Origin: a virus
Length of the DNA stretch: 64,000 bases
Reading direction: 5' to 3' (one strand)
IMG/VR virus record: IMGVR_UViG_3300025881_000008
Span: 32,001 to 96,000 of that record
Part shown: one piece after another, positions 1 through 64,000 of the stretch
How positions within the stretch are numbered: position 1 is the first letter of the stretch
Layout of the letters: every line of letters starts with the position of its first letter
The notes under the pieces: generated by a model
What the model was told of the DNA's origin: nothing
The model's input: only the letters and a program-made list of their open reading frames with translations
Database searches by the model: none
Translations under genes and position numbers: made by a program

Positions 1-457
1 CAAGTCCTAGATCAGAATTAAATGATAAATTATTTCTATCATTAATAAGACCCTTTACTTTTGCAACAATACTATCTACGTTTTCTGGAGTTACTGCTGT
101 TGTTTTAACAAATTCAACAGTGTCTGTTAATGATATTTCAAATGTGCGGTATTTGATCCATGATTCTGCAGTAGATGTTAACCACTCTTCATCAAATTGA
201 TCTAAATCAACATCAAACACCAAGTTTAATATACCATCCGTAATCTTCTCTTTAGCCTTTTCACTTCTTTGAATTAGCATTGTCAACTGATCCTTCGTAG
301 GAGTCTCGTTAAACCGCTCAAAGAATTTATTAGATAACTGACTTAGAATATCAATCTCCTGTGAAGTATAAAAGCCACTTTTAATGCTTTTTAGATATTT
401 AGTTTTAACTAAAGATAATCTAAAAAATATTTTTTCAAAATCCTCTCCGAATTGCAT
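1..457 (-). CDS. Replicative DNA helicase, T4 gp41/DnaB-like (N-terminal part; runs off the window)
   Basis: Not in ORF track. Manual translation from ATG at 457: MQFGEDFEKIFFRLSLVK...FNETPTKDQL...FDEEWLTSTAESWIK...SFNSDLGL, open to window edge. Resembles the gp41 N-terminus and follows uvsX as in T4-like phages. Confidence 0.75.
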   Translation of the reverse strand, partial: MQFGEDFEKIFFRLSLVKTKYLKSIKSGFYTSQEIDILSQLSNKFFERFNETPTKDQLTMLIQRSEKAKEKITDGILNLVFDVDLDQFDEEWLTSTAESWIKYRTFEISLTDTVEFVKTTAVTPENVDSIVAKVKGLINDRNNLSFNSDLGL

Positions 458-474
458 ATATTTGTTTTATTACT

Positions 475-1050
475 TTATTGTTCTATGCGCATAGCGCCGT
501 TTTGTTTCCCTAATGGTTCTTGTTGCCATAAGTTTATTGCAATAGCTTTTCTAGTGCCGCTGGTTACAGGAGTTACTGCATGTACATATTTGCCAGCATC
601 AAATATAATTAGTCTGTTAGGTTTGGCATAAACAACTTCAGGTGCTTTATCAACACCTTCAGTATAAACCTCTAACATTCCACCTTCAAACTGATCTTGT
701 TCTGGATAATACACTGTACCGATAACTGGTCTTACTATCTCACCCGTTTGAGCAAACAGCTCTTCGTCTTTATCATAGTGATTACCTAGGTTATTACTAA
801 ACCCAGTCTCTGTATTTGCAGTTTGAATACCGGTCCAATACTCAAAGCCCATTAATGAAAACTTAGCAGTAATGGGACAGTTATCGGCCCAAATATAGTC
901 TATAAGTCTTTGCTTAACTGTACGGGCTTCACTGTTCCACCATCCATTCCACCAGTAATAAACACCTGGATCGTTAAAAAACCTTGAATCAGAAGCTATA
1001 TCATTTAATAACTTCTGATCCTTTATAAAATTGTCTATGACTAATATCAT
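475..1050 (-). CDS. 2OG-Fe(II) oxygenase superfamily protein
   Basis: HYD (HxD) motif, GGxL strand, distal H (YVHAV) and R (GTRKAIAIN). Confidence 0.85.
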   Translation of the reverse strand: MILVIDNFIKDQKLLNDIASDSRFFNDPGVYYWWNGWWNSEARTVKQRLIDYIWADNCPITAKFSLMGFEYWTGIQTANTETGFSNNLGNHYDKDEELFAQTGEIVRPVIGTVYYPEQDQFEGGMLEVYTEGVDKAPEVVYAKPNRLIIFDAGKYVHAVTPVTSGTRKAIAINLWQQEPLGKQNGAMRIEQ

Positions 1051-1346
1051 TCAAATGGGTTTGTTTTTATTTTCCAAGATTCTTTACCTGGAACATCATG
1101 TAGTACTTCAACTAAATCTAGGTTAATTAGTTCTTCCATCGAAGTTTTTAAGTGGTCTTCGCTCGTTTCAGGAAACCTATATGTTTTAAGTGCATGCAAT
1201 GTGATATTACCTTTATGCCTATCTGGCATTCTAACACATAACTTAACCTCAGCTAAGAGAACATCTAATCCTGAAGGATAACCACCAATTTCAGCTTCTA
1301 CTCCTAGAATATACTTAATTGGAAGTTTATCTTCATTAATCTTCAT
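1047..1346 (-). CDS. Hypothetical protein, possibly winged-helix
   Basis: 99-aa ORF overlapping both neighbours; helix followed by a terminal beta-hairpin pattern (LINLDLVEV...SWKI). Confidence 0.55.
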   Translation of the reverse strand: MKINEDKLPIKYILGVEAEIGGYPSGLDVLLAEVKLCVRMPDRHKGNITLHALKTYRFPETSEDHLKTSMEELINLDLVEVLHDVPGKESWKIKTNPFE

Positions 1347-2445
1347 CTGCTTCTAGTATTGCATCAATATCGATTTCACGCTCCTCTGTGTTATAATTAA
1401 AGAGGGGTTTAATACGTAGTTCGATTTTCTCTAGTACCTCTTGTGTAAATACCTTTTCTGTAAAGAATTCTGTATTCGGTACTGTTTCATCTAAGTGTTT
1501 ACATATCCAGTTTCTTGCAGTAGATTTAGGTATTTTTACACCCTTCTCAATAGTCCCCTTAGTAATACCAATTTCTTCCCAATCAATATATTGTTCAAGA
1601 CCAACATAACGGTTCATACCTTTAGAGAAATCTAAATGGAATTTAATATTGGTTGGTTTAGCAAAACGATTTTTGTTTGGTTTAGCCGTTACAATAATAC
1701 CTGATCTTTCACCACTAGAATCCTTAAGTTGTGCCTTATTTAAGAATAAAACAATAGAGGCCGCGTACTCTGGTCCTGTACCACCACCTGCAACTTGACG
1801 ACTAATAAAGTCTTGTGTTTGGTACGTGTGGTTTGTGAATAAGAATGGAATCTTAAGATCAGCCATTGGTGTCATAATGATTCGGAAGATAGACTTAAGT
1901 ACTTTAGAACGTGTCATATCTGATTTATCAGAACCTGATCTAGCATCATCGATTTCTTTTTGAGTTGCCAAGTTACCTGCAGAATCAAGAATAATCATGA
2001 TCTTTGGTACTTTACCACCTGCTGCTTTTGCTTCTTGCATTTTACCAGTAATTGTGGTAACTGAAGTTCTAAATTCCTGTACAGTGTTGATCGGTTGGTA
2101 GTTTACTTTACCGATATCAATTCCAAACTTAACCATAAGATCTTTATCTACAGCAGCTTCTGAATCATAGAATACTACGTTATATCCCATATCAATTGCT
2201 CGTTTAACCGAGTTTAAAATCAAATAAGTTTTACCAGTACCTGATGGTCCTGCAATCGAGCAGGTTCTACTGTTAGGCCATCCACCAAAAAGTGAACCAC
2301 TAACACATGCATTTAAGTGATAATTACCAGTGTCGATCCACTCAGTAACTTCACTAAATGTTGAAAATTCCATCACCGATCCTAGTGGATTTAAATCTTT
2401 TAACTCACTATTAATATCGTCAAAACTAAAGTCTTTCTTTGCCAT
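1336..2445 (-). CDS. uvsX: RecA-like recombinase UvsX
   Basis: Walker A GPSGTGKT, YDSE, ILDSAGNL, NHTYQ, GGG-G-Y motifs. Confidence 0.93.
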   Translation of the reverse strand: MAKKDFSFDDINSELKDLNPLGSVMEFSTFSEVTEWIDTGNYHLNACVSGSLFGGWPNSRTCSIAGPSGTGKTYLILNSVKRAIDMGYNVVFYDSEAAVDKDLMVKFGIDIGKVNYQPINTVQEFRTSVTTITGKMQEAKAAGGKVPKIMIILDSAGNLATQKEIDDARSGSDKSDMTRSKVLKSIFRIIMTPMADLKIPFLFTNHTYQTQDFISRQVAGGGTGPEYAASIVLFLNKAQLKDSSGERSGIIVTAKPNKNRFAKPTNIKFHLDFSKGMNRYVGLEQYIDWEEIGITKGTIEKGVKIPKSTARNWICKHLDETVPNTEFFTEKVFTQEVLEKIELRIKPLFNYNTEEREIDIDAILEADED

Positions 2446-2465
2446 ATTGTTCTTTTATATTTTAT

Positions 2466-2493
2466 GTTATATCGCCAAAAGACGATTTGTTTC
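2466..2493 (-). promoter_or_regulatory. Phage promoter GAAAC-N17-TATAAC upstream of uvsX
   Basis: Same spacing recurs at 4821-4848, 9614-9641, 13961-13988, 27120-27147, 27356-27383. Confidence 0.7.
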
Positions 2494-2670
2494 TTATTGT
2501 TCTGGGAATTCTTGGCGCTCTTTAGCGCGAAGGTCGTTTAACTCTTGTAATATAGCACCAGCCTCTTGTTCTAGTTTATTAATTTTAGACTGTACTTCTG
2601 TTAGCCTATTTAAAATTTGATTATAGGCATCAACATACTCCTTTTGCTCTTGTGTTAAATTAACTTCCAT
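2494..2670 (-). CDS. 58-aa coiled-coil hypothetical protein
   Basis: Manual translation MEVNLTQEQKEYVDAYNQILNRLTEVQSKINKLEQEAGAILQELNDLRAKERQEFPEQ*; fills the gap and overlaps the upstream stop. Confidence 0.7.
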   Translation of the reverse strand: MEVNLTQEQKEYVDAYNQILNRLTEVQSKINKLEQEAGAILQELNDLRAKERQEFPEQ

Positions 2671-2827
2671 GATTAAACATATCTAATTGTCCTGGTAATT
2701 GCTCATCTGCAATCTCTTGGCTCTGAGCCTCTTTCATTTTCCAAACAAGTGATCTAACTTTGTTACCAAGATCCATATTGTTTGGGTTTTCTTTCTCTAA
2801 GAGATATAATATTTCTTTTAAGTCCAT
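2660..2827 (-). CDS. 55-aa hypothetical protein with QLDMF motif
   Basis: Manual translation MDLKEILYLLEKENPNNMDLGNKVRSLVWKMKEAQSQEIADEQLPGQLDMFNHGS*; starts 5 nt after the polymerase stop. Confidence 0.7.
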   Translation of the reverse strand: MDLKEILYLLEKENPNNMDLGNKVRSLVWKMKEAQSQEIADEQLPGQLDMFNHGS

Positions 2828-2832
2828 TGTTT

Positions 2833-4041
2833 TTAAAATAATGCCGAAGCGTAAATTAGGTTAGTATCTAGTGTTTGGAGGCCGATGGCTGTCAGTACTC
2901 TGTTTAAAGGATCAATCATTGCCTTTTCAAATTGAGTATCGTAATCAACATGTGGCGCAATTTCATATGGATATTCATTTGGCATAAATGCGTAGACCTC
3001 ACTAATATTACCAATACAATTATAGATCTTTAGCTTTTCACCATTTTGAATGTGTTTATACTTATTCTTATACTTTTTATTATTATTTAAAATATAATTA
3101 TAGTAACCTGCTGCTTTTACGTTAGCTGGGCATTTTAGTCCAATCTGTAATTCTTTCTGATCGTCAATAATATATTGATCAATATTATTAGTTCTCTTAT
3201 TAAATGAAATATCATCAATATCTGCTAGCTTGAATTCCTTTTTACATTTTTTCATAAACTCAACCAGTTGTTGCAATTCTGTTGCCGTTGGTTGTATTTC
3301 TGATGTAAATAAAATTCTAAGACATTCTACTAATTTTTCTCTGGCAAATTTAGGAGTTGAAGACTGTATAGTATCAAAGCCGATGGTCTTTACTTTCTTA
3401 AGTGAAGGGTGCCTGTCAGTTACTTCTAGTTTATCATCCCATGCGATATTCTGAATGTACTTTTTCTTAGACATCCAAATACCATTATATGCTAAAGATT
3501 CAAGTTCAAATATAAGGAAGTTATCAGTGTTTCTTTTCTCTGCATATTTTTCCATACATTTACTAATATAATCTTTTAGTCTGAATGCATAGAACGCAAG
3601 AATAAACTCATCAATCTTCAGTTTCTTAGTTTCATCTGGCCATATAATAGATTCGTATAGATCTTGAAACTGTACGTAACATGAATCTGTATCAATGTAG
3701 ATTACCGCAGGTTTCTCAATTTTACCCTTTACTTTAATACCAAATTGTTCATGAACAGCAGTGTCTTTATGCCAGAAATCATTAACATACTTATTAAGAA
3801 TTATTTCTGAATAAAGAATAGCATTTTTACCCTGTTTGGTAATTGACTCAGCGATGTCAAGGTTAAAGAAGTGAAACCACTTGTTACCAAATGCACCGTA
3901 GATAGAGTTAAGAGTTAACTTAACCGCTTGCTCGTATGCAGTGTATTTGGCAGAAAGCTGCTTGTAGTGATCTACAAGCAGCTTCGCCTCATCATCTGTG
4001 AGTTGATCGATTGGTTTATTTTCTAACTCTTCGATTGTCAT
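2833..4041 (-). CDS. Family B DNA polymerase, C-terminal subunit (gp43B-like)
   Basis: Motif B KLTLNSIYG, motif C YIDTDS, KKKY motif; lacks exonuclease and motif A. Confidence 0.92.
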   Translation of the reverse strand: MTIEELENKPIDQLTDDEAKLLVDHYKQLSAKYTAYEQAVKLTLNSIYGAFGNKWFHFFNLDIAESITKQGKNAILYSEIILNKYVNDFWHKDTAVHEQFGIKVKGKIEKPAVIYIDTDSCYVQFQDLYESIIWPDETKKLKIDEFILAFYAFRLKDYISKCMEKYAEKRNTDNFLIFELESLAYNGIWMSKKKYIQNIAWDDKLEVTDRHPSLKKVKTIGFDTIQSSTPKFAREKLVECLRILFTSEIQPTATELQQLVEFMKKCKKEFKLADIDDISFNKRTNNIDQYIIDDQKELQIGLKCPANVKAAGYYNYILNNNKKYKNKYKHIQNGEKLKIYNCIGNISEVYAFMPNEYPYEIAPHVDYDTQFEKAMIDPLNRVLTAIGLQTLDTNLIYASALF

Positions 4042-4044
4042 CTA

Positions 4045-4788
4045 TTAGGCTGTTTGGCAAGTTGAAATTGTCAACAAAGTGTGTGAATCATTTGATTCGA
4101 ATACAACTTTGGAATCTGACACATAAACTGTTTGCTCTTCCTTGTCTAATAGATTCAAATACTTCTTGTAAACAGTAACTTTACCGTTACCATTTGTATC
4201 TGGCGTAAGCACTACGTTAAATGACTTACCATTTACATTGATCCCCGCAACATCAGATTTGATACCGAATGTCTCATCCTTGTCCAATGAGAATAGATTT
4301 TTAACTTTACCAATTGAGTGTGTGTCCAATTTAAAGTCAAACTGTGAATCGGTTCGTGCGAAAATCGCATCGCGTTGCTCTTGTGAGAGATCTTTAAAGC
4401 CTAATGATGGCTCAGAACAAGATAGTGTAATTTCCAGTTCGTCATTAAAAATACGAAGTGTAGAAGCTACAAACTCTTCGTCATTCTCGATGAATTCCAA
4501 CTCACCTTTAATAGCATCATGCTCAAAGTGCTTGATGGCTTCAATAACTCGATTACCTTCAAAGAAAGCAATTTTCATCTCCTTGTCAGTGTCAGGCCAT
4601 TCGCTTACTTGAAAAATGGTATCAGCTTGAATAGAGTGGTGTTTTACAGCATCTCGTTGTGGAAGATAAACTGTTGATTGGATTTGACCATCTTTAATTT
4701 TCATATAAATGAAAGAGTCAATAAGTTTAACACGATTGATAAACTCTGTTAATGCATGTTGATCAATGCGATCGATTTGTAATTTCAT
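4045..4788 (-). CDS. Sliding clamp, gp45-like
   Basis: 247 aa, acidic, two-fold alpha/beta repeat pattern, directly upstream of the polymerase subunit. Confidence 0.65.
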   Translation of the reverse strand: MKLQIDRIDQHALTEFINRVKLIDSFIYMKIKDGQIQSTVYLPQRDAVKHHSIQADTIFQVSEWPDTDKEMKIAFFEGNRVIEAIKHFEHDAIKGELEFIENDEEFVASTLRIFNDELEITLSCSEPSLGFKDLSQEQRDAIFARTDSQFDFKLDTHSIGKVKNLFSLDKDETFGIKSDVAGINVNGKSFNVVLTPDTNGNGKVTVYKKYLNLLDKEEQTVYVSDSKVVFESNDSHTLLTISTCQTA

Positions 4789-4820
4789 AAATTTATATTT
4801 TTAGATAATGATATTTGAAT

Positions 4821-4848
4821 ATTATACAGAGATCTGTGGAATAGTTTC
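4821..4848 (-). promoter_or_regulatory. Phage promoter GAAAC-N17-TATAAT for clamp and PolB-C
   Basis: - strand reads GAAAC TATTCCACAGATCTCTG TATAAT. Confidence 0.75.
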
Positions 4849-4862
4849 ATTAAAAATGAAGC

Positions 4863-4900
4863 AAAAAAAGGGCAGAGATAGTAGCGAACTTTCTCTGCCC
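4863..4900 (-). terminator. Intrinsic terminator after nrdA
   Basis: 9-bp stem GGGCAGAGA/TCTCTGCCC, 13-nt loop, followed by T7 on the - strand. Confidence 0.85.
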
Positions 4901-4950
4901 AACCCGTTAACTATAACGGTCCTAAGACGTGGTCTTTAAACCACACCTAA
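4863..4950 (-). ncRNA. Structured 3' element complementary to 23S rRNA helix 69-70
   Basis: + strand 4908-4926 TAACTATAACGGTCCTAAG = 23S nt 1911-1929 (E. coli numbering); 4881-4888 GTAGCGAA = nt 1930-1937; three tandem hairpins. Confidence 0.65.
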
Positions 4951-4951
4951 A

Positions 4952-6661
4952 TTATGCTTCGCAGCTTGCACATTCTAAAATATTTCTAGAAAATGATTGT
5001 GCTGAACTTTGACTAAATTGATAGTATAACGTTTTAACTCCTTGTTCATGTGCCTTTAAGTACAATTGATTGATATCTTTAGCAGAAACTGAAGGGTGAA
5101 TCATTAAATTAAGAGATTGAGACTGATCAATAAATTGTTGTCTTTGACCTGCTTGTAAAATTAATTCGCTTGGAGAGATTTCAATAAATGATTTAAAAAC
5201 TGCCCTTGTTGGAAAGTCTAGGTGTTGTACACTTCCATCTTTTTTCAAGATATCTTCCCAAACCGCAGGTGTATTTAAACCATATTTTTCTAATTCCTCT
5301 GTTAAGAATGGATTTTTGTAGATAGTTTTTGACTTAGCCAAATCTTTAATAAAATAATTAGATTTGATTGGTTCAATTCCCATACTTACAGCACCGTGAA
5401 TAAAAGAACTAGATTTAGTAGGTGCAATAGCAACTAATGTTGTATTAGCAAAACCTTTTCTAAGTGATCTATATCCTTTTTCGTCGTGGAGCCACATGGA
5501 AGCTGCATCAGTTTTTTCTTTAAGAGTTTTAAATATCTGGTAGTTTAATTGTTTTGCTTCCAAAGATTCAAATTCAATCAATTTAGATTGGAATAAAGAG
5601 TGGTAACCTAAAACACCAACGCCTAATGCTCTGTGTTGTTCTGCAAAACGGTGTGCTCTTGACATTCCTGGCATATTATATGACTTCTTAACGAATTCGT
5701 CCATAACTGCGTTTAAGAATAGAGTATAAGTCTCGATTGCGTCAGTGTCTTTTAATTCATCCCAATGTAGAAGATTAATAGAACCTAAACAACACACAAA
5801 TGAATTGAATGAATCTGTTGGTAATTGAATCTCACTACATAAATTAGATGCTGTGATTTCAAGACCTAGATCTTTATATGGTGAATTGTTATTTGTAGTA
5901 TCTTTAAACATAATGTATGGAAAACCAAACTCGTTACGTCTTTGGATAACTTTAGCCCATAATTTACGCTTGTCAGCATCTCCGGCTTTCATTTCTTCTA
6001 GCCATTGGTCAGTTACTGTAATACCATATTGAAGATTTTGAATTGGATTACCTTCTGTTCCCATATCTAAGAATTCAGATGCATCTGGGTGTTCAATTGG
6101 TAACCATGCTGCACATGCACCACGTCTAGCTTCTGATTGTTTACACACATCAACTGTAGTGTCATACATTCTTGCGTAGTGAACTGGACCATCTGCTGTT
6201 CCACCTGTAGAAATAGTAGCACCTCTTTCTCTAATATTACCTAAGAAAATTGAGGTTCCTCCGCCATATTTTGACATCATTCCAATTTCTCTACTTCCGT
6301 TCAAGATACTATCTAATGTGTCATCAACATTTGAACCATAACAACTGATTGGAAGTCCTTTGTCCTTTCCAAAGTTAATCCAAACCGGAGTAGACATGCT
6401 ATAAAAGCCTCTTGCCATGTAGTCTTCAAACTTCTTTGCAAAACCTTCAATCTTTAAATACTTTTCTGCGACATTTGCAATGTCTTTAATTCTTTGTTCT
6501 GGAGATTCTGTAATATAACCTCTTGATAAAAATAATCTACTTTCATCATTTAGCCAGTAATATTTTTCTCTGGTATTTATTAAATTTTCTTCTCTGTTCT
6601 CCGCGCGCGGAGTTTGTAAATCTTGCTCTTTTTCAGCAAGAACTTCACTGGCTTTTTCCAT
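4952..6661 (-). CDS. nrdA: Class I ribonucleotide reductase alpha subunit, no ATP-cone
   Basis: PISC, SNLCSEI, APTKSSS, KTLYY and C-terminal CxxC. Confidence 0.95.
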   Translation of the reverse strand: MEKASEVLAEKEQDLQTPRAENREENLINTREKYYWLNDESRLFLSRGYITESPEQRIKDIANVAEKYLKIEGFAKKFEDYMARGFYSMSTPVWINFGKDKGLPISCYGSNVDDTLDSILNGSREIGMMSKYGGGTSIFLGNIRERGATISTGGTADGPVHYARMYDTTVDVCKQSEARRGACAAWLPIEHPDASEFLDMGTEGNPIQNLQYGITVTDQWLEEMKAGDADKRKLWAKVIQRRNEFGFPYIMFKDTTNNNSPYKDLGLEITASNLCSEIQLPTDSFNSFVCCLGSINLLHWDELKDTDAIETYTLFLNAVMDEFVKKSYNMPGMSRAHRFAEQHRALGVGVLGYHSLFQSKLIEFESLEAKQLNYQIFKTLKEKTDAASMWLHDEKGYRSLRKGFANTTLVAIAPTKSSSFIHGAVSMGIEPIKSNYFIKDLAKSKTIYKNPFLTEELEKYGLNTPAVWEDILKKDGSVQHLDFPTRAVFKSFIEISPSELILQAGQRQQFIDQSQSLNLMIHPSVSAKDINQLYLKAHEQGVKTLYYQFSQSSAQSFSRNILECASCEA

Positions 6662-6686
6662 GTTGTGTGTTAAATATTTTTGTTAA

Positions 6687-7667
6687 TTAAAATAAATCGT
6701 CTTCGGTAATTGACTTGCTCTTCTTGTTATAGTCAACCTGCTTTTTATAGAAAAAATCACCCTCTTTAGTAGCTGTGATTTCTACATCGAACCATAGTGT
6801 TTTTTCTAGTTCGGTGAAATCAACATCAAATATTGGTTTCATTCCAATACGAGTTAGTGAATTATTAAATCTGTTTTGTATAAAATTCTTAATGGTATCC
6901 TTAGAAAGAAAGTCAAGCTCTCCTTTTTCAAAGATCCAATCAAGGATTTTAACTTCGGCTTCATATGCCTTTCTACACGCAGAATCAATAAGTTCTTCAA
7001 ACTCTTCATCAAACCATTCAGGGTTCTCTGCTTTAATTATATTGATTATTTCAGATCCAAAATTACCGTGAATTTCTTCTTCTTTAGATGTTGCCTCAAC
7101 TACATTTGAGATACCTTTGAATAGGTTTTTCTCTTTGTTGAAAGACATCATAATTAAGAATTGGCTAAATAAACTTACATGTTCAATAAATAATGAAAAT
7201 AGAAGTACTGATTTGGTGTACATTTTATCATCTCTACTTCTTGTACCGTCTAAATACTTTCTTAAATAAGCTATCCTGTCTTTGATAGCTGGAATTTCTA
7301 CAACATTTTGGAATTCTTTTTCCAAACCTAAAACTCTAAGTAATTGAGCGTATGCATCTTTGTGTCTTACTTCAGACTCTGCAAATGTCATACCAACATC
7401 ACCTACTTCGGTGATTGGCATTCTTTTATAAAGATCTGCCCAAAAAGTTTTAACATTAACTTCAATTTGAGCAATAGCTAACATCGCTCTCTTAATTACT
7501 TCTCTCTCTTGTTTAGAAATTTTTGTCTTGAAGTCGTCAATATCTGTGGTAAAATTAAATTCAGTGTGGATCCAGTATGAGTGTCTAATAGCGTCTTTAT
7601 AAGCTAATAGTTGTGGATATTCGTATGGTAGGATATTAACCCTTGGTGCAAAAATGTTCTTATTCAT
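6687..7667 (-). CDS. nrdB: Class I ribonucleotide reductase beta subunit
   Basis: QIEVNVK, ESEVRHKDAY, FIEHVSLF, KEEEIHG ligand motifs; DFF and C-terminal DDLF. Confidence 0.95.
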   Translation of the reverse strand: MNKNIFAPRVNILPYEYPQLLAYKDAIRHSYWIHTEFNFTTDIDDFKTKISKQEREVIKRAMLAIAQIEVNVKTFWADLYKRMPITEVGDVGMTFAESEVRHKDAYAQLLRVLGLEKEFQNVVEIPAIKDRIAYLRKYLDGTRSRDDKMYTKSVLLFSLFIEHVSLFSQFLIMMSFNKEKNLFKGISNVVEATSKEEEIHGNFGSEIINIIKAENPEWFDEEFEELIDSACRKAYEAEVKILDWIFEKGELDFLSKDTIKNFIQNRFNNSLTRIGMKPIFDVDFTELEKTLWFDVEITATKEGDFFYKKQVDYNKKSKSITEDDLF

Positions 7668-7690
7668 ACAGTTAGTTTATTTTAGTAATT

Positions 7691-7698
7691 TATATATC
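7691..7698 (-). promoter_or_regulatory. Putative late promoter GATATATA upstream of nrdB
   Basis: Motif recurs in about ten intergenic or gene-end positions; similar to the T4 late promoter TATAAATA. Confidence 0.55.
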
Positions 7699-7724
7699 GG
7701 TTAGTGGTTGAGGGTATTGGTAAT

Positions 7725-9128
7725 TTACAGTTTAAATTTTTTTTCAATTTCGTGTGCCTTCTCATAATATGAGTATGAGGTCTTTTTATAGTCTTTACGT
7801 TGAGCATATAAATCACTCAGAATTTTCTTAAGAATAGAGTCTTCTTTCTTAAAGACTACACCATTCTCACAAACGATTACCGACTCATCTTTTCGTCTTT
7901 CGTTAATATCTGCTTGTGGTATTTGTTCAACATAGGATTCGGGGGAAATATTAAATTGTCTCATAATAGATGGATATAGAGAGGCAAAGTCAAATGCACT
8001 TACTCCACTGTAGTATCCAACAATAGGTTGCTTTACAAATGCTCCTTCAAATTTACCATCTTTAAGAGAATCCGCTTTACCATACTCTACTCCAATTTTT
8101 TTATTTGTTTCAGCTAGCTTTCTGGCTAATAGTGATTCTGTAATTGCCACTGGTGATGAGGCTTTATAAAGAGGCATTCTAGTAATAGTGGCCAATGTTA
8201 ATAGAACTTCCATTGATCTTAATTGCTTGTCTATATAATAAACCAAACAGGAGTCAATTACGTTGTAGTAGACATATTTAGTAAAATCATTTTCATAAAG
8301 ATCTTGTAATGAACCTGTGTATTTAATTTTGGTAACATCTAAAACTGCACCTGACACAAAGTCTAATGAGTTAGATTCTTTTACCGCAACTGATCTGTCA
8401 TATTTGTCATATAATTGCATGTAATCTAAAATACCCATATGAAGAGGTCTACTATCATTTCTGTCAAGTGATCCAGTGATCGCCACATCAGTCAGGTCGA
8501 TCTGAAGTCTCTTGCAACGATTAACTATATACTGCCAGTCATAGTTGATAAAATTCCATCCAGTCATCATTGGGAACTTAGGTAAAAACTTATGCAAGAA
8601 TGTATATAACATATTGTACTCATTATCAAATTTATGATATGAGAATTCCCAATCTTGATCATAGTTCTTTAGGTGGGCATTAGTATCTTTCTCAATTTTA
8701 GCAATCTGCTCTGATGTTAAATCTTCAAGACCTAATACAATTGCTTTACGCTCAGGCGTGATGATCGAGAAGGTTAAGATACGTGACTTAGCCTCTTCTG
8801 GTTTTGGGAAACCATCAACGATTTCTGTTTCAATATCGACGAAATATGTTCGAGGCATATTGAATTCATAAATCTCTTCTTTATCTGCCGCTGGCAGGCT
8901 ATCCATAAAATAGAGTAGACTGAACTTATTAAATGACTTAGCGATACCTCTTTTTAGTGGGCGATTGTCCCAGTTTCTAAAAGTCTTATCCTTATATTTA
9001 TCTTTTTCTTCTGTAACTACCCAATTTTGGAATTGGTTTACAGTGTATCTTTTAAAGGAAACTTTACCCTCTTTGTCATAATAAGAGATGATAAGTTCCT
9101 TGTCAGTTTGTTCAATGTCTAATAGCAT
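7725..9128 (-). CDS. Family B DNA polymerase, N-terminal subunit (exonuclease and motif A; gp43A-like)
   Basis: ExoI DIET, ExoII GWNFINYD, ExoIII YNVID, motif A DFASLYPS; ends just after the RxxxKK fingers helix. Confidence 0.92.
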   Translation of the reverse strand: MLLDIEQTDKELIISYYDKEGKVSFKRYTVNQFQNWVVTEEKDKYKDKTFRNWDNRPLKRGIAKSFNKFSLLYFMDSLPAADKEEIYEFNMPRTYFVDIETEIVDGFPKPEEAKSRILTFSIITPERKAIVLGLEDLTSEQIAKIEKDTNAHLKNYDQDWEFSYHKFDNEYNMLYTFLHKFLPKFPMMTGWNFINYDWQYIVNRCKRLQIDLTDVAITGSLDRNDSRPLHMGILDYMQLYDKYDRSVAVKESNSLDFVSGAVLDVTKIKYTGSLQDLYENDFTKYVYYNVIDSCLVYYIDKQLRSMEVLLTLATITRMPLYKASSPVAITESLLARKLAETNKKIGVEYGKADSLKDGKFEGAFVKQPIVGYYSGVSAFDFASLYPSIMRQFNISPESYVEQIPQADINERRKDESVIVCENGVVFKKEDSILKKILSDLYAQRKDYKKTSYSYYEKAHEIEKKFKL

Positions 9129-9595
9129 TAGTAGCCTCTTTTTTGACGGTTCTTATTTTCTTCTGCTTTTGCGAAATAATAATTATATGCTGTCTTTGCA
9201 TCGAGGCCAATTGATGCCGCATAATTAATAAAGAAGTGCAATACATCAATCCACTCCATAAAAAGTTCTTTACGATCATCTTCTGATAGATCAGAAACTT
9301 TTATTGTCTCGTACTTTTTAAAGTCTGCTTTCCAGTATTTCCAAACTGCGTTCCCTGAGCCATCTTTAATGCCTCCTAATGCGTCTGTCATTTCGTGTAG
9401 TTCATCTATCACTGCATGTGTGTTAACATGCCAGAAGTCCATTACCTCGCGAATAGACATGTTCTCAAACTTAATGCCATAAGTTTTTTCTTGCATCTCT
9501 TTTTGATGAGACATAATGTCTTCTAAGTGTGTCGTTGAATCATTGTAAAAATCTTTTACTTCAAGATCTTTGCATTCGTTATCTATATTTGCCAT
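9128..9595 (-). CDS. Dimeric dUTPase/dCTPase (all-alpha NTP pyrophosphatase, gp56-like)
   Basis: DELHE...WKYWK...EWIDVLHFF...K-x-x-EN-x-x-RQ-x-x-GY. Confidence 0.85.
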   Translation of the reverse strand: MANIDNECKDLEVKDFYNDSTTHLEDIMSHQKEMQEKTYGIKFENMSIREVMDFWHVNTHAVIDELHEMTDALGGIKDGSGNAVWKYWKADFKKYETIKVSDLSEDDRKELFMEWIDVLHFFINYAASIGLDAKTAYNYYFAKAEENKNRQKRGY

Positions 9596-9613
9596 ATGTA
9601 ATTTGTTATATTA

Positions 9614-9641
9614 TTAGTATGCTAATTTGTGAGATAGTTTC
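9614..9641 (-). promoter_or_regulatory. Phage promoter GAAAC-N17-TACTAA
   Basis: Variant of the recurring motif, upstream of dUTPase and PolB-N. Confidence 0.55.
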
Positions 9642-9645
9642 ATTG

Positions 9646-10542
9646 TTATTTGTCCATTTCTAAAACTTCTCCCCATTCTCTTTGAGAATTAGTTTTTTCT
9701 TTAGTTTCTTCTGATTCTGGATAGGGTTGTCCACCTACATTCCAAAACCATGCACCGGGCGTTCCGTGTTTTTTCATAAATTCCCAAGCTTTAGCATCAT
9801 AGTTCATTGCAGATGGAAATGGTGGTGCGTATTTAGGATTTACATCAGCGGCAAATGCCTTAGGATGTGACCAAACTTTTGCTTTACCTAATTCACCATC
9901 TTTAATATTCCTAGATACTGCTACTGCGTTAAATTGAGCATCTGGCCATGCAATCTGCAAAGAGCGCTGTAATACGCCTGTTGAAATAGCAGACCAAACC
10001 TCTTCGGGGTATCCATGTTTTTCTGCAATATCATACGCTACTTTAACAGCCGCTGCTGTTACTAATTCATGTTTTAAACCCAATGGTATAAAAGTTGCAT
10101 TGTTTGCTTCCGCCCATTCTTTTGCTATTTTATTTAAATTTGGCATGGCAGCAATTCTTCTGAACTTAGGTATTGCACCCCTCTCAATACAAATAGCTTG
10201 ATGATCTGAAATTACTTTACCTGAAGGCATAAATAAAACCAGTTTCTTGTTATACTTATTTGCCAAATAAGCAAGAGAAATTCCCGCAAATCCAAATCTG
10301 GGCTGTACATAAACTAATGTATCTGTTGGTGCTTTTTGAACTAAAATATCTCCGAATCTACATTTGGATCCAAACCCCATCATATCATCTCTGACTACAT
10401 TGAAACCATCGTGATTCATTATAATAGGATCTTCTAGTGGATCTTTCCAGTCACCAGCTAAATCTAACCATGCTTGTCTATTTGGCATCATTAGATTTAA
10501 GTCTTGGTTCATTTTACTTGTTGTGTGAGTATCATGTGCCAT
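9646..10542 (-). CDS. Fold-type II PLP-dependent enzyme (ACC deaminase/cysteine desulfhydrase-like; phage base-modification type)
   Basis: VVRDD...GSKCR (PLP lysine), STGVL phosphate loop, YDAKAW, FWNVG. Confidence 0.82.
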   Translation of the reverse strand: MAHDTHTTSKMNQDLNLMMPNRQAWLDLAGDWKDPLEDPIIMNHDGFNVVRDDMMGFGSKCRFGDILVQKAPTDTLVYVQPRFGFAGISLAYLANKYNKKLVLFMPSGKVISDHQAICIERGAIPKFRRIAAMPNLNKIAKEWAEANNATFIPLGLKHELVTAAAVKVAYDIAEKHGYPEEVWSAISTGVLQRSLQIAWPDAQFNAVAVSRNIKDGELGKAKVWSHPKAFAADVNPKYAPPFPSAMNYDAKAWEFMKKHGTPGAWFWNVGGQPYPESEETKEKTNSQREWGEVLEMDK

Positions 10543-10543
10543 A

Positions 10544-11215
10544 TTAAAAGTTTGTTTTAGGTCCTAAATATTCTGGACTAGTCATATATTTGTTATGGTA
10601 TTCCATTACTTTGTTTCTAGCTTCATCTGCACTATCGACAATTCTAAATAGATCAAAATCCTTTTCACTCATTCTACCTGAACCCAATAATTGATCCTTC
10701 ATCCAATCAATTAAACCGCCCCAGTACTTTTTACCGACTAGGACTATTGGATATGTTATATTATGGCCGGTCTGTGCAAGGGTTATGGCTTCGAACATTT
10801 CATCTAATGTACCCACTCCACCTGGAAAAATAACAAAGGCTTGTGAATATTTAAGAAACATTACTTTACGAGTAAAGAAATATCTACATTCTACTCCGAG
10901 GTCAACATATTTGTTCATGCCAGATTCAAATGGTAATTCAATTCCAATTCCAATAGATTTTCCACCTACTTCTTTAGCGCCGTGGTTTGCGGCTTGCATA
11001 ATACCAGGTCCACCTCCAGTAATCACTCCAAACCCTTCACAGGCTATTAGCTTACCGAATAGTTTCGCCTCTTCATACCATTTAGTTCCTGTCATTGTTC
11101 TAGCACTTCCAAAAACGGAAATACAGGGTCCTAATTCACTGAATGTATCAAATCCTTTGGTAAATTCACCCTGGATTCGCATGATCTGCCATGCGTCTTC
11201 TGCTTTATTTCTCAT
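10544..11215 (-). CDS. LOG (Lonely Guy) family nucleotide phosphoribohydrolase
   Basis: SVFGSAR, TGGGPGIM, FFTRK, PGGVGTLDE. Confidence 0.92.
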   Translation of the reverse strand: MRNKAEDAWQIMRIQGEFTKGFDTFSELGPCISVFGSARTMTGTKWYEEAKLFGKLIACEGFGVITGGGPGIMQAANHGAKEVGGKSIGIGIELPFESGMNKYVDLGVECRYFFTRKVMFLKYSQAFVIFPGGVGTLDEMFEAITLAQTGHNITYPIVLVGKKYWGGLIDWMKDQLLGSGRMSEKDFDLFRIVDSADEARNKVMEYHNKYMTSPEYLGPKTNF

Positions 11216-12420
11216 ATATTAGCTACCATTTTTTTATATTCTTCTACTGAAACATTAGCAGATTGTAGTATTTTATCATCTGACGGGAATGAAGTCATGC
11301 CATTAAATGTTTCAACTAGACCTAAGTCTAACATTGCTTTTTGTCTACCATACGGATGGTCTTTGATAGAAGACGAGTTCCATAAAGTATCCATGTTAAT
11401 ATGTGCATAATCAGCACCAGGTCTTAGATAGTTTTCAATCCATCTAATAAAGTCGCATGCAACATCTTCTGCATTATATGGCAATGAACCAGTGTCTTCG
11501 TATATTTTAGTCATTACTGCATCTAGAAACGGTTCACTTCTTTTACCTTTGTAATCGACCGGATCTGCTAAATAACCAATACATTCTACTGCATTTGTGC
11601 CGTAATAGAACATTGATTCTCTGTTGATATATTCTGGGTACCAGTCAGCCACGTCTGCAATAACAGCTGCGTATTGGAATTTATATTGTCTCAGTCCGTT
11701 TGCAACATTCCAATCAAACATCCATTGACCAAGTTGTCTTAAGTCTTTTTTACCACCATCTCTCAAATAACCTGCCATGTCTCTAGCCAATCTTGGTGCA
11801 AATTCACACAAGAAATAATCCCCGCCTCGTTTATAGACATATTCTGGTTCTTTAAATGATGACATACCAACAAAACTATCCTCATTTTGAGTTGGTTGTG
11901 GAGGTTTAGGAAATGCTGGAAATTGATAACCAACTGAAGTGTAGAATGGCGTTGGGTGGTATTTTACCTTTTCACACATTTCTTCAATTGTATCGCAATC
12001 GTGTAGATCAAATAGGATTGTATTATGATAACCAGATGGTTTGGTAGCGTAGTTAATTGCTGAGCCACAAACTCGATGGAGAATAAAAACATACAACCAT
12101 TCTTCTAGGCCAAAAATATCTTGTCGACTAGTCCAATTTTTTGCAACCTCTTCTCTTTGGGGGTAAATTTTACCAGCTTGCATATGTTGCCAATACGGAT
12201 GTTTATCTGTCCATCCATAAAAACAATCATTTATAATTTGACTAAAACCAGCATACTTTCGTTCCACAACATCATACAGTTGTATATGTTCCATTAAAGG
12301 ATCATTCATACCACTTTCATCATGTGGCACCATGCCTAAATTACTAAGCTCTTGTTGTTTTAATGCTAAATTAAAATACCTAATAAATTCGTCATAATAT
12401 TGGGTTGTCTTAATTTTCAT
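11212..12420 (-). CDS. Amino acid:DNA transferase (aGPT-Pplase)-like protein, HhH glycosylase fold
   Basis: FQYAAVIAD, YGTNA and terminal EDVACDF resemble the aGPT-Pplase core; PLP enzyme neighbour. ATG 12420 preferred to the track's TTG 12429. Confidence 0.6.
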   Translation of the reverse strand: MKIKTTQYYDEFIRYFNLALKQQELSNLGMVPHDESGMNDPLMEHIQLYDVVERKYAGFSQIINDCFYGWTDKHPYWQHMQAGKIYPQREEVAKNWTSRQDIFGLEEWLYVFILHRVCGSAINYATKPSGYHNTILFDLHDCDTIEEMCEKVKYHPTPFYTSVGYQFPAFPKPPQPTQNEDSFVGMSSFKEPEYVYKRGGDYFLCEFAPRLARDMAGYLRDGGKKDLRQLGQWMFDWNVANGLRQYKFQYAAVIADVADWYPEYINRESMFYYGTNAVECIGYLADPVDYKGKRSEPFLDAVMTKIYEDTGSLPYNAEDVACDFIRWIENYLRPGADYAHINMDTLWNSSSIKDHPYGRQKAMLDLGLVETFNGMTSFPSDDKILQSANVSVEEYKKMVANI

Positions 12421-12574
12421 TTTGCTCAATTATTTTCCATGCAAATGGATCTCTATTTCTAGCATATTCATCCATTGACCATTCTATATCACCAGTGGTA
12501 ATTTCTATACTATATGATGCATCCGTAGCATGATATGGTGTTATCTCTATCTTGTATAATTTAGTGTATTTCAT
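12410..12574 (-). CDS. 54-aa hypothetical protein
   Basis: Manual translation MKYTKLYKIEITPYHATDASYSIEITTGDIEWSMDEYARNRDPFAWKIIEQNEN*; tightly coupled to both neighbours. Confidence 0.65.
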   Translation of the reverse strand: MKYTKLYKIEITPYHATDASYSIEITTGDIEWSMDEYARNRDPFAWKIIEQNEN

Positions 12575-12575
12575 T

Positions 12576-13646
12576 TTAAAATAATGCTGTTTGTATTTGT
12601 ACTACTTTTAGTTTTTTATTTGGTTCATTATTAACAAGATCCCATCGATAAAATTCTCTAGCGATGTGAACTGATTTAGGTTTTTCCATTACATCAAAAC
12701 TTAACTCACCAATCGGATTTTTATATGCACCTGAGTGTTTCCATGTACTCCATCCATTGCGAGTACACATATCAACAATCATTTCATTCATAAGTTTCAC
12801 AAGATCAGTTCTCTCTTGCCAAGAACCAGCAAATGGGGTGTCTTTATAATAACCAGTCTTTGGTAATTGCCTAGACTCATTCTCAATTGGCAATGCTTGT
12901 ATAACTTCAATGGTTTTAATACCCGATTGTTGAAGTGTTTGTTCATATTGCACCATCATCTTAGTCAGTGCTGATACGGGATCATCCTGTCGCATTAAAT
13001 GATGTCTTATGTCGATATTACCAAGATATATCCTAAGCTCATTAGTCCATGGGTATACATAATCTAATAGACCTCTCTTTAGAGTTCCAAATAGAGTTAA
13101 ACCATCATTACGATTGACCATAAAACCTGGCGTATATTGACTAAAACTATGTGAGTCTCCAAAGCAAAGCTTATCGGTCTTTTCAATATGGTCTACTCTT
13201 TGGATTCCAGAGCAAATCTCTCTAGCCTCTTCAATTCTAGTCTCAAGTGTTTTAAATAGTTCCGAGCCAGTCTTTAATCTCTTCTCAATTAATTCTGCAA
13301 TTGAAGGCATATCATGATGTAGTGAATACATCCTAGGACCTTTAGTAAAAAGTCTATTAATCTGGTGGAATAACTCGTCGTTAGCCCCGCCGAATATATT
13401 GAACGCACCTTTATATTCCATACCATGCTCAAGAAGGACTACATCAAATTCCGACCAGTCCGTAGTCCAATCTGTAATTACAGTAGCATTCTTATAACCA
13501 GCATTTACCAATTGGTTACACAGCATAAAAGCCCAACCAGACTTATGTGAGCTTGGCTTAGGGCTTAATTTACCAACAAGTGCAGATATTGCTATCTTAA
13601 TTGACTTGTCAGATTCATAATCTGTAAAGTATTTAAAGTTCTGCAT
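12576..13646 (-). CDS. T4 beta-glucosyltransferase-like N-terminal domain fused to an SGNH hydrolase/acyltransferase domain
   Basis: N-half KIAI...FDVVLL...FNIFGG...YSLHHDMP parallels T4 BGT; C-half has FGDSHS, LGNID and a terminal catalytic-type H (KSVH). Likely start is ATG 13646. Confidence 0.6.
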   Translation of the reverse strand: MQNFKYFTDYESDKSIKIAISALVGKLSPKPSSHKSGWAFMLCNQLVNAGYKNATVITDWTTDWSEFDVVLLEHGMEYKGAFNIFGGANDELFHQINRLFTKGPRMYSLHHDMPSIAELIEKRLKTGSELFKTLETRIEEAREICSGIQRVDHIEKTDKLCFGDSHSFSQYTPGFMVNRNDGLTLFGTLKRGLLDYVYPWTNELRIYLGNIDIRHHLMRQDDPVSALTKMMVQYEQTLQQSGIKTIEVIQALPIENESRQLPKTGYYKDTPFAGSWQERTDLVKLMNEMIVDMCTRNGWSTWKHSGAYKNPIGELSFDVMEKPKSVHIAREFYRWDLVNNEPNKKLKVVQIQTALF

Positions 13647-13944
13647 CTTCTGTACCCATTGGTTTTTCAGTTTCACCATAACCATACTTCTTAATATAGT
13701 TATCTAAGCCACCGATATACGCCACTGCGTCAAGTAGATTGTCTTCTTTATAATTATATGAATGTCTACTTAGTTTTAATGCAACAAGTGCTGCGTACAT
13801 GTCCGCTCCGGTGAATTCTTTACCAGTCATTCCGCCACAAATCATTGCAGCTCGGCGCATGCCTTCTTCAAAAGGACCATACATGCGTTCTTTCTCTTCT
13901 GAACGATGATTAATAATTTTGTCTGCTTCGTTTAAAATATTCAT
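13633..13944 (-). CDS. DUF6378-like phage nucleotide-metabolism protein
   Basis: ILxEAxxII...R...YG...LKLSR...DNLLDAVAY. Confidence 0.75.
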   Translation of the reverse strand: MNILNEADKIINHRSEEKERMYGPFEEGMRRAAMICGGMTGKEFTGADMYAALVALKLSRHSYNYKEDNLLDAVAYIGGLDNYIKKYGYGETEKPMGTEDAEL

Positions 13945-13960
13945 GTGTAATTGGTTTATT

Positions 13961-13988
13961 GTTATATGGTATATTTTTGATTTGTTTA
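13961..13988 (-). promoter_or_regulatory. Phage promoter TAAAC-N17-TATAAC heading the modification operon
   Basis: One mismatch to the recurring GAAAC-N17-TATAA motif. Confidence 0.6.
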
Positions 13989-14010
13989 GTTTTATTTAAG
14001 TTCTAAATTA

Positions 14011-14172
14011 TTAATCATTGTCTTTATTAGTGTTTATGTCTTTTTTCCAAGACTTGTCCTTTCTATTATATTTAGATTCGTCGCCATGGTCCTTTTGAAT
14101 CATTTTACGACGTATCATGGCAGCGAGATGCCTCTCGTTATATCCATCAATATCTTTTTTCTTCTTTGCCAT
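14011..14172 (-). CDS. 53-aa basic protein, weakly ArfA-like
   Basis: Manual translation MAKKKKDIDGYNERHLAAMIRRKMIQKDHGDESKYNRKDKSWKKDINTNKDND*. Confidence 0.65.
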   Translation of the reverse strand: MAKKKKDIDGYNERHLAAMIRRKMIQKDHGDESKYNRKDKSWKKDINTNKDND

Positions 14173-14197
14173 CTCGGTCTATCTTTTAATTACAGTG

Positions 14198-14264
14198 TAA
14201 ATATAATAAAAAAAGGCCAAACAAAAAAATGTTTGGCCAATTATTTTCAAAAAGTTATTAACAA
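14198..14264 (-). promoter_or_regulatory. Bacteroidota-type (host sigma) promoter candidate with upstream TTGTTAATAAC box
   Basis: - strand TATATTTA at 14205-14198 (cf. TAnnTTTG) with TTTG upstream. Confidence 0.5.
14208..14238 (-). terminator. Intrinsic terminator ending the internal-protein block
   Basis: 9-bp stem GGCCAAACA/TGTTTGGCC followed by T7. Confidence 0.75.
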
Positions 14265-14272
14265 CCTTAGAT

Positions 14273-15451
14273 CTAGTAAGATAATCTATCTTCTATCTGT
14301 TTTCTTTTAGTTTTTAAAGCATCAATGCGATCTTCGATTGCATTTAGTTCACCGCCATATCTGTTAGCATCTTCATCAGACCATTCAGTACCCCTTTCGC
14401 CAGCCTCTGATTCCATATCTTTATACAATTGAGATCTTTCTGAAGTTAAATCTTTAAGTTCATTTGCAATATCCCAAAGTTGATCTTCTAATACATCCCT
14501 TTGTTTACCATAAACTCTTTTCTTTTTGTCCAGCGCTGCTTGAGCTTTTTTAGCTGCCATTGTTGATTTCATTGCTCTCATTGCCACTAGAACTGGATCA
14601 TTAATATCTGTTGCCTCTTCAATAATTTCATTTGATTCGTGTACCAGAGATCTTTGTACTTCAGCGATATATTTTTGGAGTGACTTACCATAATAGCTTT
14701 CTAGTCCCTCAACTGCAGTTTTAGCACTGTTATTATAAATCTCATCAGCCGCCTTTCTACCCATTTTTGAATTAAGTACACCTAATGCCCCTGTTTCGGT
14801 TAGTTTATACTTTTTTTGAAGATCTTTTACGCCTTGATCAAAAAGAGTCTTAGCTTTCTTTTCATTAAAGCTAGTTTCTATTTGACCATAAAAACCATAT
14901 GACATATTAATATCATCTTGTGAGTATGCCTCGAACGTTTTGATATATTTCATTTTTTTTCTTTTCTTTTTATATTCTTCTTCGGCATCACCAGAACCTG
15001 CTGGAACATCACCTGATCCAACTGTACCATTACCTGGTAAAACTACTGGACCCATACCCGTTAAATTAGCAGGGGTTATGTTTTCGTCTACTGTAATTCC
15101 TCTCTTCTTTAAGATCTTTTCAATTTCTTGATAAGCTTTCTTATAATCGGATTTAGTATAGTGCATTCCTTTAGCATAATTAGCATAACCGTCTAATGCT
15201 CCGTTATACATTCCTAGTAATTCTTCATCTGACATACTATCATTAAATACAAACGGTCCAATAAATGCTTCATCTACCGTCTCTGGTAAACCAGTATGCT
15301 TTGTACTTGCAAAATCTTTCAACTGCTTAAGAGTCATATTATCTGCTAATTCTTTTATTTCAGCACTAACTTCATCAGATTTTAACTCACCCTTTTTATA
15401 AGCGTACGCTTGTCCCATTAATCTTTGTTGTGATTTACTTGTACTTGGCAT
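14273..15451 (-). CDS. Multi-domain putative internal head (poly)protein with N-terminal DUF3008-like domain
   Basis: MPSTSKSQQRLMG...LKDFASTKHTGLP; internal MKYIKTFE motif; domain ends at VDE/IEE. Confidence 0.6.
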   Translation of the reverse strand: MPSTSKSQQRLMGQAYAYKKGELKSDEVSAEIKELADNMTLKQLKDFASTKHTGLPETVDEAFIGPFVFNDSMSDEELLGMYNGALDGYANYAKGMHYTKSDYKKAYQEIEKILKKRGITVDENITPANLTGMGPVVLPGNGTVGSGDVPAGSGDAEEEYKKKRKKMKYIKTFEAYSQDDINMSYGFYGQIETSFNEKKAKTLFDQGVKDLQKKYKLTETGALGVLNSKMGRKAADEIYNNSAKTAVEGLESYYGKSLQKYIAEVQRSLVHESNEIIEEATDINDPVLVAMRAMKSTMAAKKAQAALDKKKRVYGKQRDVLEDQLWDIANELKDLTSERSQLYKDMESEAGERGTEWSDEDANRYGGELNAIEDRIDALKTKRKQIEDRLSY

Positions 15452-15508
15452 AATTACTTCCTAGCGTATTGTTTTAATAGTATGTTTCATAATTGTATTG
15501 TTTTTTTA

Positions 15509-15919
15509 TTAATAGTTTTTTGCCAGTTTTTTCCAGTTAGACAATGTTTCTAATCCTAATAATATTTCTTCCATTCTTCCCAATGCATCATTGAAGTACG
15601 CATAACGCCTCTTTCCATCTACACCATCATGATTATTAATGACGTAGTATGATATGCTGCGCCCGTTTTTATTCAAGTAATCTAATGCGTGGTGATCTTC
15701 ATATCCAAATTTCTTTGTTAGAACATCGAATGTTTCTATGAATAAGAGCTTCATGTCAGGGACCTTCATATCGTTATATTTATAGTGTTTAAATGTACCA
15801 ATAAAAGATGATACTAATTTTTGTTCTACGTCTTTCCAGTCAAACTGTTCTTCTGATCCAAATCTCTTAGGAATACTTTGTTCGTTTAAAAATTGTTCAA
15901 ATAATTGTATGTGTTTCAT
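15509..15919 (-). CDS. Putative internal head protein
   Basis: Likely start ATG 15919: MKHIQLFEQFLNE (capsid-targeting-like). Confidence 0.65.
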   Translation of the reverse strand: MKHIQLFEQFLNEQSIPKRFGSEEQFDWKDVEQKLVSSFIGTFKHYKYNDMKVPDMKLLFIETFDVLTKKFGYEDHHALDYLNKNGRSISYYVINNHDGVDGKRRYAYFNDALGRMEEILLGLETLSNWKKLAKNY

Positions 15920-15987
15920 AGTTTTAATTCTATAATTAAGCAGAGTACCATGGTTTAATCCAATACTCAAAGAATACTCTTTTGAAT

Positions 15988-17553
15988 TTACCAGACATAA
16001 TCAAATGATTCAATCTGATTGATTCTATCTTTAATTGACTTAGCGTAGTTCTTAGCTTCTCTTTCGTAGTAAGACTCTCTGTCGCCATATTGTTTTTCTG
16101 ACTCTTCAGCCTGCCCAATATAACTAACATATCTATTATAATCGTCTAAGATGCTTGACATATGATTAGAAGCATCTCTTAATCTAGCTTCGCTACCATT
16201 TGCTTTACGACCAATGATAATATCTTCATAACGTCCTTTTTCACCTTTAGCTAAACCGTCTTTAATTTGAGTAGTTAGAGATTCAATAGCGTCTGCAACC
16301 ATTTTGTCTAATGGTAAAGAAGCCGCTTTATTAGCTAAAATTTGGTGGTATCTGTCCATGTTCTCTTTCTTGAAGTCTTTATCTGACTTAAATGCGATTG
16401 CACCTTTTTTAGCATCAGCCCTTGAGGCTCTTTCAGCTTCAGCAGAATATTTCTGTCTTAAAAGTGCCATGTTTAAAACAATAGCTCTATCTGCAACTTC
16501 GGCAATTCTTTTTACGTTATAAAGACCTGTTCCGTCCCATCCTTTGTACTTTTTAGAAATACCAACTGAATCAGACTCGCTACCTTTAGTTAATTTATAT
16601 TGTTTATCATATTTACCCCAAGATTTAGTGTAAAATGCATTTTCACCAGAAGCAACCGCTAATAAGTAGCCTTCGCCTGGGATTGTTTTATGATCATACC
16701 ATGCATCACTAGGTGCATATGGATTTTCTTTTGGTACATCAGACACATAGAAAATAATTGAATCCACTTGCTTATTTTTATAAGCAGTCTCTGGATTAAC
16801 TACTAAAATATCTTCGTCTTCAACAAGGTCCATTTTAATTTTAGCTGTACCATAAAATGCTTTCGCTAAAGTAGCGTCGAATTTAGCGCCTTTAGTTCTA
16901 AATAAACTAGCAAGCATACTAGACTTAAATGCTTCGGTAACTAATTCTTTTGATTTATTCGTGGTGTTTAGTGAATTTACAAAGTCACCAAAACTTTCAA
17001 ATACAAAGTTTGTTTTCATGTTATTATTTGTTTTATTTTCTTTTACTAATTTTGGATTCTTATTAAGAAGTTCTTCCATGTCTAATTCTGACAAGGCCAT
17101 AAAACTATCTTCACCATATTTTTTAGCTAGTTTATCAGCTAACTTGATATCTATTACTCTTGCCACTTGACTGTAATCTAATGTTGCAACGCCAAACTCT
17201 CCAAAAATCTCTTCAGCTCTTGCGTTTGCAATTTTAAAGGGAGTTGCTTTTTCATTAATATCTATAGTAGTTGTTAATTCATTTAGAATTTTCTTACCCG
17301 TTTTAGAAAGTGTGATACCCTCTTCACTAACATTAAAATAAGTAGCGTTTCTTTTAATCCATCTCGTACTATCAACTGTCATCTCTTTTAAAATAGTATC
17401 AAACTCTTCTTTAGTAAGTTTACCATCTTTAATAGCTTCTAAAACTTTATTTCTAATTCTAGCAGCCTTGCCAACTTTAACAGCTGGGTAGTTTTCAGTA
17501 TATTTTCTTTTGACAGTGATGTGTCTTTCTTCTATTGGTTGATTATTATCCAT
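15988..17553 (-). CDS. Putative internal head polyprotein
   Basis: 521 aa; internal MKTNFVFESFGDF motif; IEE/INE/VKE/VTE junctions. Confidence 0.6.
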   Translation of the reverse strand: MDNNQPIEERHITVKRKYTENYPAVKVGKAARIRNKVLEAIKDGKLTKEEFDTILKEMTVDSTRWIKRNATYFNVSEEGITLSKTGKKILNELTTTIDINEKATPFKIANARAEEIFGEFGVATLDYSQVARVIDIKLADKLAKKYGEDSFMALSELDMEELLNKNPKLVKENKTNNNMKTNFVFESFGDFVNSLNTTNKSKELVTEAFKSSMLASLFRTKGAKFDATLAKAFYGTAKIKMDLVEDEDILVVNPETAYKNKQVDSIIFYVSDVPKENPYAPSDAWYDHKTIPGEGYLLAVASGENAFYTKSWGKYDKQYKLTKGSESDSVGISKKYKGWDGTGLYNVKRIAEVADRAIVLNMALLRQKYSAEAERASRADAKKGAIAFKSDKDFKKENMDRYHQILANKAASLPLDKMVADAIESLTTQIKDGLAKGEKGRYEDIIIGRKANGSEARLRDASNHMSSILDDYNRYVSYIGQAEESEKQYGDRESYYEREAKNYAKSIKDRINQIESFDYVW

Positions 17554-17564
17554 TTTTTGATATA

Positions 17565-17975
17565 TTATTTCTTAATCTTTGCTAAATGACCGTTTGTTTC
17601 TTCATACTGGAATGAGAACTTAGACTTTGCATAAAGAGTTCCCATTGAGAACGATACTAATACACCATCTGGTTTTTTCATAGCAGTGTTGTATGCGTCA
17701 GTTGCAGAGGCCTCGTCATCAAATACACCGATGTATTGTTTTGAGCCAGCAGAACCAATTGTATATCCTGCTTCTAATCTAATTCTTTGACCATAAAAAT
17801 CTGCAGAATTATGGGCAAATACTAAGTATTTAGTCTCACCTTTTTCTGGTAGATTATCGGCATGCTCACCGAATTCAGTTCTAGAATTATAGTGATAAGA
17901 CCCAAATTGAATAGATTCATCTACTGATATGTTATTGGCTTCTGTAAAACTTTCAAATGATTTTATATTCTTCAT
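17565..17975 (-). CDS. Putative internal head protein
   Basis: N-terminal MKNIKSFESFTE. Confidence 0.65.
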   Translation of the reverse strand: MKNIKSFESFTEANNISVDESIQFGSYHYNSRTEFGEHADNLPEKGETKYLVFAHNSADFYGQRIRLEAGYTIGSAGSKQYIGVFDDEASATDAYNTAMKKPDGVLVSFSMGTLYAKSKFSFQYEETNGHLAKIKK

Positions 17976-17994
17976 TTTGGTGTATTATGTTTAT

Positions 17995-19842
17995 TTATAT
18001 ATTCTTAATAAATTGATCGAAGGTCATAACAGATTTTGACTCTGCCAAAACACCCATACTGTCTTCTAATTTAGACTTTAATTCACCATACATGTTGTGT
18101 ATCTCTTTAGGTGTTAGTTTCTTAAATAGCTTCTCATCACCATCTAGCATTGCATTTCTAACTTGCGTAGCTGAAATATTTTTACCAGTTCTTGGAATTT
18201 CAAAAAGACCAAAATCAGTCCTTACACCCAAGTCTTCTCTATATTCTGGTTTATCAACTTGATATGAATACGTTTTAAGTCTATCACTTCCAGTGCCCCA
18301 TAATACGGGTTCATAACCATCGGCTCTCATTGTATTAAACATTAGGTCAATTGCTCCCCTGTCAATAATATAAACCTTCTCAATTGGATATTTACCTTTT
18401 AGTTGGTTTAACATTTGAAGTTGAGTTTCTTCGTCGTATGGTCTAGAAAAAGCATCCTCTTTCTTTTTAGTTTTTGATTTAACTAGAAAAACAACTACCG
18501 GATAACCGTTTTGTTTATTAATAGTCTCAACTACTTTAGCATGGCCCAGCGTAAATGGTTGGAATCTACCAACGAACATGTTGACTGGTGTTTTACCTTG
18601 TTCTGGGTATTTAACTGTAAGCCCCTCTAAAACTGGACTAACTTCATGTTGAAGTTTTTGGTTAACTAAATATGTTTTAAATGTCATAACGTCATTTTCA
18701 TTTGTTTTTGCCATTACAATGCCTTCTATAGTTTCAACTATTTCATTGATTTGGTTCATTAAGTCAGTGTTAATAATGTCTGTTTCTCTAGTTCTCTTCT
18801 TTCTAAAACTACCTAACGCAATTTTAAATAACTCTGCCAAAACTTTATTTTGAATTAATGATATTGTTTTTTCATCTTTAATAAATGTACGATTAAGATC
18901 AAATCCTTTGTTGTCTGAGAAATCAGCTGAATCAAAATTAGCTCCAATATATTTAGAGGCATTCTTTTCAATGTATGCATTAAATATATTTGAGATTAAT
19001 TCAATATATCTAAGGTCTGACTCTTCTTCTGATATTTCAATAGCTAATAAATCATAGTTAGTAATAAATTCTACTAGATCTAAAATTGAAATCTGATACA
19101 TGTCAGATGGACTTCTTTCCTCTTGTGGTTTTCTATCAAATCTCTCTAGCTTAAAACTCTTAATGTTTTTACCTTCGTAGAAATTGATTATTAACCCATC
19201 AATATCTTTATCTAGTGTAAAGTTTAACGCAGGAGTATTAAGGCCATTATTAAATATATTGTATATTGTTCTAGTAAATGATTGTGATTCAAACTTAGTT
19301 ATGAAGTCTTGATCAGATGTGTTTAGAAGCGATATAAGGTCGTCCTTTTGATTAGATTGTAGTTTACCTTCAAATACAATTGGCGGTCTCTGAACTCCTA
19401 ATTTATCCGCCCATTTGTTTAGAACCTGTGGATCTCTAATTACTTTTTTAATTTGAGTAGGATCATTTGGGTTTAATACTTGTATATGTGTTAGGATTAA
19501 GTGGTTTTTAGGTAGTACATCATATTCAATGCTTACCGTTTTATTATCCAACATGTAGTCAAAGCCGAATTTCCAATCTAATGGCATCTCTTCGGTAACT
19601 TCTTTTAATATTGTTGAAAAATATTTAATACCATTTTCATAGTATTTAACCATGGTTCTATCTACTCTATCCATCTGGTATTTAGAACCGCTTTTATAAT
19701 AGTTAAAGCCTGTATCGGTTCTTTTAACATGAAATGAAGATGCTTGAATCTTTTCAGATACAACGCATGTCAGGTCCAACATAGCCAAAAAGTCATTGGT
19801 ATTAGTTGATTCAAAATATGTTCTTAAGTTTTGTAAAGCCAT
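17995..19842 (-). CDS. Degenerate RNA-ligase-fold domain fused to a HIGH-family (cytidylyl/NMN adenylyl-type) nucleotidyltransferase
   Basis: C-domain GRFQPFTLGH...GSDR...ISATQVR; N-domain SEKIQAS and IDGLII resemble ligase motifs I and IV. Confidence 0.75.
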   Translation of the reverse strand: MALQNLRTYFESTNTNDFLAMLDLTCVVSEKIQASSFHVKRTDTGFNYYKSGSKYQMDRVDRTMVKYYENGIKYFSTILKEVTEEMPLDWKFGFDYMLDNKTVSIEYDVLPKNHLILTHIQVLNPNDPTQIKKVIRDPQVLNKWADKLGVQRPPIVFEGKLQSNQKDDLISLLNTSDQDFITKFESQSFTRTIYNIFNNGLNTPALNFTLDKDIDGLIINFYEGKNIKSFKLERFDRKPQEERSPSDMYQISILDLVEFITNYDLLAIEISEEESDLRYIELISNIFNAYIEKNASKYIGANFDSADFSDNKGFDLNRTFIKDEKTISLIQNKVLAELFKIALGSFRKKRTRETDIINTDLMNQINEIVETIEGIVMAKTNENDVMTFKTYLVNQKLQHEVSPVLEGLTVKYPEQGKTPVNMFVGRFQPFTLGHAKVVETINKQNGYPVVVFLVKSKTKKKEDAFSRPYDEETQLQMLNQLKGKYPIEKVYIIDRGAIDLMFNTMRADGYEPVLWGTGSDRLKTYSYQVDKPEYREDLGVRTDFGLFEIPRTGKNISATQVRNAMLDGDEKLFKKLTPKEIHNMYGELKSKLEDSMGVLAESKSVMTFDQFIKNI

Positions 19843-19852
19843 GTTGTGTTGT

Positions 19853-21139
19853 TTATCTTCCGTACTTAATAATACCCATAAGCTGGTTAATTGCAGCGAA
19901 TGTTCCTGTTAACTTAAATGTCTTGCCTTTATAAACAAAGACAATCCCTTCAGTTGGCATAATTGAATCAATTCCACCTATTCTTTCTAATCTAGCTAAT
20001 TCAGCTTCAACTTTTTGTATCTGTTCGATTGATCCACCTTTTTTAATTTTATCAGCTTCGGTTCTAATTTGATTATGTAATCTTTGCATTTCAGCATCTG
20101 GTGACGCAGCAACAAAATTAGAAGCGTTTTTTAGAATAATAGAACCTAGTTCTAAGAATAGATCTTCAAACGGTCTAATATTCTCTTTGTATTTCTTAGC
20201 AACATCTTCTTTGTCAAATTTCTTAATAATAGCTGCCTTGTCTTTTCCAAGTTCTTTGTCTAAAGATCTTAAATTAAGGGTCTTTTTATCTCCATATGCC
20301 CATCTTAATAATAAACCTTCTTTAAAGTCTTGTGTTAAATCTGGGAAATTTGAATCTATAGTTTCCCTCCACCACATTTCATGATAGCGGCTAACTTCAT
20401 CAGCGTCTGTCAAATTATATTTGTCGCGGAGCGCTTCAACCTTCTTAATAAATTTATTTTTATTTTCTTCAAAATTAAGGTCCTTACCTAATTTAATTAT
20501 TTGAGGTGGAATTATAGTAAATGTTTTACCGACATTTGCTTTAACAGACTCTAAGGCTTTTGCTATTACTGATGCAGGTTTATTATCTTCACCAATTATA
20601 TTACCATTACCATCTGTCTTTTTTATACCATGAAATTGAATAATATCTCTATCATAATAGATTACATTTGGATTTTTAGAATAGATCAATTCCATGTTCA
20701 TCCAATTGAGTCCATTTTCAAATACTTCTTGTTGAACTTTAGCTGGTAATTTAATCAACGCATTGGCTAAATCTTCTGCAGCAAACTTAAAAGTTTCTTC
20801 AACCATTGCAGATGCATGTCCATCAAATTTTTGCTTAAACGTTTGAAGATCCATTGGTGTTATAAGTTCACCCTTGTTACGAGCAAATTTAACCTCACCA
20901 TCTTGAATAGTTGCAAATACATTTTGTCCATCTGTTTTTTCAGTAGCGTCCTCTTCAAAATTAAGTTCACCACTTAAACCAGCTTCTATAAGAGCTTTGA
21001 AATCTGTAAATGTTAATGACTTATCATCAAATGGATGTGCCATATGACCGGCAGCCCCGCCTTCTAAAATTAAAGCTTCTTTTATATTTGAATGTAATTT
21101 TTCAGTTACAAACTGTTCAAAATTATGGTAGATCTTCAT
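19853..21139 (-). CDS. Ligase/capping-enzyme-fold nucleotidyltransferase-like protein with capsid-targeting-like N-terminus
   Basis: TEKTDGQN (KxDG), FARN, EGIVF, FKLTG; starts MKIYHNFEQFVTE. Confidence 0.65.
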   Translation of the reverse strand: MKIYHNFEQFVTEKLHSNIKEALILEGGAAGHMAHPFDDKSLTFTDFKALIEAGLSGELNFEEDATEKTDGQNVFATIQDGEVKFARNKGELITPMDLQTFKQKFDGHASAMVEETFKFAAEDLANALIKLPAKVQQEVFENGLNWMNMELIYSKNPNVIYYDRDIIQFHGIKKTDGNGNIIGEDNKPASVIAKALESVKANVGKTFTIIPPQIIKLGKDLNFEENKNKFIKKVEALRDKYNLTDADEVSRYHEMWWRETIDSNFPDLTQDFKEGLLLRWAYGDKKTLNLRSLDKELGKDKAAIIKKFDKEDVAKKYKENIRPFEDLFLELGSIILKNASNFVAASPDAEMQRLHNQIRTEADKIKKGGSIEQIQKVEAELARLERIGGIDSIMPTEGIVFVYKGKTFKLTGTFAAINQLMGIIKYGR

Positions 21140-21163
21140 AATGTATATATTGTAATTTAATTA

Positions 21164-22891
21164 TTAGCCTAATGAGCTAGTCAGCATACCGACTGCTACG
21201 CCATAATCACCCTTAGATTTAGCTAAGATGCCATCAATTACTTTTTTTGCTTTAGCCTCATCAAATTCTTCACCAAATGCTTTTTGTAAAACCGTGGTTG
21301 CATATTCGTTAAATTCTTCATCAGATTTAACTTCAGCTTCGTTTACTTTAGATTCAACAATTGCTTTAACATCTTTTAGTTTGATGCTTTCGCTGTCAAT
21401 GTAATCCATTGCCATACCTACTAAATCATCTGAATCTAGATCGTACTTGTCTTCTGCATAATATTCATCGTCCATTAATAAATCATCACAAATATCTCTT
21501 AAAGTATCTGCATCTTGGTCATAAAGAAAATCTTCAATTTTGTTTAATTCAGACTTAGATAGTTTTTCGTTAACTACTGATTCTTCGATATATTCAGCTA
21601 GATCTGCATCAGCCCATCCTAATTCTTCATCAGCTAATACTGCTTCAAGATCTTTTCTCTTACCTTGCATTGTGATAACTGGAGTTCCGCCACCTGGACC
21701 GTCCATCTTTTTATCAATAATAGTAACCTTGTGTTTCTTTAAGAATTTTAAAAAGTCTTTATCATCTGGATCCATTGCATCCATTTCAACAGTTGCTTCA
21801 CATAAAATATCAGCGTTTTCAATAACAATACTTTCGTTAAAGAATCCATTAAATGCGTTCAATAAAGATTGACCCGCTGCCTCTTGTTTAATTTGCTCTA
21901 AGTAAAGTGCAGTACCTTCAACGATACCGATACCTGACCATCCTGCTGCGTTAGCAATATCAGAATAGTATTTGTCTAGTACTCTCTTAACTGTAGTTGC
22001 ACCGATCTTAATAAAGTGATTACCTAAACCTGGCATTTTAACTTCAAAGGTACTAATAGAACCTTTAATATTTTTAGAGATTGCAAATCCTTCTCTTGAG
22101 AAGTTAGCATCTTCCATTGCCATTTCAAATAAGTACTTAATACATCCTAATACTGATTCATTTGACATTGCACCCAAGTCAGTTAGTTTTTTTGCAAACA
22201 AGTTATTGTAAACTGTAACAACTTTCTTAGCATCTCTCTTGTATTTTACCTGAATCGCCTCATTTACTGAAACAGAAACAGATTCAAATGCTGGATATAA
22301 GTCATCATAGCCATTGCCATAAATATCAGCCATTAACCATTGCTTGTTAGCTTCGTCCCAAAGGTAAACGAATTCTGCGCTGCTATTGGTAGCTACATCT
22401 CTCAAATATTTAGAAACGTTAGCGATTGAACCCTTTGAAGGTGTCATTGCATTTTTATCTCCGTAAAAATTCATCTTATCAATACTATCTTCTAAACCTG
22501 AACAATCTCCCTTTGCAATAACAGCATCAACTGCTTTTGGGTTTTTAAAAGATTTCTTAATAATAGGTAACATGTTTTCTGGATAAGAATCGTAATGTGT
22601 ATAAATTGAAGTGATATTACCTTTCTTATCTATTTTACCAAATTGACCTCTTGTGCCCTCTTCGATAAGTGTAACTGCTTCGTTAATTTCAGCACCTCTT
22701 AATCTATTAAAAAATTCTGATCTTTGCTCTTCTGTCAATTCTTTGATTGAAGCTACTTTAAATTCAGATAAGAGTGCTTTAAAAGCCTCTGCTTCATTAG
22801 TTCTTTTTACGATCTTTTCTTCTTCTAAGTGTCTAGTTTGAGAAATCTTTGCTTCGGTAGCAAATTGATCAAATGATTTTAACTTTTGCAT
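21164..22891 (-). CDS. Putative internal head polyprotein
   Basis: MQKLKSFDQFATE start; segments bounded by INE/IEE/VNE; contains a YTHYDSYP domain and a GPGGG-P domain. Confidence 0.65.
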   Translation of the reverse strand: MQKLKSFDQFATEAKISQTRHLEEEKIVKRTNEAEAFKALLSEFKVASIKELTEEQRSEFFNRLRGAEINEAVTLIEEGTRGQFGKIDKKGNITSIYTHYDSYPENMLPIIKKSFKNPKAVDAVIAKGDCSGLEDSIDKMNFYGDKNAMTPSKGSIANVSKYLRDVATNSSAEFVYLWDEANKQWLMADIYGNGYDDLYPAFESVSVSVNEAIQVKYKRDAKKVVTVYNNLFAKKLTDLGAMSNESVLGCIKYLFEMAMEDANFSREGFAISKNIKGSISTFEVKMPGLGNHFIKIGATTVKRVLDKYYSDIANAAGWSGIGIVEGTALYLEQIKQEAAGQSLLNAFNGFFNESIVIENADILCEATVEMDAMDPDDKDFLKFLKKHKVTIIDKKMDGPGGGTPVITMQGKRKDLEAVLADEELGWADADLAEYIEESVVNEKLSKSELNKIEDFLYDQDADTLRDICDDLLMDDEYYAEDKYDLDSDDLVGMAMDYIDSESIKLKDVKAIVESKVNEAEVKSDEEFNEYATTVLQKAFGEEFDEAKAKKVIDGILAKSKGDYGVAVGMLTSSLG

Positions 22892-22924
22892 ATTATTGTT
22901 TTATTTTTATATGTTATTATTTTA

Positions 22925-24433
22925 TTATATATCTCCTTCAAAATCGACATTTTTAATATCGTATTTGAATTTCTGTTCTCTATAGATGCGTTGACGCTCC
23001 TTTGCATGTCGCATTAAATAATTATCCCAGTCCTGAGAAGATAAATCATCTACAAAATCAATAATATTAACAGAGTCCTTTGAGCTATGTTGTCTCAGAC
23101 CTCTACCAATTGATTGTCTAATAATTACCTCTGATTTAAATGATTCTGTAAAGAAGATGTTATGTATTTTCTTAATCGAGATACCCGTAGAGAAGGTACC
23201 GTATGAAGCGACTATGACGACATCTTCACCTGCCTCCATTTTTTTCTTATGTTCTTCGCGAATATCTTGATCAATACCTCCATCAACATAGTAAACTGTT
23301 TTATCACTTTCTCTGCGAAGTTTTTCATATATTTTTTTACCATGCTCAATGCGATGGAAAAGGACGAGACTATTACCGCGTACTCTGGAAATAATACTAG
23401 TAATAAAGTTAAGGCGGCCTGGTGAATTGATAACATAATTCTGCTCAAACTTAAAAACATCTTTGCTTTCATATCTGTTTTGGGACATTTCTCTAAACGC
23501 ATCTTTAGTAGATTGCGGAGCATAGTCCATTTTTATAATTTTTACTTTACATCCTGCGATATGCCCCTCATTTTGTAGATAGTTTGCACTAATCTCTGTA
23601 ATTAATGGACCTGTATATGCCATAAGTGTTAGCCTATCTAATGTACCTTCTTTTGGTATAGTACCAGATAAACCATACTTGTATTCTGCGTTAACACATT
23701 TTTGTAAGATGGTTTTAATAGAAGCTGATTTTGCTTTGTGGGTTTCATCGACAATAACTGCGTCGAATTGTTCAAAATATGCCTTTTCTTTTTTAACAAG
23801 AGACTGATATGTACCGATAATAACATTTCTACCTGGCCTAATTTTTTGGCCGCTATAAATCTGCTGTACTTTAATATCTATTGCATTCCTGTAATTATAA
23901 TCTAGGAAATCTTCGCTAGCCTGTACAACCAAAGAAACATTGGGCACGATGAATAGTATTTTTCCTGCCTTTTGCTTTTCTAGTAGATATGCAACTGTTA
24001 AAAAAGAGATGAGTGTTTTACCAGCAGAAGTTGCCAATTCACTTAAACATCTTTTAAATTTTAGAATATTGAATGCAGCCTCTATTTGATAGTCTCTCGG
24101 GGTAATTTCTGATTTTTCAAAGAAATCAATTGCCCATTGGGTAAACTTTTCTTGATTAATATTGGTATCGAATATTTCTGTAATACCTTCGAGTTTAAAC
24201 TCAAATTTATAGTCCTTGCATATACCCATGACTTCTCTCCATAGACCGGAAGGAATCCACTTATCATCTTTAATATAGGAAACATAACCGTCCCACAACC
24301 CTTTTTTAACTAAGGGGTTGAAACGCCATGACTCAATCCTCTTATTAAGAGAAATATTGAGTTGTTCTAATTCTAATTCAGTTGCTACATCAATACGAAG
24401 CAACTGTTTGTTTTCAGTTAAACTAAGCTCCAC
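22925..24433 (-). CDS. uvsW: SF2 helicase UvsW
   Basis: PRDYQ, ATSAGKT, DETH, LSGT, QSIGRGLR. Confidence 0.93.
   Translation of the reverse strand: MELSLTENKQLLRIDVATELELEQLNISLNKRIESWRFNPLVKKGLWDGYVSYIKDDKWIPSGLWREVMGICKDYKFEFKLEGITEIFDTNINQEKFTQWAIDFFEKSEITPRDYQIEAAFNILKFKRCLSELATSAGKTLISFLTVAYLLEKQKAGKILFIVPNVSLVVQASEDFLDYNYRNAIDIKVQQIYSGQKIRPGRNVIIGTYQSLVKKEKAYFEQFDAVIVDETHKAKSASIKTILQKCVNAEYKYGLSGTIPKEGTLDRLTLMAYTGPLITEISANYLQNEGHIAGCKVKIIKMDYAPQSTKDAFREMSQNRYESKDVFKFEQNYVINSPGRLNFITSIISRVRGNSLVLFHRIEHGKKIYEKLRRESDKTVYYVDGGIDQDIREEHKKKMEAGEDVVIVASYGTFSTGISIKKIHNIFFTESFKSEVIIRQSIGRGLRQHSSKDSVNIIDFVDDLSSQDWDNYLMRHAKERQRIYREQKFKYDIKNVDFEGDI
22926..22933 (-). promoter_or_regulatory. Putative late promoter GATATATA for the internal-protein block
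   Basis: Overlaps the uvsW stop, ~35 nt upstream of the next ATG. Confidence 0.6.
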
Positions 24434-24458
24434 ATTGTTAGAGCATTTTTATTTTTCG

Positions 24459-24881
24459 TTATAGATCTTTTAATGCAAGTCTATTACGAATGGCAAAGCC
24501 CATATTATCTAGGGTCTTAACCGAGTCTCTAAAGAATTCCACTTGGTTTTCTAAATGAGATAGTATCATATTTTCGTCGGCGAGGTCGGTTTCAATAAAC
24601 TTCTCTTTTTGTTTTTCGCCTAATTTGTAATCGTATTCATAATATCTAATATACGCTTCTCGGTACCTGACATTAACTTTATTCTTTTGTTCCTTAACTT
24701 TCATATTTAAGTATGATATCTGCTCAACTAATGATTGGCGAGAAGAAAGAACTTCAGCAATAGTTTCCTCCATGGTATTTAAGTTTCTTAAACTCTGAGA
24801 TAGCCCTTTAATAATATTGGTCCACTCTGTTCTTTGACTACTTAATTTCCTATCTAATGCTAATATATTCTCTTTGCTCAT
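24459..24881 (-). CDS. uvsY: Recombination mediator UvsY-like
   Basis: 140-aa helical protein ending ...VKTLDNMGFAIRN, adjacent to uvsW. Confidence 0.7.
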   Translation of the reverse strand: MSKENILALDRKLSSQRTEWTNIIKGLSQSLRNLNTMEETIAEVLSSRQSLVEQISYLNMKVKEQKNKVNVRYREAYIRYYEYDYKLGEKQKEKFIETDLADENMILSHLENQVEFFRDSVKTLDNMGFAIRNRLALKDL

Positions 24882-24882
24882 A

Positions 24883-25104
24883 CTAAAATAATGATTTCTT
24901 GCTAGGATCTGGTTTGATAAACTTAGAGATTATTTGTCTCTTTTTAAATTTGGGTTTTGGAAACTCTATATCTGGTGAATTAACTGTAAGATCTAATGGT
25001 TGAAAATCAATTAAGAGTTTCATACCTTTAAATCTATCACTGTCTCTTTGAAAATCGTCTAAGTTGTCTTCAACCATATTACTAATATCTTCTATACGTA
25101 CCAT
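24883..25104 (-). CDS. Small hypothetical protein ending KKSLF
   Basis: ORF track; fills the gap between primase and uvsY; start uncertain. Confidence 0.6.
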   Translation of the reverse strand: MVRIEDISNMVEDNLDDFQRDSDRFKGMKLLIDFQPLDLTVNSPDIEFPKPKFKKRQIISKFIKPDPSKKSLF

Positions 25105-26168
25105 AGATCCAATTGACTTGATGTGAAATATTGATCGATCTTTTTGTGAGCGTTGATTTTAAGCTCAAAACATTTCAATATTAAGTCATTTAGATCTTTA
25201 ATATTATATGTATCTAGCTTATTTTCCTTAAGAAATTTAGACCACATAAATACTGGTCGTCCTTTCTTAAGCTTCTCAGCCATCTTCTTTTTACCTGTTA
25301 CATCATTATCAAACATGTACCTGACTGTTGGTATCTCATCAAAATCATCTGTTGATCTACCAGCGGTAGCTAGCGCCAGTGAGTTGGTCATAAACTTAGC
25401 ATCTAATGGCCCCTCGAACATTGTAATGGGTCTTTGAAAGTTTAATTGCATAATACCAAATAGTGTAGATATCTTGGTCAAGTTATTTAACTCATCATTT
25501 GTCATATCTAGTGGTTTACCCATTTCTTCATATATTTTAGGTAAATCATATGTTAGATATCTTTGACCATAACCTTTCATTCTACGTGTTTGTGCTCCTA
25601 TAATTTTGTTATCAGTACTAAAGTTTAATATCCATAAACGATGTTCTTTTTCTGAATAAAGAAAATCATCTACTCTATTGTGGAGTAATCTTGCCTTTAA
25701 TTGAAACCATATCCAGTCACCGGGTACTATCGGTTTTGCCTTAAAATGTTTTTTAAAGTCATCGATATCAATTGCTAAATTATGGATCTCTTCAAGACCT
25801 TGATGTTTTAAAACTGACTCGGGATTTACCTGTATCTTATTTTGTTGAATGTAGTCAATGACCAAAAAAGAGTCATCGCTATTCGACATTTTAATATCAT
25901 GATCCTTTAAAAAAGTATAAAGATTTGTGTGGTGGTTGCAGTTATAACAATGGTACTGTAATGTATCCCAGAATATGTTACCACGCTTGGCGGTATCATC
26001 TTTGTAGGAGTCGCCACAATAGGGACATGCAAGGGTTATTCGCCCATGCATGTCCTTTAGTAGCTTCTTGTTAGGTTCAGGATGTTTTTGAGATACTACT
26101 TCTTTAAGTGCATACCTTATTTTATCCTTTAACTCTTCAGTAAGTTGTATATTAGATGTCGAGGTCAT
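25092..26168 (-). CDS. DNA primase, gp61-like
   Basis: Zn finger CPYCGDS...HCYNC, TOPRIM FEGPLD, FDND, KDLND. Confidence 0.9.
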   Translation of the reverse strand: MTSTSNIQLTEELKDKIRYALKEVVSQKHPEPNKKLLKDMHGRITLACPYCGDSYKDDTAKRGNIFWDTLQYHCYNCNHHTNLYTFLKDHDIKMSNSDDSFLVIDYIQQNKIQVNPESVLKHQGLEEIHNLAIDIDDFKKHFKAKPIVPGDWIWFQLKARLLHNRVDDFLYSEKEHRLWILNFSTDNKIIGAQTRRMKGYGQRYLTYDLPKIYEEMGKPLDMTNDELNNLTKISTLFGIMQLNFQRPITMFEGPLDAKFMTNSLALATAGRSTDDFDEIPTVRYMFDNDVTGKKKMAEKLKKGRPVFMWSKFLKENKLDTYNIKDLNDLILKCFELKINAHKKIDQYFTSSQLDLWYV

Positions 26169-27066
26169 TCAAAAAAGAATCTAGATCGTCATCAGATGAA
26201 ACGCTTGAAGTTGATTCTGTTTTTGCTGGAGCTTCCACTGGCTTTTCTGCTACCGCAGTTGCCGACTGTGTTGCTTTTTTAGGAGCACTCGATGTCATCT
26301 CAGCGATAGAGCTGCCTGGATTGATGTACATTCTCAATACGTCATTAACGAAAGATCTTGTATCTTCATCCCATGCTTGGTAATCATAACCCTTTAAGGA
26401 AGGAGCAGCTTCTAGCTCAGCCTTAATTGTTGTCATGGTCTCTTTGTTACGCTCTGCTGGTGCATCACCCATAATAATAGCTGATTTACTTGCTGAGAAT
26501 TTAGACTTGTCATAGTTGTTGTAGTCACCTTGGCGAGTAATGATTAACTCAAAGTTCTTACCTTCAAAAAGGTCAAATACTTGTGTTGGTTCACCAAAGT
26601 CTGGTTTCAATTCTGCATCAATCTTCTCTTTGATCTTATAACCAAATTTAAATACTTTGTAAGTACCTTCTAGATCTGGGTTCTGTGGATCTTTAATGAT
26701 CTTGATTAGTGCATAATATTGCTGACGTCTTTTCAATTTCTCTGAAGACTTGCGGTCAACAGCTGAATCTGATTTACGTAGCTTCCAAAATACATCTGCA
26801 ATAGGACATTTCTCACCAACAGTAGATGGACTATCAACTAGTTTACCATCACCGCTTGAGTTAGTTAGCCAGTGTACGTATTTTTGGATTAGGGAATTGC
26901 GAGGGTTTTCTGGATTAGGAACAAAACGAATTAATGCTTTGTAAGTTCCGTCTTTACCGTCGTCTGCGGTTGGTTTGTAGATCTCGTTAGTAGAACTACT
27001 TGCTTGTACTTGGTGGGTTTCTACGTCTTCCACACCTAAGTTAAAAATGTCAAATGAATCACTCAT
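26152..27066 (-). CDS. Single-stranded DNA-binding protein, gp32-like
   Basis: ALIRFVP, KCPI, FKFGYKI, FDLFEGKNF, NYDKSKF, acidic tail DDDLDSFLNDL. Confidence 0.92.
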   Translation of the reverse strand: MSDSFDIFNLGVEDVETHQVQASSSTNEIYKPTADDGKDGTYKALIRFVPNPENPRNSLIQKYVHWLTNSSGDGKLVDSPSTVGEKCPIADVFWKLRKSDSAVDRKSSEKLKRRQQYYALIKIIKDPQNPDLEGTYKVFKFGYKIKEKIDAELKPDFGEPTQVFDLFEGKNFELIITRQGDYNNYDKSKFSASKSAIIMGDAPAERNKETMTTIKAELEAAPSLKGYDYQAWDEDTRSFVNDVLRMYINPGSSIAEMTSSAPKKATQSATAVAEKPVEAPAKTESTSSVSSDDDLDSFLNDLDI

Positions 27067-27119
27067 ACCTTTTAGTTGTTTAAATTTTTAAATTGTTTAC
27101 CTTGAAATTACTTTCAGTT

Positions 27120-27147
27120 CTTATAATCGCGTACTAAAAAAAGTTTC
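27120..27147 (-). promoter_or_regulatory. Phage promoter GAAAC-N17-TATAAG for gp32-primase-uvsY-uvsW
   Basis: Recurring motif with exact 17-nt spacer. Confidence 0.72.
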
Positions 27148-27322
27148 AACTATTAGTCAATGTTAAAATACTATTACCGTTCTCTTTCCATCTACCGTCC
27201 TCGAGCTTAAGCAGCCCTGCTTTGTGGAGTAGTTCTTCACGCTCAGTTGTTGTGATCCTATTTTCTCGCACCATCGTTATGAGGGCTTTATTGAGATGGA
27301 TGAGTTCAGTTGTAGCTAACAT
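27146..27322 (-). CDS. 58-aa hypothetical protein
   Basis: Manual translation MLATTELIHLNKALITMVRENRITTTEREELLHKAGLLKLEDGRWKENGNSILTLTNS*; has its own promoter. Confidence 0.6.
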   Translation of the reverse strand: MLATTELIHLNKALITMVRENRITTTEREELLHKAGLLKLEDGRWKENGNSILTLTNS

Positions 27323-27355
27323 TTTAAATAATTGTTACTGTTTATTAGTATACAT

Positions 27356-27448
27356 ATTATATATCTGAATTGCTTTTTGTTTCATCTAGAGCTTATTTTT
27401 ATTTTTTTTTAAATAAATTGAAACAATTCTGAGCAACTAGCATATAAT
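27356..27448. promoter_or_regulatory. Back-to-back promoters: - strand GAAAC-N17-TATAAT (27383-27356) and + strand GAAAC-N18-TATAAT (27420-27448), flanking a T/A tract
   Basis: Direct motif reading; the - strand copy also overlaps a GATATATA late motif (27358-27365). Confidence 0.6.
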
Positions 27449-27473
27449 AAATGTTCTTTAAGTCAGAGACAGA

Positions 27474-28124
27474 TTAGGCTGGAGGGTTGGCCATAAAGGC
27501 AACTAGGAAATAAGCGTCGACTAGATCGTCTAACGGCTTTGGGATCTTCTTCCCGACTTCAAGGTCTTTCACAATTTTCCACAAAGGGCTTTTAGCTAAG
27601 ACCGGGTCTTCATTCACATTTCTTTGAAAAGCCTCAAACAACTGGAGCTTGTTCATGTTACCTTTACCAGCAAACTTCTTAATAGTAGTCGGGGCCACCG
27701 TCATGATGTCTTCGGGATTTAAGGTCTTTAAGAGTTTAAGTTTTAAGATTGCAGCGCCGGCTGCCATGTCAATCATATTATTAGTCCCACCGTTAGAACC
27801 ATATGAAGTGCCTTCGAATCCAATAGTAAACCCATCACCTTCAAAACTGTTTTGTAAGACCAGGTTTATTATGTCATCTGCCATTCTATCATAGCGCTTA
27901 ACCTTGAGGAGTTCAGCACTTGAAAACGTTTCGTTATTTGTAAAGTCAGGTTGATCAACTAAAGTGACATCACTTAATAATGATATCTCTTCTTGAAGCC
28001 TTTGTTCTGCCTTTGTACCTGTTTTTGGTTTTATATAACTAATGAAATGGTATTTCTTACCTTTATCATTATATAAGCAAATTCCTGGGGAATTAAGAGA
28101 AAAGTCTACTGCTAAAAAATTCAT
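27474..28124 (-). CDS. RuvC-like Holliday junction resolvase
   Basis: AVDFSLNSPG, FEG, VAPTTIKKFAGKGNMNK, DDLVDAY. Confidence 0.85.
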   Translation of the reverse strand: MNFLAVDFSLNSPGICLYNDKGKKYHFISYIKPKTGTKAEQRLQEEISLLSDVTLVDQPDFTNNETFSSAELLKVKRYDRMADDIINLVLQNSFEGDGFTIGFEGTSYGSNGGTNNMIDMAAGAAILKLKLLKTLNPEDIMTVAPTTIKKFAGKGNMNKLQLFEAFQRNVNEDPVLAKSPLWKIVKDLEVGKKIPKPLDDLVDAYFLVAFMANPPA

Positions 28125-28493
28125 TTAGATTCTTTTACCAAGACTAGCACCTAGTGCAGCGCCAACAAGTCTTGAGGTTAATAAATCATAGAAAATACCT
28201 TTTTCAATACCTAATACTTTAGCAATCATCTTACCAACTGATTTACCTAAAGCGAAACCAGTAAGACCACCAATAATTGAACCAAAGAAACCTTCATTTG
28301 TAATTTCTTCATTAAGCCTTTCAATATCAAAGGTACCATCTTCATTTTTATATTCTAATGCGAATGATTCTAGGGCGGCATCAATCTTAGTCTCTAACTC
28401 AGGTGTCCATTCTTCTTGTAGACCCTCGTTAATAAGTTTGATATCCTGTTCTGTGACAGCATTTTCAACTAAGTATGTATTAAATGTTTTCAT
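28125..28493 (-). CDS. Putative virion protein with capsid-targeting-like N-terminus and glycine-zipper C-terminus
   Basis: MKTFNTYLVE start; acidic N-half; GFFGSIIGGLTGFALG...LVGAALGASLG. Confidence 0.65.
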   Translation of the reverse strand: MKTFNTYLVENAVTEQDIKLINEGLQEEWTPELETKIDAALESFALEYKNEDGTFDIERLNEEITNEGFFGSIIGGLTGFALGKSVGKMIAKVLGIEKGIFYDLLTSRLVGAALGASLGKRI

Positions 28494-28509
28494 ATTTTAT
28501 ATATCGTTT

Positions 28510-29061
28510 TTATTCTACTTCTAATCTTAGATTTAATCTATTGTAAAAGAAGGTAACATCAAATGTATTAAATGACGCCACATTCTCTGCAAAATTCAAA
28601 TTGAGTTCATTAATAGAATTCATAATTGAATCTGTAAATTCCATATAAGCTACCGATGCGCCTTCAGAATCTAAGATTCTTAAAGTCAACGGTTCTATAT
28701 GTGTTTGTTTAGTTGTTCTTGCGTAATAATACAGTAATGTATCCATCATAATCCAATAATTAATAAAACCATCTAGTAACTGCATAGTCACCGTAAATTC
28801 TCTATTAATTACATTTTGAATCGGTAAAGCACCTCTGTGATATCTTTTAGTACCATCATTATCTTCTTGTGATAGTGGATCAAATGAAACACCTGGGATA
28901 TTAATACCTTGAATACTATAGTTAACAAAATCAATAGGTTCAGATAATAGTCCACCTGGTACTTTATTTAAATACTTCTTATACTTCTGTGCCACTTCCT
29001 CAGGAATAAATTTTCTGGGGAATTTAAAATCAAATGCATTATTTCTACTATTAAGAACCAT
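28510..29061 (-). CDS. Tail tube-fold protein (gp3/gp19-like)
   Basis: 183 aa; IQGINIPG, LTLRILD, LNL-F...FDVTF-Y pattern. Confidence 0.6.
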   Translation of the reverse strand: MVLNSRNNAFDFKFPRKFIPEEVAQKYKKYLNKVPGGLLSEPIDFVNYSIQGINIPGVSFDPLSQEDNDGTKRYHRGALPIQNVINREFTVTMQLLDGFINYWIMMDTLLYYYARTTKQTHIEPLTLRILDSEGASVAYMEFTDSIMNSINELNLNFAENVASFNTFDVTFFYNRLNLRLEVE

Positions 29062-29063
29062 AC

Positions 29064-31130
29064 TTAGTTAATATTAAATTTACCAGATAAAATCATTGTT
29101 TCATCCACTCCATTATTAACGCTAATATAAAATGTAGAATTCTTCATACCTCTAATAGTGTTTGCGTTAGCTTCACTAATTTTAAAAAGTACTTCACCTT
29201 CACCCATGTTTATATCTTTATTAGAAACGTGATTAAATTTTAATTTTTGTTTACCATCACCAAATGTCATAACTAAGTGTTCAGCATTTTCAAATGAAAC
29301 GAACTCAACGTCGTCCTCTTTTTTCTTAGCAATTACAAATTTATAGTAAGATGTAAATGGTGGAATATTAATAACTAGGTCGCCTTCTGATTTAAAAGAT
29401 GATGTGTCTACCTCAGTAATACTTTGAGTCATAATGTTTTCATTAGAGCTATCAAATTGAATTTTAGCACTTGAAGCAATAACGTTATGTCTTTCAACAA
29501 ATGCAGGTACATATTTTACAGTTCTAGGTAAATTGTCTGTGAATATTCCAGCTATAATTTTATTAGACGCTAATTGTGGTAGTACGTTATAAACCTCTGT
29601 CAACTGATTAGGAGAATCAATTTTAAGTTTACTTAATTTTTTACCATATTTGGCAGCTTGATTAACTGATAGACTAGCCCTCTTTACAATCTGTGTATTA
29701 TCGGTTTGATTCCATATTTTCATAGTTACATCAATAGAAAAGCTAGATGCTATATTACTATTAACAATAACTGGTCTAAAAACAATAGGAGTATTAAAGT
29801 CCTCGTATTGTGTGTATGTTGTTTGAAAAGTTTTAACTTCAGTAGTACCTATGTTTTCGAACACATCAACATCGAATAAAACTGTTATATCATCTGATGT
29901 TGAAGTAATTTGATTTAAAATATATGCTTCAAAATTACCAATAGAGTTATCTTTCTCTCCGTATATTTTAAAATAATCTCCATCTGCAGCATCCTCTATA
30001 ACAACCGTGAAATCTTGAAATTCATCTTCTCTTGAAATAGTAAATTTATTCTCTTCACCAGTAATAAAATAATCATAACCGTTTAGAGTTTCTAATCTAT
30101 CTATTAATTTAAAAGTAACATTATAATTTGAAGTTGGATCTAAGTCGCTTGAACCGATACTGCCATCACCATAAAAAAGGTCTTCGAATTCAGCATTCTG
30201 ATCTATTAAGGTTGGAACTTTAACTTCAATAAATTTACTATATAAAGTCTCACCTAAAATAAAAGGTTTAGGATTTGCATATTCATAATTACTAGTATTT
30301 AAATAAACCAACTGTGTTAGGTAATTACTTATACCACTATTTCTTTTAGCCCCGATTTGAAATAAGAAACCTTCATAACCCCTGGCAGCAAAACTATAAC
30401 CACTTCTCAGGTGTAGTCTAATACTATCATACTTAATATAATTAATATTAGCAGTTGCATTAGTTTGTGAATTTAAAAGGTCTGTTTCATTTCCACCGGC
30501 CCAATTAACATTGTTGTTGATATAATTAAACATATCATAATCGCCGGTTGAATCATAACCTATTAATGCATACTTTGTGCCTGTGTTATCTGACTGCACA
30601 GCATGATATCTACCGATAGTCTGGTTAATATCATTGCCTGTATTTTCATCAGGACTTGCAAACAGAGGATTGGCTCTAGTATCAACGATTACTTTACCAC
30701 CCTTCAGTCCTTCATATGTATATGAAACCGTACCATTTTGAGTTGGTGTAAATTGTCCGATTTGAGTTACGCTTGAATAAGAGTAAATTCCTAAAGATCC
30801 ACCGATGTTGAATAATTCGGGATTGGGCAAAGCACTTAGATTAAACTTATAAGTTTTACCATTTTGCAATAAGAGAGTTCTCGCTGCAAAATTTTCAACA
30901 GCTAAATAGCCACTTACCGAAGTTACATCAAAATTTACTACCGCGCTACCTAATTCATTAATTAAGTGTCGCTGTTGTGAAGCATCACCTTTAACTGTAT
31001 CTAAGAATTTAACCTCACTACCGTTGTCATCAACTTCTATTTGATACTTAGAAGGATTGCCTTGGTCGTGGTATATAAATTCAAGTAAGATGTCTGAATC
31101 TAAATAAAAATATCTTGATGATTGTGCCAT
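29064..31130 (-). CDS. Virion structural protein, unknown function
   Basis: 688 aa, beta-rich, in the structural block. Confidence 0.5.
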   Translation of the reverse strand: MAQSSRYFYLDSDILLEFIYHDQGNPSKYQIEVDDNGSEVKFLDTVKGDASQQRHLINELGSAVVNFDVTSVSGYLAVENFAARTLLLQNGKTYKFNLSALPNPELFNIGGSLGIYSYSSVTQIGQFTPTQNGTVSYTYEGLKGGKVIVDTRANPLFASPDENTGNDINQTIGRYHAVQSDNTGTKYALIGYDSTGDYDMFNYINNNVNWAGGNETDLLNSQTNATANINYIKYDSIRLHLRSGYSFAARGYEGFLFQIGAKRNSGISNYLTQLVYLNTSNYEYANPKPFILGETLYSKFIEVKVPTLIDQNAEFEDLFYGDGSIGSSDLDPTSNYNVTFKLIDRLETLNGYDYFITGEENKFTISREDEFQDFTVVIEDAADGDYFKIYGEKDNSIGNFEAYILNQITSTSDDITVLFDVDVFENIGTTEVKTFQTTYTQYEDFNTPIVFRPVIVNSNIASSFSIDVTMKIWNQTDNTQIVKRASLSVNQAAKYGKKLSKLKIDSPNQLTEVYNVLPQLASNKIIAGIFTDNLPRTVKYVPAFVERHNVIASSAKIQFDSSNENIMTQSITEVDTSSFKSEGDLVINIPPFTSYYKFVIAKKKEDDVEFVSFENAEHLVMTFGDGKQKLKFNHVSNKDINMGEGEVLFKISEANANTIRGMKNSTFYISVNNGVDETMILSGKFNIN

Positions 31131-31144
31131 TATTTATATTAATT

Positions 31145-31948
31145 TTAAAATCTTAACCATTTAGGAGAATAATATAATCCTAATCCGATTGATGGACCAG
31201 TACTTATTACTTGATTGTTGTTTAGATTGATTCCATAACCGATACCAATCCCTATTGCCCAACCACCTTTTTTGGTAGGCTTTTGATTAAGTCTAGTATT
31301 AATTAAATTAATATTTTCTATATTACTAAAAGTTAATCCTGGATATGATGTAGAAATTTTTAATTGATCTGCTCCGTTTATTCTTTCTATGGCTGCTAAT
31401 AGACTAATCGTATGTTCTATATCAAAAGAAGCATTTCCATAATTTAATCCAGTATCATGTCTTGTTATCAACATATTACCCATTAAATTTCTAGAATTAC
31501 CATTACCAAAATCATCGAACTTAGAAAATGTTAATTTAGTTGTCGTTGAATCCACTTCAGATGATGTTACGTTAGCCAATAAACTATCTTTGATATCTAT
31601 ATCAGCTGATAAAAGAGTATTAACTTTGTTTAAATCCTTATTTAAATTAAGAGCCTTTCTGTATTTTAAAACTAATTCATTTTGATCATCCTTTAAATCG
31701 TTAATATCAAATTCATAAGATCTTATTTTCGATATTAAATTACCATTTTCTGCTACCAATTGATTAACAGAATCCTTTGAAGCTAAATAATTATTTAAAT
31801 TTCTATCTGCTGTTTGTTGAACTACCTCTAAACCATGTTTAAGATTTTCAGTTTGATTACACTGTCTTAGAAACAATAAAACAAAAAGAGCACCCAATAC
31901 AAATGTAAGGGTGTTCCTATTGCTGATTATTTTTTTAATTATATTCAT
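31145..31948 (-). CDS. Membrane-anchored coiled-coil protein, spanin-like candidate
   Basis: N-terminal hydrophobic segment ending RQC, coiled coil, C-terminal Gly/aromatic beta-hairpin ending in F. Confidence 0.5.
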   Translation of the reverse strand: MNIIKKIISNRNTLTFVLGALFVLLFLRQCNQTENLKHGLEVVQQTADRNLNNYLASKDSVNQLVAENGNLISKIRSYEFDINDLKDDQNELVLKYRKALNLNKDLNKVNTLLSADIDIKDSLLANVTSSEVDSTTTKLTFSKFDDFGNGNSRNLMGNMLITRHDTGLNYGNASFDIEHTISLLAAIERINGADQLKISTSYPGLTFSNIENINLINTRLNQKPTKKGGWAIGIGIGYGINLNNNQVISTGPSIGLGLYYSPKWLRF

Positions 31949-31954
31949 TTTTAT

Positions 31955-33211
31955 TTATTCTTGAATTCCGTTAAAACCATCGTCTTTACCAAGTACGTCC
32001 TCATCCATTACGTTATGTACTAGGATTCCGCTTGCAAAATATACATCTTTATTTTCAACATTAAATGCATAAGTCGTAAAAGGCGCTTCTGTCTGAACCA
32101 ATACGTTAGAGTTTACTAATACCCATTCATTGTTTTGATTTAACATACTATCACCAACTAAGACATCTTTAATTACTTTAAATACAACTATGTCGTCAGA
32201 TGTTTTAACTAAAACTGGGTGTTCTAACGTAAGTTGTAGTTCTCCATTGTTTATGTCATAATATGAAGAATAAGTATCTACATATATGTCATTTACCACA
32301 GCACTTGTATATTCATCAGAATAGTCAGCGGCTGAAATATTAAACTCTCTGTATATTGTTTCTACATCGCTTAAGCCGTTAATAGCCAACGATAACAGTG
32401 CATCTCCTAATACAATATCCTCTACTTTTTTAGTTTCTCCATTCGCTAAAGTAAGTAAATCACCAGCTAAGTGACATCCACCACCACCGGTACCGCCACC
32501 GCCGGTGTCCACATAAGTTGTTGCTGTCGGGAATGGTGTTGGTGTTGGGTTTATAATTTCTTCAGAAGTTGGGCCCATAATTTCTCCAGAATCAGATTCG
32601 AGTACACAGTACCATGTGTCGCTTGTGCCATAGGGTGCAATTACAGTACAGTCAACATTCGTATTATTTATAGGTGAAAAAGTTTTAGTAAACCTATAAG
32701 TTCCATTAAATACATTAGGGTCTATTGTTACATTTGGACCAAATACGTTTGTTCCATCAACGCCCTCAGTATTAAAATCACTAGGTGCCACTGGACTAGT
32801 CTCACCATCAGCTACAATTGTATACGCTACATCAGTACTAAATGTCTGAGGTGTAAATACAAATCTATTACCAGACGTTGTATTAGTTGCGAACGTGAAC
32901 GCTGGGGTCGGTACAACCGGAGTTGCAGTCGGTACAACCGGAGTTGCAGTCGGTGAAGCCGGAGTTGCAGTCGGTGTTATTACCGTACCACCCGCTTGAG
33001 AAACTGATATAGTATCAGTAGTAGTTGTATTACTGTGCCTAACCGTTAACGTGGCAGATCTGGATGTACCAGAATTAGCCGCCACAGTAATAATCCAATC
33101 ATTACTAGTACCTACTTGATTTATGGTAATCCAGCTAGGCGGAGTATCCCACGAATAGGATGTGCCTAAAGGTGTGATATTTACCGTTCTTGTATAATCG
33201 TTTGCTGCCAT
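31955..33211 (-). CDS. BACON-domain protein with Pro/Thr linkers and a C-terminal Hint domain
   Basis: SWITI...TVAANSGTSRSATLTV...ISVSQ (BACON); Hint from Cys246 (CHLAGD) via LTLEHP to LVHN400. Confidence 0.85.
   Translation of the reverse strand: MAANDYTRTVNITPLGTSYSWDTPPSWITINQVGTSNDWIITVAANSGTSRSATLTVRHSNTTTTDTISVSQAGGTVITPTATPASPTATPVVPTATPVVPTPAFTFATNTTSGNRFVFTPQTFSTDVAYTIVADGETSPVAPSDFNTEGVDGTNVFGPNVTIDPNVFNGTYRFTKTFSPINNTNVDCTVIAPYGTSDTWYCVLESDSGEIMGPTSEEIINPTPTPFPTATTYVDTGGGGTGGGGCHLAGDLLTLANGETKKVEDIVLGDALLSLAINGLSDVETIYREFNISAADYSDEYTSAVVNDIYVDTYSSYYDINNGELQLTLEHPVLVKTSDDIVVFKVIKDVLVGDSMLNQNNEWVLVNSNVLVQTEAPFTTYAFNVENKDVYFASGILVHNVMDEDVLGKDDGFNGIQE
32907..32975. repeat. 21-bp coding tandem repeat (PTATPVV), about 3 copies
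   Basis: gtcggtacaaccggagttgca repeated. Confidence 0.85.
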
Positions 33212-33230
33212 GTTATTATTTATGTTTTTA

Positions 33231-33238
33231 TATTTATC
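33231..33238 (-). promoter_or_regulatory. Putative late promoter GATAAATA
   Basis: Intergenic, 20 nt upstream of the BACON-Hint gene. Confidence 0.55.
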
Positions 33239-33250
33239 TTGTTTTTTATA

Positions 33251-34927
33251 TTAGCTTAAACCGCCACCTCCGCCACATGCATCAAACGTGAATGTATAAA
33301 CATTTGATATAACGTCTGGTAAGCCTGACCTAAGTTGTATTATTCTAAAATATTTAGTAGTATCACATGAGTTTGCAAAAATTAATCTCCTAGGTGAAGT
33401 ACAATCGCCGGTATTACTACCCCACGGGCCTGTCGGTGATAATGAGTTTTGCACGGTAACTCCTGTACAATTTTCGATATCGCTCAATGTCCAATCGACA
33501 TCAACTTCATCAGGATATGATAAAGATCCAAGGTCAGACAATACCCTATTTAATACTGCTGTTGCTGGAATTGGCGTTGGAGTCGGTGGAACCGAAGTTG
33601 GAGTAGGTGTTGGAGTTGGGCCTGCACCTGAGCCACTAGTTGGCGTTGGAGTTGGAGCAACATTAATCAACGTTATCGTCCACACTACTTTAACATTAGA
33701 ATCATTAGGGTGTGTTACAGTTACGTTGTATACCTTTCCAAGCGTTGATGCACTTGTAACCACTCTTATTCTATTCAGACTTGGTTCCATTGTAATCGTT
33801 AAACCAGCCTGATCAACAGACACGTTACTAGAACTTGGATCTACACCGGCAGGTGTAATTCCGTAATTTAAGTATAATGTTGTTGGTGTGTTATATGGTG
33901 CAGTTAGAACATTAGATCCATTTATTGTTAATTCTGCTGAACTAAATGGACTACCATCTGCTTTTGCATCAATATCACCACCAGAAATACTAATAGTATC
34001 TGAAGCAGGTGAACCGTCGGCATTTGCTACAATATCACCACCAACAATACCAATACTATCACCAACTGGAGTGCCACAATCAGTACATAGTTCTCTCCAC
34101 TCAGGAGTACCGCTGTTATTATAATAAGCTTCTACAATATCTAAATCAGTATTAAATCTAATCATACCAATCTGAGGCACAATAGGTCTTTGACCGGTTG
34201 TCCCTGCCGGCAATCTTAGATATCCTTTAAATTCTGCATTAATATCAACATCTAAGATACCAGATCCTAATGTTGACAATTTTATATTTGTATCAGCTAA
34301 AGAATTTATATTTACGAAATTTCCACTTAAGTTAAATGAAGAACTATTAGCAACTAAAGTTATCTTATCAGTATTGACACCGTATTCTATTAAAGTATTG
34401 CCAAATGCATTTTGCCAATTAAATCTGGTATACCCATCTAAAACAGTACTAGTTAATACTAAATTTTTACTAATACCGCCTAGATCGTGATGACGTAATT
34501 TTATATAATTTTCAAAAATAACATCTCTACCGATATTTAGTCTAGCATTAGTTTCTATATCACCGTCTGTTAAGCCTTCTTCAAAATCAGAATCACCTAA
34601 CCATATAATTGGCATATTTAGATCAGTCCCAACTTTAGGTTTTAGAATGCTAACTTCATTATTACCATCATTATTTGTATCTACTTCAACAGTATACCAT
34701 GGGCTATCAGTAGATCCTGCTACACCCTTTTCACCAATTGGTCCAACTTCACCCTTTTGACCTTTTTGTCCGGTCGAACCGACCTGGCCCTGATCACCCT
34801 TTTGGCCTTTAGGTCCAGCAGGCCCGCCGCCATTTGCTAAGATTTGATCAAAATTATAATTAATCTTTTCAAACTTTATAGAGTCCGAATCGCTTGGGTG
34901 TAATATCTCTTGAATGTTAATTGCCAT
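33251..34927 (-). CDS. Tail fibre-like protein with collagen repeat
   Basis: About 12 Gly-X-Y triplets, LRLPAGTTGQRP...GMIRFNTD fibre motif, duplicated GGDIxAxADGSP, PT linker, Ig/FN3-like end. Confidence 0.75.
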   Translation of the reverse strand: MAINIQEILHPSDSDSIKFEKINYNFDQILANGGGPAGPKGQKGDQGQVGSTGQKGQKGEVGPIGEKGVAGSTDSPWYTVEVDTNNDGNNEVSILKPKVGTDLNMPIIWLGDSDFEEGLTDGDIETNARLNIGRDVIFENYIKLRHHDLGGISKNLVLTSTVLDGYTRFNWQNAFGNTLIEYGVNTDKITLVANSSSFNLSGNFVNINSLADTNIKLSTLGSGILDVDINAEFKGYLRLPAGTTGQRPIVPQIGMIRFNTDLDIVEAYYNNSGTPEWRELCTDCGTPVGDSIGIVGGDIVANADGSPASDTISISGGDIDAKADGSPFSSAELTINGSNVLTAPYNTPTTLYLNYGITPAGVDPSSSNVSVDQAGLTITMEPSLNRIRVVTSASTLGKVYNVTVTHPNDSNVKVVWTITLINVAPTPTPTSGSGAGPTPTPTPTSVPPTPTPIPATAVLNRVLSDLGSLSYPDEVDVDWTLSDIENCTGVTVQNSLSPTGPWGSNTGDCTSPRRLIFANSCDTTKYFRIIQLRSGLPDVISNVYTFTFDACGGGGGLS

Positions 34928-34928
34928 T

Positions 34929-37900
34929 TTATGACTTTATTTTTATCATAGGTTTGATGTCGTAAGAATATCCTAATCTTTTATTATATATCAACCTAAA
35001 ATTCATAGGCTTTTGTTTATGTGATTTATAAGTAAAATTATTGTCAGGGGAAAATCCTCCGTCACCAATTAAATTAATATCTACAGTGTTTACAATACTC
35101 GAAGCACTACCCTTAAAACGTTTAGTGTATAATTGAATAGAATCAACAACAAACTGTGATATAACATTTTTATTAATATAGAAATCAGCGTCGTCATTTA
35201 GCGTAGTCTTATCTCCGGCAGAATTTTGTGCGCTTACATAATTTCTAATGGCATTTAATACACCATCAGTCCTTAGAATTCTAGTAGCAACGTCTGTGAT
35301 ATAGAAATCAGCAATAATTTCATTTTCGTCTTCAAACATTAATACTTCTGTATCATTGATAGAGTTTTTTAAGATCTCATCCAATTCTTCTTTACTTTCA
35401 ATAACTTGATAGTTAAACGAATAAAGATTATATTCATTCTTAACTTTCATAGCAGTTGATGCTAAGTAAGATCTTTCTTCTGTATTGTCTACGGTTCCTG
35501 GAACATCTTCGCTTTTTCCACCTGAAAGAGATCTAGTGTAGTAACCAAAATCCCATGAAGATCTAAATACATTAACATCTTTTTTAGAAATTGCAATCTC
35601 ATCAATTAATGGATATAGTGGTAATTTATCAGAAGACTCTGACAATTTAGTAATACCAGTAGGATTAGTTTCATTTATTTTATGATAGAAATGATTTTTA
35701 ATTAATCCCCAGCTACCGTCATGTACGCCACCGTCTTGTATAAACCCAATATTAAATGTAGTACCACATCGATTGTATCTTTCATAATAAGCTTTAGCCG
35801 TAGTTAATTCGTAACTATTTGTAAGAGAGTGTTTGTACATTATTGATTCAAAACCAACTTCTCTTTGATCTGCACTTGCTTGAATTCTATTAGATTTAAA
35901 ATGAGTATACATGTCTGTGAATGTAACAACTGGTCTAAAATCTACCGTATATGCTCCAGCGTGTCTAATCAAGAATGGATAATATAAAGCATCATCCTCT
36001 CTAGTCAAATTATATCCAATAATACCTTTAAACAGTTTATAACTTTTAGGTTTATCATTATCTTCTTCCACAGAAAGAGTTGCATATTTAACTATTTCAG
36101 TACCATCCTCGAAATTAATAGTAAATCTATTATTATTAATTGTACCATCTTCCTCGACCGTAGTATATGTAACACTATCATCGTTTAAGTTAATCATGTT
36201 GGCTACACTGTTTATAGAAATCTTATTTAAAATAGTTTCATGTATATTAGTACCTCCATCGACATATGAATATTTTATTCTTCTTTGGATGTTATTAGGT
36301 AAATATGCTACGTCTAAAACATCGTCTGGATCGTTTACATTAACTGGAGGTCCAACAACTTTAATGGTACTTGAGTTTTCAACAGAGTACACTTTAAACT
36401 TATAGATAGTATTACCAGGCGTAGTTGGATATAAATCCATTAACACATCACCGTATAATCCATTTTCACCTAAAACAATTTGATTTTCAAAATCAGGGAT
36501 ACTTCCGTCAAAATGATTTATACCTTCAATCGTATATGGTGAACCTTCAGAGAAATTTGCAGTATTCCAACTTAATGCACCGTCAAATGGTGTATTCGCA
36601 TAAGTATAATCTTCTATTGTGTGATCGTATACGATTTTGTGTTTTAATTCATATAACATTTTTCTGTTCATATTACCTTTAATCCAGTAATCACCAAGAT
36701 TTAAAGTAATGAAGAATATTACAAACTTAAACTTTTTATTTTGTATTATTTCAAATTCAACATCGTTATTAGTAACATCATTATTAGTTTTTAATAGAAT
36801 ACTAAACTTATATCCATTAAACTCACTGCTTTTCACAAAGTCTAGCGCGGTTTTATTGGTAAATTCTTTTCTATTTTTTAAGACAACTTTTAAACCTTTA
36901 AATATAGTACTCGCAAAGGCACCAGTATCTCCGCCGTCAATTAAAGTATATTTCTTTTTAAGGTCAGTCTTAAAAAACGTGTTATTAATATCATCTGGGT
37001 TTAAATAACCCCTAGTATACCCGCCGAATGTATCATATATGCCCTGAACATCATCACTGTTTAGATTCTTTTCAAATCCTTCAGTAATCATAAATTTATC
37101 AAAATAATTATTCTTAGTACTCTTAAATAAATTTGGAGTTAATTCAAAATCCTCTATAAAATTAATATATGAGAATGTGTTGTTTAATTCATCATATCTT
37201 AAATAACTAGGTTTCTTCTCCATATAGAACCACTCATGTGTCATATCATCTTTACTACGTTCAGTAGCACTTAAATCAGGTGAAAAGTTTGTTCTACCAA
37301 ATGCTTCGTTAGTATTTAGATAATAAGGTTGATCTCTAACTGTTAAAGAATCTTTTAAAACCCATTTGTTTATATTTGGAACCACTCTCGAATTAGTGGC
37401 AAACTCTTTTAATTGATTCTCTTTTAGTCTATCAAATTCACTAGTTATAATTTCAGCAGAAATATCATCAACAGATTCTTCTGATAAAATACCAGATAAA
37501 TTAGAGAAATAATTAATAGGTTTTAGTGGATAATTATCGCTAAAAATATCATTAGCAGATAATGTTGTATTGTATTCTCCCGTAATTGGATCAATATTAA
37601 GTATGGCATTTTCATATGGTTCATATGCAATATTTGCCGTAGTTTCATAATCTAGTTCTTTTAGATCTGAGTTAGTAGTATCATAAAAGTCAAAGTTCAT
37701 ATCGTATATGTTATATGCTGAAAATAAACCAATTTTTACAATATTCTCACTAAATACTCTAGCCTCCCCGTCTTTAATATCGGATTTTAAGCTTAATATT
37801 AATTTTGATCTAGTAGAATTAGGTATACTTATATCCTCTACAATATCTATTACTTCGTTAAATATACCAGCATATTTAGTTTCTAAATAATCTCCTACTG

Positions 37901-40900
37901 AAATTTCGCTTAATGTTGTATTGTTTATGTAAACTGATTTACTAGTAGAATTACCTCCGTTTAAATAATGAGCATCCCACTTAGAAAGAATGTAACCCGC
38001 ACCTTTTCTTAATTTTAAAATATTATTAAAATCAATATTGTCAACATCTATAAAATCAATTACATTTTCTTTGTTAACTAAAACAGCATGTTGTAATAAC
38101 CTATATCCAGGAACCCTAGCTTTAACCCAAAGATCAGACCCGATATTATAAGCATCTAAAGGACTATCATCTGCATGAATAACTCCTGCTAATGCAGAGG
38201 CAATATCACTTAATGTACCTTGGTTAGAGAAGAATTTTCCACTATAAGTTCCTTTCGGTAAAGTATAATTAGCAGAATATGTTCTGTTTTGAATATTAAT
38301 ATTGGTTTGAATTTGATCAACTCTTATTATAGAACTTATAGCTCCGGTTACCGCCATGTTTAGATCACCTAGGTTTGTTTCAATCTCAGTTAAAACAATA
38401 GACTGTGATTGATAATCAAAACTAATGTGGTAATTACCAACAGCACTAGTCTTTCTGTAGATTGTTATTTTATCTGGATCACTTATCGCCGACTCAATAT
38501 TACCAGCAGTCTCCTGAAGAGTAGACCCTAACAATAAAGAATTATCAAATAAATTGTGAGTTCCCTGTGAATCTTCTAATCGAATATTAATACCCTCTCC
38601 CGGTGTTTGTTTAATAAAAGTAAATTTATAAGACTCCTCTCTTGATGCTACCACAGCAATTTTATCATTACTGTCTGGCACATCTACAATAGACATTTTA
38701 ACAAAATCGTAGCCTCTTTCGTCATTTTTTATTAGATCGACAGATTTGCCAGTATGTGATATACCTATAGTGCTAGGAATATCTCCAGTAGAATCATCAA
38801 TTCTAACTTCTAGATTTAGAGAATCATAAAGACCTGAATTAGATATCTTATAGTATACACCATTAATTAATACATAACCAAGTGTTGGCGTAGTACTCAT
38901 TTGTTTATGTGTTGGAATTGCAGTTGTTGGTTTACTTGGATTTACCAAAGACGAAACCCCTGCGAATTTAATAACATTATTAGATATTGAACTTATTTCA
39001 CCAAAGCCCGAATCTATATCATCTACGTAAAGACCGAAATACCTATTAATGCTATAATCGCTAGAATCATTATCATCAAATAAAAATTCTAAGTTTAAAA
39101 GATTGGCACATAAAATATTGTTTCTTCTAAAACCGTCTGTGATAAAGTCATTAGCTTCAATTAAAGCTTTATCAGTCTCTACGAAGTCTTTGTAGATATA
39201 TTCACCCTTACTAGTTAATTCACCAGAAGACAAATCAATACCATTATAGTTAGTAACTTCATTTTTGCCAAGCGAAACAGTAATAGGTGATTTAGGGAAT
39301 GTTTCCTGTTGTACATGTGCCCTGATGTATTTACCCAGGTTTGATTTTTTAGATAAATCAAAAGTTTTGATAATCTCAGCGTTCCTTAATATCTCTTGAA
39401 TCCTCCTAGCATTGTCTAAAGTAACACCAGATGCATCAACACCCCCTGGGTTTTTAACTTTAAATATAACAAAATTGTTTGGCATGTTATTATCAGCCCA
39501 AATAGGTGCCAACATCCTATAACTCTCATCGTAGTTTTTAGAATAATTATATGTAGTACCATATTGATACTCTTCCTCTATTTGTTTATTATAAGAATCT
39601 AATACTGTCAAGTCCGACTCAGATCTTTTAGTTAAATAAACAAGATCAGATGTGGTGCCGTTTTTCTTAAAGAAATTAGCAACATCGGTTGAATAATTAC
39701 CATTAGGATTTATTGGACTCTTCTTGTATTTTATACCAGCTAAATCTTTACTAGCACTGATACTTTCCATATAAACTGAACCATCTGAACTTGTAACTAG
39801 TTTAACGTTACCTGATAATTTGGGGTTAGTTCTTAATAGTGGTTTAGCTACATTGTCTAATTTATAGTTAGTTTCTGTTTTAAAGTTTGGTCCAGCAGAA
39901 ACAGTTTCATAACCCTCAACAAACGGGAAAGTATATGTAGTTGTAACGCTTGAATTATCACCTATAACACAGAAACTAGATGCTATACTTTCATATACAT
40001 CAACTTTAACTTCACTACTTAAACCTATTTCAACGCCAGCTGAAACAACTGGCCTTTGTTGAGATGTGATACCTGAATCCTTAAGCAGGGCAATGGCATC
40101 GTCAATATCTTCTGCGGTTATTTTAACACTATACTCTAAACAACTATCAAAGCCGCTGGTCTTGATTACATTACCAAATGATAAAGTATCAATAAATGTT
40201 TTTATATAGCTACCAGCATCACTAGAAACGTCCGTGTGTAGTCCATTAATAACATATATTGGCCAGAATAAAGTTTCTGTATTATTACCAGCCTCAGGCC
40301 CTTCTATTTCCGGATTTAATGAATAAAAACCATAAAATACATTTATATCATTTACACCAGGTTCCGGTCTAGATATGGTATTATTAGTTATGTTGGGCTT
40401 TATATAAGTCGAACACTGACCACTCGATACTATACTTGATCCGGAAACAGTAAGTCCGTCTGAGTCATAACCATACCATTTTAAATTAGCGCCATCGCCT
40501 GGATTTTCCCAAATTAAATAGCCAGAAAGATCATTAAACACATTTGATTCAAATAAATCTATTTGATCTTCGCTAGTTGCACCTAATTCAGTTTTATAAA
40601 CAGGTGTGTTAGATTTAGCTAATCCTAAAAGATCAGTAAAAGGCGCAGTACCCTCTGGTCTAACATACCACAAAGTGGTGTTCGTAACAACGCCGTTACA
40701 AAATTCATTTATACTAGGATCTGATAAATTTGATTTGTTAGCTACTAAACTATATGTAACGTTAACAATATCCTCTTCACAATACCATTCAAATGTTCCG
40801 ATAGAAGTTAATCCCCAATCATTAACCAAAGATCTTTTATAATATGTGCCAGCAGGAGCTTCGCTGTAAATACCACTATCAATTAAACCTATCGTACTAG

Positions 40901-42437
40901 CGCCTCCGGTACTTGTATATAAATCTGAATAATATTCACTAATAAACAGAGGTGTGTTGTCAGCTACTAATTGAGAAAGTGTTTTTTGAGACGCGCCGTC
41001 ATACCATACTGTTATTTCTTGATAATCTTCAGCACAATGTGTTATTGTGTTAGTTGCATATAAAACCGCAGTAGAACTAGAGTTTACCGAAACAGTACAT
41101 GGAATAATACCATTAGTTACAATTTGACCGCTGCTGTTAATTTTTAATACACTTGTGGCACTATTATCTGAGACAGTAATATACACATCTGTCGCGTTTG
41201 GTGGTGTAAATTTATTTAATAAAGATTGATCATAAAAAATAGAATCACCGCCAGATAATTGAGCAACATTATTTGCCTGCACGGTACTTCCGTAGCCAGT
41301 CGCCAGTGTTGGAGCGATACACATTGTATTAGGATCACTACCGAACGAGCTTATCTGAAAACTAAATACAGGAGAATATTCAACCTCAATATTGATAGTT
41401 GTTGGTGCAGATTCAGCGCCTTTGGAATCAATTGCTTTAATTACCCAACTATCATTACCAAAATAACCTGCATTAGGGGTATATGTAGCCCTTATAGAAG
41501 TGTTATCGTTTTGAACAAATGATATAGTTCCATTAGGGGTTGCTGTTATTTGTATAAACGATACTGGATCACCATCAGCATCTGTCGCATTTACAATAAA
41601 CATACTAGTGGTATTTTGTAAAACACTCGTACTGGTTGTGGTTATAACTGGTGCAGAATTCTCTGGATTAATAGTTATGATAGCAGGTGCAGATGTTTGA
41701 TTTGCAGAATCTGTTACGGTAAACGTAAACGAATCAGAACCTGCCAGTGTTGAGGTATGTGTATAAGTTACTATATTACCTACAATAGTATATGTTCCTT
41801 TGGTAGGCGCCGCTACTATATTGTACGTTAAATTATTAGTATCAAAATCATCAGAACCAGATAGTGTAATAGTAACTATATCATTCCATGCCACATCGTA
41901 TGTTGCACTAATAGCAACTGGTGGATTATCTGATGTTGCAGTTGGTGTGGGCGTTGCAGTCGCTGTAGGTTCAGGTGTTGCAGTCGCTGTAAGTTCCGGC
42001 GTTGGTGTCGGAGTTGGAGTTACTACTTCAGTTTCAGTTGGCGTAGGCTCAATTTCAGTTTCAGTTGGCGTAGGTGTAGGCTCAACTTCTGTCGCTGTCG
42101 GCGTAGGTGTAGGCTCAACTTCTGTCGCTGTCGGCGTAGGTGTAGGCTCAACTTCTGTCGCAGTTGGTGTCGGAGTTACTACCGCACACTCCTCAATTTC
42201 AATGACCTCACCAACGGAACTGATAAGTAATACAACAGTATCATCACTTAATCGCCACCAAAGATCTTGTCCATCAAATTGTGTCCCAAGTTCTAATCCA
42301 GGAGTCGTAAATAGTAGTGTACCTGCCCCTAGCGCGCCTTCATGAAATAATTCAGATAATTCAGTTGTTCCGGTTGCGCCACATGCTGTTATAGCACTTG
42401 AATAACCTAGATCAGTTTTTAATATGATTGATGCCAT
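34929..42437 (-). CDS. 2502-aa virion structural/adhesin-like protein
   Basis: PT/E-rich repeat, two cadherin-like/Big domains (DSFTFTVTD, DADGD, YTPNAGYFGND), long C-terminal region. Confidence 0.65.
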   Translation of the reverse strand: MASIILKTDLGYSSAITACGATGTTELSELFHEGALGAGTLLFTTPGLELGTQFDGQDLWWRLSDDTVVLLISSVGEVIEIEECAVVTPTPTATEVEPTPTPTATEVEPTPTPTATEVEPTPTPTETEIEPTPTETEVVTPTPTPTPELTATATPEPTATATPTPTATSDNPPVAISATYDVAWNDIVTITLSGSDDFDTNNLTYNIVAAPTKGTYTIVGNIVTYTHTSTLAGSDSFTFTVTDSANQTSAPAIITINPENSAPVITTTSTSVLQNTTSMFIVNATDADGDPVSFIQITATPNGTISFVQNDNTSIRATYTPNAGYFGNDSWVIKAIDSKGAESAPTTINIEVEYSPVFSFQISSFGSDPNTMCIAPTLATGYGSTVQANNVAQLSGGDSIFYDQSLLNKFTPPNATDVYITVSDNSATSVLKINSSGQIVTNGIIPCTVSVNSSSTAVLYATNTITHCAEDYQEITVWYDGASQKTLSQLVADNTPLFISEYYSDLYTSTGGASTIGLIDSGIYSEAPAGTYYKRSLVNDWGLTSIGTFEWYCEEDIVNVTYSLVANKSNLSDPSINEFCNGVVTNTTLWYVRPEGTAPFTDLLGLAKSNTPVYKTELGATSEDQIDLFESNVFNDLSGYLIWENPGDGANLKWYGYDSDGLTVSGSSIVSSGQCSTYIKPNITNNTISRPEPGVNDINVFYGFYSLNPEIEGPEAGNNTETLFWPIYVINGLHTDVSSDAGSYIKTFIDTLSFGNVIKTSGFDSCLEYSVKITAEDIDDAIALLKDSGITSQQRPVVSAGVEIGLSSEVKVDVYESIASSFCVIGDNSSVTTTYTFPFVEGYETVSAGPNFKTETNYKLDNVAKPLLRTNPKLSGNVKLVTSSDGSVYMESISASKDLAGIKYKKSPINPNGNYSTDVANFFKKNGTTSDLVYLTKRSESDLTVLDSYNKQIEEEYQYGTTYNYSKNYDESYRMLAPIWADNNMPNNFVIFKVKNPGGVDASGVTLDNARRIQEILRNAEIIKTFDLSKKSNLGKYIRAHVQQETFPKSPITVSLGKNEVTNYNGIDLSSGELTSKGEYIYKDFVETDKALIEANDFITDGFRRNNILCANLLNLEFLFDDNDSSDYSINRYFGLYVDDIDSGFGEISSISNNVIKFAGVSSLVNPSKPTTAIPTHKQMSTTPTLGYVLINGVYYKISNSGLYDSLNLEVRIDDSTGDIPSTIGISHTGKSVDLIKNDERGYDFVKMSIVDVPDSNDKIAVVASREESYKFTFIKQTPGEGINIRLEDSQGTHNLFDNSLLLGSTLQETAGNIESAISDPDKITIYRKTSAVGNYHISFDYQSQSIVLTEIETNLGDLNMAVTGAISSIIRVDQIQTNINIQNRTYSANYTLPKGTYSGKFFSNQGTLSDIASALAGVIHADDSPLDAYNIGSDLWVKARVPGYRLLQHAVLVNKENVIDFIDVDNIDFNNILKLRKGAGYILSKWDAHYLNGGNSTSKSVYINNTTLSEISVGDYLETKYAGIFNEVIDIVEDISIPNSTRSKLILSLKSDIKDGEARVFSENIVKIGLFSAYNIYDMNFDFYDTTNSDLKELDYETTANIAYEPYENAILNIDPITGEYNTTLSANDIFSDNYPLKPINYFSNLSGILSEESVDDISAEIITSEFDRLKENQLKEFATNSRVVPNINKWVLKDSLTVRDQPYYLNTNEAFGRTNFSPDLSATERSKDDMTHEWFYMEKKPSYLRYDELNNTFSYINFIEDFELTPNLFKSTKNNYFDKFMITEGFEKNLNSDDVQGIYDTFGGYTRGYLNPDDINNTFFKTDLKKKYTLIDGGDTGAFASTIFKGLKVVLKNRKEFTNKTALDFVKSSEFNGYKFSILLKTNNDVTNNDVEFEIIQNKKFKFVIFFITLNLGDYWIKGNMNRKMLYELKHKIVYDHTIEDYTYANTPFDGALSWNTANFSEGSPYTIEGINHFDGSIPDFENQIVLGENGLYGDVLMDLYPTTPGNTIYKFKVYSVENSSTIKVVGPPVNVNDPDDVLDVAYLPNNIQRRIKYSYVDGGTNIHETILNKISINSVANMINLNDDSVTYTTVEEDGTINNNRFTINFEDGTEIVKYATLSVEEDNDKPKSYKLFKGIIGYNLTREDDALYYPFLIRHAGAYTVDFRPVVTFTDMYTHFKSNRIQASADQREVGFESIMYKHSLTNSYELTTAKAYYERYNRCGTTFNIGFIQDGGVHDGSWGLIKNHFYHKINETNPTGITKLSESSDKLPLYPLIDEIAISKKDVNVFRSSWDFGYYTRSLSGGKSEDVPGTVDNTEERSYLASTAMKVKNEYNLYSFNYQVIESKEELDEILKNSINDTEVLMFEDENEIIADFYITDVATRILRTDGVLNAIRNYVSAQNSAGDKTTLNDDADFYINKNVISQFVVDSIQLYTKRFKGSASSIVNTVDINLIGDGGFSPDNNFTYKSHKQKPMNFRLIYNKRLGYSYDIKPMIKIKS
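42067..42161. repeat. 33-bp coding tandem repeat (TATEVEPTPTP), about 3 copies
   Basis: ggcgtaggtgtaggctcaacttctgtcgctgtc repeated. Confidence 0.9.
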
Positions 42438-42476
42438 TTAGTTAAATCTTTTTATACACAGTCCACCTGTCTGTAT

Positions 42477-42484
42477 TATATATC
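42477..42484 (-). promoter_or_regulatory. Putative late promoter GATATATA
   Basis: Intergenic, upstream of the 2502-aa gene. Confidence 0.6.
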
Positions 42485-42492
42485 CAGATTTA

Positions 42493-45400
42493 TTATGTGG
42501 CGAATCTCGTCAACTTTGCGGCTCTAATAGAATTTAAGTTTTTACCCTTAGGACTGTATTTAGCGAATACTTCTAGATCAAATGAGAACTGTTGATCATA
42601 TTTATCAAATATATCTAAACCAATCTTTTTGGTATATGTTAAGTTAGGGAATTTTAGTTTAGCCTGTCCACCGATTCTACCAATATCACTTGAAGCATCG
42701 TTACCGTAATAATCAGTCATTCTATATTGGAATATGATATCAACAGACAATGCATTGGAATTATCTAATGTGGCTACTCTACCCTTAATTTCTTTTCTAC
42801 TCTGCTTGCTGTCACCGCCAACACTTAATGTATTTAAGTTAATCGGTGATAAGAATAAGAAAGCTCCACAAGAACGACCACCTAAAAGATATTGATCATT
42901 AGCGCCAAACGACATTTTAAAAGTCCTATCGCCTTCTGTTATTAAATTAGAAGTTTTTTGGAATGCTAATTGTTTAGTAGCTTTAATTGAATTAACAGCA
43001 GATGGTGAAAAAGAATTTCCAATTAATGGACTACTATATACAAACGAAGTTCCACTCGCATACGTTGCACTTATAGGCATCGTATATATTGCATTGTTAA
43101 CCATTGATTGTATATTAGCCCTTTGCTCAGTATCACTAACATTATTTTCGTTTACTGCAGTTTCCTGTGCATCAGCGTATAGGTTTTCTAAATCCGGGTG
43201 GTCTTTATGAATAAACAAACCGTTGTTGTAATTTGCAGAACCTATTAATGCAGACGATGAAATACTACACACATCAACTTTTGCTGCTGAAAATTCTCCG
43301 CTTAAGTTAGTTACTCCGCCATTATTGTATCTGCCAAAAGTTCCTGTCCATATAAAATCAACAGATGTACCATTACCAGTTGGAGTAATTAAATCTACAT
43401 TTGACGTCAATGGTTGGAATTCCGCGTAATTTAGTGAGTATTCATAATTATTTAATGAAGATCCCGTAGTAGATAATAGAGACTCTGTTATGTATAGTGG
43501 GTTTTGATTAGAAACATCCATAAATCTAGAGTATACAAATTGTCCACGTCTTTGTGCCGATTGATATGGTGCTTCAGCCAACAAATCATAAGATTGAATC
43601 GACTTAGAATCTATATTTTGATATTGAATAGGAACCAAATCATATTTACCTTCTGATGTATAATAGTTGTCTGAGCTTATTTTATTATCTGTGTCATTTG
43701 CTCCATTATCATTTAAGGTAACACCAAACCCGTTATCTGCAATAGCAGAACCTGCTGCAGAAGATCTGTATGCCGGTAGATTTCTATCACCAACCAATCT
43801 AGAAACTAATTCTAATTTAGTGGCCTTGGTGTTTTCTAATAAAAGTTTAAATGTTTTAGTAACAATATGTCCTTTCTTAACTGTTAAACTTGCAACCTCA
43901 TCTGCGTAATATCCAGCGAAGATTTGATTTTTAGTACCGTTATTAATAACAGTAACCGTACCATCCTCGTCCATGATTTTAACAACCAATTCACCGATTT
44001 CAACTTCAACAGTACCTTTAAGTGCTGCTATTTGTGCTTCTAATTCGGCAATCTTATCATATACTGAAATTGGTTTTTGTTCAGCTGAAAGAAAACCAGA
44101 CGCAATACTTGTAGCGTTGTGCGCATAATATTTTTCATTAGCACTAAAACTATCATCGATATGTGTAAATACGCCTTTAGATGTTAATTCTTCTGAAATT
44201 TTAACAGCCGCGGTTTCAGCAGCATTTGATAATAATAAAGATTCAACATTAGTTGTATCGATTTCTGTAATAGGGAAATCAATAGTGATTGCTTCTGACC
44301 AATCAGAATAAATCGGGTTAGCAGGATAACCAGCTTCAGAAACGGATTTAACTCTAATCTCTACTAATTCACCTTCGTTAATTGCAATATCTAATTGGTT
44401 AAAGTTAACCTCTTGCGCATCTTCAACCAAACTATTTTGCCACTCAAATTTATTTGTAAATGAGTTTCTATATCTGTCCCTAGCTTTAGTTTTAATTTCA
44501 TTCCAATTTGAGAATACAGCTGTTTTCTCTCTAGTACCTTCGGTAAATGGAAGTTGAGTAACTTCACCTGCTTTTCCACTAGTAGACAAGTATCTATATT
44601 GTATAACAAATTGGACAATATTTTGATCTACTGTATCTGCAACTTTTTTTGCACTTGGTACAGACCAGAAACCTCTAACTCTGTATTTAGGCGTAACATT
44701 AGTTGCATTAGTACCTGATGCTAAAGATTGAATTTGATTAACAATACTGTTATAAAGATTAGTTTCACTAGTCCTCTCAGTAATAAGAGAGCTTAATTCA
44801 TTTTTGTCTTTATCTTTTTGAATATTAGATTCATATTTCTTAGTAGAAATCTCAGATCTCTTTTTAACAATAGTTTCATCTAACTTCTTAATCTTTTCTT
44901 CAACGTTAACCTTATCAGCTGAAAGTTTCTTAATCTTGTCAGCCGCATCATTCGCTGTTAGGTGCGAGTTAATTTGTACTACCTTAAAGTTGTTAAGATT
45001 TAAGGTTGGAGAGTCTGGGGTAATACCCTGTGCTGCCGGTGGGATAGCATCCTCTTTAAGAGCGCTGATGTATCTACCAAAGTCAGCAACTTCAGTTTTG
45101 TAATAGTCATCAAGTCTAATTTCTGAGCCATCAGCCTGAATCAGCGTTAATTCATTTGTATATAAGCCAATACCAGGTGACCAGTTTTCAGCTAATATTT
45201 TTGAATCCGGATCTATTGCCTTAACAAAAACTATCATCCTCTCGTTAAATCCTACATTAAGGTCGATGTTTAAATTAGCAACATCGTTTTTATAGATACC
45301 TAATTGATTCGCTCCGATTTTAATAGACTCATAACCCTCAACCGTTAATAACTCAACTTGATTAGTTGAACCATCAACTCTTGTAATTTTATATCTAGTG

Positions 45401-46215
45401 TTCTTAGTGCCGCTCTGAACCATAAGTTCATCACCTGCTTTTAATACCTCAGTATCTTTAAGATCCTTAGTGGCATCAGTATATGTTATTTTATCTAGTG
45501 TGTATAACTTTATAGCTTTTTTGGTAGTAACACCATCAACCACAATTTCCCTTTTAGAGTTGTTAATTTTTAAAACATCAAACTTACCGGTAAATTGCGC
45601 ATTTCTATATGGCATATCACGAGTGTCCTCATCTAGTGTGTATGAAATATTGTTATTACTAATTTCTTTAATTATATTTGAGTAATTTAAACCCTCTTTG
45701 TTTTTATAATTAGCATTGAAAAATTCAACCGATACGGCACTGGCAGAATCAATTAAGATTCTTTTAACCAAGACTCTTTCTGTATTATTAGGAATTTGAC
45801 CACTAACATTAATACTAGTAGTTAACAACGGATTTAAGAAATCCTCAAAGAAATAGTTTGCTTTAGTTGCAAAGTTTACAGGTCTAGTGAAACTAGTAAT
45901 ATCATTAGCTGGTGTTTTAAGTGTAGAAGTAATAATATTTTGATAAGTACCGTCTGGTAACTTAATCCTAGTATTACCTTTACCTAATCCAGATAATGAT
46001 TTTAAATTCGTGTCCAATCTCTCCAATTCTCTCTTCATGTAACCGAACGATGGCACATAAACAGTTTTAGTCCCATCAGTAGTTAGTATCTCAAGGGGTA
46101 CATCTTTCTGATCAGTTGTAATCGCCTCATTAATTCTCTCAAATGTTTTTAAGGAATTTGTATTGATTTCAAGTAGTTTCTTGAGCGAATTAGAAATAGA
46201 GTTGTTAGTATTCAT
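42493..46215 (-). CDS. Large structural protein, baseplate-associated
   Basis: 1240 aa with coiled coil and FN3-like segment (EIRVKSVSEAG...SDWS); context. Confidence 0.5.
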   Translation of the reverse strand: MNTNNSISNSLKKLLEINTNSLKTFERINEAITTDQKDVPLEILTTDGTKTVYVPSFGYMKRELERLDTNLKSLSGLGKGNTRIKLPDGTYQNIITSTLKTPANDITSFTRPVNFATKANYFFEDFLNPLLTTSINVSGQIPNNTERVLVKRILIDSASAVSVEFFNANYKNKEGLNYSNIIKEISNNNISYTLDEDTRDMPYRNAQFTGKFDVLKINNSKREIVVDGVTTKKAIKLYTLDKITYTDATKDLKDTEVLKAGDELMVQSGTKNTRYKITRVDGSTNQVELLTVEGYESIKIGANQLGIYKNDVANLNIDLNVGFNERMIVFVKAIDPDSKILAENWSPGIGLYTNELTLIQADGSEIRLDDYYKTEVADFGRYISALKEDAIPPAAQGITPDSPTLNLNNFKVVQINSHLTANDAADKIKKLSADKVNVEEKIKKLDETIVKKRSEISTKKYESNIQKDKDKNELSSLITERTSETNLYNSIVNQIQSLASGTNATNVTPKYRVRGFWSVPSAKKVADTVDQNIVQFVIQYRYLSTSGKAGEVTQLPFTEGTREKTAVFSNWNEIKTKARDRYRNSFTNKFEWQNSLVEDAQEVNFNQLDIAINEGELVEIRVKSVSEAGYPANPIYSDWSEAITIDFPITEIDTTNVESLLLSNAAETAAVKISEELTSKGVFTHIDDSFSANEKYYAHNATSIASGFLSAEQKPISVYDKIAELEAQIAALKGTVEVEIGELVVKIMDEDGTVTVINNGTKNQIFAGYYADEVASLTVKKGHIVTKTFKLLLENTKATKLELVSRLVGDRNLPAYRSSAAGSAIADNGFGVTLNDNGANDTDNKISSDNYYTSEGKYDLVPIQYQNIDSKSIQSYDLLAEAPYQSAQRRGQFVYSRFMDVSNQNPLYITESLLSTTGSSLNNYEYSLNYAEFQPLTSNVDLITPTGNGTSVDFIWTGTFGRYNNGGVTNLSGEFSAAKVDVCSISSSALIGSANYNNGLFIHKDHPDLENLYADAQETAVNENNVSDTEQRANIQSMVNNAIYTMPISATYASGTSFVYSSPLIGNSFSPSAVNSIKATKQLAFQKTSNLITEGDRTFKMSFGANDQYLLGGRSCGAFLFLSPINLNTLSVGGDSKQSRKEIKGRVATLDNSNALSVDIIFQYRMTDYYGNDASSDIGRIGGQAKLKFPNLTYTKKIGLDIFDKYDQQFSFDLEVFAKYSPKGKNLNSIRAAKLTRFAT

Positions 46216-46216
46216 A

Positions 46217-48172
46217 TTATCTTAAAATATCGGCTTCAAATTGATAGTTTGCAGGATCAATGCATACTAGTTCAATATATGGTTTATTTGTTATTAATTG
46301 TGTTGCATCTATATCAGCTATCAATTGATCATATCCAGTAGTTCCACCAGTCCAGATTTTAATATTATTGCCTGACATGTTTATTGCATCAAATGTAATT
46401 TTAAAAGTTTGTCCACCTTTCCAAGCGACTAAACTATCATCAATGTATATATTAAGATTACTTTCAGGATCAGAAATTGTTCCATCTGGTTTTCTAATTA
46501 AACCCTTAAGACTTAATCTATTTGTAAACAGATCCAGTCTAGTCCAAATAGCAAATTTAACTGAACCGTTACCAGCATCACCTGCGTCAAACCACACGTT
46601 ATCTGATAATTGAGTTGCTACCGCTTTACCTGCTATATTCCATAAGTAAACATTATTTAACGTATAGCCATCTACAGTGCTATTAATTTTAATTTTATTA
46701 GGAATAGTCTTATCAACTTCTGTACCCTTGCCGGCAAACAAAACATCAGTGTTATATTGTAATTCTACTGGAATAGTTCCGTCAATTAAAGAGTTAATTT
46801 TATTATGCGCTTTAGTAATTAGATCTAAAAGCGAATTTGAGTCCGCTAGTTGAATTGAACTATCTTGAAATTCCTGTTCCAATGACGCAACCCTATTTAA
46901 TAAAGATGCACTTTGCTCGGATGCCGTAACCAGATTTTCAATACTGTCAAGCCTCTCGCCTATTTTAGCATATCTATTGTTTGCTTGTAATAAAAGTTCT
47001 GTTGCATTTTCTAATGCAGTTGTAGTATCCATGAATAAATCCATAGAAAACGTCGTAAAGTCATTTACGCTAGTTTCTACACCAACATTATCAAGTGATG
47101 AATTAAATTTTAGATTTAACTTTAACGAGAATGCGTTACCATTAAGACCAGTAACTTCATTTGGTTTATATTTAATCTGTTCGTTAATTTTAGAACCGGG
47201 TCCATAAGAATCTTGAATATCATCAAGAATTAAGATACCGTATAAGTTTGTAGCTCTATTGGCTGGCACTGACTGGCTATAGATGTCATAGTATACAAGA
47301 ATGGCATTAAAAGTAAACTGTTGACCCTTTTTAGCAAAGTCAAGTAATGATTTAATTTCAGGATTTGTATTAATCTCCTCATATGCATTAGCATCAAACT
47401 GAATACCTACACTATTAGTAGCATTAGTTTGGATGTCATAATAAGCCCCGCTACTTAACGTATAGCTATCAACAATTGCATTAATATTAATATTAGGATC
47501 AGGGTGTGTTTGACCCTCTCTGCCCTCGATATAATCAGATGTATATAATTTAGTAGCTGTAGTATTGTAGTTTGTTGGTTTAAATAAAACAGTAGGTGTA
47601 TAACCAACTGAAGTAGGAACATTAATATAAACCTCGTGATATGTATTGCCTTGATATGCAACATCATTCTCAACATCAATAGTTCCTAAATATTTAACAA
47701 CTTTATCATAGTTCTCACTAGCAAGTACACCATTAACCTTTTCGGTATAATTACCTAATAGAGTTTGATTAGAATCTGCCGTAATAAAATCAATAGCGCC
47801 TAACGAAGATAGCCATTTAAAGAAAATCTTTTCAGAATCAGATTGTAAAAGAATTGGATCATAATCGTCATCTTTTAACAAAAGTTCTTCCATGTTTAAC
47901 GCATAGTTCTGGAATGTTTGTGCGAAATCAACGTTAGGCATGCCAGCAACATAAGCTTGACCAGAGGGTTGCTTAAGATTTAATTCAAAGTCTATTGTGT
48001 TAGAACCATTAACCGAATCAGTAAAATCTGGAAGATCTAACAAAGCATATTTGCTAAACTCAAAATTTAAGTCTGAACTATTAAAGGCCCTAGTCATATC
48101 CCTCGCAGAAGACGCAAAAGCATACATTGTGCCACCCATGGGCTGTGGTATTCTAACTAGTGGAGTTGCCAT
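46217..48172 (-). CDS. Structural protein, baseplate-associated
   Basis: 651 aa, coiled-coil segment; context. Confidence 0.5.
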   Translation of the reverse strand: MATPLVRIPQPMGGTMYAFASSARDMTRAFNSSDLNFEFSKYALLDLPDFTDSVNGSNTIDFELNLKQPSGQAYVAGMPNVDFAQTFQNYALNMEELLLKDDDYDPILLQSDSEKIFFKWLSSLGAIDFITADSNQTLLGNYTEKVNGVLASENYDKVVKYLGTIDVENDVAYQGNTYHEVYINVPTSVGYTPTVLFKPTNYNTTATKLYTSDYIEGREGQTHPDPNININAIVDSYTLSSGAYYDIQTNATNSVGIQFDANAYEEINTNPEIKSLLDFAKKGQQFTFNAILVYYDIYSQSVPANRATNLYGILILDDIQDSYGPGSKINEQIKYKPNEVTGLNGNAFSLKLNLKFNSSLDNVGVETSVNDFTTFSMDLFMDTTTALENATELLLQANNRYAKIGERLDSIENLVTASEQSASLLNRVASLEQEFQDSSIQLADSNSLLDLITKAHNKINSLIDGTIPVELQYNTDVLFAGKGTEVDKTIPNKIKINSTVDGYTLNNVYLWNIAGKAVATQLSDNVWFDAGDAGNGSVKFAIWTRLDLFTNRLSLKGLIRKPDGTISDPESNLNIYIDDSLVAWKGGQTFKITFDAINMSGNNIKIWTGGTTGYDQLIADIDATQLITNKPYIELVCIDPANYQFEADILR

Positions 48173-48191
48173 TTATTAATTAAATTTTGTT

Positions 48192-48758
48192 TTATACTAT
48201 GTCAGTATTGTATGCTGAAATAACATACCATACATTATTAAAGCATCTTAGTGTTACTGTTGAGTTTTTACCTACAAGCGAGATAGTAGTTGCTCCAAGT
48301 GATTCTTGACTTAGGCCTGAAACAGATTTAGAAGTATCCGATGTATTGATAATCGTAACCTCTTGGCCATCTACAGCTTCAGGTAATGTAAAGTTAGCTT
48401 CAACAAAATATGTAATCGCAGTGATTGCAGTTGGTGTAACTTGTGTAGTCGGTACAGCTGCTGTACCCAATACCCCACTTTTAACTAATGTTCCGTTAAG
48501 TTTAGCAACATTGCTAATAGTAACTGGTGTATTAAACGCAGCTCCTAAACTATTAACGGACAATAGACTTGTGCCGTTTAATAAAACTAACAACTCAGCG
48601 GTCGTTACTTTAGATACTCCGCTCAAAGCCGAAGTCGTTGGGTTTAATAGAGCCGTAACAGAAGCTAACTCATCATTTAGCAACTCAAAATTGCTATTGA
48701 TGATCGGTCTCGATGAAGATACTGAATCAGTACCTAAAATTTCAGTGATGTTTGCCAT
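48192..48758 (-). CDS. Short fibre-like structural protein
   Basis: N-terminus (TDSVSSSRPIINSNF) similar to that of the 558-aa fibre (SDSDSIKFEKINYNF); TLP...DGQ...IIN fibre motif. Confidence 0.55.
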   Translation of the reverse strand: MANITEILGTDSVSSSRPIINSNFELLNDELASVTALLNPTTSALSGVSKVTTAELLVLLNGTSLLSVNSLGAAFNTPVTISNVAKLNGTLVKSGVLGTAAVPTTQVTPTAITAITYFVEANFTLPEAVDGQEVTIINTSDTSKSVSGLSQESLGATTISLVGKNSTVTLRCFNNVWYVISAYNTDIV

Positions 48759-48771
48759 TTTATTGTTTTTA

Positions 48772-51507
48772 TTATTTTACTTTTAACATGTTTCGTTTTA
48801 CAACATTTTTATTGCCGTGAGTGTCTTCCGCCTCTAATTGAATTGAATAGTATCCAGGTTCTTTAAAGATGTAAGTCAGCCACATATTATTATAGTATAT
48901 ATCAGTGATTTCTGGGTTAGTTATATTTGTGATAGTCCATTTGGCATTTTTTCTACCAGGGAACTTTGAAATATCAGTTGAAATCGTAATATGTGTTGAT
49001 CTTTCAACTTCAGCATAGTCTGTAAACACTCGAGTATCATCCCATGTTGGGTTAAAATGTTCAACATGAGTCTCACCGGATACATTTGAATCAGAATTAT
49101 CTCTAAAAAAAACAGTTTCAAAATCATATGTTTTTGAATATTCACGACCTACTGCTAAAATAAATCTAAATACGTCGCTAATATCATTGTCATCTAAATC
49201 CTCAAAGACCGCATTGTAGTTAAACTTACTAATAACGGGATCAATACTAGCATTTAATTCATCCATTATTTGTTTCCATCCATTTACGTCATTAACAGTA
49301 GTAGGTGTTGCATTTGTTATAGTATGCTGTCCAGTAGAAATTACGCCTGTTTTAGGATTTTTGTGTGTTATCACTAATGTATCGTATTGCTGGACATCAT
49401 TAATTTTAAAACTAGAAGTTAAATCCGGGCCAACTCTCATAAAATTCCAAGCTAGATGTTTACTATCGCTATATGTAAATGTAGATTCGTCCCATGTGTA
49501 AGGTCCCGTAGTTTCACTAAAACCTGAATTAGAATAAATATCCATATATCTTCTAACAGTAGAGAATCTTATACCTTGATCTTCTTCAAAATGAATATAG
49601 TTTGCCCTGTCTAGCGTTAGATATAACGTAGCGATGTCTTCGTCAATCGTAGTAAGATTGTCCTGTGGTGAATTCCAATAACCACCTGATTTTGACCATG
49701 GCAGTTTTTTAGCATCCCATGATTGATCTTCTAACCACTTATAGATTCCGTAAAGTTCTAAATTCTTTAATTTAATATCGATAACATCATTCATCCTATA
49801 GTGAGATCTATGTCCAAATAGGTCATACGTCCTCATTTCCACGCTATAGGTGTCAGCATATGGTAATATCAATGGAAGTATTAAGTAGTCATCAATGGCT
49901 CCCCTGTATGTCTGGTTATAGCCCCTGTCTTTACTTGTAATAACCCATTCAATTTCATAAACCCATGCCTTCCACCAGTTATCCCAAGTTACCTTAAGAT
50001 TTGAATTGGCATCCACTGCATCTTCCCATGTAAAAAGAGCTTCGTCCCAAATATCATCAAAAGACTCTGTCCCATCTAAAAGAACTGGACATCCAATTGG
50101 AATATTAGGGTTATAGGAATAAAGTTCTCTATCGTGATATGTTTCATAAAAAGTACTAATTATACTTTTTAATTCAGTTCTATTTGCAGTAGTTAAATCA
50201 TCTTCATTACCAATCCCTAAATTTAAGAATAAGTTATAATTATTAGTATCATTATTTTGGTCCAAACTAGGTTTAAGGACCATTGACATATCTTCAATAA
50301 ATAATTGTCTATCGTTGGGAAAAACATTAAATTTAATATCGTGACCTTCACTAAAGAAACTAATTGGGTTTTGATTGTTCCAAACGTTTAAATTTCTTTG
50401 ATCAAAATAATCACCTTCAGCGGTAATATCTATAATCCTAGCCTGTAATGGTAAATACTCTTTTTGTAATTTGTTCTTTAAACCATATAGTTTAATTAGG
50501 ATTTCTTCTGGCGTGTAATCAAACGTTTCAGTTACATTAGGAATATCCCATTGATCAAAAGTACCATTAGGTTCATTTAATCTATAGACAAGACTAAACT
50601 TGCTAGTCTTCTTCATTGTATTAGATGGTAACTTAAATGCTAATCTTTTTCTAGTAGCTTCACCTCTAACTGAAGAATGTGGAACTGGCACCGCAAATAA
50701 TTTACCAAAATTCTTAACAGAATTATCTATATTTAACCAGTATTCTTTTAACGTGATTTTATCATAACCGAAAAAGTCGATTGCATTTAAAACAGCTTTA
50801 TATGTACCAACAAATGGCTTAATGTTATGTAACTCTAAAAGTAACTCTTTTCTTTTTCTGTTTAAAAGAATATAATCAGGCGACATTTCGCTAATGTCAT
50901 GATCTTTAAATAACATAAAATCAGCTTCGCCTAATGTTGCACCGAAATTAGAAAGTAAAACTTTAAGCCTCTCATCTTCAGCAACCACTTCACCATAAAA
51001 TTCAATTACGGCAATAAGAGTTTTAACACCGCCAGATAATTCATATAAGTTTAAGTTTCTAAGATGAGGTCCCTCTTTAGTGGAATTTAGCGCTATATTA
51101 AGTTGAATAGCTACATTGCTCTGTGTGTTTAAATGTTTAACACCATCTGTAATTTGATCAACGTTTGAGTTATCAATTAAATCAGTAACATATGTTTTTA
51201 ATTCTTTAACAACAGGAATATTACCAGTGTGATCTATATCATATAGGGTAATATCTTTGCTATCTCTGCTATTAAATTCTTCCCACTCAAACACAAACTT
51301 AGTTGCATTAGCAGTCTCCGCGACTGGGAAATTTATGTTTGGATCACCATTAAAGATACACTCTTCTAGAATAAACAGATTGACTGTCTCGTATAAACCA
51401 GTGGAAACTTCTGCTAAGTGGATCGTGCCCTGATATACCCCGAGGTTATCTTTCTCGAAGTTTAAATCATATTCTAATCCCTTAAAAAATCTTAAATTAT
51501 TATACAT
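48772..51507 (-). CDS. Baseplate wedge protein (gp7-like) with C-terminal PKD-like domain
   Basis: GTYKAVLNAIDFFGY motif; follows gp6-like; TYIFKEPGYYSIQL. Confidence 0.55.
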   Translation of the reverse strand: MYNNLRFFKGLEYDLNFEKDNLGVYQGTIHLAEVSTGLYETVNLFILEECIFNGDPNINFPVAETANATKFVFEWEEFNSRDSKDITLYDIDHTGNIPVVKELKTYVTDLIDNSNVDQITDGVKHLNTQSNVAIQLNIALNSTKEGPHLRNLNLYELSGGVKTLIAVIEFYGEVVAEDERLKVLLSNFGATLGEADFMLFKDHDISEMSPDYILLNRKRKELLLELHNIKPFVGTYKAVLNAIDFFGYDKITLKEYWLNIDNSVKNFGKLFAVPVPHSSVRGEATRKRLAFKLPSNTMKKTSKFSLVYRLNEPNGTFDQWDIPNVTETFDYTPEEILIKLYGLKNKLQKEYLPLQARIIDITAEGDYFDQRNLNVWNNQNPISFFSEGHDIKFNVFPNDRQLFIEDMSMVLKPSLDQNNDTNNYNLFLNLGIGNEDDLTTANRTELKSIISTFYETYHDRELYSYNPNIPIGCPVLLDGTESFDDIWDEALFTWEDAVDANSNLKVTWDNWWKAWVYEIEWVITSKDRGYNQTYRGAIDDYLILPLILPYADTYSVEMRTYDLFGHRSHYRMNDVIDIKLKNLELYGIYKWLEDQSWDAKKLPWSKSGGYWNSPQDNLTTIDEDIATLYLTLDRANYIHFEEDQGIRFSTVRRYMDIYSNSGFSETTGPYTWDESTFTYSDSKHLAWNFMRVGPDLTSSFKINDVQQYDTLVITHKNPKTGVISTGQHTITNATPTTVNDVNGWKQIMDELNASIDPVISKFNYNAVFEDLDDNDISDVFRFILAVGREYSKTYDFETVFFRDNSDSNVSGETHVEHFNPTWDDTRVFTDYAEVERSTHITISTDISKFPGRKNAKWTITNITNPEITDIYYNNMWLTYIFKEPGYYSIQLEAEDTHGNKNVVKRNMLKVK

Positions 51508-51788
51508 TATCTAGTTTGATTGTCGTCTTTTTTAACGGTATAATTTTTGTAATTCTTTAAATACCTAGTTCCCTTTAAAAGGTTCTTGATCGCATCTTCT
51601 AAAAAGATTAGAAAATGTTGCATTGTTTGATTTCTTTGAATGTGACCAGAAAGTGATCTACCTATAAATTCACTAGGTGGCAAAGCATCATAGTTGTAAC
51701 CAACATGAAGTCTTTCGTCCTTTCTAGCCTTAGTAGTGTCATATCTTTTAACACGTTTATATCCAAGTAAATTATCAAATAAACCCAT
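51507..51788 (-). CDS. Hypothetical baseplate-region protein
   Basis: 93 aa, stop/start overlaps on both sides. Confidence 0.6.
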   Translation of the reverse strand: MGLFDNLLGYKRVKRYDTTKARKDERLHVGYNYDALPPSEFIGRSLSGHIQRNQTMQHFLIFLEDAIKNLLKGTRYLKNYKNYTVKKDDNQTR

Positions 51789-53617
51789 TATTTAAGTGCT
51801 TTTCTATTTCCAGCCTGCATTCTAGTGTATATCGTTCTAGGAACTGGTTCTGCTTCGAAGTTTATACTAACAGCAGCCTCGGAATTAATCAAAACATCAT
51901 CAACGATTTCATCACCGTCTCTGTCTTGCCAGCCACCTCTAAATACTGCAACTTCTTCTTTTTCCATTATAATGTCACCCCATTGATCAAGGCCCTTAAC
52001 AGTATAAGGTATTTCAGTGGTGTCCGTAACAGGTACTACTTTAACATCTTCAATTCTTTTAAAGTAAACATACTTTTGTTTACCATTACCAACAGTTTCT
52101 AACGTCACGGGCTCTTGTGGAGCAATTGTAACATTAACTGATTCATAATAACCTAATCTTCTAGCAGTCTCTTCAGTTTCTGAAATAAATTTAACGTTAA
52201 CCGCATCAATACCTTCAATCTCTTCTAAGATATAGATGATATCAGATTTTGGTAGTTTATCTCTTCTTGTAATATTCAGTAAATATTCAGACACTTTAGC
52301 TCTAACTGCATTATAGATTTCATCTTTAGTGTAACCTTCGAAATATCTAATATTAATATCAATACTATAATATCTTACTTGTGGCTTAACAAAAACAACT
52401 TCAGTAGTTACCATTTGTTGGCCACTATCTTCAAGAACTTTATGCATTGCATCATACTCGCCCTGATCTAAAAACATCTCTTCTTGTGGTATTGTAAAAT
52501 AGTCTTGATTTTTAGCCAATTTCTTTTTAATATCTGGTACTGCAAAAATATAGATAACATTATCGTCATCTAAATATTGATCATCGGTTGTGTTATATGC
52601 ATCTATATAAGAGAACATGTTATACCTTGATAAGAAATATTCATAATTGTCTGGCGTTGCCAGTACAAAAGACTTACTTGCCATCGGAGTCATAATCTTA
52701 GTGAATTGTGTATTCTCTCTATCACTGCCCATTTTTGGTGATGAAGTAATAGTTACGTCTAAGAATTCATTTAAGTCATGTTCAGTTCCATTTGAATCAG
52801 TACCCGTTGCATCCCATTTAATAGTTAAATCCGGCGAATCATCAAGATTACCAGCTAAACCTCCGTGTTTTACATATTCTACTTCAATAATTGCACCAAC
52901 CGGTGGCACCATACCAAAACTACCATTACCAAAATAAAGGTCTAGACCTCCACTAATTCCTGTTTTAATTAAGTATGCCTTTTCATTTGAACCTAAGTCA
53001 TATAATGAATTGTGTTTGGTCCAAAGTTCACCATTAACACTAACCGCAACTTTGCTGTGATCAGTAATACCACCAGTATTAATACTAAATGACTGCAATT
53101 TATTACCATCACTGGTTACTGTTTGTTTTTCAAATTTACCTTGAATAATAGCAGTCTTAAATGAATTGTAATTTGTTTTCTCTAATTTAAACTTATCTTT
53201 AGAATTTAAAAGCGTGTATGTTAGGCCATTAATATCAAATTTAAGTTGAGCTCTTGCATCTATGTTTAACGAATTCCCGGCTACTTTACTTAAATCAGCT
53301 CCCGGTTTCCATCTAAATTCAATTTCACCAGTTGCTGCAAAACCCCTGGTTGCATCATGACCAGTTAATCTAGCCATTCCATAAATAGACTCCGGCTGTT
53401 GTGCAGTGTATATGTTCTGCTCTACTACAGAATCTTCAATATAGAACATGATTAATTCTACCATTTCTGATAGAACACTGATTATTTGTGCGAATGGAGA
53501 TGCCACGGTAAATAGAGTATTAGCTCTATTGTACACTCTAGAAATATAGGTTCTCGCATCGCTAGTAATATTATCAGCGCTGGTTCTAATTGTACTTAAA
53601 AATTTTAATTCGGCCAT
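51788..53617 (-). CDS. Baseplate wedge subunit, gp6/baseplate J-like
   Basis: SIYGMARLTG, LYFGNGSFG..P, VEYV..GG..GN motifs; follows gp25-like. Confidence 0.8.
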   Translation of the reverse strand: MAELKFLSTIRTSADNITSDARTYISRVYNRANTLFTVASPFAQIISVLSEMVELIMFYIEDSVVEQNIYTAQQPESIYGMARLTGHDATRGFAATGEIEFRWKPGADLSKVAGNSLNIDARAQLKFDINGLTYTLLNSKDKFKLEKTNYNSFKTAIIQGKFEKQTVTSDGNKLQSFSINTGGITDHSKVAVSVNGELWTKHNSLYDLGSNEKAYLIKTGISGGLDLYFGNGSFGMVPPVGAIIEVEYVKHGGLAGNLDDSPDLTIKWDATGTDSNGTEHDLNEFLDVTITSSPKMGSDRENTQFTKIMTPMASKSFVLATPDNYEYFLSRYNMFSYIDAYNTTDDQYLDDDNVIYIFAVPDIKKKLAKNQDYFTIPQEEMFLDQGEYDAMHKVLEDSGQQMVTTEVVFVKPQVRYYSIDINIRYFEGYTKDEIYNAVRAKVSEYLLNITRRDKLPKSDIIYILEEIEGIDAVNVKFISETEETARRLGYYESVNVTIAPQEPVTLETVGNGKQKYVYFKRIEDVKVVPVTDTTEIPYTVKGLDQWGDIIMEKEEVAVFRGGWQDRDGDEIVDDVLINSEAAVSINFEAEPVPRTIYTRMQAGNRKALK

Positions 53618-53634
53618 TATTTGTCTTTACTTTT

Positions 53635-53991
53635 TTATAGCATACTTACTTTAATAGCATATCTACTATCTATCGTAATATCTATATATGCAATATCTCT
53701 AACTTCACCTTTCATAAAATTCACCTCAGTTTTAATGTTATATTTTGTCGCAAGCGGACAATAGTGATTTATTTGATCAGTTATTCTAGATCTTATGTTG
53801 TGTTCATTTGATCCAAAGTCATATATAAGTTCCTCTAAACCGCAACCAAAATTAGGAGTACCCATTACCTCTCGCTTATTAGTGAATAGCAACGTTTGTA
53901 TCTGCGTGATCAACATTTCTATCTCACTATTAGTCTGAACCTGTGTTTCATCGTAATTCGGGTCGCTCGGATATTTTATATATAGTTCCAT
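53635..53991 (-). CDS. Baseplate gp25-like protein
   Basis: LLFTNKREV.G.PNFGC.L. Confidence 0.85.
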   Translation of the reverse strand: MELYIKYPSDPNYDETQVQTNSEIEMLITQIQTLLFTNKREVMGTPNFGCGLEELIYDFGSNEHNIRSRITDQINHYCPLATKYNIKTEVNFMKGEVRDIAYIDITIDSRYAIKVSML

Positions 53992-54012
53992 TTATCTATG
54001 TATCTTATTTAT

Positions 54013-54855
54013 TTAAGAGTGCATCATCCAATCAACACCTTCATCTCCTTTGATCTCTTCGTCAATGGCTGCTAACTCATCATCTCCCATGGATTTAATA
54101 GCATCGTAATCAAAATCAACATTTCCGGGTAAAGCAAATTTAAAAATACCTAATTTAGTACCGATTGATTGTTTAATTTTAGCACTAACATATCTAAAGA
54201 AAATTTCATCGCTATATAGCGCACAATCTGGTATCGTCTCATACACCTCAAGAATAACATCTCCTTTAGGTGTATCACCTAAGAATTTTAATTCACCGGT
54301 TAAACTTGAATAATTATATGATATGGGATTCTCTAGAATCTGTCTAGATAAGTCTGCCATCGAAGCATTCAATACATAATATTGTAATTCTTCTGCAGCC
54401 TCAGCCATTCCAGAACCTTCATACATACCTCTAAATAGCATTCTTTCCATAGAAAAGTCAGAACCAGATTGGAATCTTAAATCCATTCCACCACCGCCGC
54501 CATTCCATCCAGAAGCTAAGTCATATAAACCATAAACCGAGTATACTCCACCGCCACCATCTAAACCAGGGCCTGGTAAATTAAGTGCTCGGTGTGATTT
54601 AAAGTAATCAGTACTAAATACATTACTTGGTATATGATAGAAATTCTCTTTTACAGAGTACTCATATTTTTTATAGAACCATTTTTTAGCTCTCTTAATA
54701 ATATTAATGATTTCTTTTTGTGGTAGATTGATAGGAACCATACAGGCTCCAGTAATATCATCTGCTACTTCGTCTAAGAATAGATTTAAACAGTTAGGAT
54801 CAAAATACCTTCCGGTAGTTAAATCATTATTTGAGCCGCTTATAATTTCACCCAT
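54013..54855 (-). CDS. Neck protein, gp13-like
   Basis: RYVSAKIK..IG..LG.F.F.LPG.V..DY C-terminal signature. Confidence 0.7.
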   Translation of the reverse strand: MGEIISGSNNDLTTGRYFDPNCLNLFLDEVADDITGACMVPINLPQKEIINIIKRAKKWFYKKYEYSVKENFYHIPSNVFSTDYFKSHRALNLPGPGLDGGGGVYSVYGLYDLASGWNGGGGGMDLRFQSGSDFSMERMLFRGMYEGSGMAEAAEELQYYVLNASMADLSRQILENPISYNYSSLTGELKFLGDTPKGDVILEVYETIPDCALYSDEIFFRYVSAKIKQSIGTKLGIFKFALPGNVDFDYDAIKSMGDDELAAIDEEIKGDEGVDWMMHS

Positions 54856-54862
54856 TTTTTAT

Positions 54863-56170
54863 TTATTTTATTTTTTTACTTACAACAATTTCTGTTTCTT
54901 CAAACCTAGCATCTTTGCTAGTGAAGCCCTCTCTAAATATACCACCTATCATTTTACCCCTAAACATAGTGTCTCTGCCGGCAACATAACAGTTGGTTAA
55001 TTCACAACTACCATGCGTATAACTAGATTCAACTTTAGAGTCTTTCACTTTAGTAGCTCTATATAAACTACCCCACATAACAGCAGAACTCGTGATATTG
55101 CAGTTATAAAAACTACAATTAGTTAAATTACCTGCAAGTTCACAATCAATAAATTCAAAATTTTCTAAAAGATAAACAGTTGGAAATTTACCATCTTTAA
55201 CCTGTACCGCGCCATAATCTGAATCGTAGTTTATAACACCAGCGGTCATTGATCCATTTACAATAAGATCCATAACTCTATTTTTAAACCTTTCCCATTG
55301 TACTCGTATAATAGTTGGATTATCTTGTAGATCGACTAATATTTGTATATCTGGCCAGTGCTCAGATACTTTAGAGTAATCTTTGAGCATATCCATTATG
55401 GGTTTATTCTTATTTATAATTCTCTGTAATTCAATTTTATTTTCAGCAGTAAAACGAGGATCGTTACAAGAGTTCCACATTTGCATTAGGAACCTTTCAA
55501 TTAGGTATAAAATATTATCCGTTTTTTCCTCATAATCTGCACCACCCAAATATCTAAACTCAAGATAGTTCTTTTCTTTTTTAGAAAAGTTTATACCATA
55601 ATATTTCGTATCGGCAAATTTAAAATTATTTGATGCTACTTGATTTGCATCAAAGTGAAATGCTTCCCATTTTGGCATTACCCATTTAATACTTTTAGCG
55701 TATGCTGATTTTTCTCTGTTTGGAAAAAACTTATAGATTTGTTGCTCATCAAAGTCTAAGATAAATTTAAGAACATTCATCTTAGAAATAAGTGCAGGAT
55801 CCTCTAAATATTTTTTATCGAAAGATAAATTAATGTGGATTGACGCCCTATCATTGGTATATCCATTTTCAGATATCCAATTAAGCATTTTAATTACCAT
55901 AATCCTAGCGTTTCTATACGGAATAGGACCAGTAACTAACTCGATTAGGCCTTTACCACCAGACATGTCTGGTTCCATTTTAAACTCTTCAGCTGAAGGT
56001 TGAAAATCAGAATGTGCCTTATCTTCTAACCTAATTTTTCGATCTAGAAGCTTTGCCAATGATTTTTGGGTAGCTTCTAGATCGAAATTAGAATAGAATT
56101 CAAACTCAACACCCATAAGTGCCGCGTTCAAAATTGATTCTCTTGAGGAATCTATAGTTAATTTTTGCAT
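54863..56170 (-). CDS. Putative amidoligase (COOH-NH2 ligase) with C-terminal beta-helix-like repeats
   Basis: GVEFEF, EPDMS, ELVT, SIHINLS, KYYGIN, LEFRYLGG. Confidence 0.8.
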   Translation of the reverse strand: MQKLTIDSSRESILNAALMGVEFEFYSNFDLEATQKSLAKLLDRKIRLEDKAHSDFQPSAEEFKMEPDMSGGKGLIELVTGPIPYRNARIMVIKMLNWISENGYTNDRASIHINLSFDKKYLEDPALISKMNVLKFILDFDEQQIYKFFPNREKSAYAKSIKWVMPKWEAFHFDANQVASNNFKFADTKYYGINFSKKEKNYLEFRYLGGADYEEKTDNILYLIERFLMQMWNSCNDPRFTAENKIELQRIINKNKPIMDMLKDYSKVSEHWPDIQILVDLQDNPTIIRVQWERFKNRVMDLIVNGSMTAGVINYDSDYGAVQVKDGKFPTVYLLENFEFIDCELAGNLTNCSFYNCNITSSAVMWGSLYRATKVKDSKVESSYTHGSCELTNCYVAGRDTMFRGKMIGGIFREGFTSKDARFEETEIVVSKKIK

Positions 56171-56197
56171 ATTAAGATTATGATATTATCGTTTGAA

Positions 56198-56205
56198 TAT
56201 ATATC
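56198..56205 (-). promoter_or_regulatory. Putative late promoter GATATATA for the amidoligase
   Basis: Recurring intergenic motif. Confidence 0.6.
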
Positions 56206-56226
56206 ACGCTCTCGATGCGATAGTTA

Positions 56227-57522
56227 TTAAGGCATTTTCAAAAATACTTTCATTGACTCAACGTCAATTCTGGTAATTTGTACCGTGATTGGATCTCCGT
56301 TCTTAAATACGCTCATAACTTCTTCACCAACTTCGCTTACATGTAGTAGTCCAGTCACTCCTTCTTCAATACTAATAAATAAACCGTAGTCTTTTTTAGT
56401 TTTGACAGTAGCTTCAACTACTGAAGGAATTTGATATCTAGATTGAATATCACTCCATGGATTAACAGTAGCATTAGCCTTTTGAGTAAGTGTGATCTTA
56501 GTATCACTGATAATATCCTTAACGATAAATGTGATTTCATCACCAGGCTGAATCTGTCTAGCTTTGAATTTAATAAGAGTTTCCTCATCTAAGTCGTTAT
56601 TATGGATCATACCAGTCAAACAACCATTAAATTCAACAAATATACCATATTTAGCAGTACCTGTTACATTACCTGTAATTTCAGCACCTTGATTTGCTTT
56701 TATGTTTTCAATCTCGTTTGGAATTAAAGCCTGTAGATATTTTCTGTGAGAAACTACCAATGTACCTCTATCTGGTGAGAAACTTACAGGAACAACATAG
56801 ATTTCAGTACCAATAATAGAACTAAAGTCATGTAGTTTATTAATACCTGCTAATGAACCTGGCATAAAACAATCAATTCCCTGAATATTTACCATATAAC
56901 CACCATTCTCAATCATATGTGTAACTTTACCAACCCATGCGGTTCCACCAACTTCAACGGCTTCTCTAAGATCCATAAAGACTCTGTGTTTTATACCACC
57001 GTTAATTGATCCGACTACATGTGAGTTGTTATCAGTTGAGGTAATTAAAACTGATGTTTCTTCACCCGGTTTTAAGGCTTGAATCGCAGCAGGTTCCTTA
57101 TCATATTTAACATATATTAGTTCTCTGTAACCAATATCGACACTAATAAACTCTGAGCTAATACCATAAACCGTTCCAGTATGAATTTCTCCAACACCTA
57201 CAATAGTTACCATATTACCCAAAGCAGCATCATGTGCGGTAAGCATGTCGTACATTTCTTGAGCATATGATTCTCTAGAAAAGACCTTATCGCCATTCAT
57301 GGTTTTAATATGTGGATTTGGTTTTTTGGTTTTTGATGGGCAACTAGCTTCATAAGCATCCCACATGAAGTTTCCCTCTTCATCGTAATAATCATCCGAT
57401 ATATCACCACCATCTGATTTAAGATCTTTTAAGTTTTCGACCGTGATGTCTAGTTCTTCAACTTCTACAGTATTGACTTTAGTTTCGCCAATTCTGATCC
57501 TTTTGTTTTTTTCGTTGTTCAT
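56227..57522 (-). CDS. rpsA: Ribosomal protein bS1 homologue, four S1 domains
   Basis: VDIGY; CFMPGSL...LVVSHR; YGIFVEF...GMIH; YGLFISI...GLLHVSE. Confidence 0.88.
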   Translation of the reverse strand: MNNEKNKRIRIGETKVNTVEVEELDITVENLKDLKSDGGDISDDYYDEEGNFMWDAYEASCPSKTKKPNPHIKTMNGDKVFSRESYAQEMYDMLTAHDAALGNMVTIVGVGEIHTGTVYGISSEFISVDIGYRELIYVKYDKEPAAIQALKPGEETSVLITSTDNNSHVVGSINGGIKHRVFMDLREAVEVGGTAWVGKVTHMIENGGYMVNIQGIDCFMPGSLAGINKLHDFSSIIGTEIYVVPVSFSPDRGTLVVSHRKYLQALIPNEIENIKANQGAEITGNVTGTAKYGIFVEFNGCLTGMIHNNDLDEETLIKFKARQIQPGDEITFIVKDIISDTKITLTQKANATVNPWSDIQSRYQIPSVVEATVKTKKDYGLFISIEEGVTGLLHVSEVGEEVMSVFKNGDPITVQITRIDVESMKVFLKMP

Positions 57523-57550
57523 TTATTTTTATATTAAAGGTGTAACATAT

Positions 57551-57558
57551 TATATATC
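57551..57558 (-). promoter_or_regulatory. Putative late promoter GATATATA for the bS1 homologue
   Basis: Recurring intergenic motif. Confidence 0.6.
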
Positions 57559-57567
57559 TATTTATTT

Positions 57568-59292
57568 TTAGAAGACTACCGGTACAAAACCTACCATCGG
57601 CACGGGACCTACTGGTGTTGGTATACCTCCTAAATAGAGTAATTTAAATTCTAACAAGTGTAGAGCATATACCGCGGCAACTGCTGTAGAAACCGCAAGT
57701 GCTGGTGGTTGAGGTGCTGGCAATACACTAAATGTTTTACCAGTATTCCAAGCTCTTCTAAGATTTTTAGCTAGTCTCTTTTTACCACCATAATAAATCG
57801 GTATATAAATACCAGTTAATGGTGGGGGAATTAAAGCTGGCAAAGCAGATGGTGATGGAGCAAATGGTTTAACTAAACATGCATACCAATACGCAATAGT
57901 TATTTCAGCCATTTCTTCATATGGATCTCCACCTGGCCAACTAAAATTTATATCAACATCCTCCTCTGCCGTGTCACATTCGTCAGCTGCTTTTTTAGCA
58001 TCAATAACCTGTTGTCTTTGAAACTTAAAAATAGTACCGCCGGCGTTTGGGCTTATATTAATAATATCATCAGCTGACTTAACATTTTTAATGGCTCCGG
58101 GAATTTTTGCCCAATGTATATCGTACTCTAATTTTTCATATTGTGCCGTTACATATGTGTTGTCTTTTTTCCACCAAATCACTTTAGTATCGTCGGATAC
58201 ACCGTATTTAAAACTCATTTCAGATCCGTTGTCATATGAAAAAAGAGCAACTACATGGTCCGTTAAAATTTTAGGTCTTTTGCTTGGATAATCTGGCAAA
58301 TTATGTTCCCTGTCAAAAGAAACCTGTATTTTGTATTCAGAGAGTGGACAGTCTGACATTTTAAAATTGTCTAAACCGGCTTCAAACGCCGAACTTACAC
58401 CATCAACCAGGGCTTGCCAATCATATCCTGCGCCCTCTATATCTGTTCTAGCTTTTTCACTCACATTAACGTATGGAAATCTACCGACAAAATAAGTACC
58501 TCCAACCGCTCGCTGTATTTCAGTAAGATTATTGTACTTTGATTTACCTAAACTGGTGGCCCATAATTTATATTTGTCTTTTGCTTCTTGACTGGACAAA
58601 TTGTGATATTGCTGTAATAATCTATTTGCAAATGACTTGGCCAAATCTGATACAGTTTCTGAACCGTCTAAACATTCAAACTCAAAAAATCTAAACTTAT
58701 ATAAGTTTAAACTCTGTTTGTAATCTTCAACAAATTTATTAAATTTCTTTTGTTGTTTCTTTTCTTCTTCGATTGGATCTGGCTCTTCAATGGGTTCTGG
58801 ACAAAAATCGGCATATGCTGGATGAGACTCTTTGCCCATTTCAATTATATTACCGTCTTTATCTTTCTGGTCTAATAAAGGAATATCGCCCTCTCTTAAT
58901 ATTCTTTCAAACACCAAGCCATAACCCTGTTTTAAAAGAAACTCTGCCGCTGGATTATTAGTATGTGTTGCACCAAATGGTGTCATTGCTAATCCCTTTA
59001 TTGCCTCTAGATATCTTTCTGCTACTCTTACACCAAAATCATATCGACCACTTAATGGGTTTAAATTAATAGCATTAATCATCGATGTCGGATCAGTCGT
59101 CAAGTTAGCATTAACTGGATTTCCGGGTTTAATAGATTCTATTAATTCTGAAGATGGGGGGAAAATAGGCACTTGATCCTTGCCAACTTTTGGCAGATCA
59201 TAAGATACCATACCGCCACCCGGTTTAGTAAACGACTGCCCCGATATATCGGACGCTAATGCTGGTATAAATGATGGCCAAAGTGCGGGCAT
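57568..59292 (-). CDS. Hypothetical protein, probably structural
   Basis: 574 aa with Pro-rich termini, immediately downstream of the spike gene. Confidence 0.5.
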   Translation of the reverse strand: MPALWPSFIPALASDISGQSFTKPGGGMVSYDLPKVGKDQVPIFPPSSELIESIKPGNPVNANLTTDPTSMINAINLNPLSGRYDFGVRVAERYLEAIKGLAMTPFGATHTNNPAAEFLLKQGYGLVFERILREGDIPLLDQKDKDGNIIEMGKESHPAYADFCPEPIEEPDPIEEEKKQQKKFNKFVEDYKQSLNLYKFRFFEFECLDGSETVSDLAKSFANRLLQQYHNLSSQEAKDKYKLWATSLGKSKYNNLTEIQRAVGGTYFVGRFPYVNVSEKARTDIEGAGYDWQALVDGVSSAFEAGLDNFKMSDCPLSEYKIQVSFDREHNLPDYPSKRPKILTDHVVALFSYDNGSEMSFKYGVSDDTKVIWWKKDNTYVTAQYEKLEYDIHWAKIPGAIKNVKSADDIINISPNAGGTIFKFQRQQVIDAKKAADECDTAEEDVDINFSWPGGDPYEEMAEITIAYWYACLVKPFAPSPSALPALIPPPLTGIYIPIYYGGKKRLAKNLRRAWNTGKTFSVLPAPQPPALAVSTAVAAVYALHLLEFKLLYLGGIPTPVGPVPMVGFVPVVF

Positions 59293-59294
59293 AA

Positions 59295-60008
59295 TTATTT
59301 ACCTTTTTGTTGATAGTTAATATGAGTGCTCGATAATTTTCCTACTGTTATTGGAGTTGGTGGCATTGGGGGTCCAGAAGGACCCACGCCAGTTGGATGT
59401 ATATGTGCATTATAATCGTCTAACCACATTTGTAACCAATCCTGTAGAGATTGACCCCTCACTGCTGGTTCTGTTTCATCTGCTCCCGGCTCGCCCGTAT
59501 TTGAAACGAATATATCACCACAGTCTAAGAACATTTTAGCATCTGTACTGATTTTTATAAATCCCTCTTCGTCCATTTGAATGATTGGGCGCTCTTTGGC
59601 ACCGCTACCTCTTGTGATAACTAAACCATCTTCAGGAGAATGATAGATCCTTACGTTGCGCACAGCATCATATACTAGCGATATAACATCATGTGGTGCA
59701 TCAGAAGTTTCTAAAATATCTGACTTAAGATCTGTATTTTGATCTATTTGAAACCAGTATTCAGGGTGGTAGATGTTACCGTTGTCAAAACGAACTGCAA
59801 CAATATCACCAACTCTAGGTACTGCATGTGCACCAACTTGATCCCTATTCATAGGGGTTGCCCACGGAATTGCATCATCAGTTAGTTTATCAAATTTACC
59901 ATAAACTTTAACCCTACATCTTCCGTTTAAAAGAGGATCTTCGTTAACTACAACTTCCCCAAGCCAGTGTTGATCCCTTAAATTATCTTTAAAAAGTTCA
60001 TCAGCCAT
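59295..60008 (-). CDS. Baseplate central spike (gp5 OB-fold / gpV-like)
   Basis: GEVVVNEDPLLNGRCRVKV, IPWA, VPRVGD.V.V.F; apex HIH motif. Confidence 0.85.
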   Translation of the reverse strand: MADELFKDNLRDQHWLGEVVVNEDPLLNGRCRVKVYGKFDKLTDDAIPWATPMNRDQVGAHAVPRVGDIVAVRFDNGNIYHPEYWFQIDQNTDLKSDILETSDAPHDVISLVYDAVRNVRIYHSPEDGLVITRGSGAKERPIIQMDEEGFIKISTDAKMFLDCGDIFVSNTGEPGADETEPAVRGQSLQDWLQMWLDDYNAHIHPTGVGPSGPPMPPTPITVGKLSSTHINYQQKGK

Positions 60009-61384
60009 TATTCGTATACATTTTCGTTAAGTGAATTATCTGCACTACTGTCAACACCTGGTGTATAAACTCTTTCGCCTAAGTTTCCGTCTGGGCTACT
60101 ATCAACAGCAGGACTGTCGTACATGTTATTAGGAGTAATATTACCCTTTTTAGGTTTATTAGATTTACTTTGTGTAAACTGTCTAGCTAAATTTATAACA
60201 CCATTAATACTACCAGCTTCAAGTGCGGTATTAATATCACTGAGTGTTCCTAATGCACCACTAGCGCCATGTACATTATCTAAAATTAGCGCCTTTACTT
60301 TATCCATACCAGCATTCGCCAAACTAGCTGCCGCCCCCGTTAATCTTTCAGGATAAACAGCACCCATTGGATTTTTACCAAAACCAGGCAAACTATTTTT
60401 TAAATTATTAAATCTATTTACCAGCGAACCGGCGATACCATTTACCTTATCACTAATTGCATTCTGTGCATTTGCCAGTGGATTAAATGGAGACTCTGGA
60501 TATAAACCATCTCCGGGTTTTGCCCCGGGTATAAGATCTTTATCATCAACTAACGATATATTTTCTCCGAATTTTTGATTAGTTAATAATGCAGTTTCCC
60601 ATGTAAAACTTAATTTAGGTCTCTTTAATTCAGGCATCTTAGATGCATCTGCAAACATGTCTGCAATTGAATCTTGTTGCCATTCACAATGACCTAATTC
60701 AAACATTAAATAAGGTCTGGCATCTGCAGTAAATTGACTAACTAATCCAACATCAAATTTTCTACCATTTTTATCAATATTAGTTTCAGAACCTTTAGCT
60801 CTAGGAATTATATTTACAGATTTACCTTCGTTGTTTTTTGCCATTGGGGATCCATATAAATCTAAGTCCCTGGCACCAGTATCTTGTTGAAATGTTCTAA
60901 CTTCTGACATTACTATCCAAACCCTAAAACGTCTTAGGTTTTTAGGTAGTACTTCAATATATCTTTCATAATCATAACATGCCTTTTTATATAAAGACAT
61001 TAGGCCAATTGCAGTTAATTCAATATTCTCTTCTAAACACTCAATATCGATTTTAGGTTTTTCAGAACCTCTCCAAGGCTCATCCATTTTACCGTATGTT
61101 TGTGTTAATTCTAGACCGCTAACCTTTTGCCAAAACCAGGGCATTTCAGTATTAATCTTCATCAAAACCTTTTTAAAGTTTTCAAGATATGCAGCGTAGT
61201 TAGTTCCCATTGGACCATCGACAAACTTTTCTAAATACTCTTTTGCAGGACCTGACATCAAAGGAGAGTGCTCCTTATCTACAGTATCAAACATGAGAAA
61301 AAAACTAAGATAAGTCGGATCCTCATTGATCTTTCTTAAAATAGAACCTTTTCTAAATTCATTAATATGTTTAAAATCTGCCAT
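60008..61384 (-). CDS. Baseplate tube-initiator-like protein (gp48/gp54 fold)
   Basis: PWFWQKVSGL, IDIECLE; position between hub and spike. Confidence 0.45.
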   Translation of the reverse strand: MADFKHINEFRKGSILRKINEDPTYLSFFLMFDTVDKEHSPLMSGPAKEYLEKFVDGPMGTNYAAYLENFKKVLMKINTEMPWFWQKVSGLELTQTYGKMDEPWRGSEKPKIDIECLEENIELTAIGLMSLYKKACYDYERYIEVLPKNLRRFRVWIVMSEVRTFQQDTGARDLDLYGSPMAKNNEGKSVNIIPRAKGSETNIDKNGRKFDVGLVSQFTADARPYLMFELGHCEWQQDSIADMFADASKMPELKRPKLSFTWETALLTNQKFGENISLVDDKDLIPGAKPGDGLYPESPFNPLANAQNAISDKVNGIAGSLVNRFNNLKNSLPGFGKNPMGAVYPERLTGAAASLANAGMDKVKALILDNVHGASGALGTLSDINTALEAGSINGVINLARQFTQSKSNKPKKGNITPNNMYDSPAVDSSPDGNLGERVYTPGVDSSADNSLNENVYE

Positions 61385-61411
61385 ATATTATGTATCCTTA
61401 TTTTATTATCC

Positions 61412-63391
61412 TTATTTATTAGTAATGGTAACCGATGTTGTATTAGTAAACGTTTTACCTTCTGCTTGTATTGTAATAGCAAGATCGTATGTTTGGGGGT
61501 CAAACTCTCCTGTTTGTGAGAGATCCAACACCCACGTTCCATTCTTTTTAACTCGCATTCCGTAAGACGGACCGATTAATGTATCATCTATCTCTGCTTC
61601 CCAAAAATCAAATGCTGCAACTTCTTTATTTGCAGTCCAAGTACCTTCAAATACACCATATGTGCTATTACCAAATGTAGCCTGAATATCTTGTTCAGAT
61701 GTGGTTTTAGTAAATCCTATTTCTAACTCTAATTCAACACTAGGCGTTGGCTCTGGTGTCGGTTCAGGTGTTGTTGCTGGAGTCGGCTCTGGAGCAGGTT
61801 CTGCAGCTGGACTATTCTCTTTAATATTTTCAGCCTTTTCTTCATCAGTAGCATCTTCTAAACCAGGTGGATTAATTAGGTTTTCAGTTCTAGTTGGCCA
61901 TTCTCTCCTTAATAAAGTTACAACTTGTCTAGTACCTTCATTATTATAAGTATAAACTATATCTTCTATTATGTAATATCCAGATAAAAAAGTATCTAAT
62001 GCTTGTTTAGGTAATCTATCTGGATCCATATCCGGATCCGCTCCTAAATCAAATGGCTCATCTTTGTCCATGCCGAGTTCCTTTTTATCTCCTTTGATTC
62101 TCTCGTTTTGATAAATAGATTTCTCATCAACGTGATACATTAATACCGGTATTTTTTGATATTTATACAACGATGGATTAAATGAGTTCAATGTAACCTC
62201 TAGTTTCATTTTCTGAACCTCCATCTCATTTTGTTTATTATGCAATTGCGCAAACGCTGCATTAGGGTGAACATTACCTAAACCATCGTCACCAGCTTCT
62301 TGCCTACCAATGTATTTATATTTAACTTGATCAACATGTCTAGCATCATTTCTGTTACCTCTTAATGGCTCTTCTAACTCTTTTAAATCATTACCCCCGA
62401 GCGGCTCGATTCTAAATTCTTGTTTCTTATTATCACCATTATTATCATAAATAGTAACTTCTCTAGCATATCCCGCAATTGTGCTAATTGTACTTGCATT
62501 GTTTATAATCTTATTAGATTCGATAAACGCGTTATTACCCATAAATGCAATATGGTTTGTTAATAATAAAGGAACCTCTATGTCATTACCAGTACCGCCT
62601 TCCTCGGCTTCTTTAGCTGACTTAGCATCAGGTGTCATAGACTCCGCTGCAGATGCCAATGATTCAGCAAACTCTGAAATCGGGGGATTTGGAGAATTAA
62701 ATAAAGCATTAACATCGACATAATTAAGATAATAATATGAATCAATCCACCACTTTTGAAATGATTCCTCGCCAACGTAACTGTTTTTAATAATAGAGTG
62801 TATGAAATCTATATAAGGAGTATATGCCATTATTCTAGATTGAGAATCATCTGCGGCATCGATGTTTGTTGCCATTCCAATTTCTAAATCCCTAGCAACC
62901 TGTTCTATATGGTCCAATGAAGTACCATTTTCGAAATTAACACAATCTTCAGCAAATAGCCTAGGAATTTTACAGTGGCCTTCTATTGTAAATGTAGCAG
63001 CCTGAACATTACCCTGTTTCGGTGCGCTGCATTCAGTTATGTCAAAATCCATATGAATAGATTTAAACGTCTCTTGATTTTTGGAATTAATTAATACAGT
63101 AAAAAAATCACCATCTCTAGGATAACTGGCAACACCAAATTTTCCAGCGCTGTCTTGTAATACTAATCTACAAGTAGGCACTACTTCAGTTAAGTTTAGC
63201 TCAAATAAAGTAACATCAGCCGGCTTAAACTGATATCCATTAATAAGAATCATTGGCTGAAGTGTCGCTATAACCGAAGTTTGCTTGTAATCGGCCTCAT
63301 CTGGTTTCTCTTCAGCTAACGCATCAATTTTTATTTCTGTCGGTCTAATAGCCGGTTCGACTACTGCTAATATATTGTTTGCTAATTCCAT
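61412..63391 (-). CDS. Baseplate hub, gp27-like
   Basis: LSGYYIIEDIVYTY...LLRR signature; PEPT linker and extra Ig-like C-domain. Confidence 0.6.
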   Translation of the reverse strand: MELANNILAVVEPAIRPTEIKIDALAEEKPDEADYKQTSVIATLQPMILINGYQFKPADVTLFELNLTEVVPTCRLVLQDSAGKFGVASYPRDGDFFTVLINSKNQETFKSIHMDFDITECSAPKQGNVQAATFTIEGHCKIPRLFAEDCVNFENGTSLDHIEQVARDLEIGMATNIDAADDSQSRIMAYTPYIDFIHSIIKNSYVGEESFQKWWIDSYYYLNYVDVNALFNSPNPPISEFAESLASAAESMTPDAKSAKEAEEGGTGNDIEVPLLLTNHIAFMGNNAFIESNKIINNASTISTIAGYAREVTIYDNNGDNKKQEFRIEPLGGNDLKELEEPLRGNRNDARHVDQVKYKYIGRQEAGDDGLGNVHPNAAFAQLHNKQNEMEVQKMKLEVTLNSFNPSLYKYQKIPVLMYHVDEKSIYQNERIKGDKKELGMDKDEPFDLGADPDMDPDRLPKQALDTFLSGYYIIEDIVYTYNNEGTRQVVTLLRREWPTRTENLINPPGLEDATDEEKAENIKENSPAAEPAPEPTPATTPEPTPEPTPSVELELEIGFTKTTSEQDIQATFGNSTYGVFEGTWTANKEVAAFDFWEAEIDDTLIGPSYGMRVKKNGTWVLDLSQTGEFDPQTYDLAITIQAEGKTFTNTTSVTITNK

Positions 63392-63396
63392 ATTTA

Positions 63397-64000
63397 TTAT
63401 TTAGCGCAAGGTGAATCCGGTGAATCTGCCGGGTTATTATTTGTAGAAGCAGGCCCTGTGCCATCTGGTTTAGTACCGCCCTTTGTATCGGCAACATCTG
63501 TTTTAGCACCACCTGTACCAGAACCTGTACCAGAACCTGTACCAGAACCTGATCTTAAACCACTTCCAGCTACTAACAATTCTTCATATAATTTATCTTC
63601 ATTAACAATTACAGGCCCATTCTCAACCTGCGAGGTATCTAATGCATTGATAATAATGTCGTCTTCAGTGGTCTTAATCACTTTAACATCGTCCTTAGCC
63701 ATGTCGCTTAAAATAGAATTTACAACGGGGTCGGTTTGTGTATGCATACCCAATCTAACATTAGTACCATCAAATTCATAATTCTTTTTACCAACAGGTA
63801 TCACGTTAGGTGGTAATAAAGTTTCCTTATTGTATTTCTTTTTAAGTGCTTCTAATCTTCTTTGATCAGTTTTACTTAATCTTTTGGTCTGTATAAACTG
63901 GTTTTTAATTGGATTGTCCTCATACATCGCAGGAGTCTCTAACTTAAAATATGGAATTGTATCCATTGGAATATAAAGAGTCTCACCTGGCATAATAGAG
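63397..64000 (-). CDS. Baseplate gp53/LysM-like protein (5'-truncated)
   Basis: Frame open to the window edge; SIMPGETLYIP is a LysM-type C-terminal strand; upstream of the hub gene. Confidence 0.55.
   Translation of the reverse strand, partial: SIMPGETLYIPMDTIPYFKLETPAMYEDNPIKNQFIQTKRLSKTDQRRLEALKKKYNKETLLPPNVIPVGKKNYEFDGTNVRLGMHTQTDPVVNSILSDMAKDDVKVIKTTEDDIIINALDTSQVENGPVIVNEDKLYEELLVAGSGLRSGSGTGSGTGSGTGGAKTDVADTKGGTKPDGTGPASTNNNPADSPDSPCAK
63511..63551. repeat. 12-bp coding tandem repeat (SGTG) x3
   Basis: acctgtaccaga repeated. Confidence 0.85.

Follow-up and report, generated by a model that had tools for sequence, protein, structure and literature searches.

A structured phage RNA family, most likely directed against 23S rRNA, at the 3′ end of an nrdB-nrdA transcript

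Introduction

Small RNAs of the CpxQ/SroC type lie in 3′ untranslated regions, on the coding strand and directly after a stop codon; they share the hairpin-plus-U-run terminator of the operon and carry short conserved bases for pairing with another RNA. The element described here, found after the ribonucleotide reductase genes of a marine phage, resembles them in all these respects, its conserved bases being likewise presumed to pair with another RNA. It differs from them in that these bases complement nucleotides (nt) 1911–1937 of 23S rRNA and not an mRNA, in that the match (19 + 8 nt) is longer than the usual seed and comes as two blocks in swapped order, and in that the element is phage-borne and spread over many phage lineages.

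The antisense RNAs of the CopA/CopT, RNA I/RNA II and Sok/hok systems present a recognition block in a hairpin loop, as does the element with one of its two blocks (B′), while its other block, single-stranded in part, could lengthen the duplex and the UUCG of the loop fits the YUNR pattern. However, those RNAs lie opposite their own target gene, whereas the element is far from its presumed target, which would be a stable structural RNA encoded in a different genome; its flanks are nrdA and an open reading frame, ORF247, and no rRNA gene. A further likeness, of geometry only, is with the EBS2/EBS1 sequences of group II introns, which are also two blocks, at least one of them in a terminal loop, that pair with adjoining target segments and stand in the same 5′-to-3′ order as their targets, i.e. 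‘permuted’ with respect to a simple antisense RNA; unlike the introns, the element, of about 88 nt, has neither intron domains nor a reverse transcriptase. The I-CeuI site of 23S rDNA covers the same stretch (nt 1911–1937), but is contiguous double-stranded DNA, whereas the halves of the element are reversed, 19 nt apart, strand-specific and covary as RNA.

Phages act on ribosomes through proteins. RNAs that hold rRNA or a ribosomal subunit by pairing or mimicry are exemplified by the calicivirus TURBS (18S), plant-virus 3′ elements (60S) and U3 snoRNA, the viral ones among them also sitting in untranslated regions. They belong to another domain of life, involve other rRNA sites and bear no sequence or structural relationship to the element, and we know of no bacterial or phage counterpart.

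The element lies in a window of 64,000 nucleotides (positions 32,001 to 96,000 of the IMG/VR record IMGVR_UViG_3300025881_000008; positions below are those of the window), in which it was first noticed by a model that had only the letters and their open reading frames (the sequence-only reading). That reading was aware of no description of such an element, and this is borne out in Rfam 15 and in full-text literature searches: Rfam 15 gave no match in the whole window, the best score within 4780–4970 being 18.5 bits against a threshold of 50, and the literature on the sequence, on phage RNAs complementary to 23S rRNA and on helix 69 (H69) yielded only uses of I-CeuI, probes and unrelated work. 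As judged from the comparison of many sequences, the element represents a real, conserved and previously undescribed family of structured phage RNAs, absent from Rfam, and is most likely an anti-23S rRNA RNA. Its architecture, that of a terminator-sharing small RNA with a loop-presented block, is known; what is new is the class of target, the permuted design with two blocks and the spread among phages.

The locus

All the genes found in the ORF list between positions 1 and 10,500 lie on the − strand. In the direction of transcription, the N-terminal part of a family B DNA polymerase (7725–9128; the exonuclease and the start of the polymerase domain) is followed by nrdB, for the small subunit of ribonucleotide reductase (6687–7667), which immediately precedes nrdA, for the large subunit of the class I enzyme (4952–6661; PF02867, E 4.5e-94; phrog_84, E 3.9e-138), by ORF247 (4045–4788) and by the C-terminal part of the polymerase (2833–4041; the rest of the polymerase domain). 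The polymerase is split over two genes (2833–9128), with nrdB, nrdA, the RNA element and ORF247 between the halves, and separate PHROG families exist for such halves (phrog_2062 and phrog_1918). The phage has no close cultured relative, its NrdA being at most 53% identical to that of any cultured phage.

The spacer between nrdA and ORF247 spans 163 nt and carries the RNA element, the nrdA stop codon (4952–4954, −) standing 2 nt ahead of the first hairpin. A promoter-like site for ORF247, ATGAAA-18-TATAAT (10/12; 4821–4850, −), lies outside the RNA and sets the 3′ limit of the unit; the GAAAC...TATAAT before ORF247 is conserved in relatives. ORF247 belongs to no Pfam family and has a single, weak PHROG match of unknown function, for which reasons its identification as a homing endonuclease was dropped; by eye, its N-terminus looks similar to that of T4 gp45-type sliding clamps. 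Searches with Pfam and PHROG profiles revealed no endonuclease domain in either adjoining gene, nrdA or ORF247.

Parts and fold of the RNA element

On the + strand, TAACTATAACGGTCCTAAG (4908–4926) corresponds to 23S nt 1911–1929 and GTAGCGAA (4881–4888) to nt 1930–1937. The sequence-only reading had described the spacer after nrdA letter for letter, and its 23S numbering is right, the 19-mer beginning at nt 1911 of E. coli rrlH; its statement that the transcript is antisense to 23S rRNA, with the halves swapped, also holds, all local genes being on the − strand. In the RNA, the two complements, A′ and B′, are 19 nt apart, in reversed order with respect to plain antisense.

The last ~88 nt of the nrdB-nrdA transcript (4950 to 4863, −) make up one copy of a widespread phage RNA family. 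In the minimum free energy (MFE) fold, the element RNA forms three hairpins followed by seven U. The energy of the 93-nt unit, −38.1 kcal/mol, corresponds to z = −5.9 with respect to shuffles, and G-U pairs favour the fold of the − strand (−38.1 versus −32.7 kcal/mol for the complement). Hairpin 1, AGGUGUGGU/ACCACGUCU (4922–4950, −), includes in its 3′ strand CU, the first bases of A′. Segment A′, CUUAGGACCGUUAUAGUUA (4908–4926, −), the exact complement of 23S nt 1911–1929, begins at the foot of hairpin 1, continues as an unpaired UAGGA and ends within hairpin 2, CCGUUA-UAGU-UAACGG (4904–4919, −), itself the complement of H69. Hairpin 3 (4870–4900, −) is the terminator, with a G+C-rich stem of 9 bp, GGGCAGAGA/UCUCUGCCC, and a 13-nt loop, which exceeds the limit of 8 nt of a simple terminator scanner, so that the scanner does not call it. 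Both in the window and in relatives, the loop holds B′, UUCGCUAC (4881–4888, −), the complement of 23S nt 1930–1937. The run of seven U (4863–4869, −) ends the nrdBA transcript and occupies the same relative position in relatives. Hairpin 1 and the terminator with B′ in its loop had been recognized at first sight; hairpin 2 (4919–4904) had not been named.

Conservation as a structured RNA

The contig search and covariance model that had been suggested for this element recovered a family in which all three hairpins covary. The model was first made from 19 relatives, and 61 hits, 29 of them distinct, then served for realignment; MAFFT alone had misaligned hairpin 3, RNAalifold then detecting hairpin 2 alone, hence the realignment. 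Among the 29 distinct relatives, 17 of the 23 pairs of the three hairpins show changes on both sides, including 7 of 9 pairs in hairpin 1 and all 8 modelled pairs in hairpin 3. Paired cells amount to 83.9%, compared with 67.8% in column shuffles and 39–50% when the partners are slid by 1–3 columns, and the covariation score of 0.432 (0.176 in shuffles) was reached by none of 500 shuffles. A covariance alignment is fitted to the structure and favours covariation, but the slid controls and the raw sequences agree with these figures.

The stems, spacers and flanks vary among homologous loci, in which UUAGGACCG shows little or no change. The columns free of any change are UUAGG-CCG, the GUU of the hairpin 2 loop and, among the 19 relatives aligned, UCGCUAC. 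The bases of A′ and B′ are, therefore, the invariant ones, whereas a failure of homologues to conserve the complementary bases had been named at the outset as grounds for giving up the rRNA connection.

Hairpin 2 occurs in compensatory forms (CCGUGG/UCACGG, CCGGGA/UCUCGG, CCGAGA/UCUCGG and CCGAAA/UUUCGG) which, in several relatives, abolish the complementarity to nt 1911–1919 and retain the GUU loop; in other branches, it reads GUUAUG/CAUAAC or UAUAGC-UUCG-GCUAUA. Since these changes break the match to nt 1911–1919, the constant target is nt 1920–1937 and not the H69 loop. These nucleotides comprise the 3′ strand of H69, the junction and the adjoining strand towards H70. Of the target first proposed, H69-H70, nt 1920–1937 have stood, and the loop and 5′ strand of H69 (nt 1911–1919) have been lost in several relatives.

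Distribution among phages

The exact 19-mer is present in 30 IMG/VR contigs, in 29 of which it lies in non-rRNA sequence, in at least six unrelated contexts, and two 14-mer scans added many more contexts; about 16 of the 59 clusters obtained with the 14-mer anchors lie inside ORFs, represent chance hits and were removed before the strand counts given below. The homologous spacer was also found, by way of the ORF247 protein, in relatives whose ORF247 is 72–96% identical. Across phages, the G+C content of the element ranges from about 31 to 55%.

Whole-region DNA searches against GenBank phages gave no match. Nevertheless, five cultured Vibrio phages (PWH3a-P1, qdvp001, vB_VpaM_R16F, vB_VibM_10AMN and P018-4) carry the element as an intergenic block of ~110 nt on the gene strand, with A′ (one change) and B′; these copies were recovered only by a 31-nt query at E up to 10, among true rRNA contaminants. 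In two of these phages, a tRNA-Arg gene lies just downstream on the same strand, i.e. a tRNA-Arg(UCU) directly 3′ of the element in vB_VpaM_R16F (L374:86-160) and vB_VibM_10AMN (L375:81-157). The R16F record places tRNAs there on the opposite strand, which ARAGORN does not confirm. In the L176 cluster (with L189, L204, L210 and about 25 related contigs), the element reads GGAAUUC-CUUAGGACCGUUAUAGGYG, with a strong terminator at once after; in L189, it follows a gene for a small HNH endonuclease.

A scan of bacterial genomes for prophage copies returned 89 matches, 87 of which are real 23S genes with a variant H69 stem; the non-rRNA matches were only L334 and L347. The 23S genes in question (L284-L372) show that, in Dojkabacteria and Saccharibacteria (candidate phyla radiation) and some Mollicutes, the base before the UAAC of H69 is not G, and that GUAAUAC replaces GAAAUUC after GGUAGC. 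Genuine 23S sequence surrounds the 19-mer also in two phage records, the ‘viral’ IMGVR_UViG_2775507074_000001 (L028) and Paenibacillus phage Pd_22F (L071; MZ092003.1, about 83.1 kb), probably as host DNA or an assembly join.

In one study, three marine metatranscriptome runs yielded contigs that cover the element, although contigs of RNA libraries can derive from DNA; a fourth run, from a different study, did not cover it. Being assembled contigs, they carry no information on transcript ends, strand or level, and the higher contig depth over 4640–4948 comes from contigs of related strains and is no measure of abundance.

Complementarity to 23S rRNA

That the 19-mer match exceeds chance, as estimated at first, is borne out: with up to three mismatches allowed, 0.04 chance matches are expected in the window, and the next-longest exact match of the 104-kb record to E. 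coli 16S, 23S and 5S rRNA, on both strands, is 14 nt, at the level of shuffles (13–14 nt). The 104-kb record contains no further anti-rRNA element above shuffle level and, by the covariance model, a single copy of the present one.

Across lineages, the complementarity falls within nt 1904–1942, but takes different forms. The permuted A′...B′ arrangement is found in at least 11 clusters. Elsewhere, the complement is contiguous, to nt 1912–1936 or, at eight distinct sites, to nt 1911–1940 with G1930 changed (G-to-A) to give a would-be G-U pair; or it covers nt 1916–1929, then 1904–1914, then 1929–1936; or it consists of nt 1915–1929 plus GAAUUCC (GGAAUUC ahead in the RNA; compare nt 1935–1942). 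The complement of GTAGCGA or TAGCGAA occurs in 15 of 43 intergenic clusters, in four of them contiguous with A′, compared with 0.38 clusters per 23S 7-mer as background, and no comparable peak is seen in the sense-strand control on the 43 clusters. That different lineages keep different extents of the match, contiguous or permuted, points to selection on pairing with 23S rRNA, and selection for rRNA complementarity appears to be the simplest reading of these alignments. For naked RNA, the hybrid with nt 1895–1950 is predicted to be favoured by −14.6 kcal/mol over the separate folds (shuffles −6.0 ± 3.0).

Substitutions within the complement bear on the same question in both directions. Isolated ones are wobble-compatible at 15 of 21 distinct sites but in only 4 of 9 types of change, which is at most weakly favourable, and the C1925-to-U variants would mismatch 23S rRNA. 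A recurrent U1926-to-C variant, present also in the cultured Vibrio phages, puts G opposite U in the RNA (a G-U pair); it matches no 23S gene among 185,579 species genomes and, thus, is not an adaptation to the host. The U1926-to-C form of A′, CCUUGGGACC (L070, L097, L149, L138 and L168), is also the exact complement of 23S nt 2535–2544, GGUCCCAAGG, perhaps only because the two rRNA stretches happen to be alike.

Over the family as a whole, complementarity to further rRNA sites does not exceed background, being equal to that of the sense-strand control, with the exception of a GGCUGCU loop in four clusters (L197, L198, L253 and L259). These have an extra hairpin with a covarying stem, the loop of which, with its closing bases, complements 16S nt 517–528 over 10–11 nt; several members of this branch end in AAGUGAGC. 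The loop may be a second anti-rRNA block, aimed at the 530-loop region of 16S rRNA, or a match that chance may produce for a loop of 7 nt. What looked like a fifth case (L279) is located within an ORF of the opposite strand and was not retained.

A proposed mode of action

That the RNA pairs with 23S rRNA in some form, be it the one set out here, a device acting in cis or a guide, is in our estimate probable. On balance, and with a slight inclination rather than conviction, we favour a family that acts by base-pairing with host 23S rRNA at nt ~1911–1937, and that would likely block or divert 50S maturation or subunit joining; to the fuller statement, that a small RNA of many unrelated phages may pair with H69-H70 in nascent or free large subunits and so control their maturation or joining, we give even credence.

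The first contact with 23S rRNA would be made by B′ in the loop of hairpin 3, with its YUNR-like UUCG, and, with the opening of hairpins 1 and 2, A′ would lengthen the pairing. The blocks could pair in their swapped order, as far as geometry goes, were the 9-bp stem of hairpin 3 to fold back beside the A′ duplex. In the mature 50S subunit, nt 1920–1937 are mostly paired or buried, and H68-H71 are among the last parts to settle during assembly, so that nascent 23S rRNA, a late pre-50S particle with H68-H71 not yet docked or the free 50S subunit would be the likeliest substrate; the likely effect would be to block or divert 50S maturation or the joining of subunits through bridge B2a. The RNA would act in trans, or independently of the upstream gene, as the 3′ end of the mRNA or as a piece released from it. 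In the lineage of the window, its link with nrdBA would fit a supply of ribonucleotides from rejected rRNA, although this link is absent in other lineages.

Several points speak against this mode of action. The predicted fold sequesters much of A′ in hairpins 1 and 2 and leaves UAGGA alone free; the stretch of 23S rRNA aimed at is for the most part structured in mature subunits; the order of A′ and B′ precludes one continuous duplex, and the targets overlap by 2–3 nt in some lineages; and the phage itself needs ribosomes, the gain for it being not obvious.

Genomic context and action in cis or in trans

Among the intergenic clusters, the upstream gene lies on the anti-23S strand in 27 cases and on the other in 3, and the downstream gene in 27 and 5, respectively. 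In the anti-23S orientation, 20 clusters have a hairpin of −14 kcal/mol or better that abuts a U-run 3′ of the motif, mostly 42–64 nt downstream; in the opposite orientation, there are 3. The earlier suggestion of a decoy for an H69-binding protein or nuclease is not supported by this bias, in that a decoy would be expected to imitate the sense strand, and members of the family are nearly always antisense.

A device acting in cis, i.e. one in the 3′ untranslated region that pairs with the 50S subunit to retain it at the 3′ end of its own mRNA, for re-use of the subunit or for protection from 3′ exonucleases, would be comparable to the plant-virus 3′ elements that bind the large subunit. We consider it unlikely, although, in 17 of 33 representative loci, the motif follows the stop codon of a same-strand ORF at 3–35 nt and several of these ORFs encode abundant products (capsid protein, ribonucleotide reductase). 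The distance from stop codon to motif is not fixed, spanning 3–97 nt overall; there is one copy per genome, though many genes are highly expressed; some copies are upstream of tRNA genes; and one copy, next to a Q gene that precedes it, belongs to a short unit that has its own promoter-like site. In the latter case, the lambdoid contig L017, the promoter-like site (10/12) directly follows the Q gene and, with a terminator, delimits a predicted RNA of ~105 nt with A′ in its 3′ part; the motif unit (L017:1397-1541) stands where lambda has its 6S leader RNA. The genes that precede the element are unrelated to one another (nrdA and those for a capsid protein, dCMP deaminase, an HNH protein, DUF proteins and the Q antiterminator). 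In phages closely related to that of the window, the element remains at the 3′ end of nrdA even where other genes have been inserted before ORF247, and in a relative whose upstream gene is another one, the place is taken by a plain terminator. As far as gene order can tell, the context argues for an action in trans, or at least independent of the upstream gene.

Other explanations

Pairing could also serve to direct a nuclease, a ligase or a modifying enzyme, of the host or of the phage, to 23S rRNA or to the sense strand of rDNA, for instance to cut nascent rRNA and thereby supply nucleotides for the synthesis of phage DNA. Such a guide would account for two short recognition blocks that flank one target point (1929/1930), one of them in a loop, and for the link, in this lineage, to nrdBA, which converts ribonucleotides to deoxyribonucleotides. 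It is, however, distinctly unlikely in view of the lack of a consistently adjacent partner gene, the neighbours being unrelated, and of the shifts and overlaps of the junction between the blocks among lineages; furthermore, the contiguous and the permuted forms would give an enzyme very different substrates. The hammerhead, the external guide sequences of RNase P, the H/ACA guides and the bridge RNAs were set aside by arm order alone; their arms either stand in the usual antisense order or pair with both strands of the DNA.

Very unlikely, in our judgement, is a structured RNA or terminator to which a protein binds and which at no time pairs with rRNA; the complementarity would then be the relic of an ancient captured fragment of antisense rDNA, kept because its bases are read by the protein. 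The compensatory changes that keep hairpin 2 even where they undo the rRNA match, and the partial burial of A′ in the fold, are what such an RNA would lead one to expect; it fails to explain why lineages extend the match in different directions and arrangements, and why the fixed bases are the complement of universally conserved rRNA in elements of such diverse G+C content.

A feature of the DNA (an I-CeuI-type site or decoy, the footprint of an rDNA intron or endonuclease gene, or a chimera with host rDNA) is scarcely credible: the 19-mer is the left part of the I-CeuI site, ribonucleotide reductase genes are hot spots for homing endonucleases and an HNH gene precedes the element in one branch of the family, but the site is split and permuted here, with no contiguous copy, and is broken further by the hairpin 2 variants that disrupt nt 1911–1919, neither the bias towards the transcribed strand nor the strand-specific G-U pairs are expected of a DNA site, nrdA and ORF247 are devoid of endonuclease domains, and the element, with flanks that are not rRNA, is present in many independent assemblies and in cultured phages. 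These assemblies, phages and flanks also rule out an assembly chimera or a vector or I-CeuI linker artefact, the danger of which had been raised with the first description and which is excluded by recurrence in independent IMG/VR contigs. Captured genuine 23S sequence was rejected, since only one (L028) of the 30 viral contigs with the 19-mer continues as 23S, and a group I intron boundary was dropped, the 19-mer ending at nt 1929 and not at 1917, 1923, 1925 or 1931, which are 23S insertion sites of such introns. We thus reject a homing-endonuclease site, captured rRNA and a chimeric assembly alike.

Implications

Even if the RNA did not bind rRNA, the family would be a large structured phage RNA family missing from Rfam, and its carriage by five cultured Vibrio phages makes the hypothesis of pairing with 23S rRNA directly testable. 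The stretch concerned, nt 1911–1937, overlaps bridge B2a and the region that release and recycling factors contact. Synthetic antisense oligomers against H69 have been reported to inhibit translation, so that a natural version would be of interest for the design of antibacterial antisense agents.

If the proposal is true, a phage RNA that holds rRNA through base pairs would give phages a new means of controlling the host and would be the first natural trans-acting bacterial RNA aimed at 23S rRNA known to us. Its target being invariant, such a device would work in any bacterial host, which would explain the spread of the family across phages of different base compositions.

What the first reader, a model, noticed from the sequence alone, without database searches (positions are those of the whole stretch)
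9128..13988. Putative DNA hypermodification operon with an unusual enzyme set including LOG
Seen: one tightly coupled run of DUF6378, BGT-N/SGNH fusion, a 54-aa ORF, an aGPT-Pplase-like protein, LOG, a PLP enzyme and a dimeric dUTPase, leading directly into the polymerase. Known: amino acid:DNA transferases with PLP enzymes build aminoalkyl-thymidines in ViI/M6-type phages, and dNTP pyrophosphatases remove the canonical nucleotide. An SGNH-type acyl enzyme and a LOG phosphoribohydrolase are not part of those characterised pathways as I know them. No dUMP hydroxymethylase or 5hmdU kinase is visible in this window. Inference: a possibly new modified base, with LOG adjusting the nucleotide pool or recycling modified NMPs.
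Basis: partly seen in the sequence, partly recalled or inferred. Interest (0 to 1): 0.75.

Follow-up and report, generated by a model that had tools for sequence, protein, structure and literature searches.

The report
Kinase-less phage cytosine hypermodification operon
An uncultured marine jumbo phage carries, just upstream of its DNA polymerase, distant relatives of the enzymes that graft amino acids onto thymine in other phages' DNA; here they are tied to hydroxymethylcytosine and partnered with an esterase-fold protein instead of the usual DNA kinase, so the virion DNA probably holds a decorated cytosine that no paper I could find describes.

Summary
Observation confirmed. Seven tightly packed minus-strand genes (13944 to 9128) run from a strong terminator (14215-14238) into a split family-B polymerase.

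- **405-aa protein:** no HMM hit. Its confident model is an HhH-GPD/aGPT-Pplase fold (best PDB match PaMx11 gp46 amino-acid:DNA transferase, Z 9.9). It keeps an invariant Glu321-x3-Cys325, the catalytic dyad spacing of that superfamily.
- **369-aa protein:** an unassigned alpha/beta N-domain plus an SGNH domain. The claimed BGT-N likeness is not significant.
- **PLP protein:** falls in the PHROG of M6 gp52, a proven DNA-base decarboxylase.
- **"dUTPase":** a gp56 (dCTPase/dUTPase) homologue.

The SGNH, aGPT-like and PLP genes form a conserved triad. The first two co-occur in 80/80 related loci and are fused into one protein elsewhere.

In six relatives the triad lies beside a T4 gp42-type dCMP hydroxymethylase, between polymerase and UvsX, where T4 keeps genes 42 and beta-gt. 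Two complete relatives have such a gene but no 5-hmdU DNA kinase. The target is therefore probably 5-hydroxymethylcytosine, not thymidine.

LOG is genuine but optional (about 12 of 61 loci). Nothing is biochemically tested. This scan has already recorded the same cassette on other genomes, with the same reading.

The parts
14215..14238 (-). Intrinsic terminator that ends the upstream (structural/cargo) transcription unit; marks the 5' boundary of the operon
   Evidence: 9-bp stem with 5 GC pairs, then TTTTTTTATT
13633..13944 (-). DUF6378 protein, 103 aa; first gene of the run, function unknown
   Evidence: PF19905 1.3e-9. Precedes the SGNH gene in 69 of 80 related loci, but is absent from the alternative PolB_C-UvsX arrangement
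12576..13685 (-). Two-domain protein (P0002): alpha/beta N-domain (about residues 25-160) plus SGNH hydrolase/acyltransferase-fold C-domain (about 169-356). Proposed activating or acyl-transfer partner of the transferase-like enzyme. The true start may be the Met at 13679 or 13646
   Evidence: Model pLDDT 88. SGNH matches: Foldseek probability 1.0 and VIA Z up to 14.1. Invariant GDSHS (S178), GNID (N223) and H340. Fused to the 405-aa family in other genomes
12410..12574 (-). 54-aa ORF, acidic, no known family
   Evidence: Found in the same position in 53 of 80 related loci; no Pfam, PHROG or NCBIfam hit
11212..12429 (-). aGPT-Pplase-superfamily (HhH-GPD-like fold) protein P0001, 402-405 aa. 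Proposed Cys-dependent group transferase acting on a C5-substituted pyrimidine in DNA
   Evidence: Model pLDDT 93.6. Top structural match 8z2m PaMx11 gp46, Z 9.9, followed by a run of HhH-GPD enzymes. Invariant E321, C325, D259, G277. Nearest language-model clusters carry PF18723/PF18724
10544..11215 (-). LOG-family nucleotide 5'-monophosphate phosphoribohydrolase, 223 aa; optional insert in the operon
   Evidence: PF03641 6.7e-32. 8e-73 to type-II LOG 5zi9, with GGGPG and PGGxGTxxE motifs intact. Present in about 12 of 61 loci, always in this slot
9646..10542 (-). Fold-type-II PLP enzyme, 298 aa, of the M6 gp52 family; proposed tailoring (decarboxylation) of an amino-acid-base conjugate in DNA
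   Evidence: phrog_7093 8.3e-38. M6 gp52 hits the same PHROG at 2e-159. Lys60 invariant and aligned with the PLP lysine of cysteine synthase. Follows the transferase-like gene in distant loci
9128..9595 (-). gp56-type all-alpha dCTPase/dUTPase homologue, 155 aa
   Evidence: BLASTP to Aeromonas phage 31 gp56: 35% identity over 106 aa, E 2e-23. phrog_173 at 1.9e-13
7725..9128 (-). N-terminal part of a split family-B DNA polymerase (context; start overlaps the stop of the gp56-like gene)
   Evidence: PF03104 and PF00136; C-part at 2833-4041

Best explanation
This is a post-replicative DNA pyrimidine hypermodification cassette, co-transcribed with the replication genes of a marine jumbo phage with T4-like core genes. 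Its conserved core is three enzymes: the SGNH two-domain protein, an aGPT-Pplase-superfamily protein with a Glu-x3-Cys dyad, and a PLP enzyme of the M6 gp52 family. Inferred pathway: a gp56-like dCTPase and a gp42-type dCMP hydroxymethylase (seen in relatives, not in this partial contig) put 5-hydroxymethylcytosine into the DNA. The SGNH protein stands where the 5-hmdU DNA kinase stands in known pathways and prepares the 5-hydroxymethyl group, most simply by esterifying it into a leaving group. The aGPT-like enzyme attacks C6 with Cys325, expels the leaving group and lets a nucleophile (probably an amino acid) add to the exocyclic methylene. The PLP enzyme then tailors the appended amino acid, probably by decarboxylation. 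Shown here: folds, motifs, family memberships, gene fusion, gene order and linkage to the gp42-like gene in relatives. Inferred: the substrate, the order of steps, the role of the SGNH domain and the final base. LOG is an optional add-on of unknown role, not a core step.
For: - Fold: the P0001 model (pLDDT 93.6) matches PaMx11 gp46 5-PmdU glycinyltransferase best (Z 9.9, rmsd 3.9 over 209 residues). About 19 further HhH-GPD-superfamily enzymes follow.
- Motif: E321 and C325 are invariant in 43 homologues down to 21% identity, and C325 is the only invariant Cys. The same E-x3-C lies near the C-terminus of AADTs (E243/C247, catalytic per PMC11472151 and PMC8989533) and of PF18723 members.
- Language-model neighbours carry PF18723/PF18724.
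- PLP enzyme: same PHROG as M6 gp52, the proven DNA-base PLP decarboxylase (PMC8989533). Lys60 is invariant. A homologue is fused to a DNA methyltransferase domain in Erythrobacter phage R6L.
- Functional linkage: P0002 and P0001 co-occur in 80/80 loci. They are one fused 640-790-aa protein in other genomes. The PLP gene follows them in distant loci.
- Cytosine link: in six loci the order is PolB_C > gp42-like (RSNDVVFGYRND, DFICT) > dCMP deaminase > P0001 > P0001 paralogue > PLP > P0002 > UvsX, which is T4's 43-42-bgt-uvsX slot. ThyA-like genes of complete relatives G001 and G006, and of G003 and G009, all have Asp at the ThyA-N177 position, like T4 gp42. The 155-aa protein is a gp56 homologue.
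- No PF18723 or PF18724 match in the two complete relatives.
- Aeromonas phages 31/44RR/25 have genes 42 and 56 but no glucosyltransferase (PMC2993671). They carry a P0002-like domain fused to a helical C-domain with a weak PF18723 hit.
Against: - No sequence profile links P0001 to PF18723 or PF18724. Pfam finds nothing even at E 10. hhalign against an AADT profile is not significant and aligns a different region.
- A Z of about 10 for an all-helical protein is only moderate (caveat). Residue-level equivalence of C325 with Cys247 could not be checked.
- This contig itself has no ThyA-family gene, so the cytosine link rests on relatives with 67-77% identical P0001.
- ThyA homologues with the same Asp can make 5-hydroxy-dCMP instead (PMC13326640), which would not support this chemistry.
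- No acyl donor or nucleophile is identified. SGNH enzymes are mostly hydrolases, and the usual Asp of the SGNH triad is missing (S-V-H instead of D-x-x-H).
- No biochemical or mass-spectrometric data exist.
Confidence: 0.6

Rival explanations
1. Thymidine hypermodification: 5-hmdU is incorporated, and the aGPT-like and PLP enzymes build an aminoalkyl-thymidine as in ViI or M6.
For: The only characterised members of this enzyme superfamily, and of the gp52-type PLP family, act on 5-hmdU derivatives (PMC8989533, PMC11472151). The structural best hit is a 5-PmdU enzyme.
Against: Every ThyA-like paralogue found in cassette-bearing genomes has Asp, not Asn, at the base-specificity position and resembles T4 gp42; the known dUMP hydroxymethylase of SH-Ab 15599 differs there. 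G001 and G003 also keep a canonical ThyA. No 5-hmdU DNA kinase domain is found in complete relatives. A gp56 homologue and, in relatives, a dCMP deaminase accompany the set.
Confidence: 0.1
2. The SGNH protein is the real modifying enzyme and the aGPT-like protein is only its DNA-binding, base-flipping module, as the PF18723 helical domain is named for the 5-hmdU DNA kinase. The product would be an O-acylated (for example aminoacylated) 5-hydroxymethylcytosine, trimmed by the PLP enzyme, with no displacement at the methylene.
For: The nearest language-model clusters and the motif context E-x3-C-[DE]-[FM]-x-[KR]-[YW] resemble PF18723 (HMUDK_hel) more than PF18724. The fused SGNH-helical architecture recurs in two very divergent forms, the marine family and Aeromonas phage 31 ORF233c. 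SGNH O-acetyltransferases (PatB, OatA) are among the fold matches.
Against: The Cys and Glu are invariant across the family, which points to catalysis rather than mere binding. A second aGPT-like paralogue occurs in some cassettes, like the paralogous pairs of known pathways (PMC8989533).
Confidence: 0.15
3. This is nucleotide-pool or salvage metabolism, not DNA modification: the HhH-GPD-fold protein is a QNG1/DUF2419-like nucleotide N-glycosidase acting with LOG and the pyrophosphatases on free nucleotides.
For: QNG1 (7ugk, 7u07) scores Z 9.0, within 1 of the top hit. LOG is a nucleotide N-glycosidase. Two NTP-pyrophosphatase-like genes flank the run.
Against: LOG is absent from most versions of the cassette. 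The PLP partner belongs to a family proven to act on DNA and is fused to a DNA methyltransferase elsewhere. The invariant Glu-x3-Cys is the dyad of the DNA transferases. The cassette occupies T4's DNA-modification slot.
Confidence: 0.07
4. The precursor base is 5-hydroxycytosine (RB69/DLP3 type) rather than 5-hydroxymethylcytosine, and the cassette decorates the 5-hydroxyl.
For: RB69 gp48-type 5hodCMP synthases are also ThyA homologues with the N177D change and an acidic residue at the L143 position (PMC13326640). Sequence alone cannot fully separate the two activities.
Against: The cassette-linked enzymes share T4 gp42's RSNDVVFG[FY]RND and INSNYG motifs, and have Asp (as T4 gp42) rather than the Glu reported for RB69 and DLP3 at the L143 position. 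A Cys/C6-addition mechanism needs a 5-CH2-X group.
Confidence: 0.08

Closest known systems
Thymidine hypermodification pathways of phages M6, PaMx11, ViI, PhiW-14 and SH-Ab 15599 (dUMP hydroxymethylase, 5-hmdU DNA kinase, amino-acid:DNA transferase = aGPT-Pplase2/PF18724, PLP decarboxylase; PMC8989533, PMC5889632, PMC11472151, PMC13458397)
   Same: Same fold for the transferase-like enzyme (best PDB hit). Same Glu-x3-Cys dyad. PLP enzyme in the same PHROG as M6 gp52. Genes clustered near replication genes. A paralogous aGPT-like pair in some versions. Fusions between the activating enzyme and the transferase occur in both systems.
   Different: No HMM-level membership in PF18723 or PF18724. 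No 5-hmdU DNA kinase in complete relatives; an SGNH two-domain protein takes that place. The linked ThyA-family enzyme is dCMP-specific by its specificity residue, so the base is probably cytosine.
T4 hydroxymethylcytosine/glucosylation system (gp56 dCTPase, gp42 dCMP hydroxymethylase, alpha- and beta-glucosyltransferases)
   Same: A gp56 homologue in the operon. A gp42-type enzyme in relatives. In six relatives the triad sits between polymerase and UvsX, exactly where T4 has 42 and beta-gt.
   Different: No glycosyltransferase. Similarity of the P0002 N-domain to BGT is not significant. The tailoring enzymes are of the amino-acid-transfer type.
Aeromonas phages 31, 44RR2.8t and 25: ORF233c-type 795-aa protein (uncharacterised)
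   Same: The N-terminal 350 aa are homologous to P0002 (28-35% identity, E to 4e-48). It is fused to a helical C-domain with a weak PF18723 hit and an E-x3-C motif. These phages have genes 42 and 56 but no glucosyltransferase (PMC2993671).
   Different: The C-domain is not detectably homologous to P0001. No gp52-type PLP gene was seen next to it; a Na+/solute symporter lies upstream.
QNG1/DUF2419 queuosine-5'-monophosphate glycosidase and HhH-GPD DNA glycosylases (AGOG, Ogg, AlkA, Nth, MutY)
   Same: Shared overall fold (Z 9.0 down to about 5).
   Different: No sequence similarity. P0001 has the Cys/Glu dyad of the DNA transferases, and its conserved partners are a PLP enzyme and an SGNH protein.

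Membership tests
aGPT-Pplase superfamily (PF18724 ADDT / PF18723 HMUDK_hel) | Significant match to the family HMMs | tested here: not met
   No Pfam hit for P0001 even at E 10, nor for 10 distant homologues. No PF18723 or PF18724 match in the contig. hhalign against an AADT profile: probability 1%
aGPT-Pplase superfamily (PF18724 ADDT / PF18723 HMUDK_hel) | Two-helical-bundle, HhH-GPD-like fold as in PaMx11 gp46 | tested here: met
   8z2m_A is the top of 48,161 chains: Z 9.9, rmsd 3.9, 209 residues. The next 19 rows are all HhH-GPD-superfamily enzymes. Foldseek alone was not significant
aGPT-Pplase superfamily (PF18724 ADDT / PF18723 HMUDK_hel) | Conserved catalytic Cys with a Glu four residues before it, near the C-terminus | tested here: met
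   E321 and C325 are invariant in 43 sequences. The same spacing is seen in gp46/gp51 (E243/C247), SH-Ab Orf49 and M6 gp55. Structural equivalence is inferred from collinear ranges only
aGPT-Pplase superfamily (PF18724 ADDT / PF18723 HMUDK_hel) | Co-occurrence with a P-loop 5-hmdU DNA kinase and a dUMP hydroxymethylase | tested here: not met
   No HMUDK_hel in the two complete relatives. The linked ThyA homologues are dCMP-type
aGPT-Pplase superfamily (PF18724 ADDT / PF18723 HMUDK_hel) | Transfer of an amino acid or amine to an activated 5-methylene of a pyrimidine in DNA | not testable with these tools
   Needs enzymology
SGNH/GDSL hydrolase-acyltransferase superfamily | SGNH fold with block I Ser, block III Asn and block V His | tested here: met
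   Foldseek probability 1.0; VIA Z 14.1 over residues 169-356. GDSHS (S178), GNID (N223) and H340 are invariant
SGNH/GDSL hydrolase-acyltransferase superfamily | Asp three residues before the catalytic His (D-x-x-H) | tested here: not met
   The sequence reads K-S-V-H (337-340), with S338 invariant
T4 beta-glucosyltransferase N-terminal (acceptor) domain | Detectable homology of P0002 residues about 25-160 to the BGT N-domain | tested here: inconclusive
   hhalign E 0.016, probability 2.8%, 48 columns around an N-x-F-G-G motif. Smith-Waterman z 1.3, with 114 of 1000 shuffles as good.
M6 gp52-type PLP-dependent DNA-base decarboxylases (phrog_7093; fold type II) | Family profile match and conserved Schiff-base lysine | tested here: met
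   phrog_7093 at 8.3e-38 over profile positions 13-278 of 279. M6 gp52 scores 2e-159 on the same profile. K60 is invariant and aligned to the PLP lysine motif of cysteine synthase. Pfam PF00291 scores only 22.9 bits, below its cut-off of 35
LOG (PF03641; cytokinin riboside 5'-monophosphate phosphoribohydrolase family) | HMM above cut-off and the GGGxG / PGGxGTxxE motifs | tested here: met
   110.9 bits against a cut-off of 27. TIGR00730 at 149 bits against 96. 8e-73 to 5zi9; motifs GGGPG and PGGVGTLDE present
T4 gp56 dCTPase/dUTPase | Homology to a recognised gp56 allele | tested here: met
   35% identity over 106 aa, E 2e-23, to Aeromonas phage 31 gp56. The substrate preference (dCTP or dUTP) is not testable here
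T4-type 5-hydroxymethylcytosine DNA | gp42-type dCMP hydroxymethylase in the same genome | tested here: inconclusive
   None in this 104-kb contig, but its usual neighbour ClpP is missing too, so that region is simply not sampled. It is present in both complete relatives and adjacent to the triad in six loci

The most novel reading that the evidence does not exclude
A DNA-directed SGNH acyltransferase replaces the nucleobase kinase. It esterifies 5-hydroxymethylcytosine in duplex DNA, so that a new clade of Cys-dependent aGPT-Pplase enzymes can swap the ester for an amino acid. A gp52-type PLP enzyme then decarboxylates that amino acid. The result would be an aminoalkyl- or aminoalkoxymethyl-cytosine: a new natural DNA base made by a new activation chemistry, and widespread in marine jumbo phages.
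Probability: 0.25. Interest if true: 0.85.

Novelty: new variant of a known kind. Interest (0 to 1): 0.68.

Why it matters
- **Chemistry.** All characterised amino-acid-type DNA hypermodifications are on thymidine and start with a nucleobase kinase. A cytosine-directed, kinase-less version would add a new natural base. It would probably also add a new way of activating a base in duplex DNA.
- **Abundance.** The family is common. A large share of marine jumbo-phage DNA may therefore be chemically different from what sequencing pipelines and restriction-based methods assume.
- **Old question.** It offers candidate genes for a question raised in 2010: what do T4 relatives that have genes 42 and 56 but no glucosyltransferase do with their hydroxymethylcytosine (PMC2993671)?
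- **Applications.** Such enzymes are also of interest as tools for labelling 5-hmC.

Tried and rejected
**Searches that found nothing**
- blastn of the whole region against phage records: no match.
- tblastn of P0001 against phages: no match.
- Pfam, PHROGs and NCBIfam for P0001: nothing.
- PDB sequence searches with P0001, P0002 and the A1 profile: nothing.
- Foldseek of the P0001 model: no significant hit. Only the exhaustive VIA search resolved the fold.
- PDB sequence searches for DUF6378 and the gp56-like protein: nothing useful.
- Language-model search with the P0002 N-domain: no usable hit.
- Search for longer, fused forms of the PLP enzyme: none found, which is weak evidence.
- P0166-type fusion in IMG/VR: none.

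**Comparisons that were not significant**
- hhalign of the P0001 family against single AADT or HMUDK_hel sequences, an AADT profile, and the Aeromonas phage 31 C-domain. Two of these aligned the same D259/G277 region.
- BGT-N homology: not significant.

**Readings rejected**
- LOG as a core pathway enzyme, rejected on distribution.
- A host-derived recent insert for LOG: not supported, because its GC and GC3 match the neighbouring genes.

**Other**
- Literature searches found no paper that describes this cassette, or an SGNH enzyme in DNA hypermodification.

Full report
**Setting**

The window is bases 32001-96000 of a 104-kb linear IMG/VR virus contig, estimated at about 34% complete. GC content is about 33% and nearly all genes are on the minus strand.

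The contig has T4-type core genes:
- gp20 portal and gp21-type prohead protease
- gp46/47-like nuclease
- UvsX
- nrdA and nrdB
- a family-B polymerase split into an N-part (7725-9128) and a C-part (2833-4041)

Its portal is closest to an uncultured 462-kb huge phage (55% identity) and, among cultured phages, to Sphingomonas phage PAU (31%). Complete relatives are 225 and 256 kb. This is therefore a marine jumbo phage with a T4-like core, not a member of the T-even group.

**The observation**

They are joined by overlaps or 1-nt gaps, apart from one 50-nt gap. A strong intrinsic terminator at 14238-14215 (minus strand) ends the preceding unit, and nothing comparable interrupts the run down to the polymerase.

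**The 405-aa protein (P0001)**

No sequence method names this protein. Pfam gives nothing even at E 10, and PHROGs, NCBIfam and PDB sequences are also empty.

It has a large family: 946 clusters at 90% identity, and 140 representatives at 50% identity.

An AlphaFold2 model built on 43 diverse homologues is confident (pLDDT 93.6, pTM 0.91). Foldseek found nothing significant. An exhaustive alignment against 48,161 PDB representatives gave these top hits:
- PaMx11 gp46, the 5-phosphomethyl-dU glycinyltransferase and the only solved aGPT-Pplase/AADT: Z 9.9, rmsd 3.9 Å over 209 residues
- QNG1/DUF2419: Z 9.0
- AGOG: Z 8.4
- an unbroken run of HhH-GPD glycosylases

A Z near 10 is moderate for a helical protein. 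The coherence of the top 20 rows is what makes the fold assignment credible.

The family alignment has one invariant cysteine, C325, with an invariant E321 four residues before it. In PaMx11 gp46 the active site is Glu243-Thr244-x-x-Cys247, and Cys247 attacks C6 of the pyrimidine (PMC11472151). Mutating the equivalent Cys or Glu kills M6 gp51 and ViI gp247 (PMC8989533).

I confirmed that E243/T244/C247 are invariant in six AADTs. I also found the same E-x3-C near the C-terminus of PF18723 members (SH-Ab 15599 Orf49, M6 gp55) and of Aeromonas phage 31 ORF233c. The wider context in P0001, E-x3-C-[DE]-[FM]-x-[KR]-[YW], matches the PF18723 sequences best.

A protein-language-model search placed P0001 next to viral clusters in which 11-14% of members carry PF18723. 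A PF18724 cluster came at score 0.90.

Against this, profile-profile comparison with an AADT alignment is not significant. I could not obtain a residue-level superposition. I therefore file P0001 as a new, very divergent clade of the aGPT-Pplase superfamily, on fold and motif rather than on HMM membership.

**The 369-aa protein (P0002)**

The model (pLDDT 88) has a C-terminal SGNH domain, residues 169-356. Foldseek gives probability 1.0 to sialate O-acetylesterases and GDSL lipases. VIA gives Z up to 14.1, with the peptidoglycan O-acetyltransferases PatB and OatA among the matches. The motifs GDSHS (S178), GNID (N223) and H340 are invariant. The usual Asp before the His is missing.

The N-domain (about residues 25-160) is a beta-alpha-beta unit that I could not assign.

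**Functional linkage**

- P0002 and P0001 co-occur in all 80 of the closest IMG/VR loci.
- In other genomes they are a single polypeptide of 640-790 aa, with P0002 as the N-half and P0001 as the C-half.
- In distant loci (L095, L097, L098) the pair, fused or adjacent, is followed directly by a homologue of the PLP gene at 47-53% identity.

The conserved core is thus a triad. DUF6378 (69 of 80 loci), the 54-aa ORF (53 of 80) and the gp56-like gene are frequent neighbours but not obligatory ones.

**The PLP enzyme**

Pfam PF00291 is below its cut-off (22.9 bits). The protein matches phrog_7093 at 8.3e-38 over almost the whole profile. M6 gp52, shown experimentally to decarboxylate a glycine-thymine conjugate in DNA (PMC8989533), is a full-length member of that same PHROG at 2e-159.

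Lys60 is invariant and aligns with the Schiff-base lysine motif of cysteine synthases. The only cultured-phage homologues point to DNA as the substrate of this family:
- a domain fused to a DNA methyltransferase in Erythrobacter phages R6L and ZS04
- a gene next to two ParB genes in Microcystis phage Mae-JY30

**Which base?**

The contig has no ThyA-family gene. The region that carries one in relatives, next to ClpP/ClpX, is not sampled here or in three other partial contigs.

Both complete relatives have a divergent ThyA homologue: G001 (256 kb) and G006 (225 kb, with the fused form). So do G003 and G009.

All of these have Asp at the position of E. coli ThyA Asn177. That residue confers dCMP specificity and is shared with T4 and Aeromonas phage 31 gp42. 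Canonical ThyAs have Asn there, and the SH-Ab 15599 dUMP hydroxymethylase aligns differently at that position (rule as stated in PMC13326640).

Most tellingly, six loci with 67-71% identical P0001 have this order: PolB_C > gp42-like (RSNDVVFGYRND, DFICT) > dCMP deaminase > P0001 > a 325-aa P0001 paralogue (hhalign 70%, E 4e-5) > PLP > P0002 > UvsX. This is the slot where T4 has 43-imm-42-bgt-segA-uvsX.

The 155-aa "dimeric dUTPase" is a homologue of gp56, the T4-family dCTPase/dUTPase (E 2e-23 to the phage 31 allele). No PF18723 or PF18724 domain, and hence no recognisable 5-hmdU DNA kinase, is found in the complete relatives.

Cultured Aeromonas phages 31, 44RR and 25 are long known to have genes 42 and 56 but no glucosyltransferase (PMC2993671). 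They carry a P0002-like domain fused to a helical domain with a weak PF18723 hit.

One caveat applies. RB69-type ThyA homologues with the same Asp make 5-hydroxy-dCMP. The motifs here are nearer to T4 gp42, but the activity is untested.

**LOG**

The gene is a bona fide LOG: PF03641 at 6.7e-32, 8e-73 to the type-II LOG 5zi9, with both signature motifs.

It is present in only about 12 of 61 related loci that cover the slot between P0001 and the PLP gene. It is absent from the distant and alternative arrangements, and has the same base composition as its neighbours.

It is an optional resident of the operon. Its role, perhaps pool adjustment, is open. It cannot be a required step.

**Mechanism proposed**

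Shown:
- folds, motifs and family memberships
- the gene fusion
- synteny with the T4 modification slot
- linkage to gp42-type and gp56-type enzymes
- absence of the kinase

Inferred:
- 5-hmC is incorporated before or during replication.
- P0002 prepares the hydroxymethyl group, most simply by acyl transfer through Ser178 to create an ester leaving group. This takes the role of phosphorylation.
- P0001 adds Cys325 to C6, eliminates the leaving group and admits an amino-acid nucleophile.
- The PLP enzyme tailors the product.

I give about 0.75 to "DNA base hypermodification cassette", about 0.6 to "on a cytosine derivative", and about 0.25-0.3 to the acyl-activation step.

**Novelty and earlier records**

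I found no paper that describes this cassette, or any SGNH enzyme in DNA hypermodification.

After reaching the reading above, I looked up the scan's own notes. The same cassette has been reported from other genomes, with follow-up agents reaching the same "kinase-less hydroxymethylcytosine" reading. These are not independent evidence.

What this window adds is the LOG-bearing variant, and the evidence that LOG is optional.

Noticed in passing
window 2833-9128 (minus strand): The family-B DNA polymerase is split into two genes (N-part 7725-9128, C-part 2833-4041). nrdB, nrdA and a 247-aa ORF of unknown function (4045-4788) lie between the halves. This order is conserved in many relatives. Aeromonas phage 31 also has a split 43A/43B, but there the halves are adjacent.
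   Followed up: partly
window 14011-14172 (minus strand): A 53-aa lysine-rich ORF sits between the terminator at 14215-14238 and the DUF6378 gene. It was not examined further.
   Followed up: no
L004:4438-8418 (Aeromonas phage 31, NC_007022): ORF233c (795 aa) is a P0002-like domain plus a helical C-domain with a weak PF18723 hit and an E-x3-C motif. The gene just upstream encodes a sodium:solute symporter (PF00474, 7e-53), a possible importer of a modification substrate.
   Followed up: partly
L099 (Erythrobacter phage vB_EliS_R6L gp1) and L100:5387-7705 (Microcystis phage Mae-JY30): Homologues of the gp52-type PLP enzyme occur as the C-terminal part of a protein annotated as DNA modification methylase, and as a gene following two ParB/sulfiredoxin genes. 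Both are annotated as 'methylase', which is probably wrong for the PLP-like part.
   Followed up: partly
L078:649-6792: The alternative arrangement of the cassette also holds a PRA-PH/MazG-like pyrophosphatase, a dCMP deaminase, and a second, very divergent paralogue of the aGPT-like protein (325 aa). The window has none of these three.
   Followed up: partly
window 475-1050 (minus strand): A 2OG-Fe(II) oxygenase (PF13640, 6e-9) lies two genes downstream of UvsX. I did not test whether it is related to nucleic-acid dioxygenases.
   Followed up: no
window 17995-19842 (minus strand): A 615-aa protein has a C-terminal cytidylyltransferase-like domain (PF01467, 5.5e-8). It lies in the block upstream of the operon that another first-reader note reads as capsid cargo.
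   Followed up: no
L089:296-3446 and L088:319-3619 (relatives G001, G003): In the complete relative the gp42-like gene lies next to phage-encoded ClpP and ClpX/ClpB-like ATPase genes, about 90 kb from the cassette.
   Followed up: no

Follow-up and report, generated by a model that had tools for sequence, protein, structure and literature searches.

Why do all seven genes of a block in a T4-like phage carry at least one copy of the same short peptide leader? The genes are encoded on the minus strand (22891→14273) of a window of 64,000 nt, the whole stretch of DNA that was analysed, which lies within a 104-kb contig of an uncultured, distant T4-like myophage. From the recurrence of the motif, the original prediction described the block as a payload of small proteins that are targeted to the capsid, released from polyproteins by the head protease and injected with the DNA. 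This packaging reading is supported, as every part of it that could be tested on the sequence came out as predicted. The block is accordingly regarded, with a probability of roughly 0.65, as a late operon of capsid cargo that is loaded into the head, cut, delivered and diversified at the joints between its modules. The features of the block given below with coordinates are on the minus strand.

The head genes, the putative late operon and the leader

The phage encodes a T4-type head, with a gp20 portal (Pfam Portal_T4, E=8e-73), a gp23 capsid protein (Gp23, E=1e-47) and a protease (Peptidase_S77, E=5e-11) fused to a scaffold-like tail in a single protein of 658 aa. The protease scores better as S77, the gp21 type, than as S80 (E=3e-6), and its alignment to T4 gp21 (5JBL) indicates that the catalytic His (ELDHP) and Ser (SSRAAG) are both retained, in agreement with the head protease that had been postulated. 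A gp55-like late sigma factor is also encoded by the phage, and no virion RNA polymerase was found among the annotated genes of the 104-kb contig. The block is surrounded by replication and DNA-modification genes, and the head module is located elsewhere. An isolate or a proteome of this phage group was looked for and not found; the sample used for comparison consists of about 160 related metagenomic loci, with a total of 2415 ORFs.

The seven-gene operon extends from a late-promoter motif, GATATATAA (22925..22933), placed 42 nt upstream of the first gene, to an intrinsic terminator (14208..14238) in which GGCCAAAC, the loop ATTTTTTT and GTTTGGCC are followed by a run of seven T (T7). Both the late-type promoter and the terminator had been proposed earlier, and both stand. 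In particular, the motif GATATATA[AT] is present in 21 copies on the coding strand and in 0 on the opposite strand, and each copy with a called downstream gene is found 12-106 nt upstream of the start, the genes being nearly all virion genes. One copy lies upstream of an NrdB-like gene, so that virion genes are not alone in having the motif. In the relatives, the motif of the first gene is kept at -41 to -47 in 27 out of 33 distinct upstream regions. Judged from the motif, the block is probably expressed late.

The leader, M-K-x-φ-K-x-F-E-x-F-φ-N-E in the block, is an amphipathic peptide of 10-13 residues with the consensus M-K-H-[IV]-K-L-F-E-Q-F-[ILV]-N-E and a short form, M-K-T-F-x-x-Y-φ-x-E. 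N-terminal copies have been identified in the 575-aa protein (MQKLKSFDQFATE, residues 1-13, 22853-22891), in the 428-aa protein (MKIYHNFEQFVTE, 21101-21139), in two proteins of 136 aa (MKNIKSFESFTE, 17940-17975, and MKHIQLFEQFLNE, which actually starts at the ATG at 15919) and in a 122-aa protein encoded by a separate gene (MKTFNTYLVE, 28464-28493). Internal copies are present in the 392-aa protein (MKYIKTFEAY, residues 167-176, 14924-14953), in the 521-aa protein (MKTNFVFESFGDF / MKTNFVFESFGDFVN, residue 179 onward, 16975-17019) and in the 615-aa protein (VMTFKTYLVNQ, residues 385-395, 18658-18690), whose last 11 residues form a C-terminal tag (VMTFDQFIKNI, 17998-18030). Each copy listed in the original prediction was found in its place. 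The most plausible reading of the internal copies is that they were leaders of formerly separate genes, now fused in frame.

The recurrence of the leader is real and far beyond chance. In the ORFs on the minus strand of the genome (32,524 residues) there are 32 matches to the core F[ED]x[FY]. In five proteins the match begins exactly at residue 7, with about 0.1 expected at any one position; the fifth of these is a 112-aa head-module protein encoded outside the window (MKIIKTFEDFISE). Across the related loci the leader was found on 319 of the 2415 ORFs, distributed over at least 52 unrelated cargo families, and in all the relatives inspected it is also carried by a small protein after the portal gene and by a variable protein after the capsid gene. 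In a logo of 306 non-redundant N-termini conservation collapses immediately past the Glu, P3 being occupied by φ and P1 by Glu (56% in a loosely defined set). The ends found in the window are FATE, FVTE, SFTE, FLNE and YLVE, and several first-polyprotein leaders in distant relatives have no clean φ-x-E end. The leader codons are variable, which means that selection acts on the protein. In its length, in the spacing of its aromatic residues and in its φ-x-E end the leader is like the T4 capsid targeting sequence (CTS), as had been proposed.

Modules, joints and predicted cargo proteins

The first gene (21164..22891) encodes a 575-aa cargo polyprotein, composed of the leader and six modules bounded at about 14-71, 72-211, 212-365, 366-442, 443-518 and 519-575. 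The five joints are INE71/A (22679..22687); VNE211/A (22259..22267), where whole modules are inserted in relatives; a stretch with three candidate sites, FFNE353-SIVIE358-NADILCE365/A (21797..21844); the canonical ESVVNE442/K (21566..21583); and ESKVNE518/A (21338..21355), which precedes a conserved C-terminal module of 57 aa. The relatives' homology breakpoints and whole-module insertions fall at these joints, and across the related phages modules are inserted between joints and swapped exactly at them. The AlphaFold model of the protein has the appearance of beads on a string (pTM 0.32), and its five segments with pLDDT <50 (71-78, 203-213, 352-364, 438-442 and 516-519), taken as disordered linkers, coincide with the five φ-[N/I/C]-E joints. 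Five of the six φ-N-E sites are within these segments (P=3e-5); some lowering of pLDDT at the joints is to be expected from the insertions and deletions that the alignment contains at these places. Burial of the E-sites inside folded domains, which would have spoken against processing, was not found in this protein, where the joints are in linkers outside the folded domains. As for its content, module B matches phrog_1987, and the C-terminal module has a weak match (E=0.008) to phrog_5341, "internal virion protein".

The claim that [IVL]-x-E sites separate the domains is weak as originally worded, because the triplet is common genome-wide (1.6 per 100 residues); it holds once the borders are defined independently, since the borders given by homology breakpoints, by insertions in relatives and by AlphaFold linkers all fall at φ-[N/T]-E sites. 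For φ-x-E-[AGSN], whose mean frequency over the genome is 0.56 per 100 residues, values of 2.28 and 1.91 were obtained for the protease-scaffold fusion and the 575-aa protein, respectively. In multi-module proteins the modules are linked by E-S-V-V-[N/T]-E, 40-fold over shuffles, with 288 ES-x-φ-[NTI]-E sites observed versus 7.2 in shuffled sequences, and two or three φ-x-E sites may be stacked within one disordered linker. When modules that follow a leader are found internally elsewhere, a φ-x-E precedes them exactly in 130 of 236 contexts and within two residues in 192 of 236. Conservation of the joint extends to its DNA. The 18 nt that encode it, GAATCAGTAGTTAMTGAA, are retained even at synonymous positions, over about 200 flanks without homology to one another, and the codons used depart from general usage (TCA 80% vs 34%, GTA 90% vs 40%, GTT 93% vs 48%). 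The joint thus doubles as an in-frame recombination joint, and part of its conservation could be due to recombination and not to recognition by a protease.

The second gene (19853..21139) encodes the 428-aa leader-tagged protein with an RNA-ligase fold and a motif I, K68-T-D70-G71. In its AlphaFold model (pLDDT 84, pTM 0.80) the leader is detached and residues 14-31 are disordered. By VIA-align the model was superposed on the Naegleria RNA ligase (6VTF; Z 9.6, rmsd 3.9 Å, 187 residues aligned), T4 Rnl1 (Z 8.0) and Rnl2 (Z 7.8), and ranks 1-39 are all RNA or DNA ligases; Foldseek E-values are weak (best 5e-3), and phmmer against the PDB and Pfam gave no ligase family and no significant sequence-level match. 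No substitution of E67, K68, D70 or G71 was seen among 21 sequences with identities as low as 34%, and more than 2250 close homologues are present in metagenomes. Motif I and the modelled fold identify the protein as a putative RNA-ligase-type covalent nucleotidyltransferase. It shares K-x-D-G and fold with Naegleria Rnl5, T4 Rnl1 and Rnl2 and the ligase domain of fungal Trl1, and differs from them in its long helical C-terminal half, its leader tag and its sequence, which has no significant match to theirs.

The 615-aa protein (17995..19842) comprises an unknown N-terminal domain, the internal tag, a cytidylyltransferase-like domain (residues about 415-602; Pfam CTP_transf_like, phrog_3041/395), the site LAE601 and the C-terminal tag; this tag and the φ-x-E before it are retained in about 60 relatives. 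Together with the RNA-ligase-fold enzyme it constitutes the conserved cargo core. These are large enzymes, of 47 and 71 kDa, and for the two of them the description of the payload as small proteins fails. In distant phages the core enzymes are fused to P-loop kinase, CCA-adding-type head and ADP-ribosyltransferase (ART) domains, and distant relatives of the 428-aa enzyme are proteins of 500-1985 aa with kinase, CCA-adding-type, cytidylyltransferase and ART domains. Given this core and these fusion partners, the cargo is most likely used as a pre-loaded kit for RNA (tRNA) repair or for modification of the host.

The remaining genes are more heterogeneous. A 136-aa small cargo protein (MKNIKSFESFTE; 17565..17975) has a body that is found in relatives also as the C-terminal module of longer proteins. 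The 521-aa cargo polyprotein (15988..17553) starts with a degenerate short leader, MDNNQPIEE, followed by the joint INE101/K, the internal leader, the joint VTE207/A and a C-terminal module of 314 aa; its relatives have MxFNxFLNE ahead of residues 7-9, and in one locus (L035) the C-terminal module is a separate leader-tagged gene. The other 136-aa small cargo protein (MKHIQLFEQFLNE; 15509..15919) is an orphan among the fetched relatives. The 392-aa protein (14273..15451) consists of DUF3008 (residues 1-58, Pfam), the sites VDE61/A and VDE123/N, a connector (residues 124-166, 14954-15082) and, beyond the internal leader, a variable part, a layout supported by homology breakpoints among relatives. 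The connector mimics the capsid protein (BLASTP to its N-region, E=3e-4) and is conserved once per related phage. The separate 122-aa gene (28125..28505) comes with a late-promoter motif of its own (28497-28505), encodes a glycine zipper at the C-terminus and has been kept by 64 of the relatives retrieved. Searches of the seven proteins with Pfam and PHROGs gave no peptidase and no MuF domain, and most modules match no family. Most of the mature pieces to be expected from the predicted cleavage are acidic or neutral (pI 4.0-6.9 in the case of the 575-aa modules), the only clearly basic ones being residues 10-101 (pI 9.7) and 208-521 (pI 8.6) of the 521-aa protein and residues 384-600 of the 615-aa protein (pI 8.8).

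Proposed mechanism and competing explanations

In the mechanism proposed, transcription from GATATATAA at 22933 to the terminator at 14208-14238, as judged from the motifs, would yield seven precursor proteins. By analogy with the T4 CTS, the leader would dock each precursor onto the scaffolding core during prohead building, the core being formed here by the tail of the 658-aa fusion and by the leader-bearing 112-aa protein; the 615-aa precursor would present its tag internally and at the C-terminus rather than at the N-terminus. The gp21-type S77 protease would then cleave after the Glu of φ-x-E, removing the leaders, and the E-S-V-V-[N/T]-E joints would probably be opened too, giving about 15-20 modules of 6-47 kDa. 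The pieces would remain in the DNA-filled head and enter the host alongside the DNA. Comparison among relatives shows that the joint corresponds, in effect, to the C-terminal half of a leader that remained after neighbouring leader-cargo genes had fused; since its 18 nt are retained at synonymous positions, modules are exchanged in frame by recombination at the joints. A T4-style tag combined with joints that resemble head-protease sites implies that the phage probably pre-loads a changeable protein kit, including an RNA-ligase-type enzyme, which enters the host with the DNA.

The conservation of the joint at synonymous sites across so many non-homologous flanks could also be accounted for if the leader, a capsid-targeting propeptide, were the only part cut off and the multi-module proteins stayed whole, their ESVVNE joints being uniform because they are flexible linkers for in-frame recombination. 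This has parallels in T4, where internal proteins are cut once only, beside the CTS (PMC8442874), and large proteins like Alt are packaged whole. We nevertheless consider it unlikely, since joint and leader share the same φ-[N/T]-E/A end, φ-x-E is held at its exact position in modules that have passed from a place after a leader to the inside of a protein, and stacked sites in a linker are typical of the multiply cut propeptides of T4 and SPN3US (PMC5694885). Even less probable is that the leader is a shared N-terminal helix serving some other end (enzyme docking or recognition, degradation, a membrane address) in ordinary cytoplasmic late proteins, as the acidic cargo and the position among replication and DNA-metabolism genes might suggest. 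The leader agrees with the T4 CTS in the class of each residue, terminates in a protease motif and, in all relatives inspected, is carried by two head-module proteins near the portal, protease and capsid genes, and the gene maps that were inspected gave no sign of another partner enzyme. Finally, MK- starts are common in AT-rich genomes, as is [ILV]-x-E here, and motif copies and sites might have arisen without shared function as a by-product of an AT-rich, Lys/Glu/Phe-rich composition and of paralogue descent. Such an origin is refuted by the residue-7 register, the excess of joints over shuffles and the number of leader-bearing families without other similarity, and the lack of conservation of the leader codons also argues against it, so that virtually no weight is left to it.

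A more far-reaching version of the cargo reading is put forward tentatively and must be considered doubtful as a whole. The phage group would possess a plug-and-play system, with one 13-residue address, whether N-terminal, internal or C-terminal, and one 6-residue joint serving as both protease site and 18-nt recombination joint, by which dozens of unrelated modules could be swapped, chained and delivered; the packaged RNA-repair core would meet tRNA-cleaving defences at injection, and one cargo protein would be held by its mimic of the capsid N-arm.

If the capsid-cargo reading is correct, the sequence would suffice to tell which proteins are injected by the phages of a very abundant environmental group, and leader and joint would provide a simple grammar for finding injected effectors (anti-defence, host-takeover) among unannotated genes. 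In-frame cassette exchange at a joint conserved as peptide and as DNA would represent a route of effector diversification, and RNA repair could be delivered ready-made instead of being expressed after infection. Leader and joint could also serve as loading and release parts in the engineering of T4-type capsids.

Comparison with known systems

The internal proteins IPI-III of T4 are small, highly basic and DNA-associated, whereas the cargo described here is mostly acidic or neutral and does not conform to them in this respect. The T4 capsid targeting sequence, MKTYQEFIAE, and its role have been described (PMC8442874, PMC3012670). In both phages an N-terminal leader of about 10 residues, with aromatics three apart and a φ-x-E end, is common to otherwise unrelated proteins, in the presence of a gp21-family protease and a gp20/gp23 head; in both, the genes lie outside the head cluster, being late in T4 and putatively late here, and the cargo set is hypervariable between relatives (PMC8442874, PMC3012670, PMC5694885). 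Unlike in T4, the usual leader here, a putative capsid address, has 13 residues (MKHIKLFEQFLNE), tags are also internal and C-terminal, many cargo units are strung as polyproteins with a dedicated joint, ESVV[N/T]E, and the cargo includes RNA-ligase-fold and cytidylyltransferase-like enzymes. T4 Alt also sheds a C-terminal propeptide, at LTE-619 (PMC5694885).

In the giant phages phiKZ, 201phi2-1 and SPN3US, ejection and inner-body proteins are cut by an S80 prohead protease at [S/A/G]-x-E; these phages share with the present one many head-internal propeptides cut, or here predicted to be cut, after Glu, multiple sites in each substrate and paralogues with identical N-termini (PMC5694885). The P3 residue here is aliphatic or aromatic, not small, and the substrates are chains of unrelated, exchangeable modules. 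A further likeness is with the polyvalent proteins of phages and conjugative elements, in which several unrelated effector domains are carried by a single polypeptide; its packaging and injection have been predicted and release by proteolysis has been proposed (Iyer, Burroughs, Anand, de Souza and Aravind, 2017; PMC5512222). Polyvalent proteins typically have MuF or portal fusion anchors and their own metallopeptidase, whereas a T4-type leader and a putative prohead-protease cutter are found here, and cutting would take place at joints of uniform sequence, conserved at the DNA level too. With protease-processed viral polyproteins the block has in common that a single ORF encodes several modules, which fold independently as far as the model of the 575-aa protein indicates, and that a uniform candidate cleavage motif is present at each joint.

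Genome context and predicted late transcription

The window covers bases 32001-96000 of a contig of 104,074 bp (34% G+C), in which nearly all genes are on the minus strand. Baseplate and fibre genes of T4 type are found inside the window; the head module, also of T4 type, lies outside it and, in transcription order, upstream of the block, a putative seven-gene minus-strand cargo operon (window 22891 to 14273) whose proteins are named here by their length (575, 428, 615, 136, 521, 136 and 392 aa). The head module contains a gp20-type portal (Pfam Portal_T4, E=8e-73), a 112-aa ORF, a 658-aa protein with a gp21-type prohead protease at its N-terminus (Peptidase_S77, E=5e-11; phrog_207, E=2e-45), a gp23-type major capsid protein encoded on the minus strand (genome 18468-19895, or 3468-4895 of L002, the genome piece with the head module; E=1e-47) and, after the capsid gene, a 364-aa ORF. 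It further includes homologues of gp2, gp4 and the late sigma factor gp55. The catalytic His (ELDHP) and Ser (SSRAAG) are kept in the protease, according to alignment with the T4 gp21 structure 5JBL, and the T4-type head machinery is clear from sequence comparison. The capsid protein is closest to those of an uncultured megaphage (49.5%), Lak phages and Tenacibaculum phages. Among 50,697 phage records, megablast gave no match to the block and no close isolate was present, and tblastn of this collection with the 428-aa protein retrieved no more than three records, all of them distant and none from an isolate of this phage group. Relatives were represented by 80 of the 235 related IMG/VR loci found via the 428-aa protein (block loci, L004-L083) and by 80 further head-module loci found via the protease (L084-L163).

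The motif GATATATA[AT] occurs in 21 copies on the coding strand of this genome and in none on the other (191 versus 0 in the block loci of relatives), and each copy with a called downstream gene lies 12-106 nt upstream of the gene start. The genes behind it are nearly all virion genes, encoding portal, protease, capsid, sheath, tube, neck, baseplate and fibres, and the motif is the predicted late-promoter consensus of this phage group. Two copies (window 7698 and 27365) precede non-virion genes, namely an NrdB-like gene (6687-7667) and a 58-aa ORF (27146-27322). One copy is found 42 nt upstream of the 575-aa gene, and in the relatives the motif stands at -41 to -47 before the first block gene in 27 of 33 distinct cases. 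At the other end the block is closed at 14208-14238 by a clean hairpin followed by a T-run. The genes from 22891 to 14273 therefore look like one late operon, with promoter motif and terminator both evident in the sequence.

A leader shared by unrelated proteins

The leader is a short N-terminal tag with a long form (e.g. MKHIKLFEQFLNE) and a short form (MKTFNTYLVE), and the sequence check located every motif copy of the original prediction where that prediction had placed it. F-[ED]-x-F begins exactly at residue 7 in five proteins of the genome, with φ-x-E (φ, hydrophobic) at residues 11-13 in four of them; the fifth residue-7 copy is that of the 112-aa head-module protein (MKIIKTFEDFISE). 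Since the triplet-spaced aromatic motif has only 32 occurrences in 32,524 residues, about 0.1 copies would be expected at any one position. A related start, MQLKSKLKLYEEF, is present in the 364-aa protein after the capsid gene. From 306 non-redundant N-termini of the relatives, the consensus M-K-[HK]-[ILV]-K-[LTS]-F-[END]-[QED]-F-[LIV]-[NTS]-E was obtained, in which conservation collapses directly past the Glu; a shorter class reads M-K-T-F-x-x-Y-φ-x-E. The strict form heads 319 of 2415 ORFs in the related loci, and the cargo behind it falls into at least 52 unrelated clusters when compared by its first 90 residues. The two head-module proteins (112 and 364 aa here) retain the leader in every relative inspected. 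At the level of sequence, it is well established that the leader exists, how it is conserved and that it is attached to unrelated cargo. A role of the leader at the RNA level was considered and rejected, since its codons vary freely (TTT/TTC 20:12, CAA/CAG 19:13, AAC/AAT 22:10); selection thus acts on the peptide.

The gene that follows the capsid gene (genome 17245-18339, L002:2245-3339, minus strand) encodes the leader-bearing 364-aa protein, which has counterparts in the head-module loci of relatives; it is a hypervariable head-module protein of 286 to 826 aa whose first ~15 residues (MKLKxKLxLYEEF) are fixed. A separate 122-aa protein (window 28125-28493) carries the short leader MKTFNTYLVE, and its gene, like that of the 112-aa leader protein, has its own late-promoter motif 12 nt upstream. 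Conserved in 64 of the fetched relatives, this 122-aa protein has a glycine zipper at its C-terminus (Pfam Gly-zipper_Omp, E=4e-4) and may act on membranes after delivery from the capsid.

Joints between putative cargo modules

The canonical joint between modules reads ES-φ-φ-[N/T]-E. Because [ILV]-x-E is common (1.6 per 100 residues), module borders were defined without using that motif. Homology breakpoints between the 575-aa protein (a leader and six modules of 6-17 kDa) and its relatives cluster at about residues 71, 205-214, 348-366, 438-455 and 504-519, and in an alignment of 17 full-length relatives extra whole modules are inserted at those breakpoints, each flanked by E-S-φ-φ-[N/T]-E. 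Where modules that follow a leader are found internally elsewhere, φ-x-E occupies the three positions before the module in 130 of the 236 distinct contexts and lies within two residues of it in 192; about 35 of the 236 rows are an artefact to be ignored: they stem from one head-module locus (L114) in which the ORF of an unrelated structural gene is truncated, and they inflate the exact-match count but leave the picture for cargo modules unchanged. ES-x-φ-[NTI]-E is found 288 times in the block loci versus 7.2 in shuffles, with Ala after the joint in half of the cases and another φ-x-E often stacked ahead of it. A modular build with module exchange at uniform joints is apparent from these sequence comparisons.

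In the AlphaFold model of the 575-aa protein (pLDDT 73, pTM 0.32), pLDDT falls below 50 in exactly five segments (residues 71-78, 203-213, 352-364, 438-442 and 516-519), and these coincide with the five joints; they make up 9% of the residues but hold 10 of the 21 φ-x-E sites (P=2e-6) and 5 of the 6 φ-N-E sites (P=3e-5). From the independently defined borders, the enrichment and the structure, it follows that the joints lie in predicted linkers of this model and not buried inside folded domains. Breakpoints, insertions, moved modules and predicted linkers all fall at φ-x-E joints, in agreement with the module-border sites originally proposed. Per 100 residues, the protease-scaffold protein has 2.28 φ-x-E-[AGSN] sites, the 575-aa protein 1.91, the 364-aa protein 1.65 and the capsid protein 1.47, for a genome mean of 0.56. 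The second-highest density in the genome (2.03) belongs to a 394-aa protein without family, encoded outside the window on the minus strand (genome 25588-26772, L002:10588-11772) with its own late-promoter motif, which may be a further scaffold or core protein degraded by the protease.

Regarding the origin of the joints, one relative, L035, has a leader-tagged gene of its own for the module that forms the C-terminus of the 521-aa protein (MKHIKLFEQFINE, then SDSSLNE, then AFAS...), and in the window protein the same module stands behind an in-frame internal leader copy (MKTNFVFESFGDFVN ... VTE207, then AFKS). In some relatives the internal copy is without Met-Lys, reads ...ESFSSFVESLNE followed by A, and grades into the canonical joint. 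From the split gene and the copies without Met-Lys, the joint is best read as the putative C-terminal half of a leader retained after gene fusion. Sequencing or assembly error as the source of the in-frame internal copies was rejected, since they recur in independent metagenomic contigs with different modules after them. The 18-nt joint sequence GAATCAGTAGTTAATGAA (block loci of relatives; window 21566-21583) has stops in its two alternative frames (TAG in one, TAA and TGA in the other) as well as an ATG in +1, and may, for example, be a relic of a stop-start gene border.

The original interpretation of the block as capsid-targeted, protease-processed polyproteins is supported as far as sequence goes. 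According to this model, the leader would bind the scaffold core, cleavage would occur at leaders and at joints, and the pieces would be retained in the head; injection, and a role of the cargo, would follow. Against this model stand the acidity of most predicted pieces, the position of the block among replication genes, and the fact that the joint, unlike the leader, is conserved as DNA: the form across about 200 joints with unrelated flanks is GAA-TCA-GTA-GTT-A[A/C]T-GAA, with codon use far from the general one (TCA 80% versus 34%, GTA 90% versus 40%, GTT 93% versus 48%). This pattern is read as probable in-frame recombination at joints, which would also keep them uniform, and it weakens joint conservation as evidence for cleavage; recombination does not explain why φ-x-E is kept where a leader replaces the joint.

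Predicted cargo proteins and comparison with known systems

The 428-aa protein shares 72-98% identity across the fetched relatives, and metagenomes contain more than 2250 of its close homologues. In its AlphaFold model (pLDDT 84, pTM 0.80) the leader helix is detached and residues 14-31 are disordered. The first 39 rows of the VIA-align comparison are ligases only (Naegleria RNA ligase, Z 9.6; T4 Rnl1, 8.0; Rnl2, 7.8), the Foldseek E-values are weak and phmmer against the PDB gave nothing useful; K68, D70 and G71 of motif I are invariant. A ligase fold is well supported by the model. Stand-alone homologues of other lineages are without leader. Many distant relatives have the domain at the C-terminal end of proteins of 500-1985 aa, the match beginning at query residues 14-22, directly past the leader, and these fusions also contain cytidylyltransferase-like, Zeta-toxin/AAA_33 kinase, poly(A)-polymerase/CCA-adding head and ADP-ribosyltransferase domains, a set that is, by its predicted domains, an RNA-repair or host-modification toolkit. 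The giant relatives (P0138-P0284, e.g. P0170, P0164 and P0276) reach 1985 aa and carry an ADP-ribosyltransferase of the Tox-ART-HYD1 type and a P-loop kinase; in several, φ-N-E stands a few residues ahead of the ligase-fold domain, as in FESVNE followed by ALLLEGGAYGHM.

The 615-aa protein is without N-terminal leader and has an internal tag between its N-terminal and cytidylyltransferase-like domains (Pfam, E=5.5e-8); its C-terminus ends in a tag with φ-x-E ahead, and both tags are kept in about 60 relatives at 47-98% identity. Only weak NMNAT-type matches were obtained by phmmer against the PDB. The proposal that its N-terminal domain is a degenerate ligase paralogue was not confirmed (BLASTP E=0.85).

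Most modules match no Pfam or PHROGs family, or only families without assigned function. Module B of the 575-aa protein matches phrog_1987; Foldseek found no PDB match for the 575-aa model, and in BFVD its modules resemble only small uncharacterised proteins that occur on their own in T4-like and jumbo phages. The 392-aa protein consists of DUF3008, VDE before Ala, a second module, VDE before Asn, a connector, an internal leader copy and variable modules. In most relatives the last block protein (here window 14273-15451) starts, without a leader, with DUF3008 (residues 1-58; Pfam E=2e-10), a widespread small domain that stops at a conserved φ-x-E site followed by Ala or Asn. The connector (NITPANLTGMGPVVLPGNGTVGSGD..., residues 124-166, window 14954-15082; pattern NITPxxφxGMGxφxLP...GSGD...AEEEYKKKKK) is similar to the N-terminal region of the capsid protein of this very phage (MNLTGMGAVSFP...GSGD), with 41% identity over 41 residues (BLASTP E=3e-4). 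It is conserved in the last block gene, one per phage, always followed by the Lys-rich run and the internal leader copy, and may give the capsid another means of retaining cargo, or act as a protease decoy.

Of the known systems, that of T4 comes nearest, with its capsid targeting sequence (CTS), IPI-III and Alt. The T4 CTS, MKTYQEFIAE, is removed by gp21 and is enough to load foreign proteins into the head (PMC8442874; PMC3012670; PMC5694885). The short leader class matches the T4 CTS in length, in the placing of its aromatics (positions 4 and 7) and in its aliphatic residue (8) and Glu (10), and the C-terminal tag after φ-x-E in the 615-aa protein recalls the C-terminal propeptide lost by Alt (PMC5694885). 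The predicted sites also resemble those of giant-phage ejection proteins, which S80 proteases cut several times after Glu (PMC5694885). In the literature, no capsid targeting sequence was found for flavobacterial or Bacteroidota phages. For chained effectors that travel with the DNA, the nearest concept in print is that of the polyvalent proteins (Iyer et al. 2017, PMC5512222), which carry peptidases of their own and are anchored through MuF or portal. What differs here, and for which no publication was found, is a uniform joint with the prohead protease motif that apparently doubles as recombination joint, tags placed internally and C-terminally, a leader-bearing enzyme with a predicted RNA-ligase fold, and a capsid-protein mimic.
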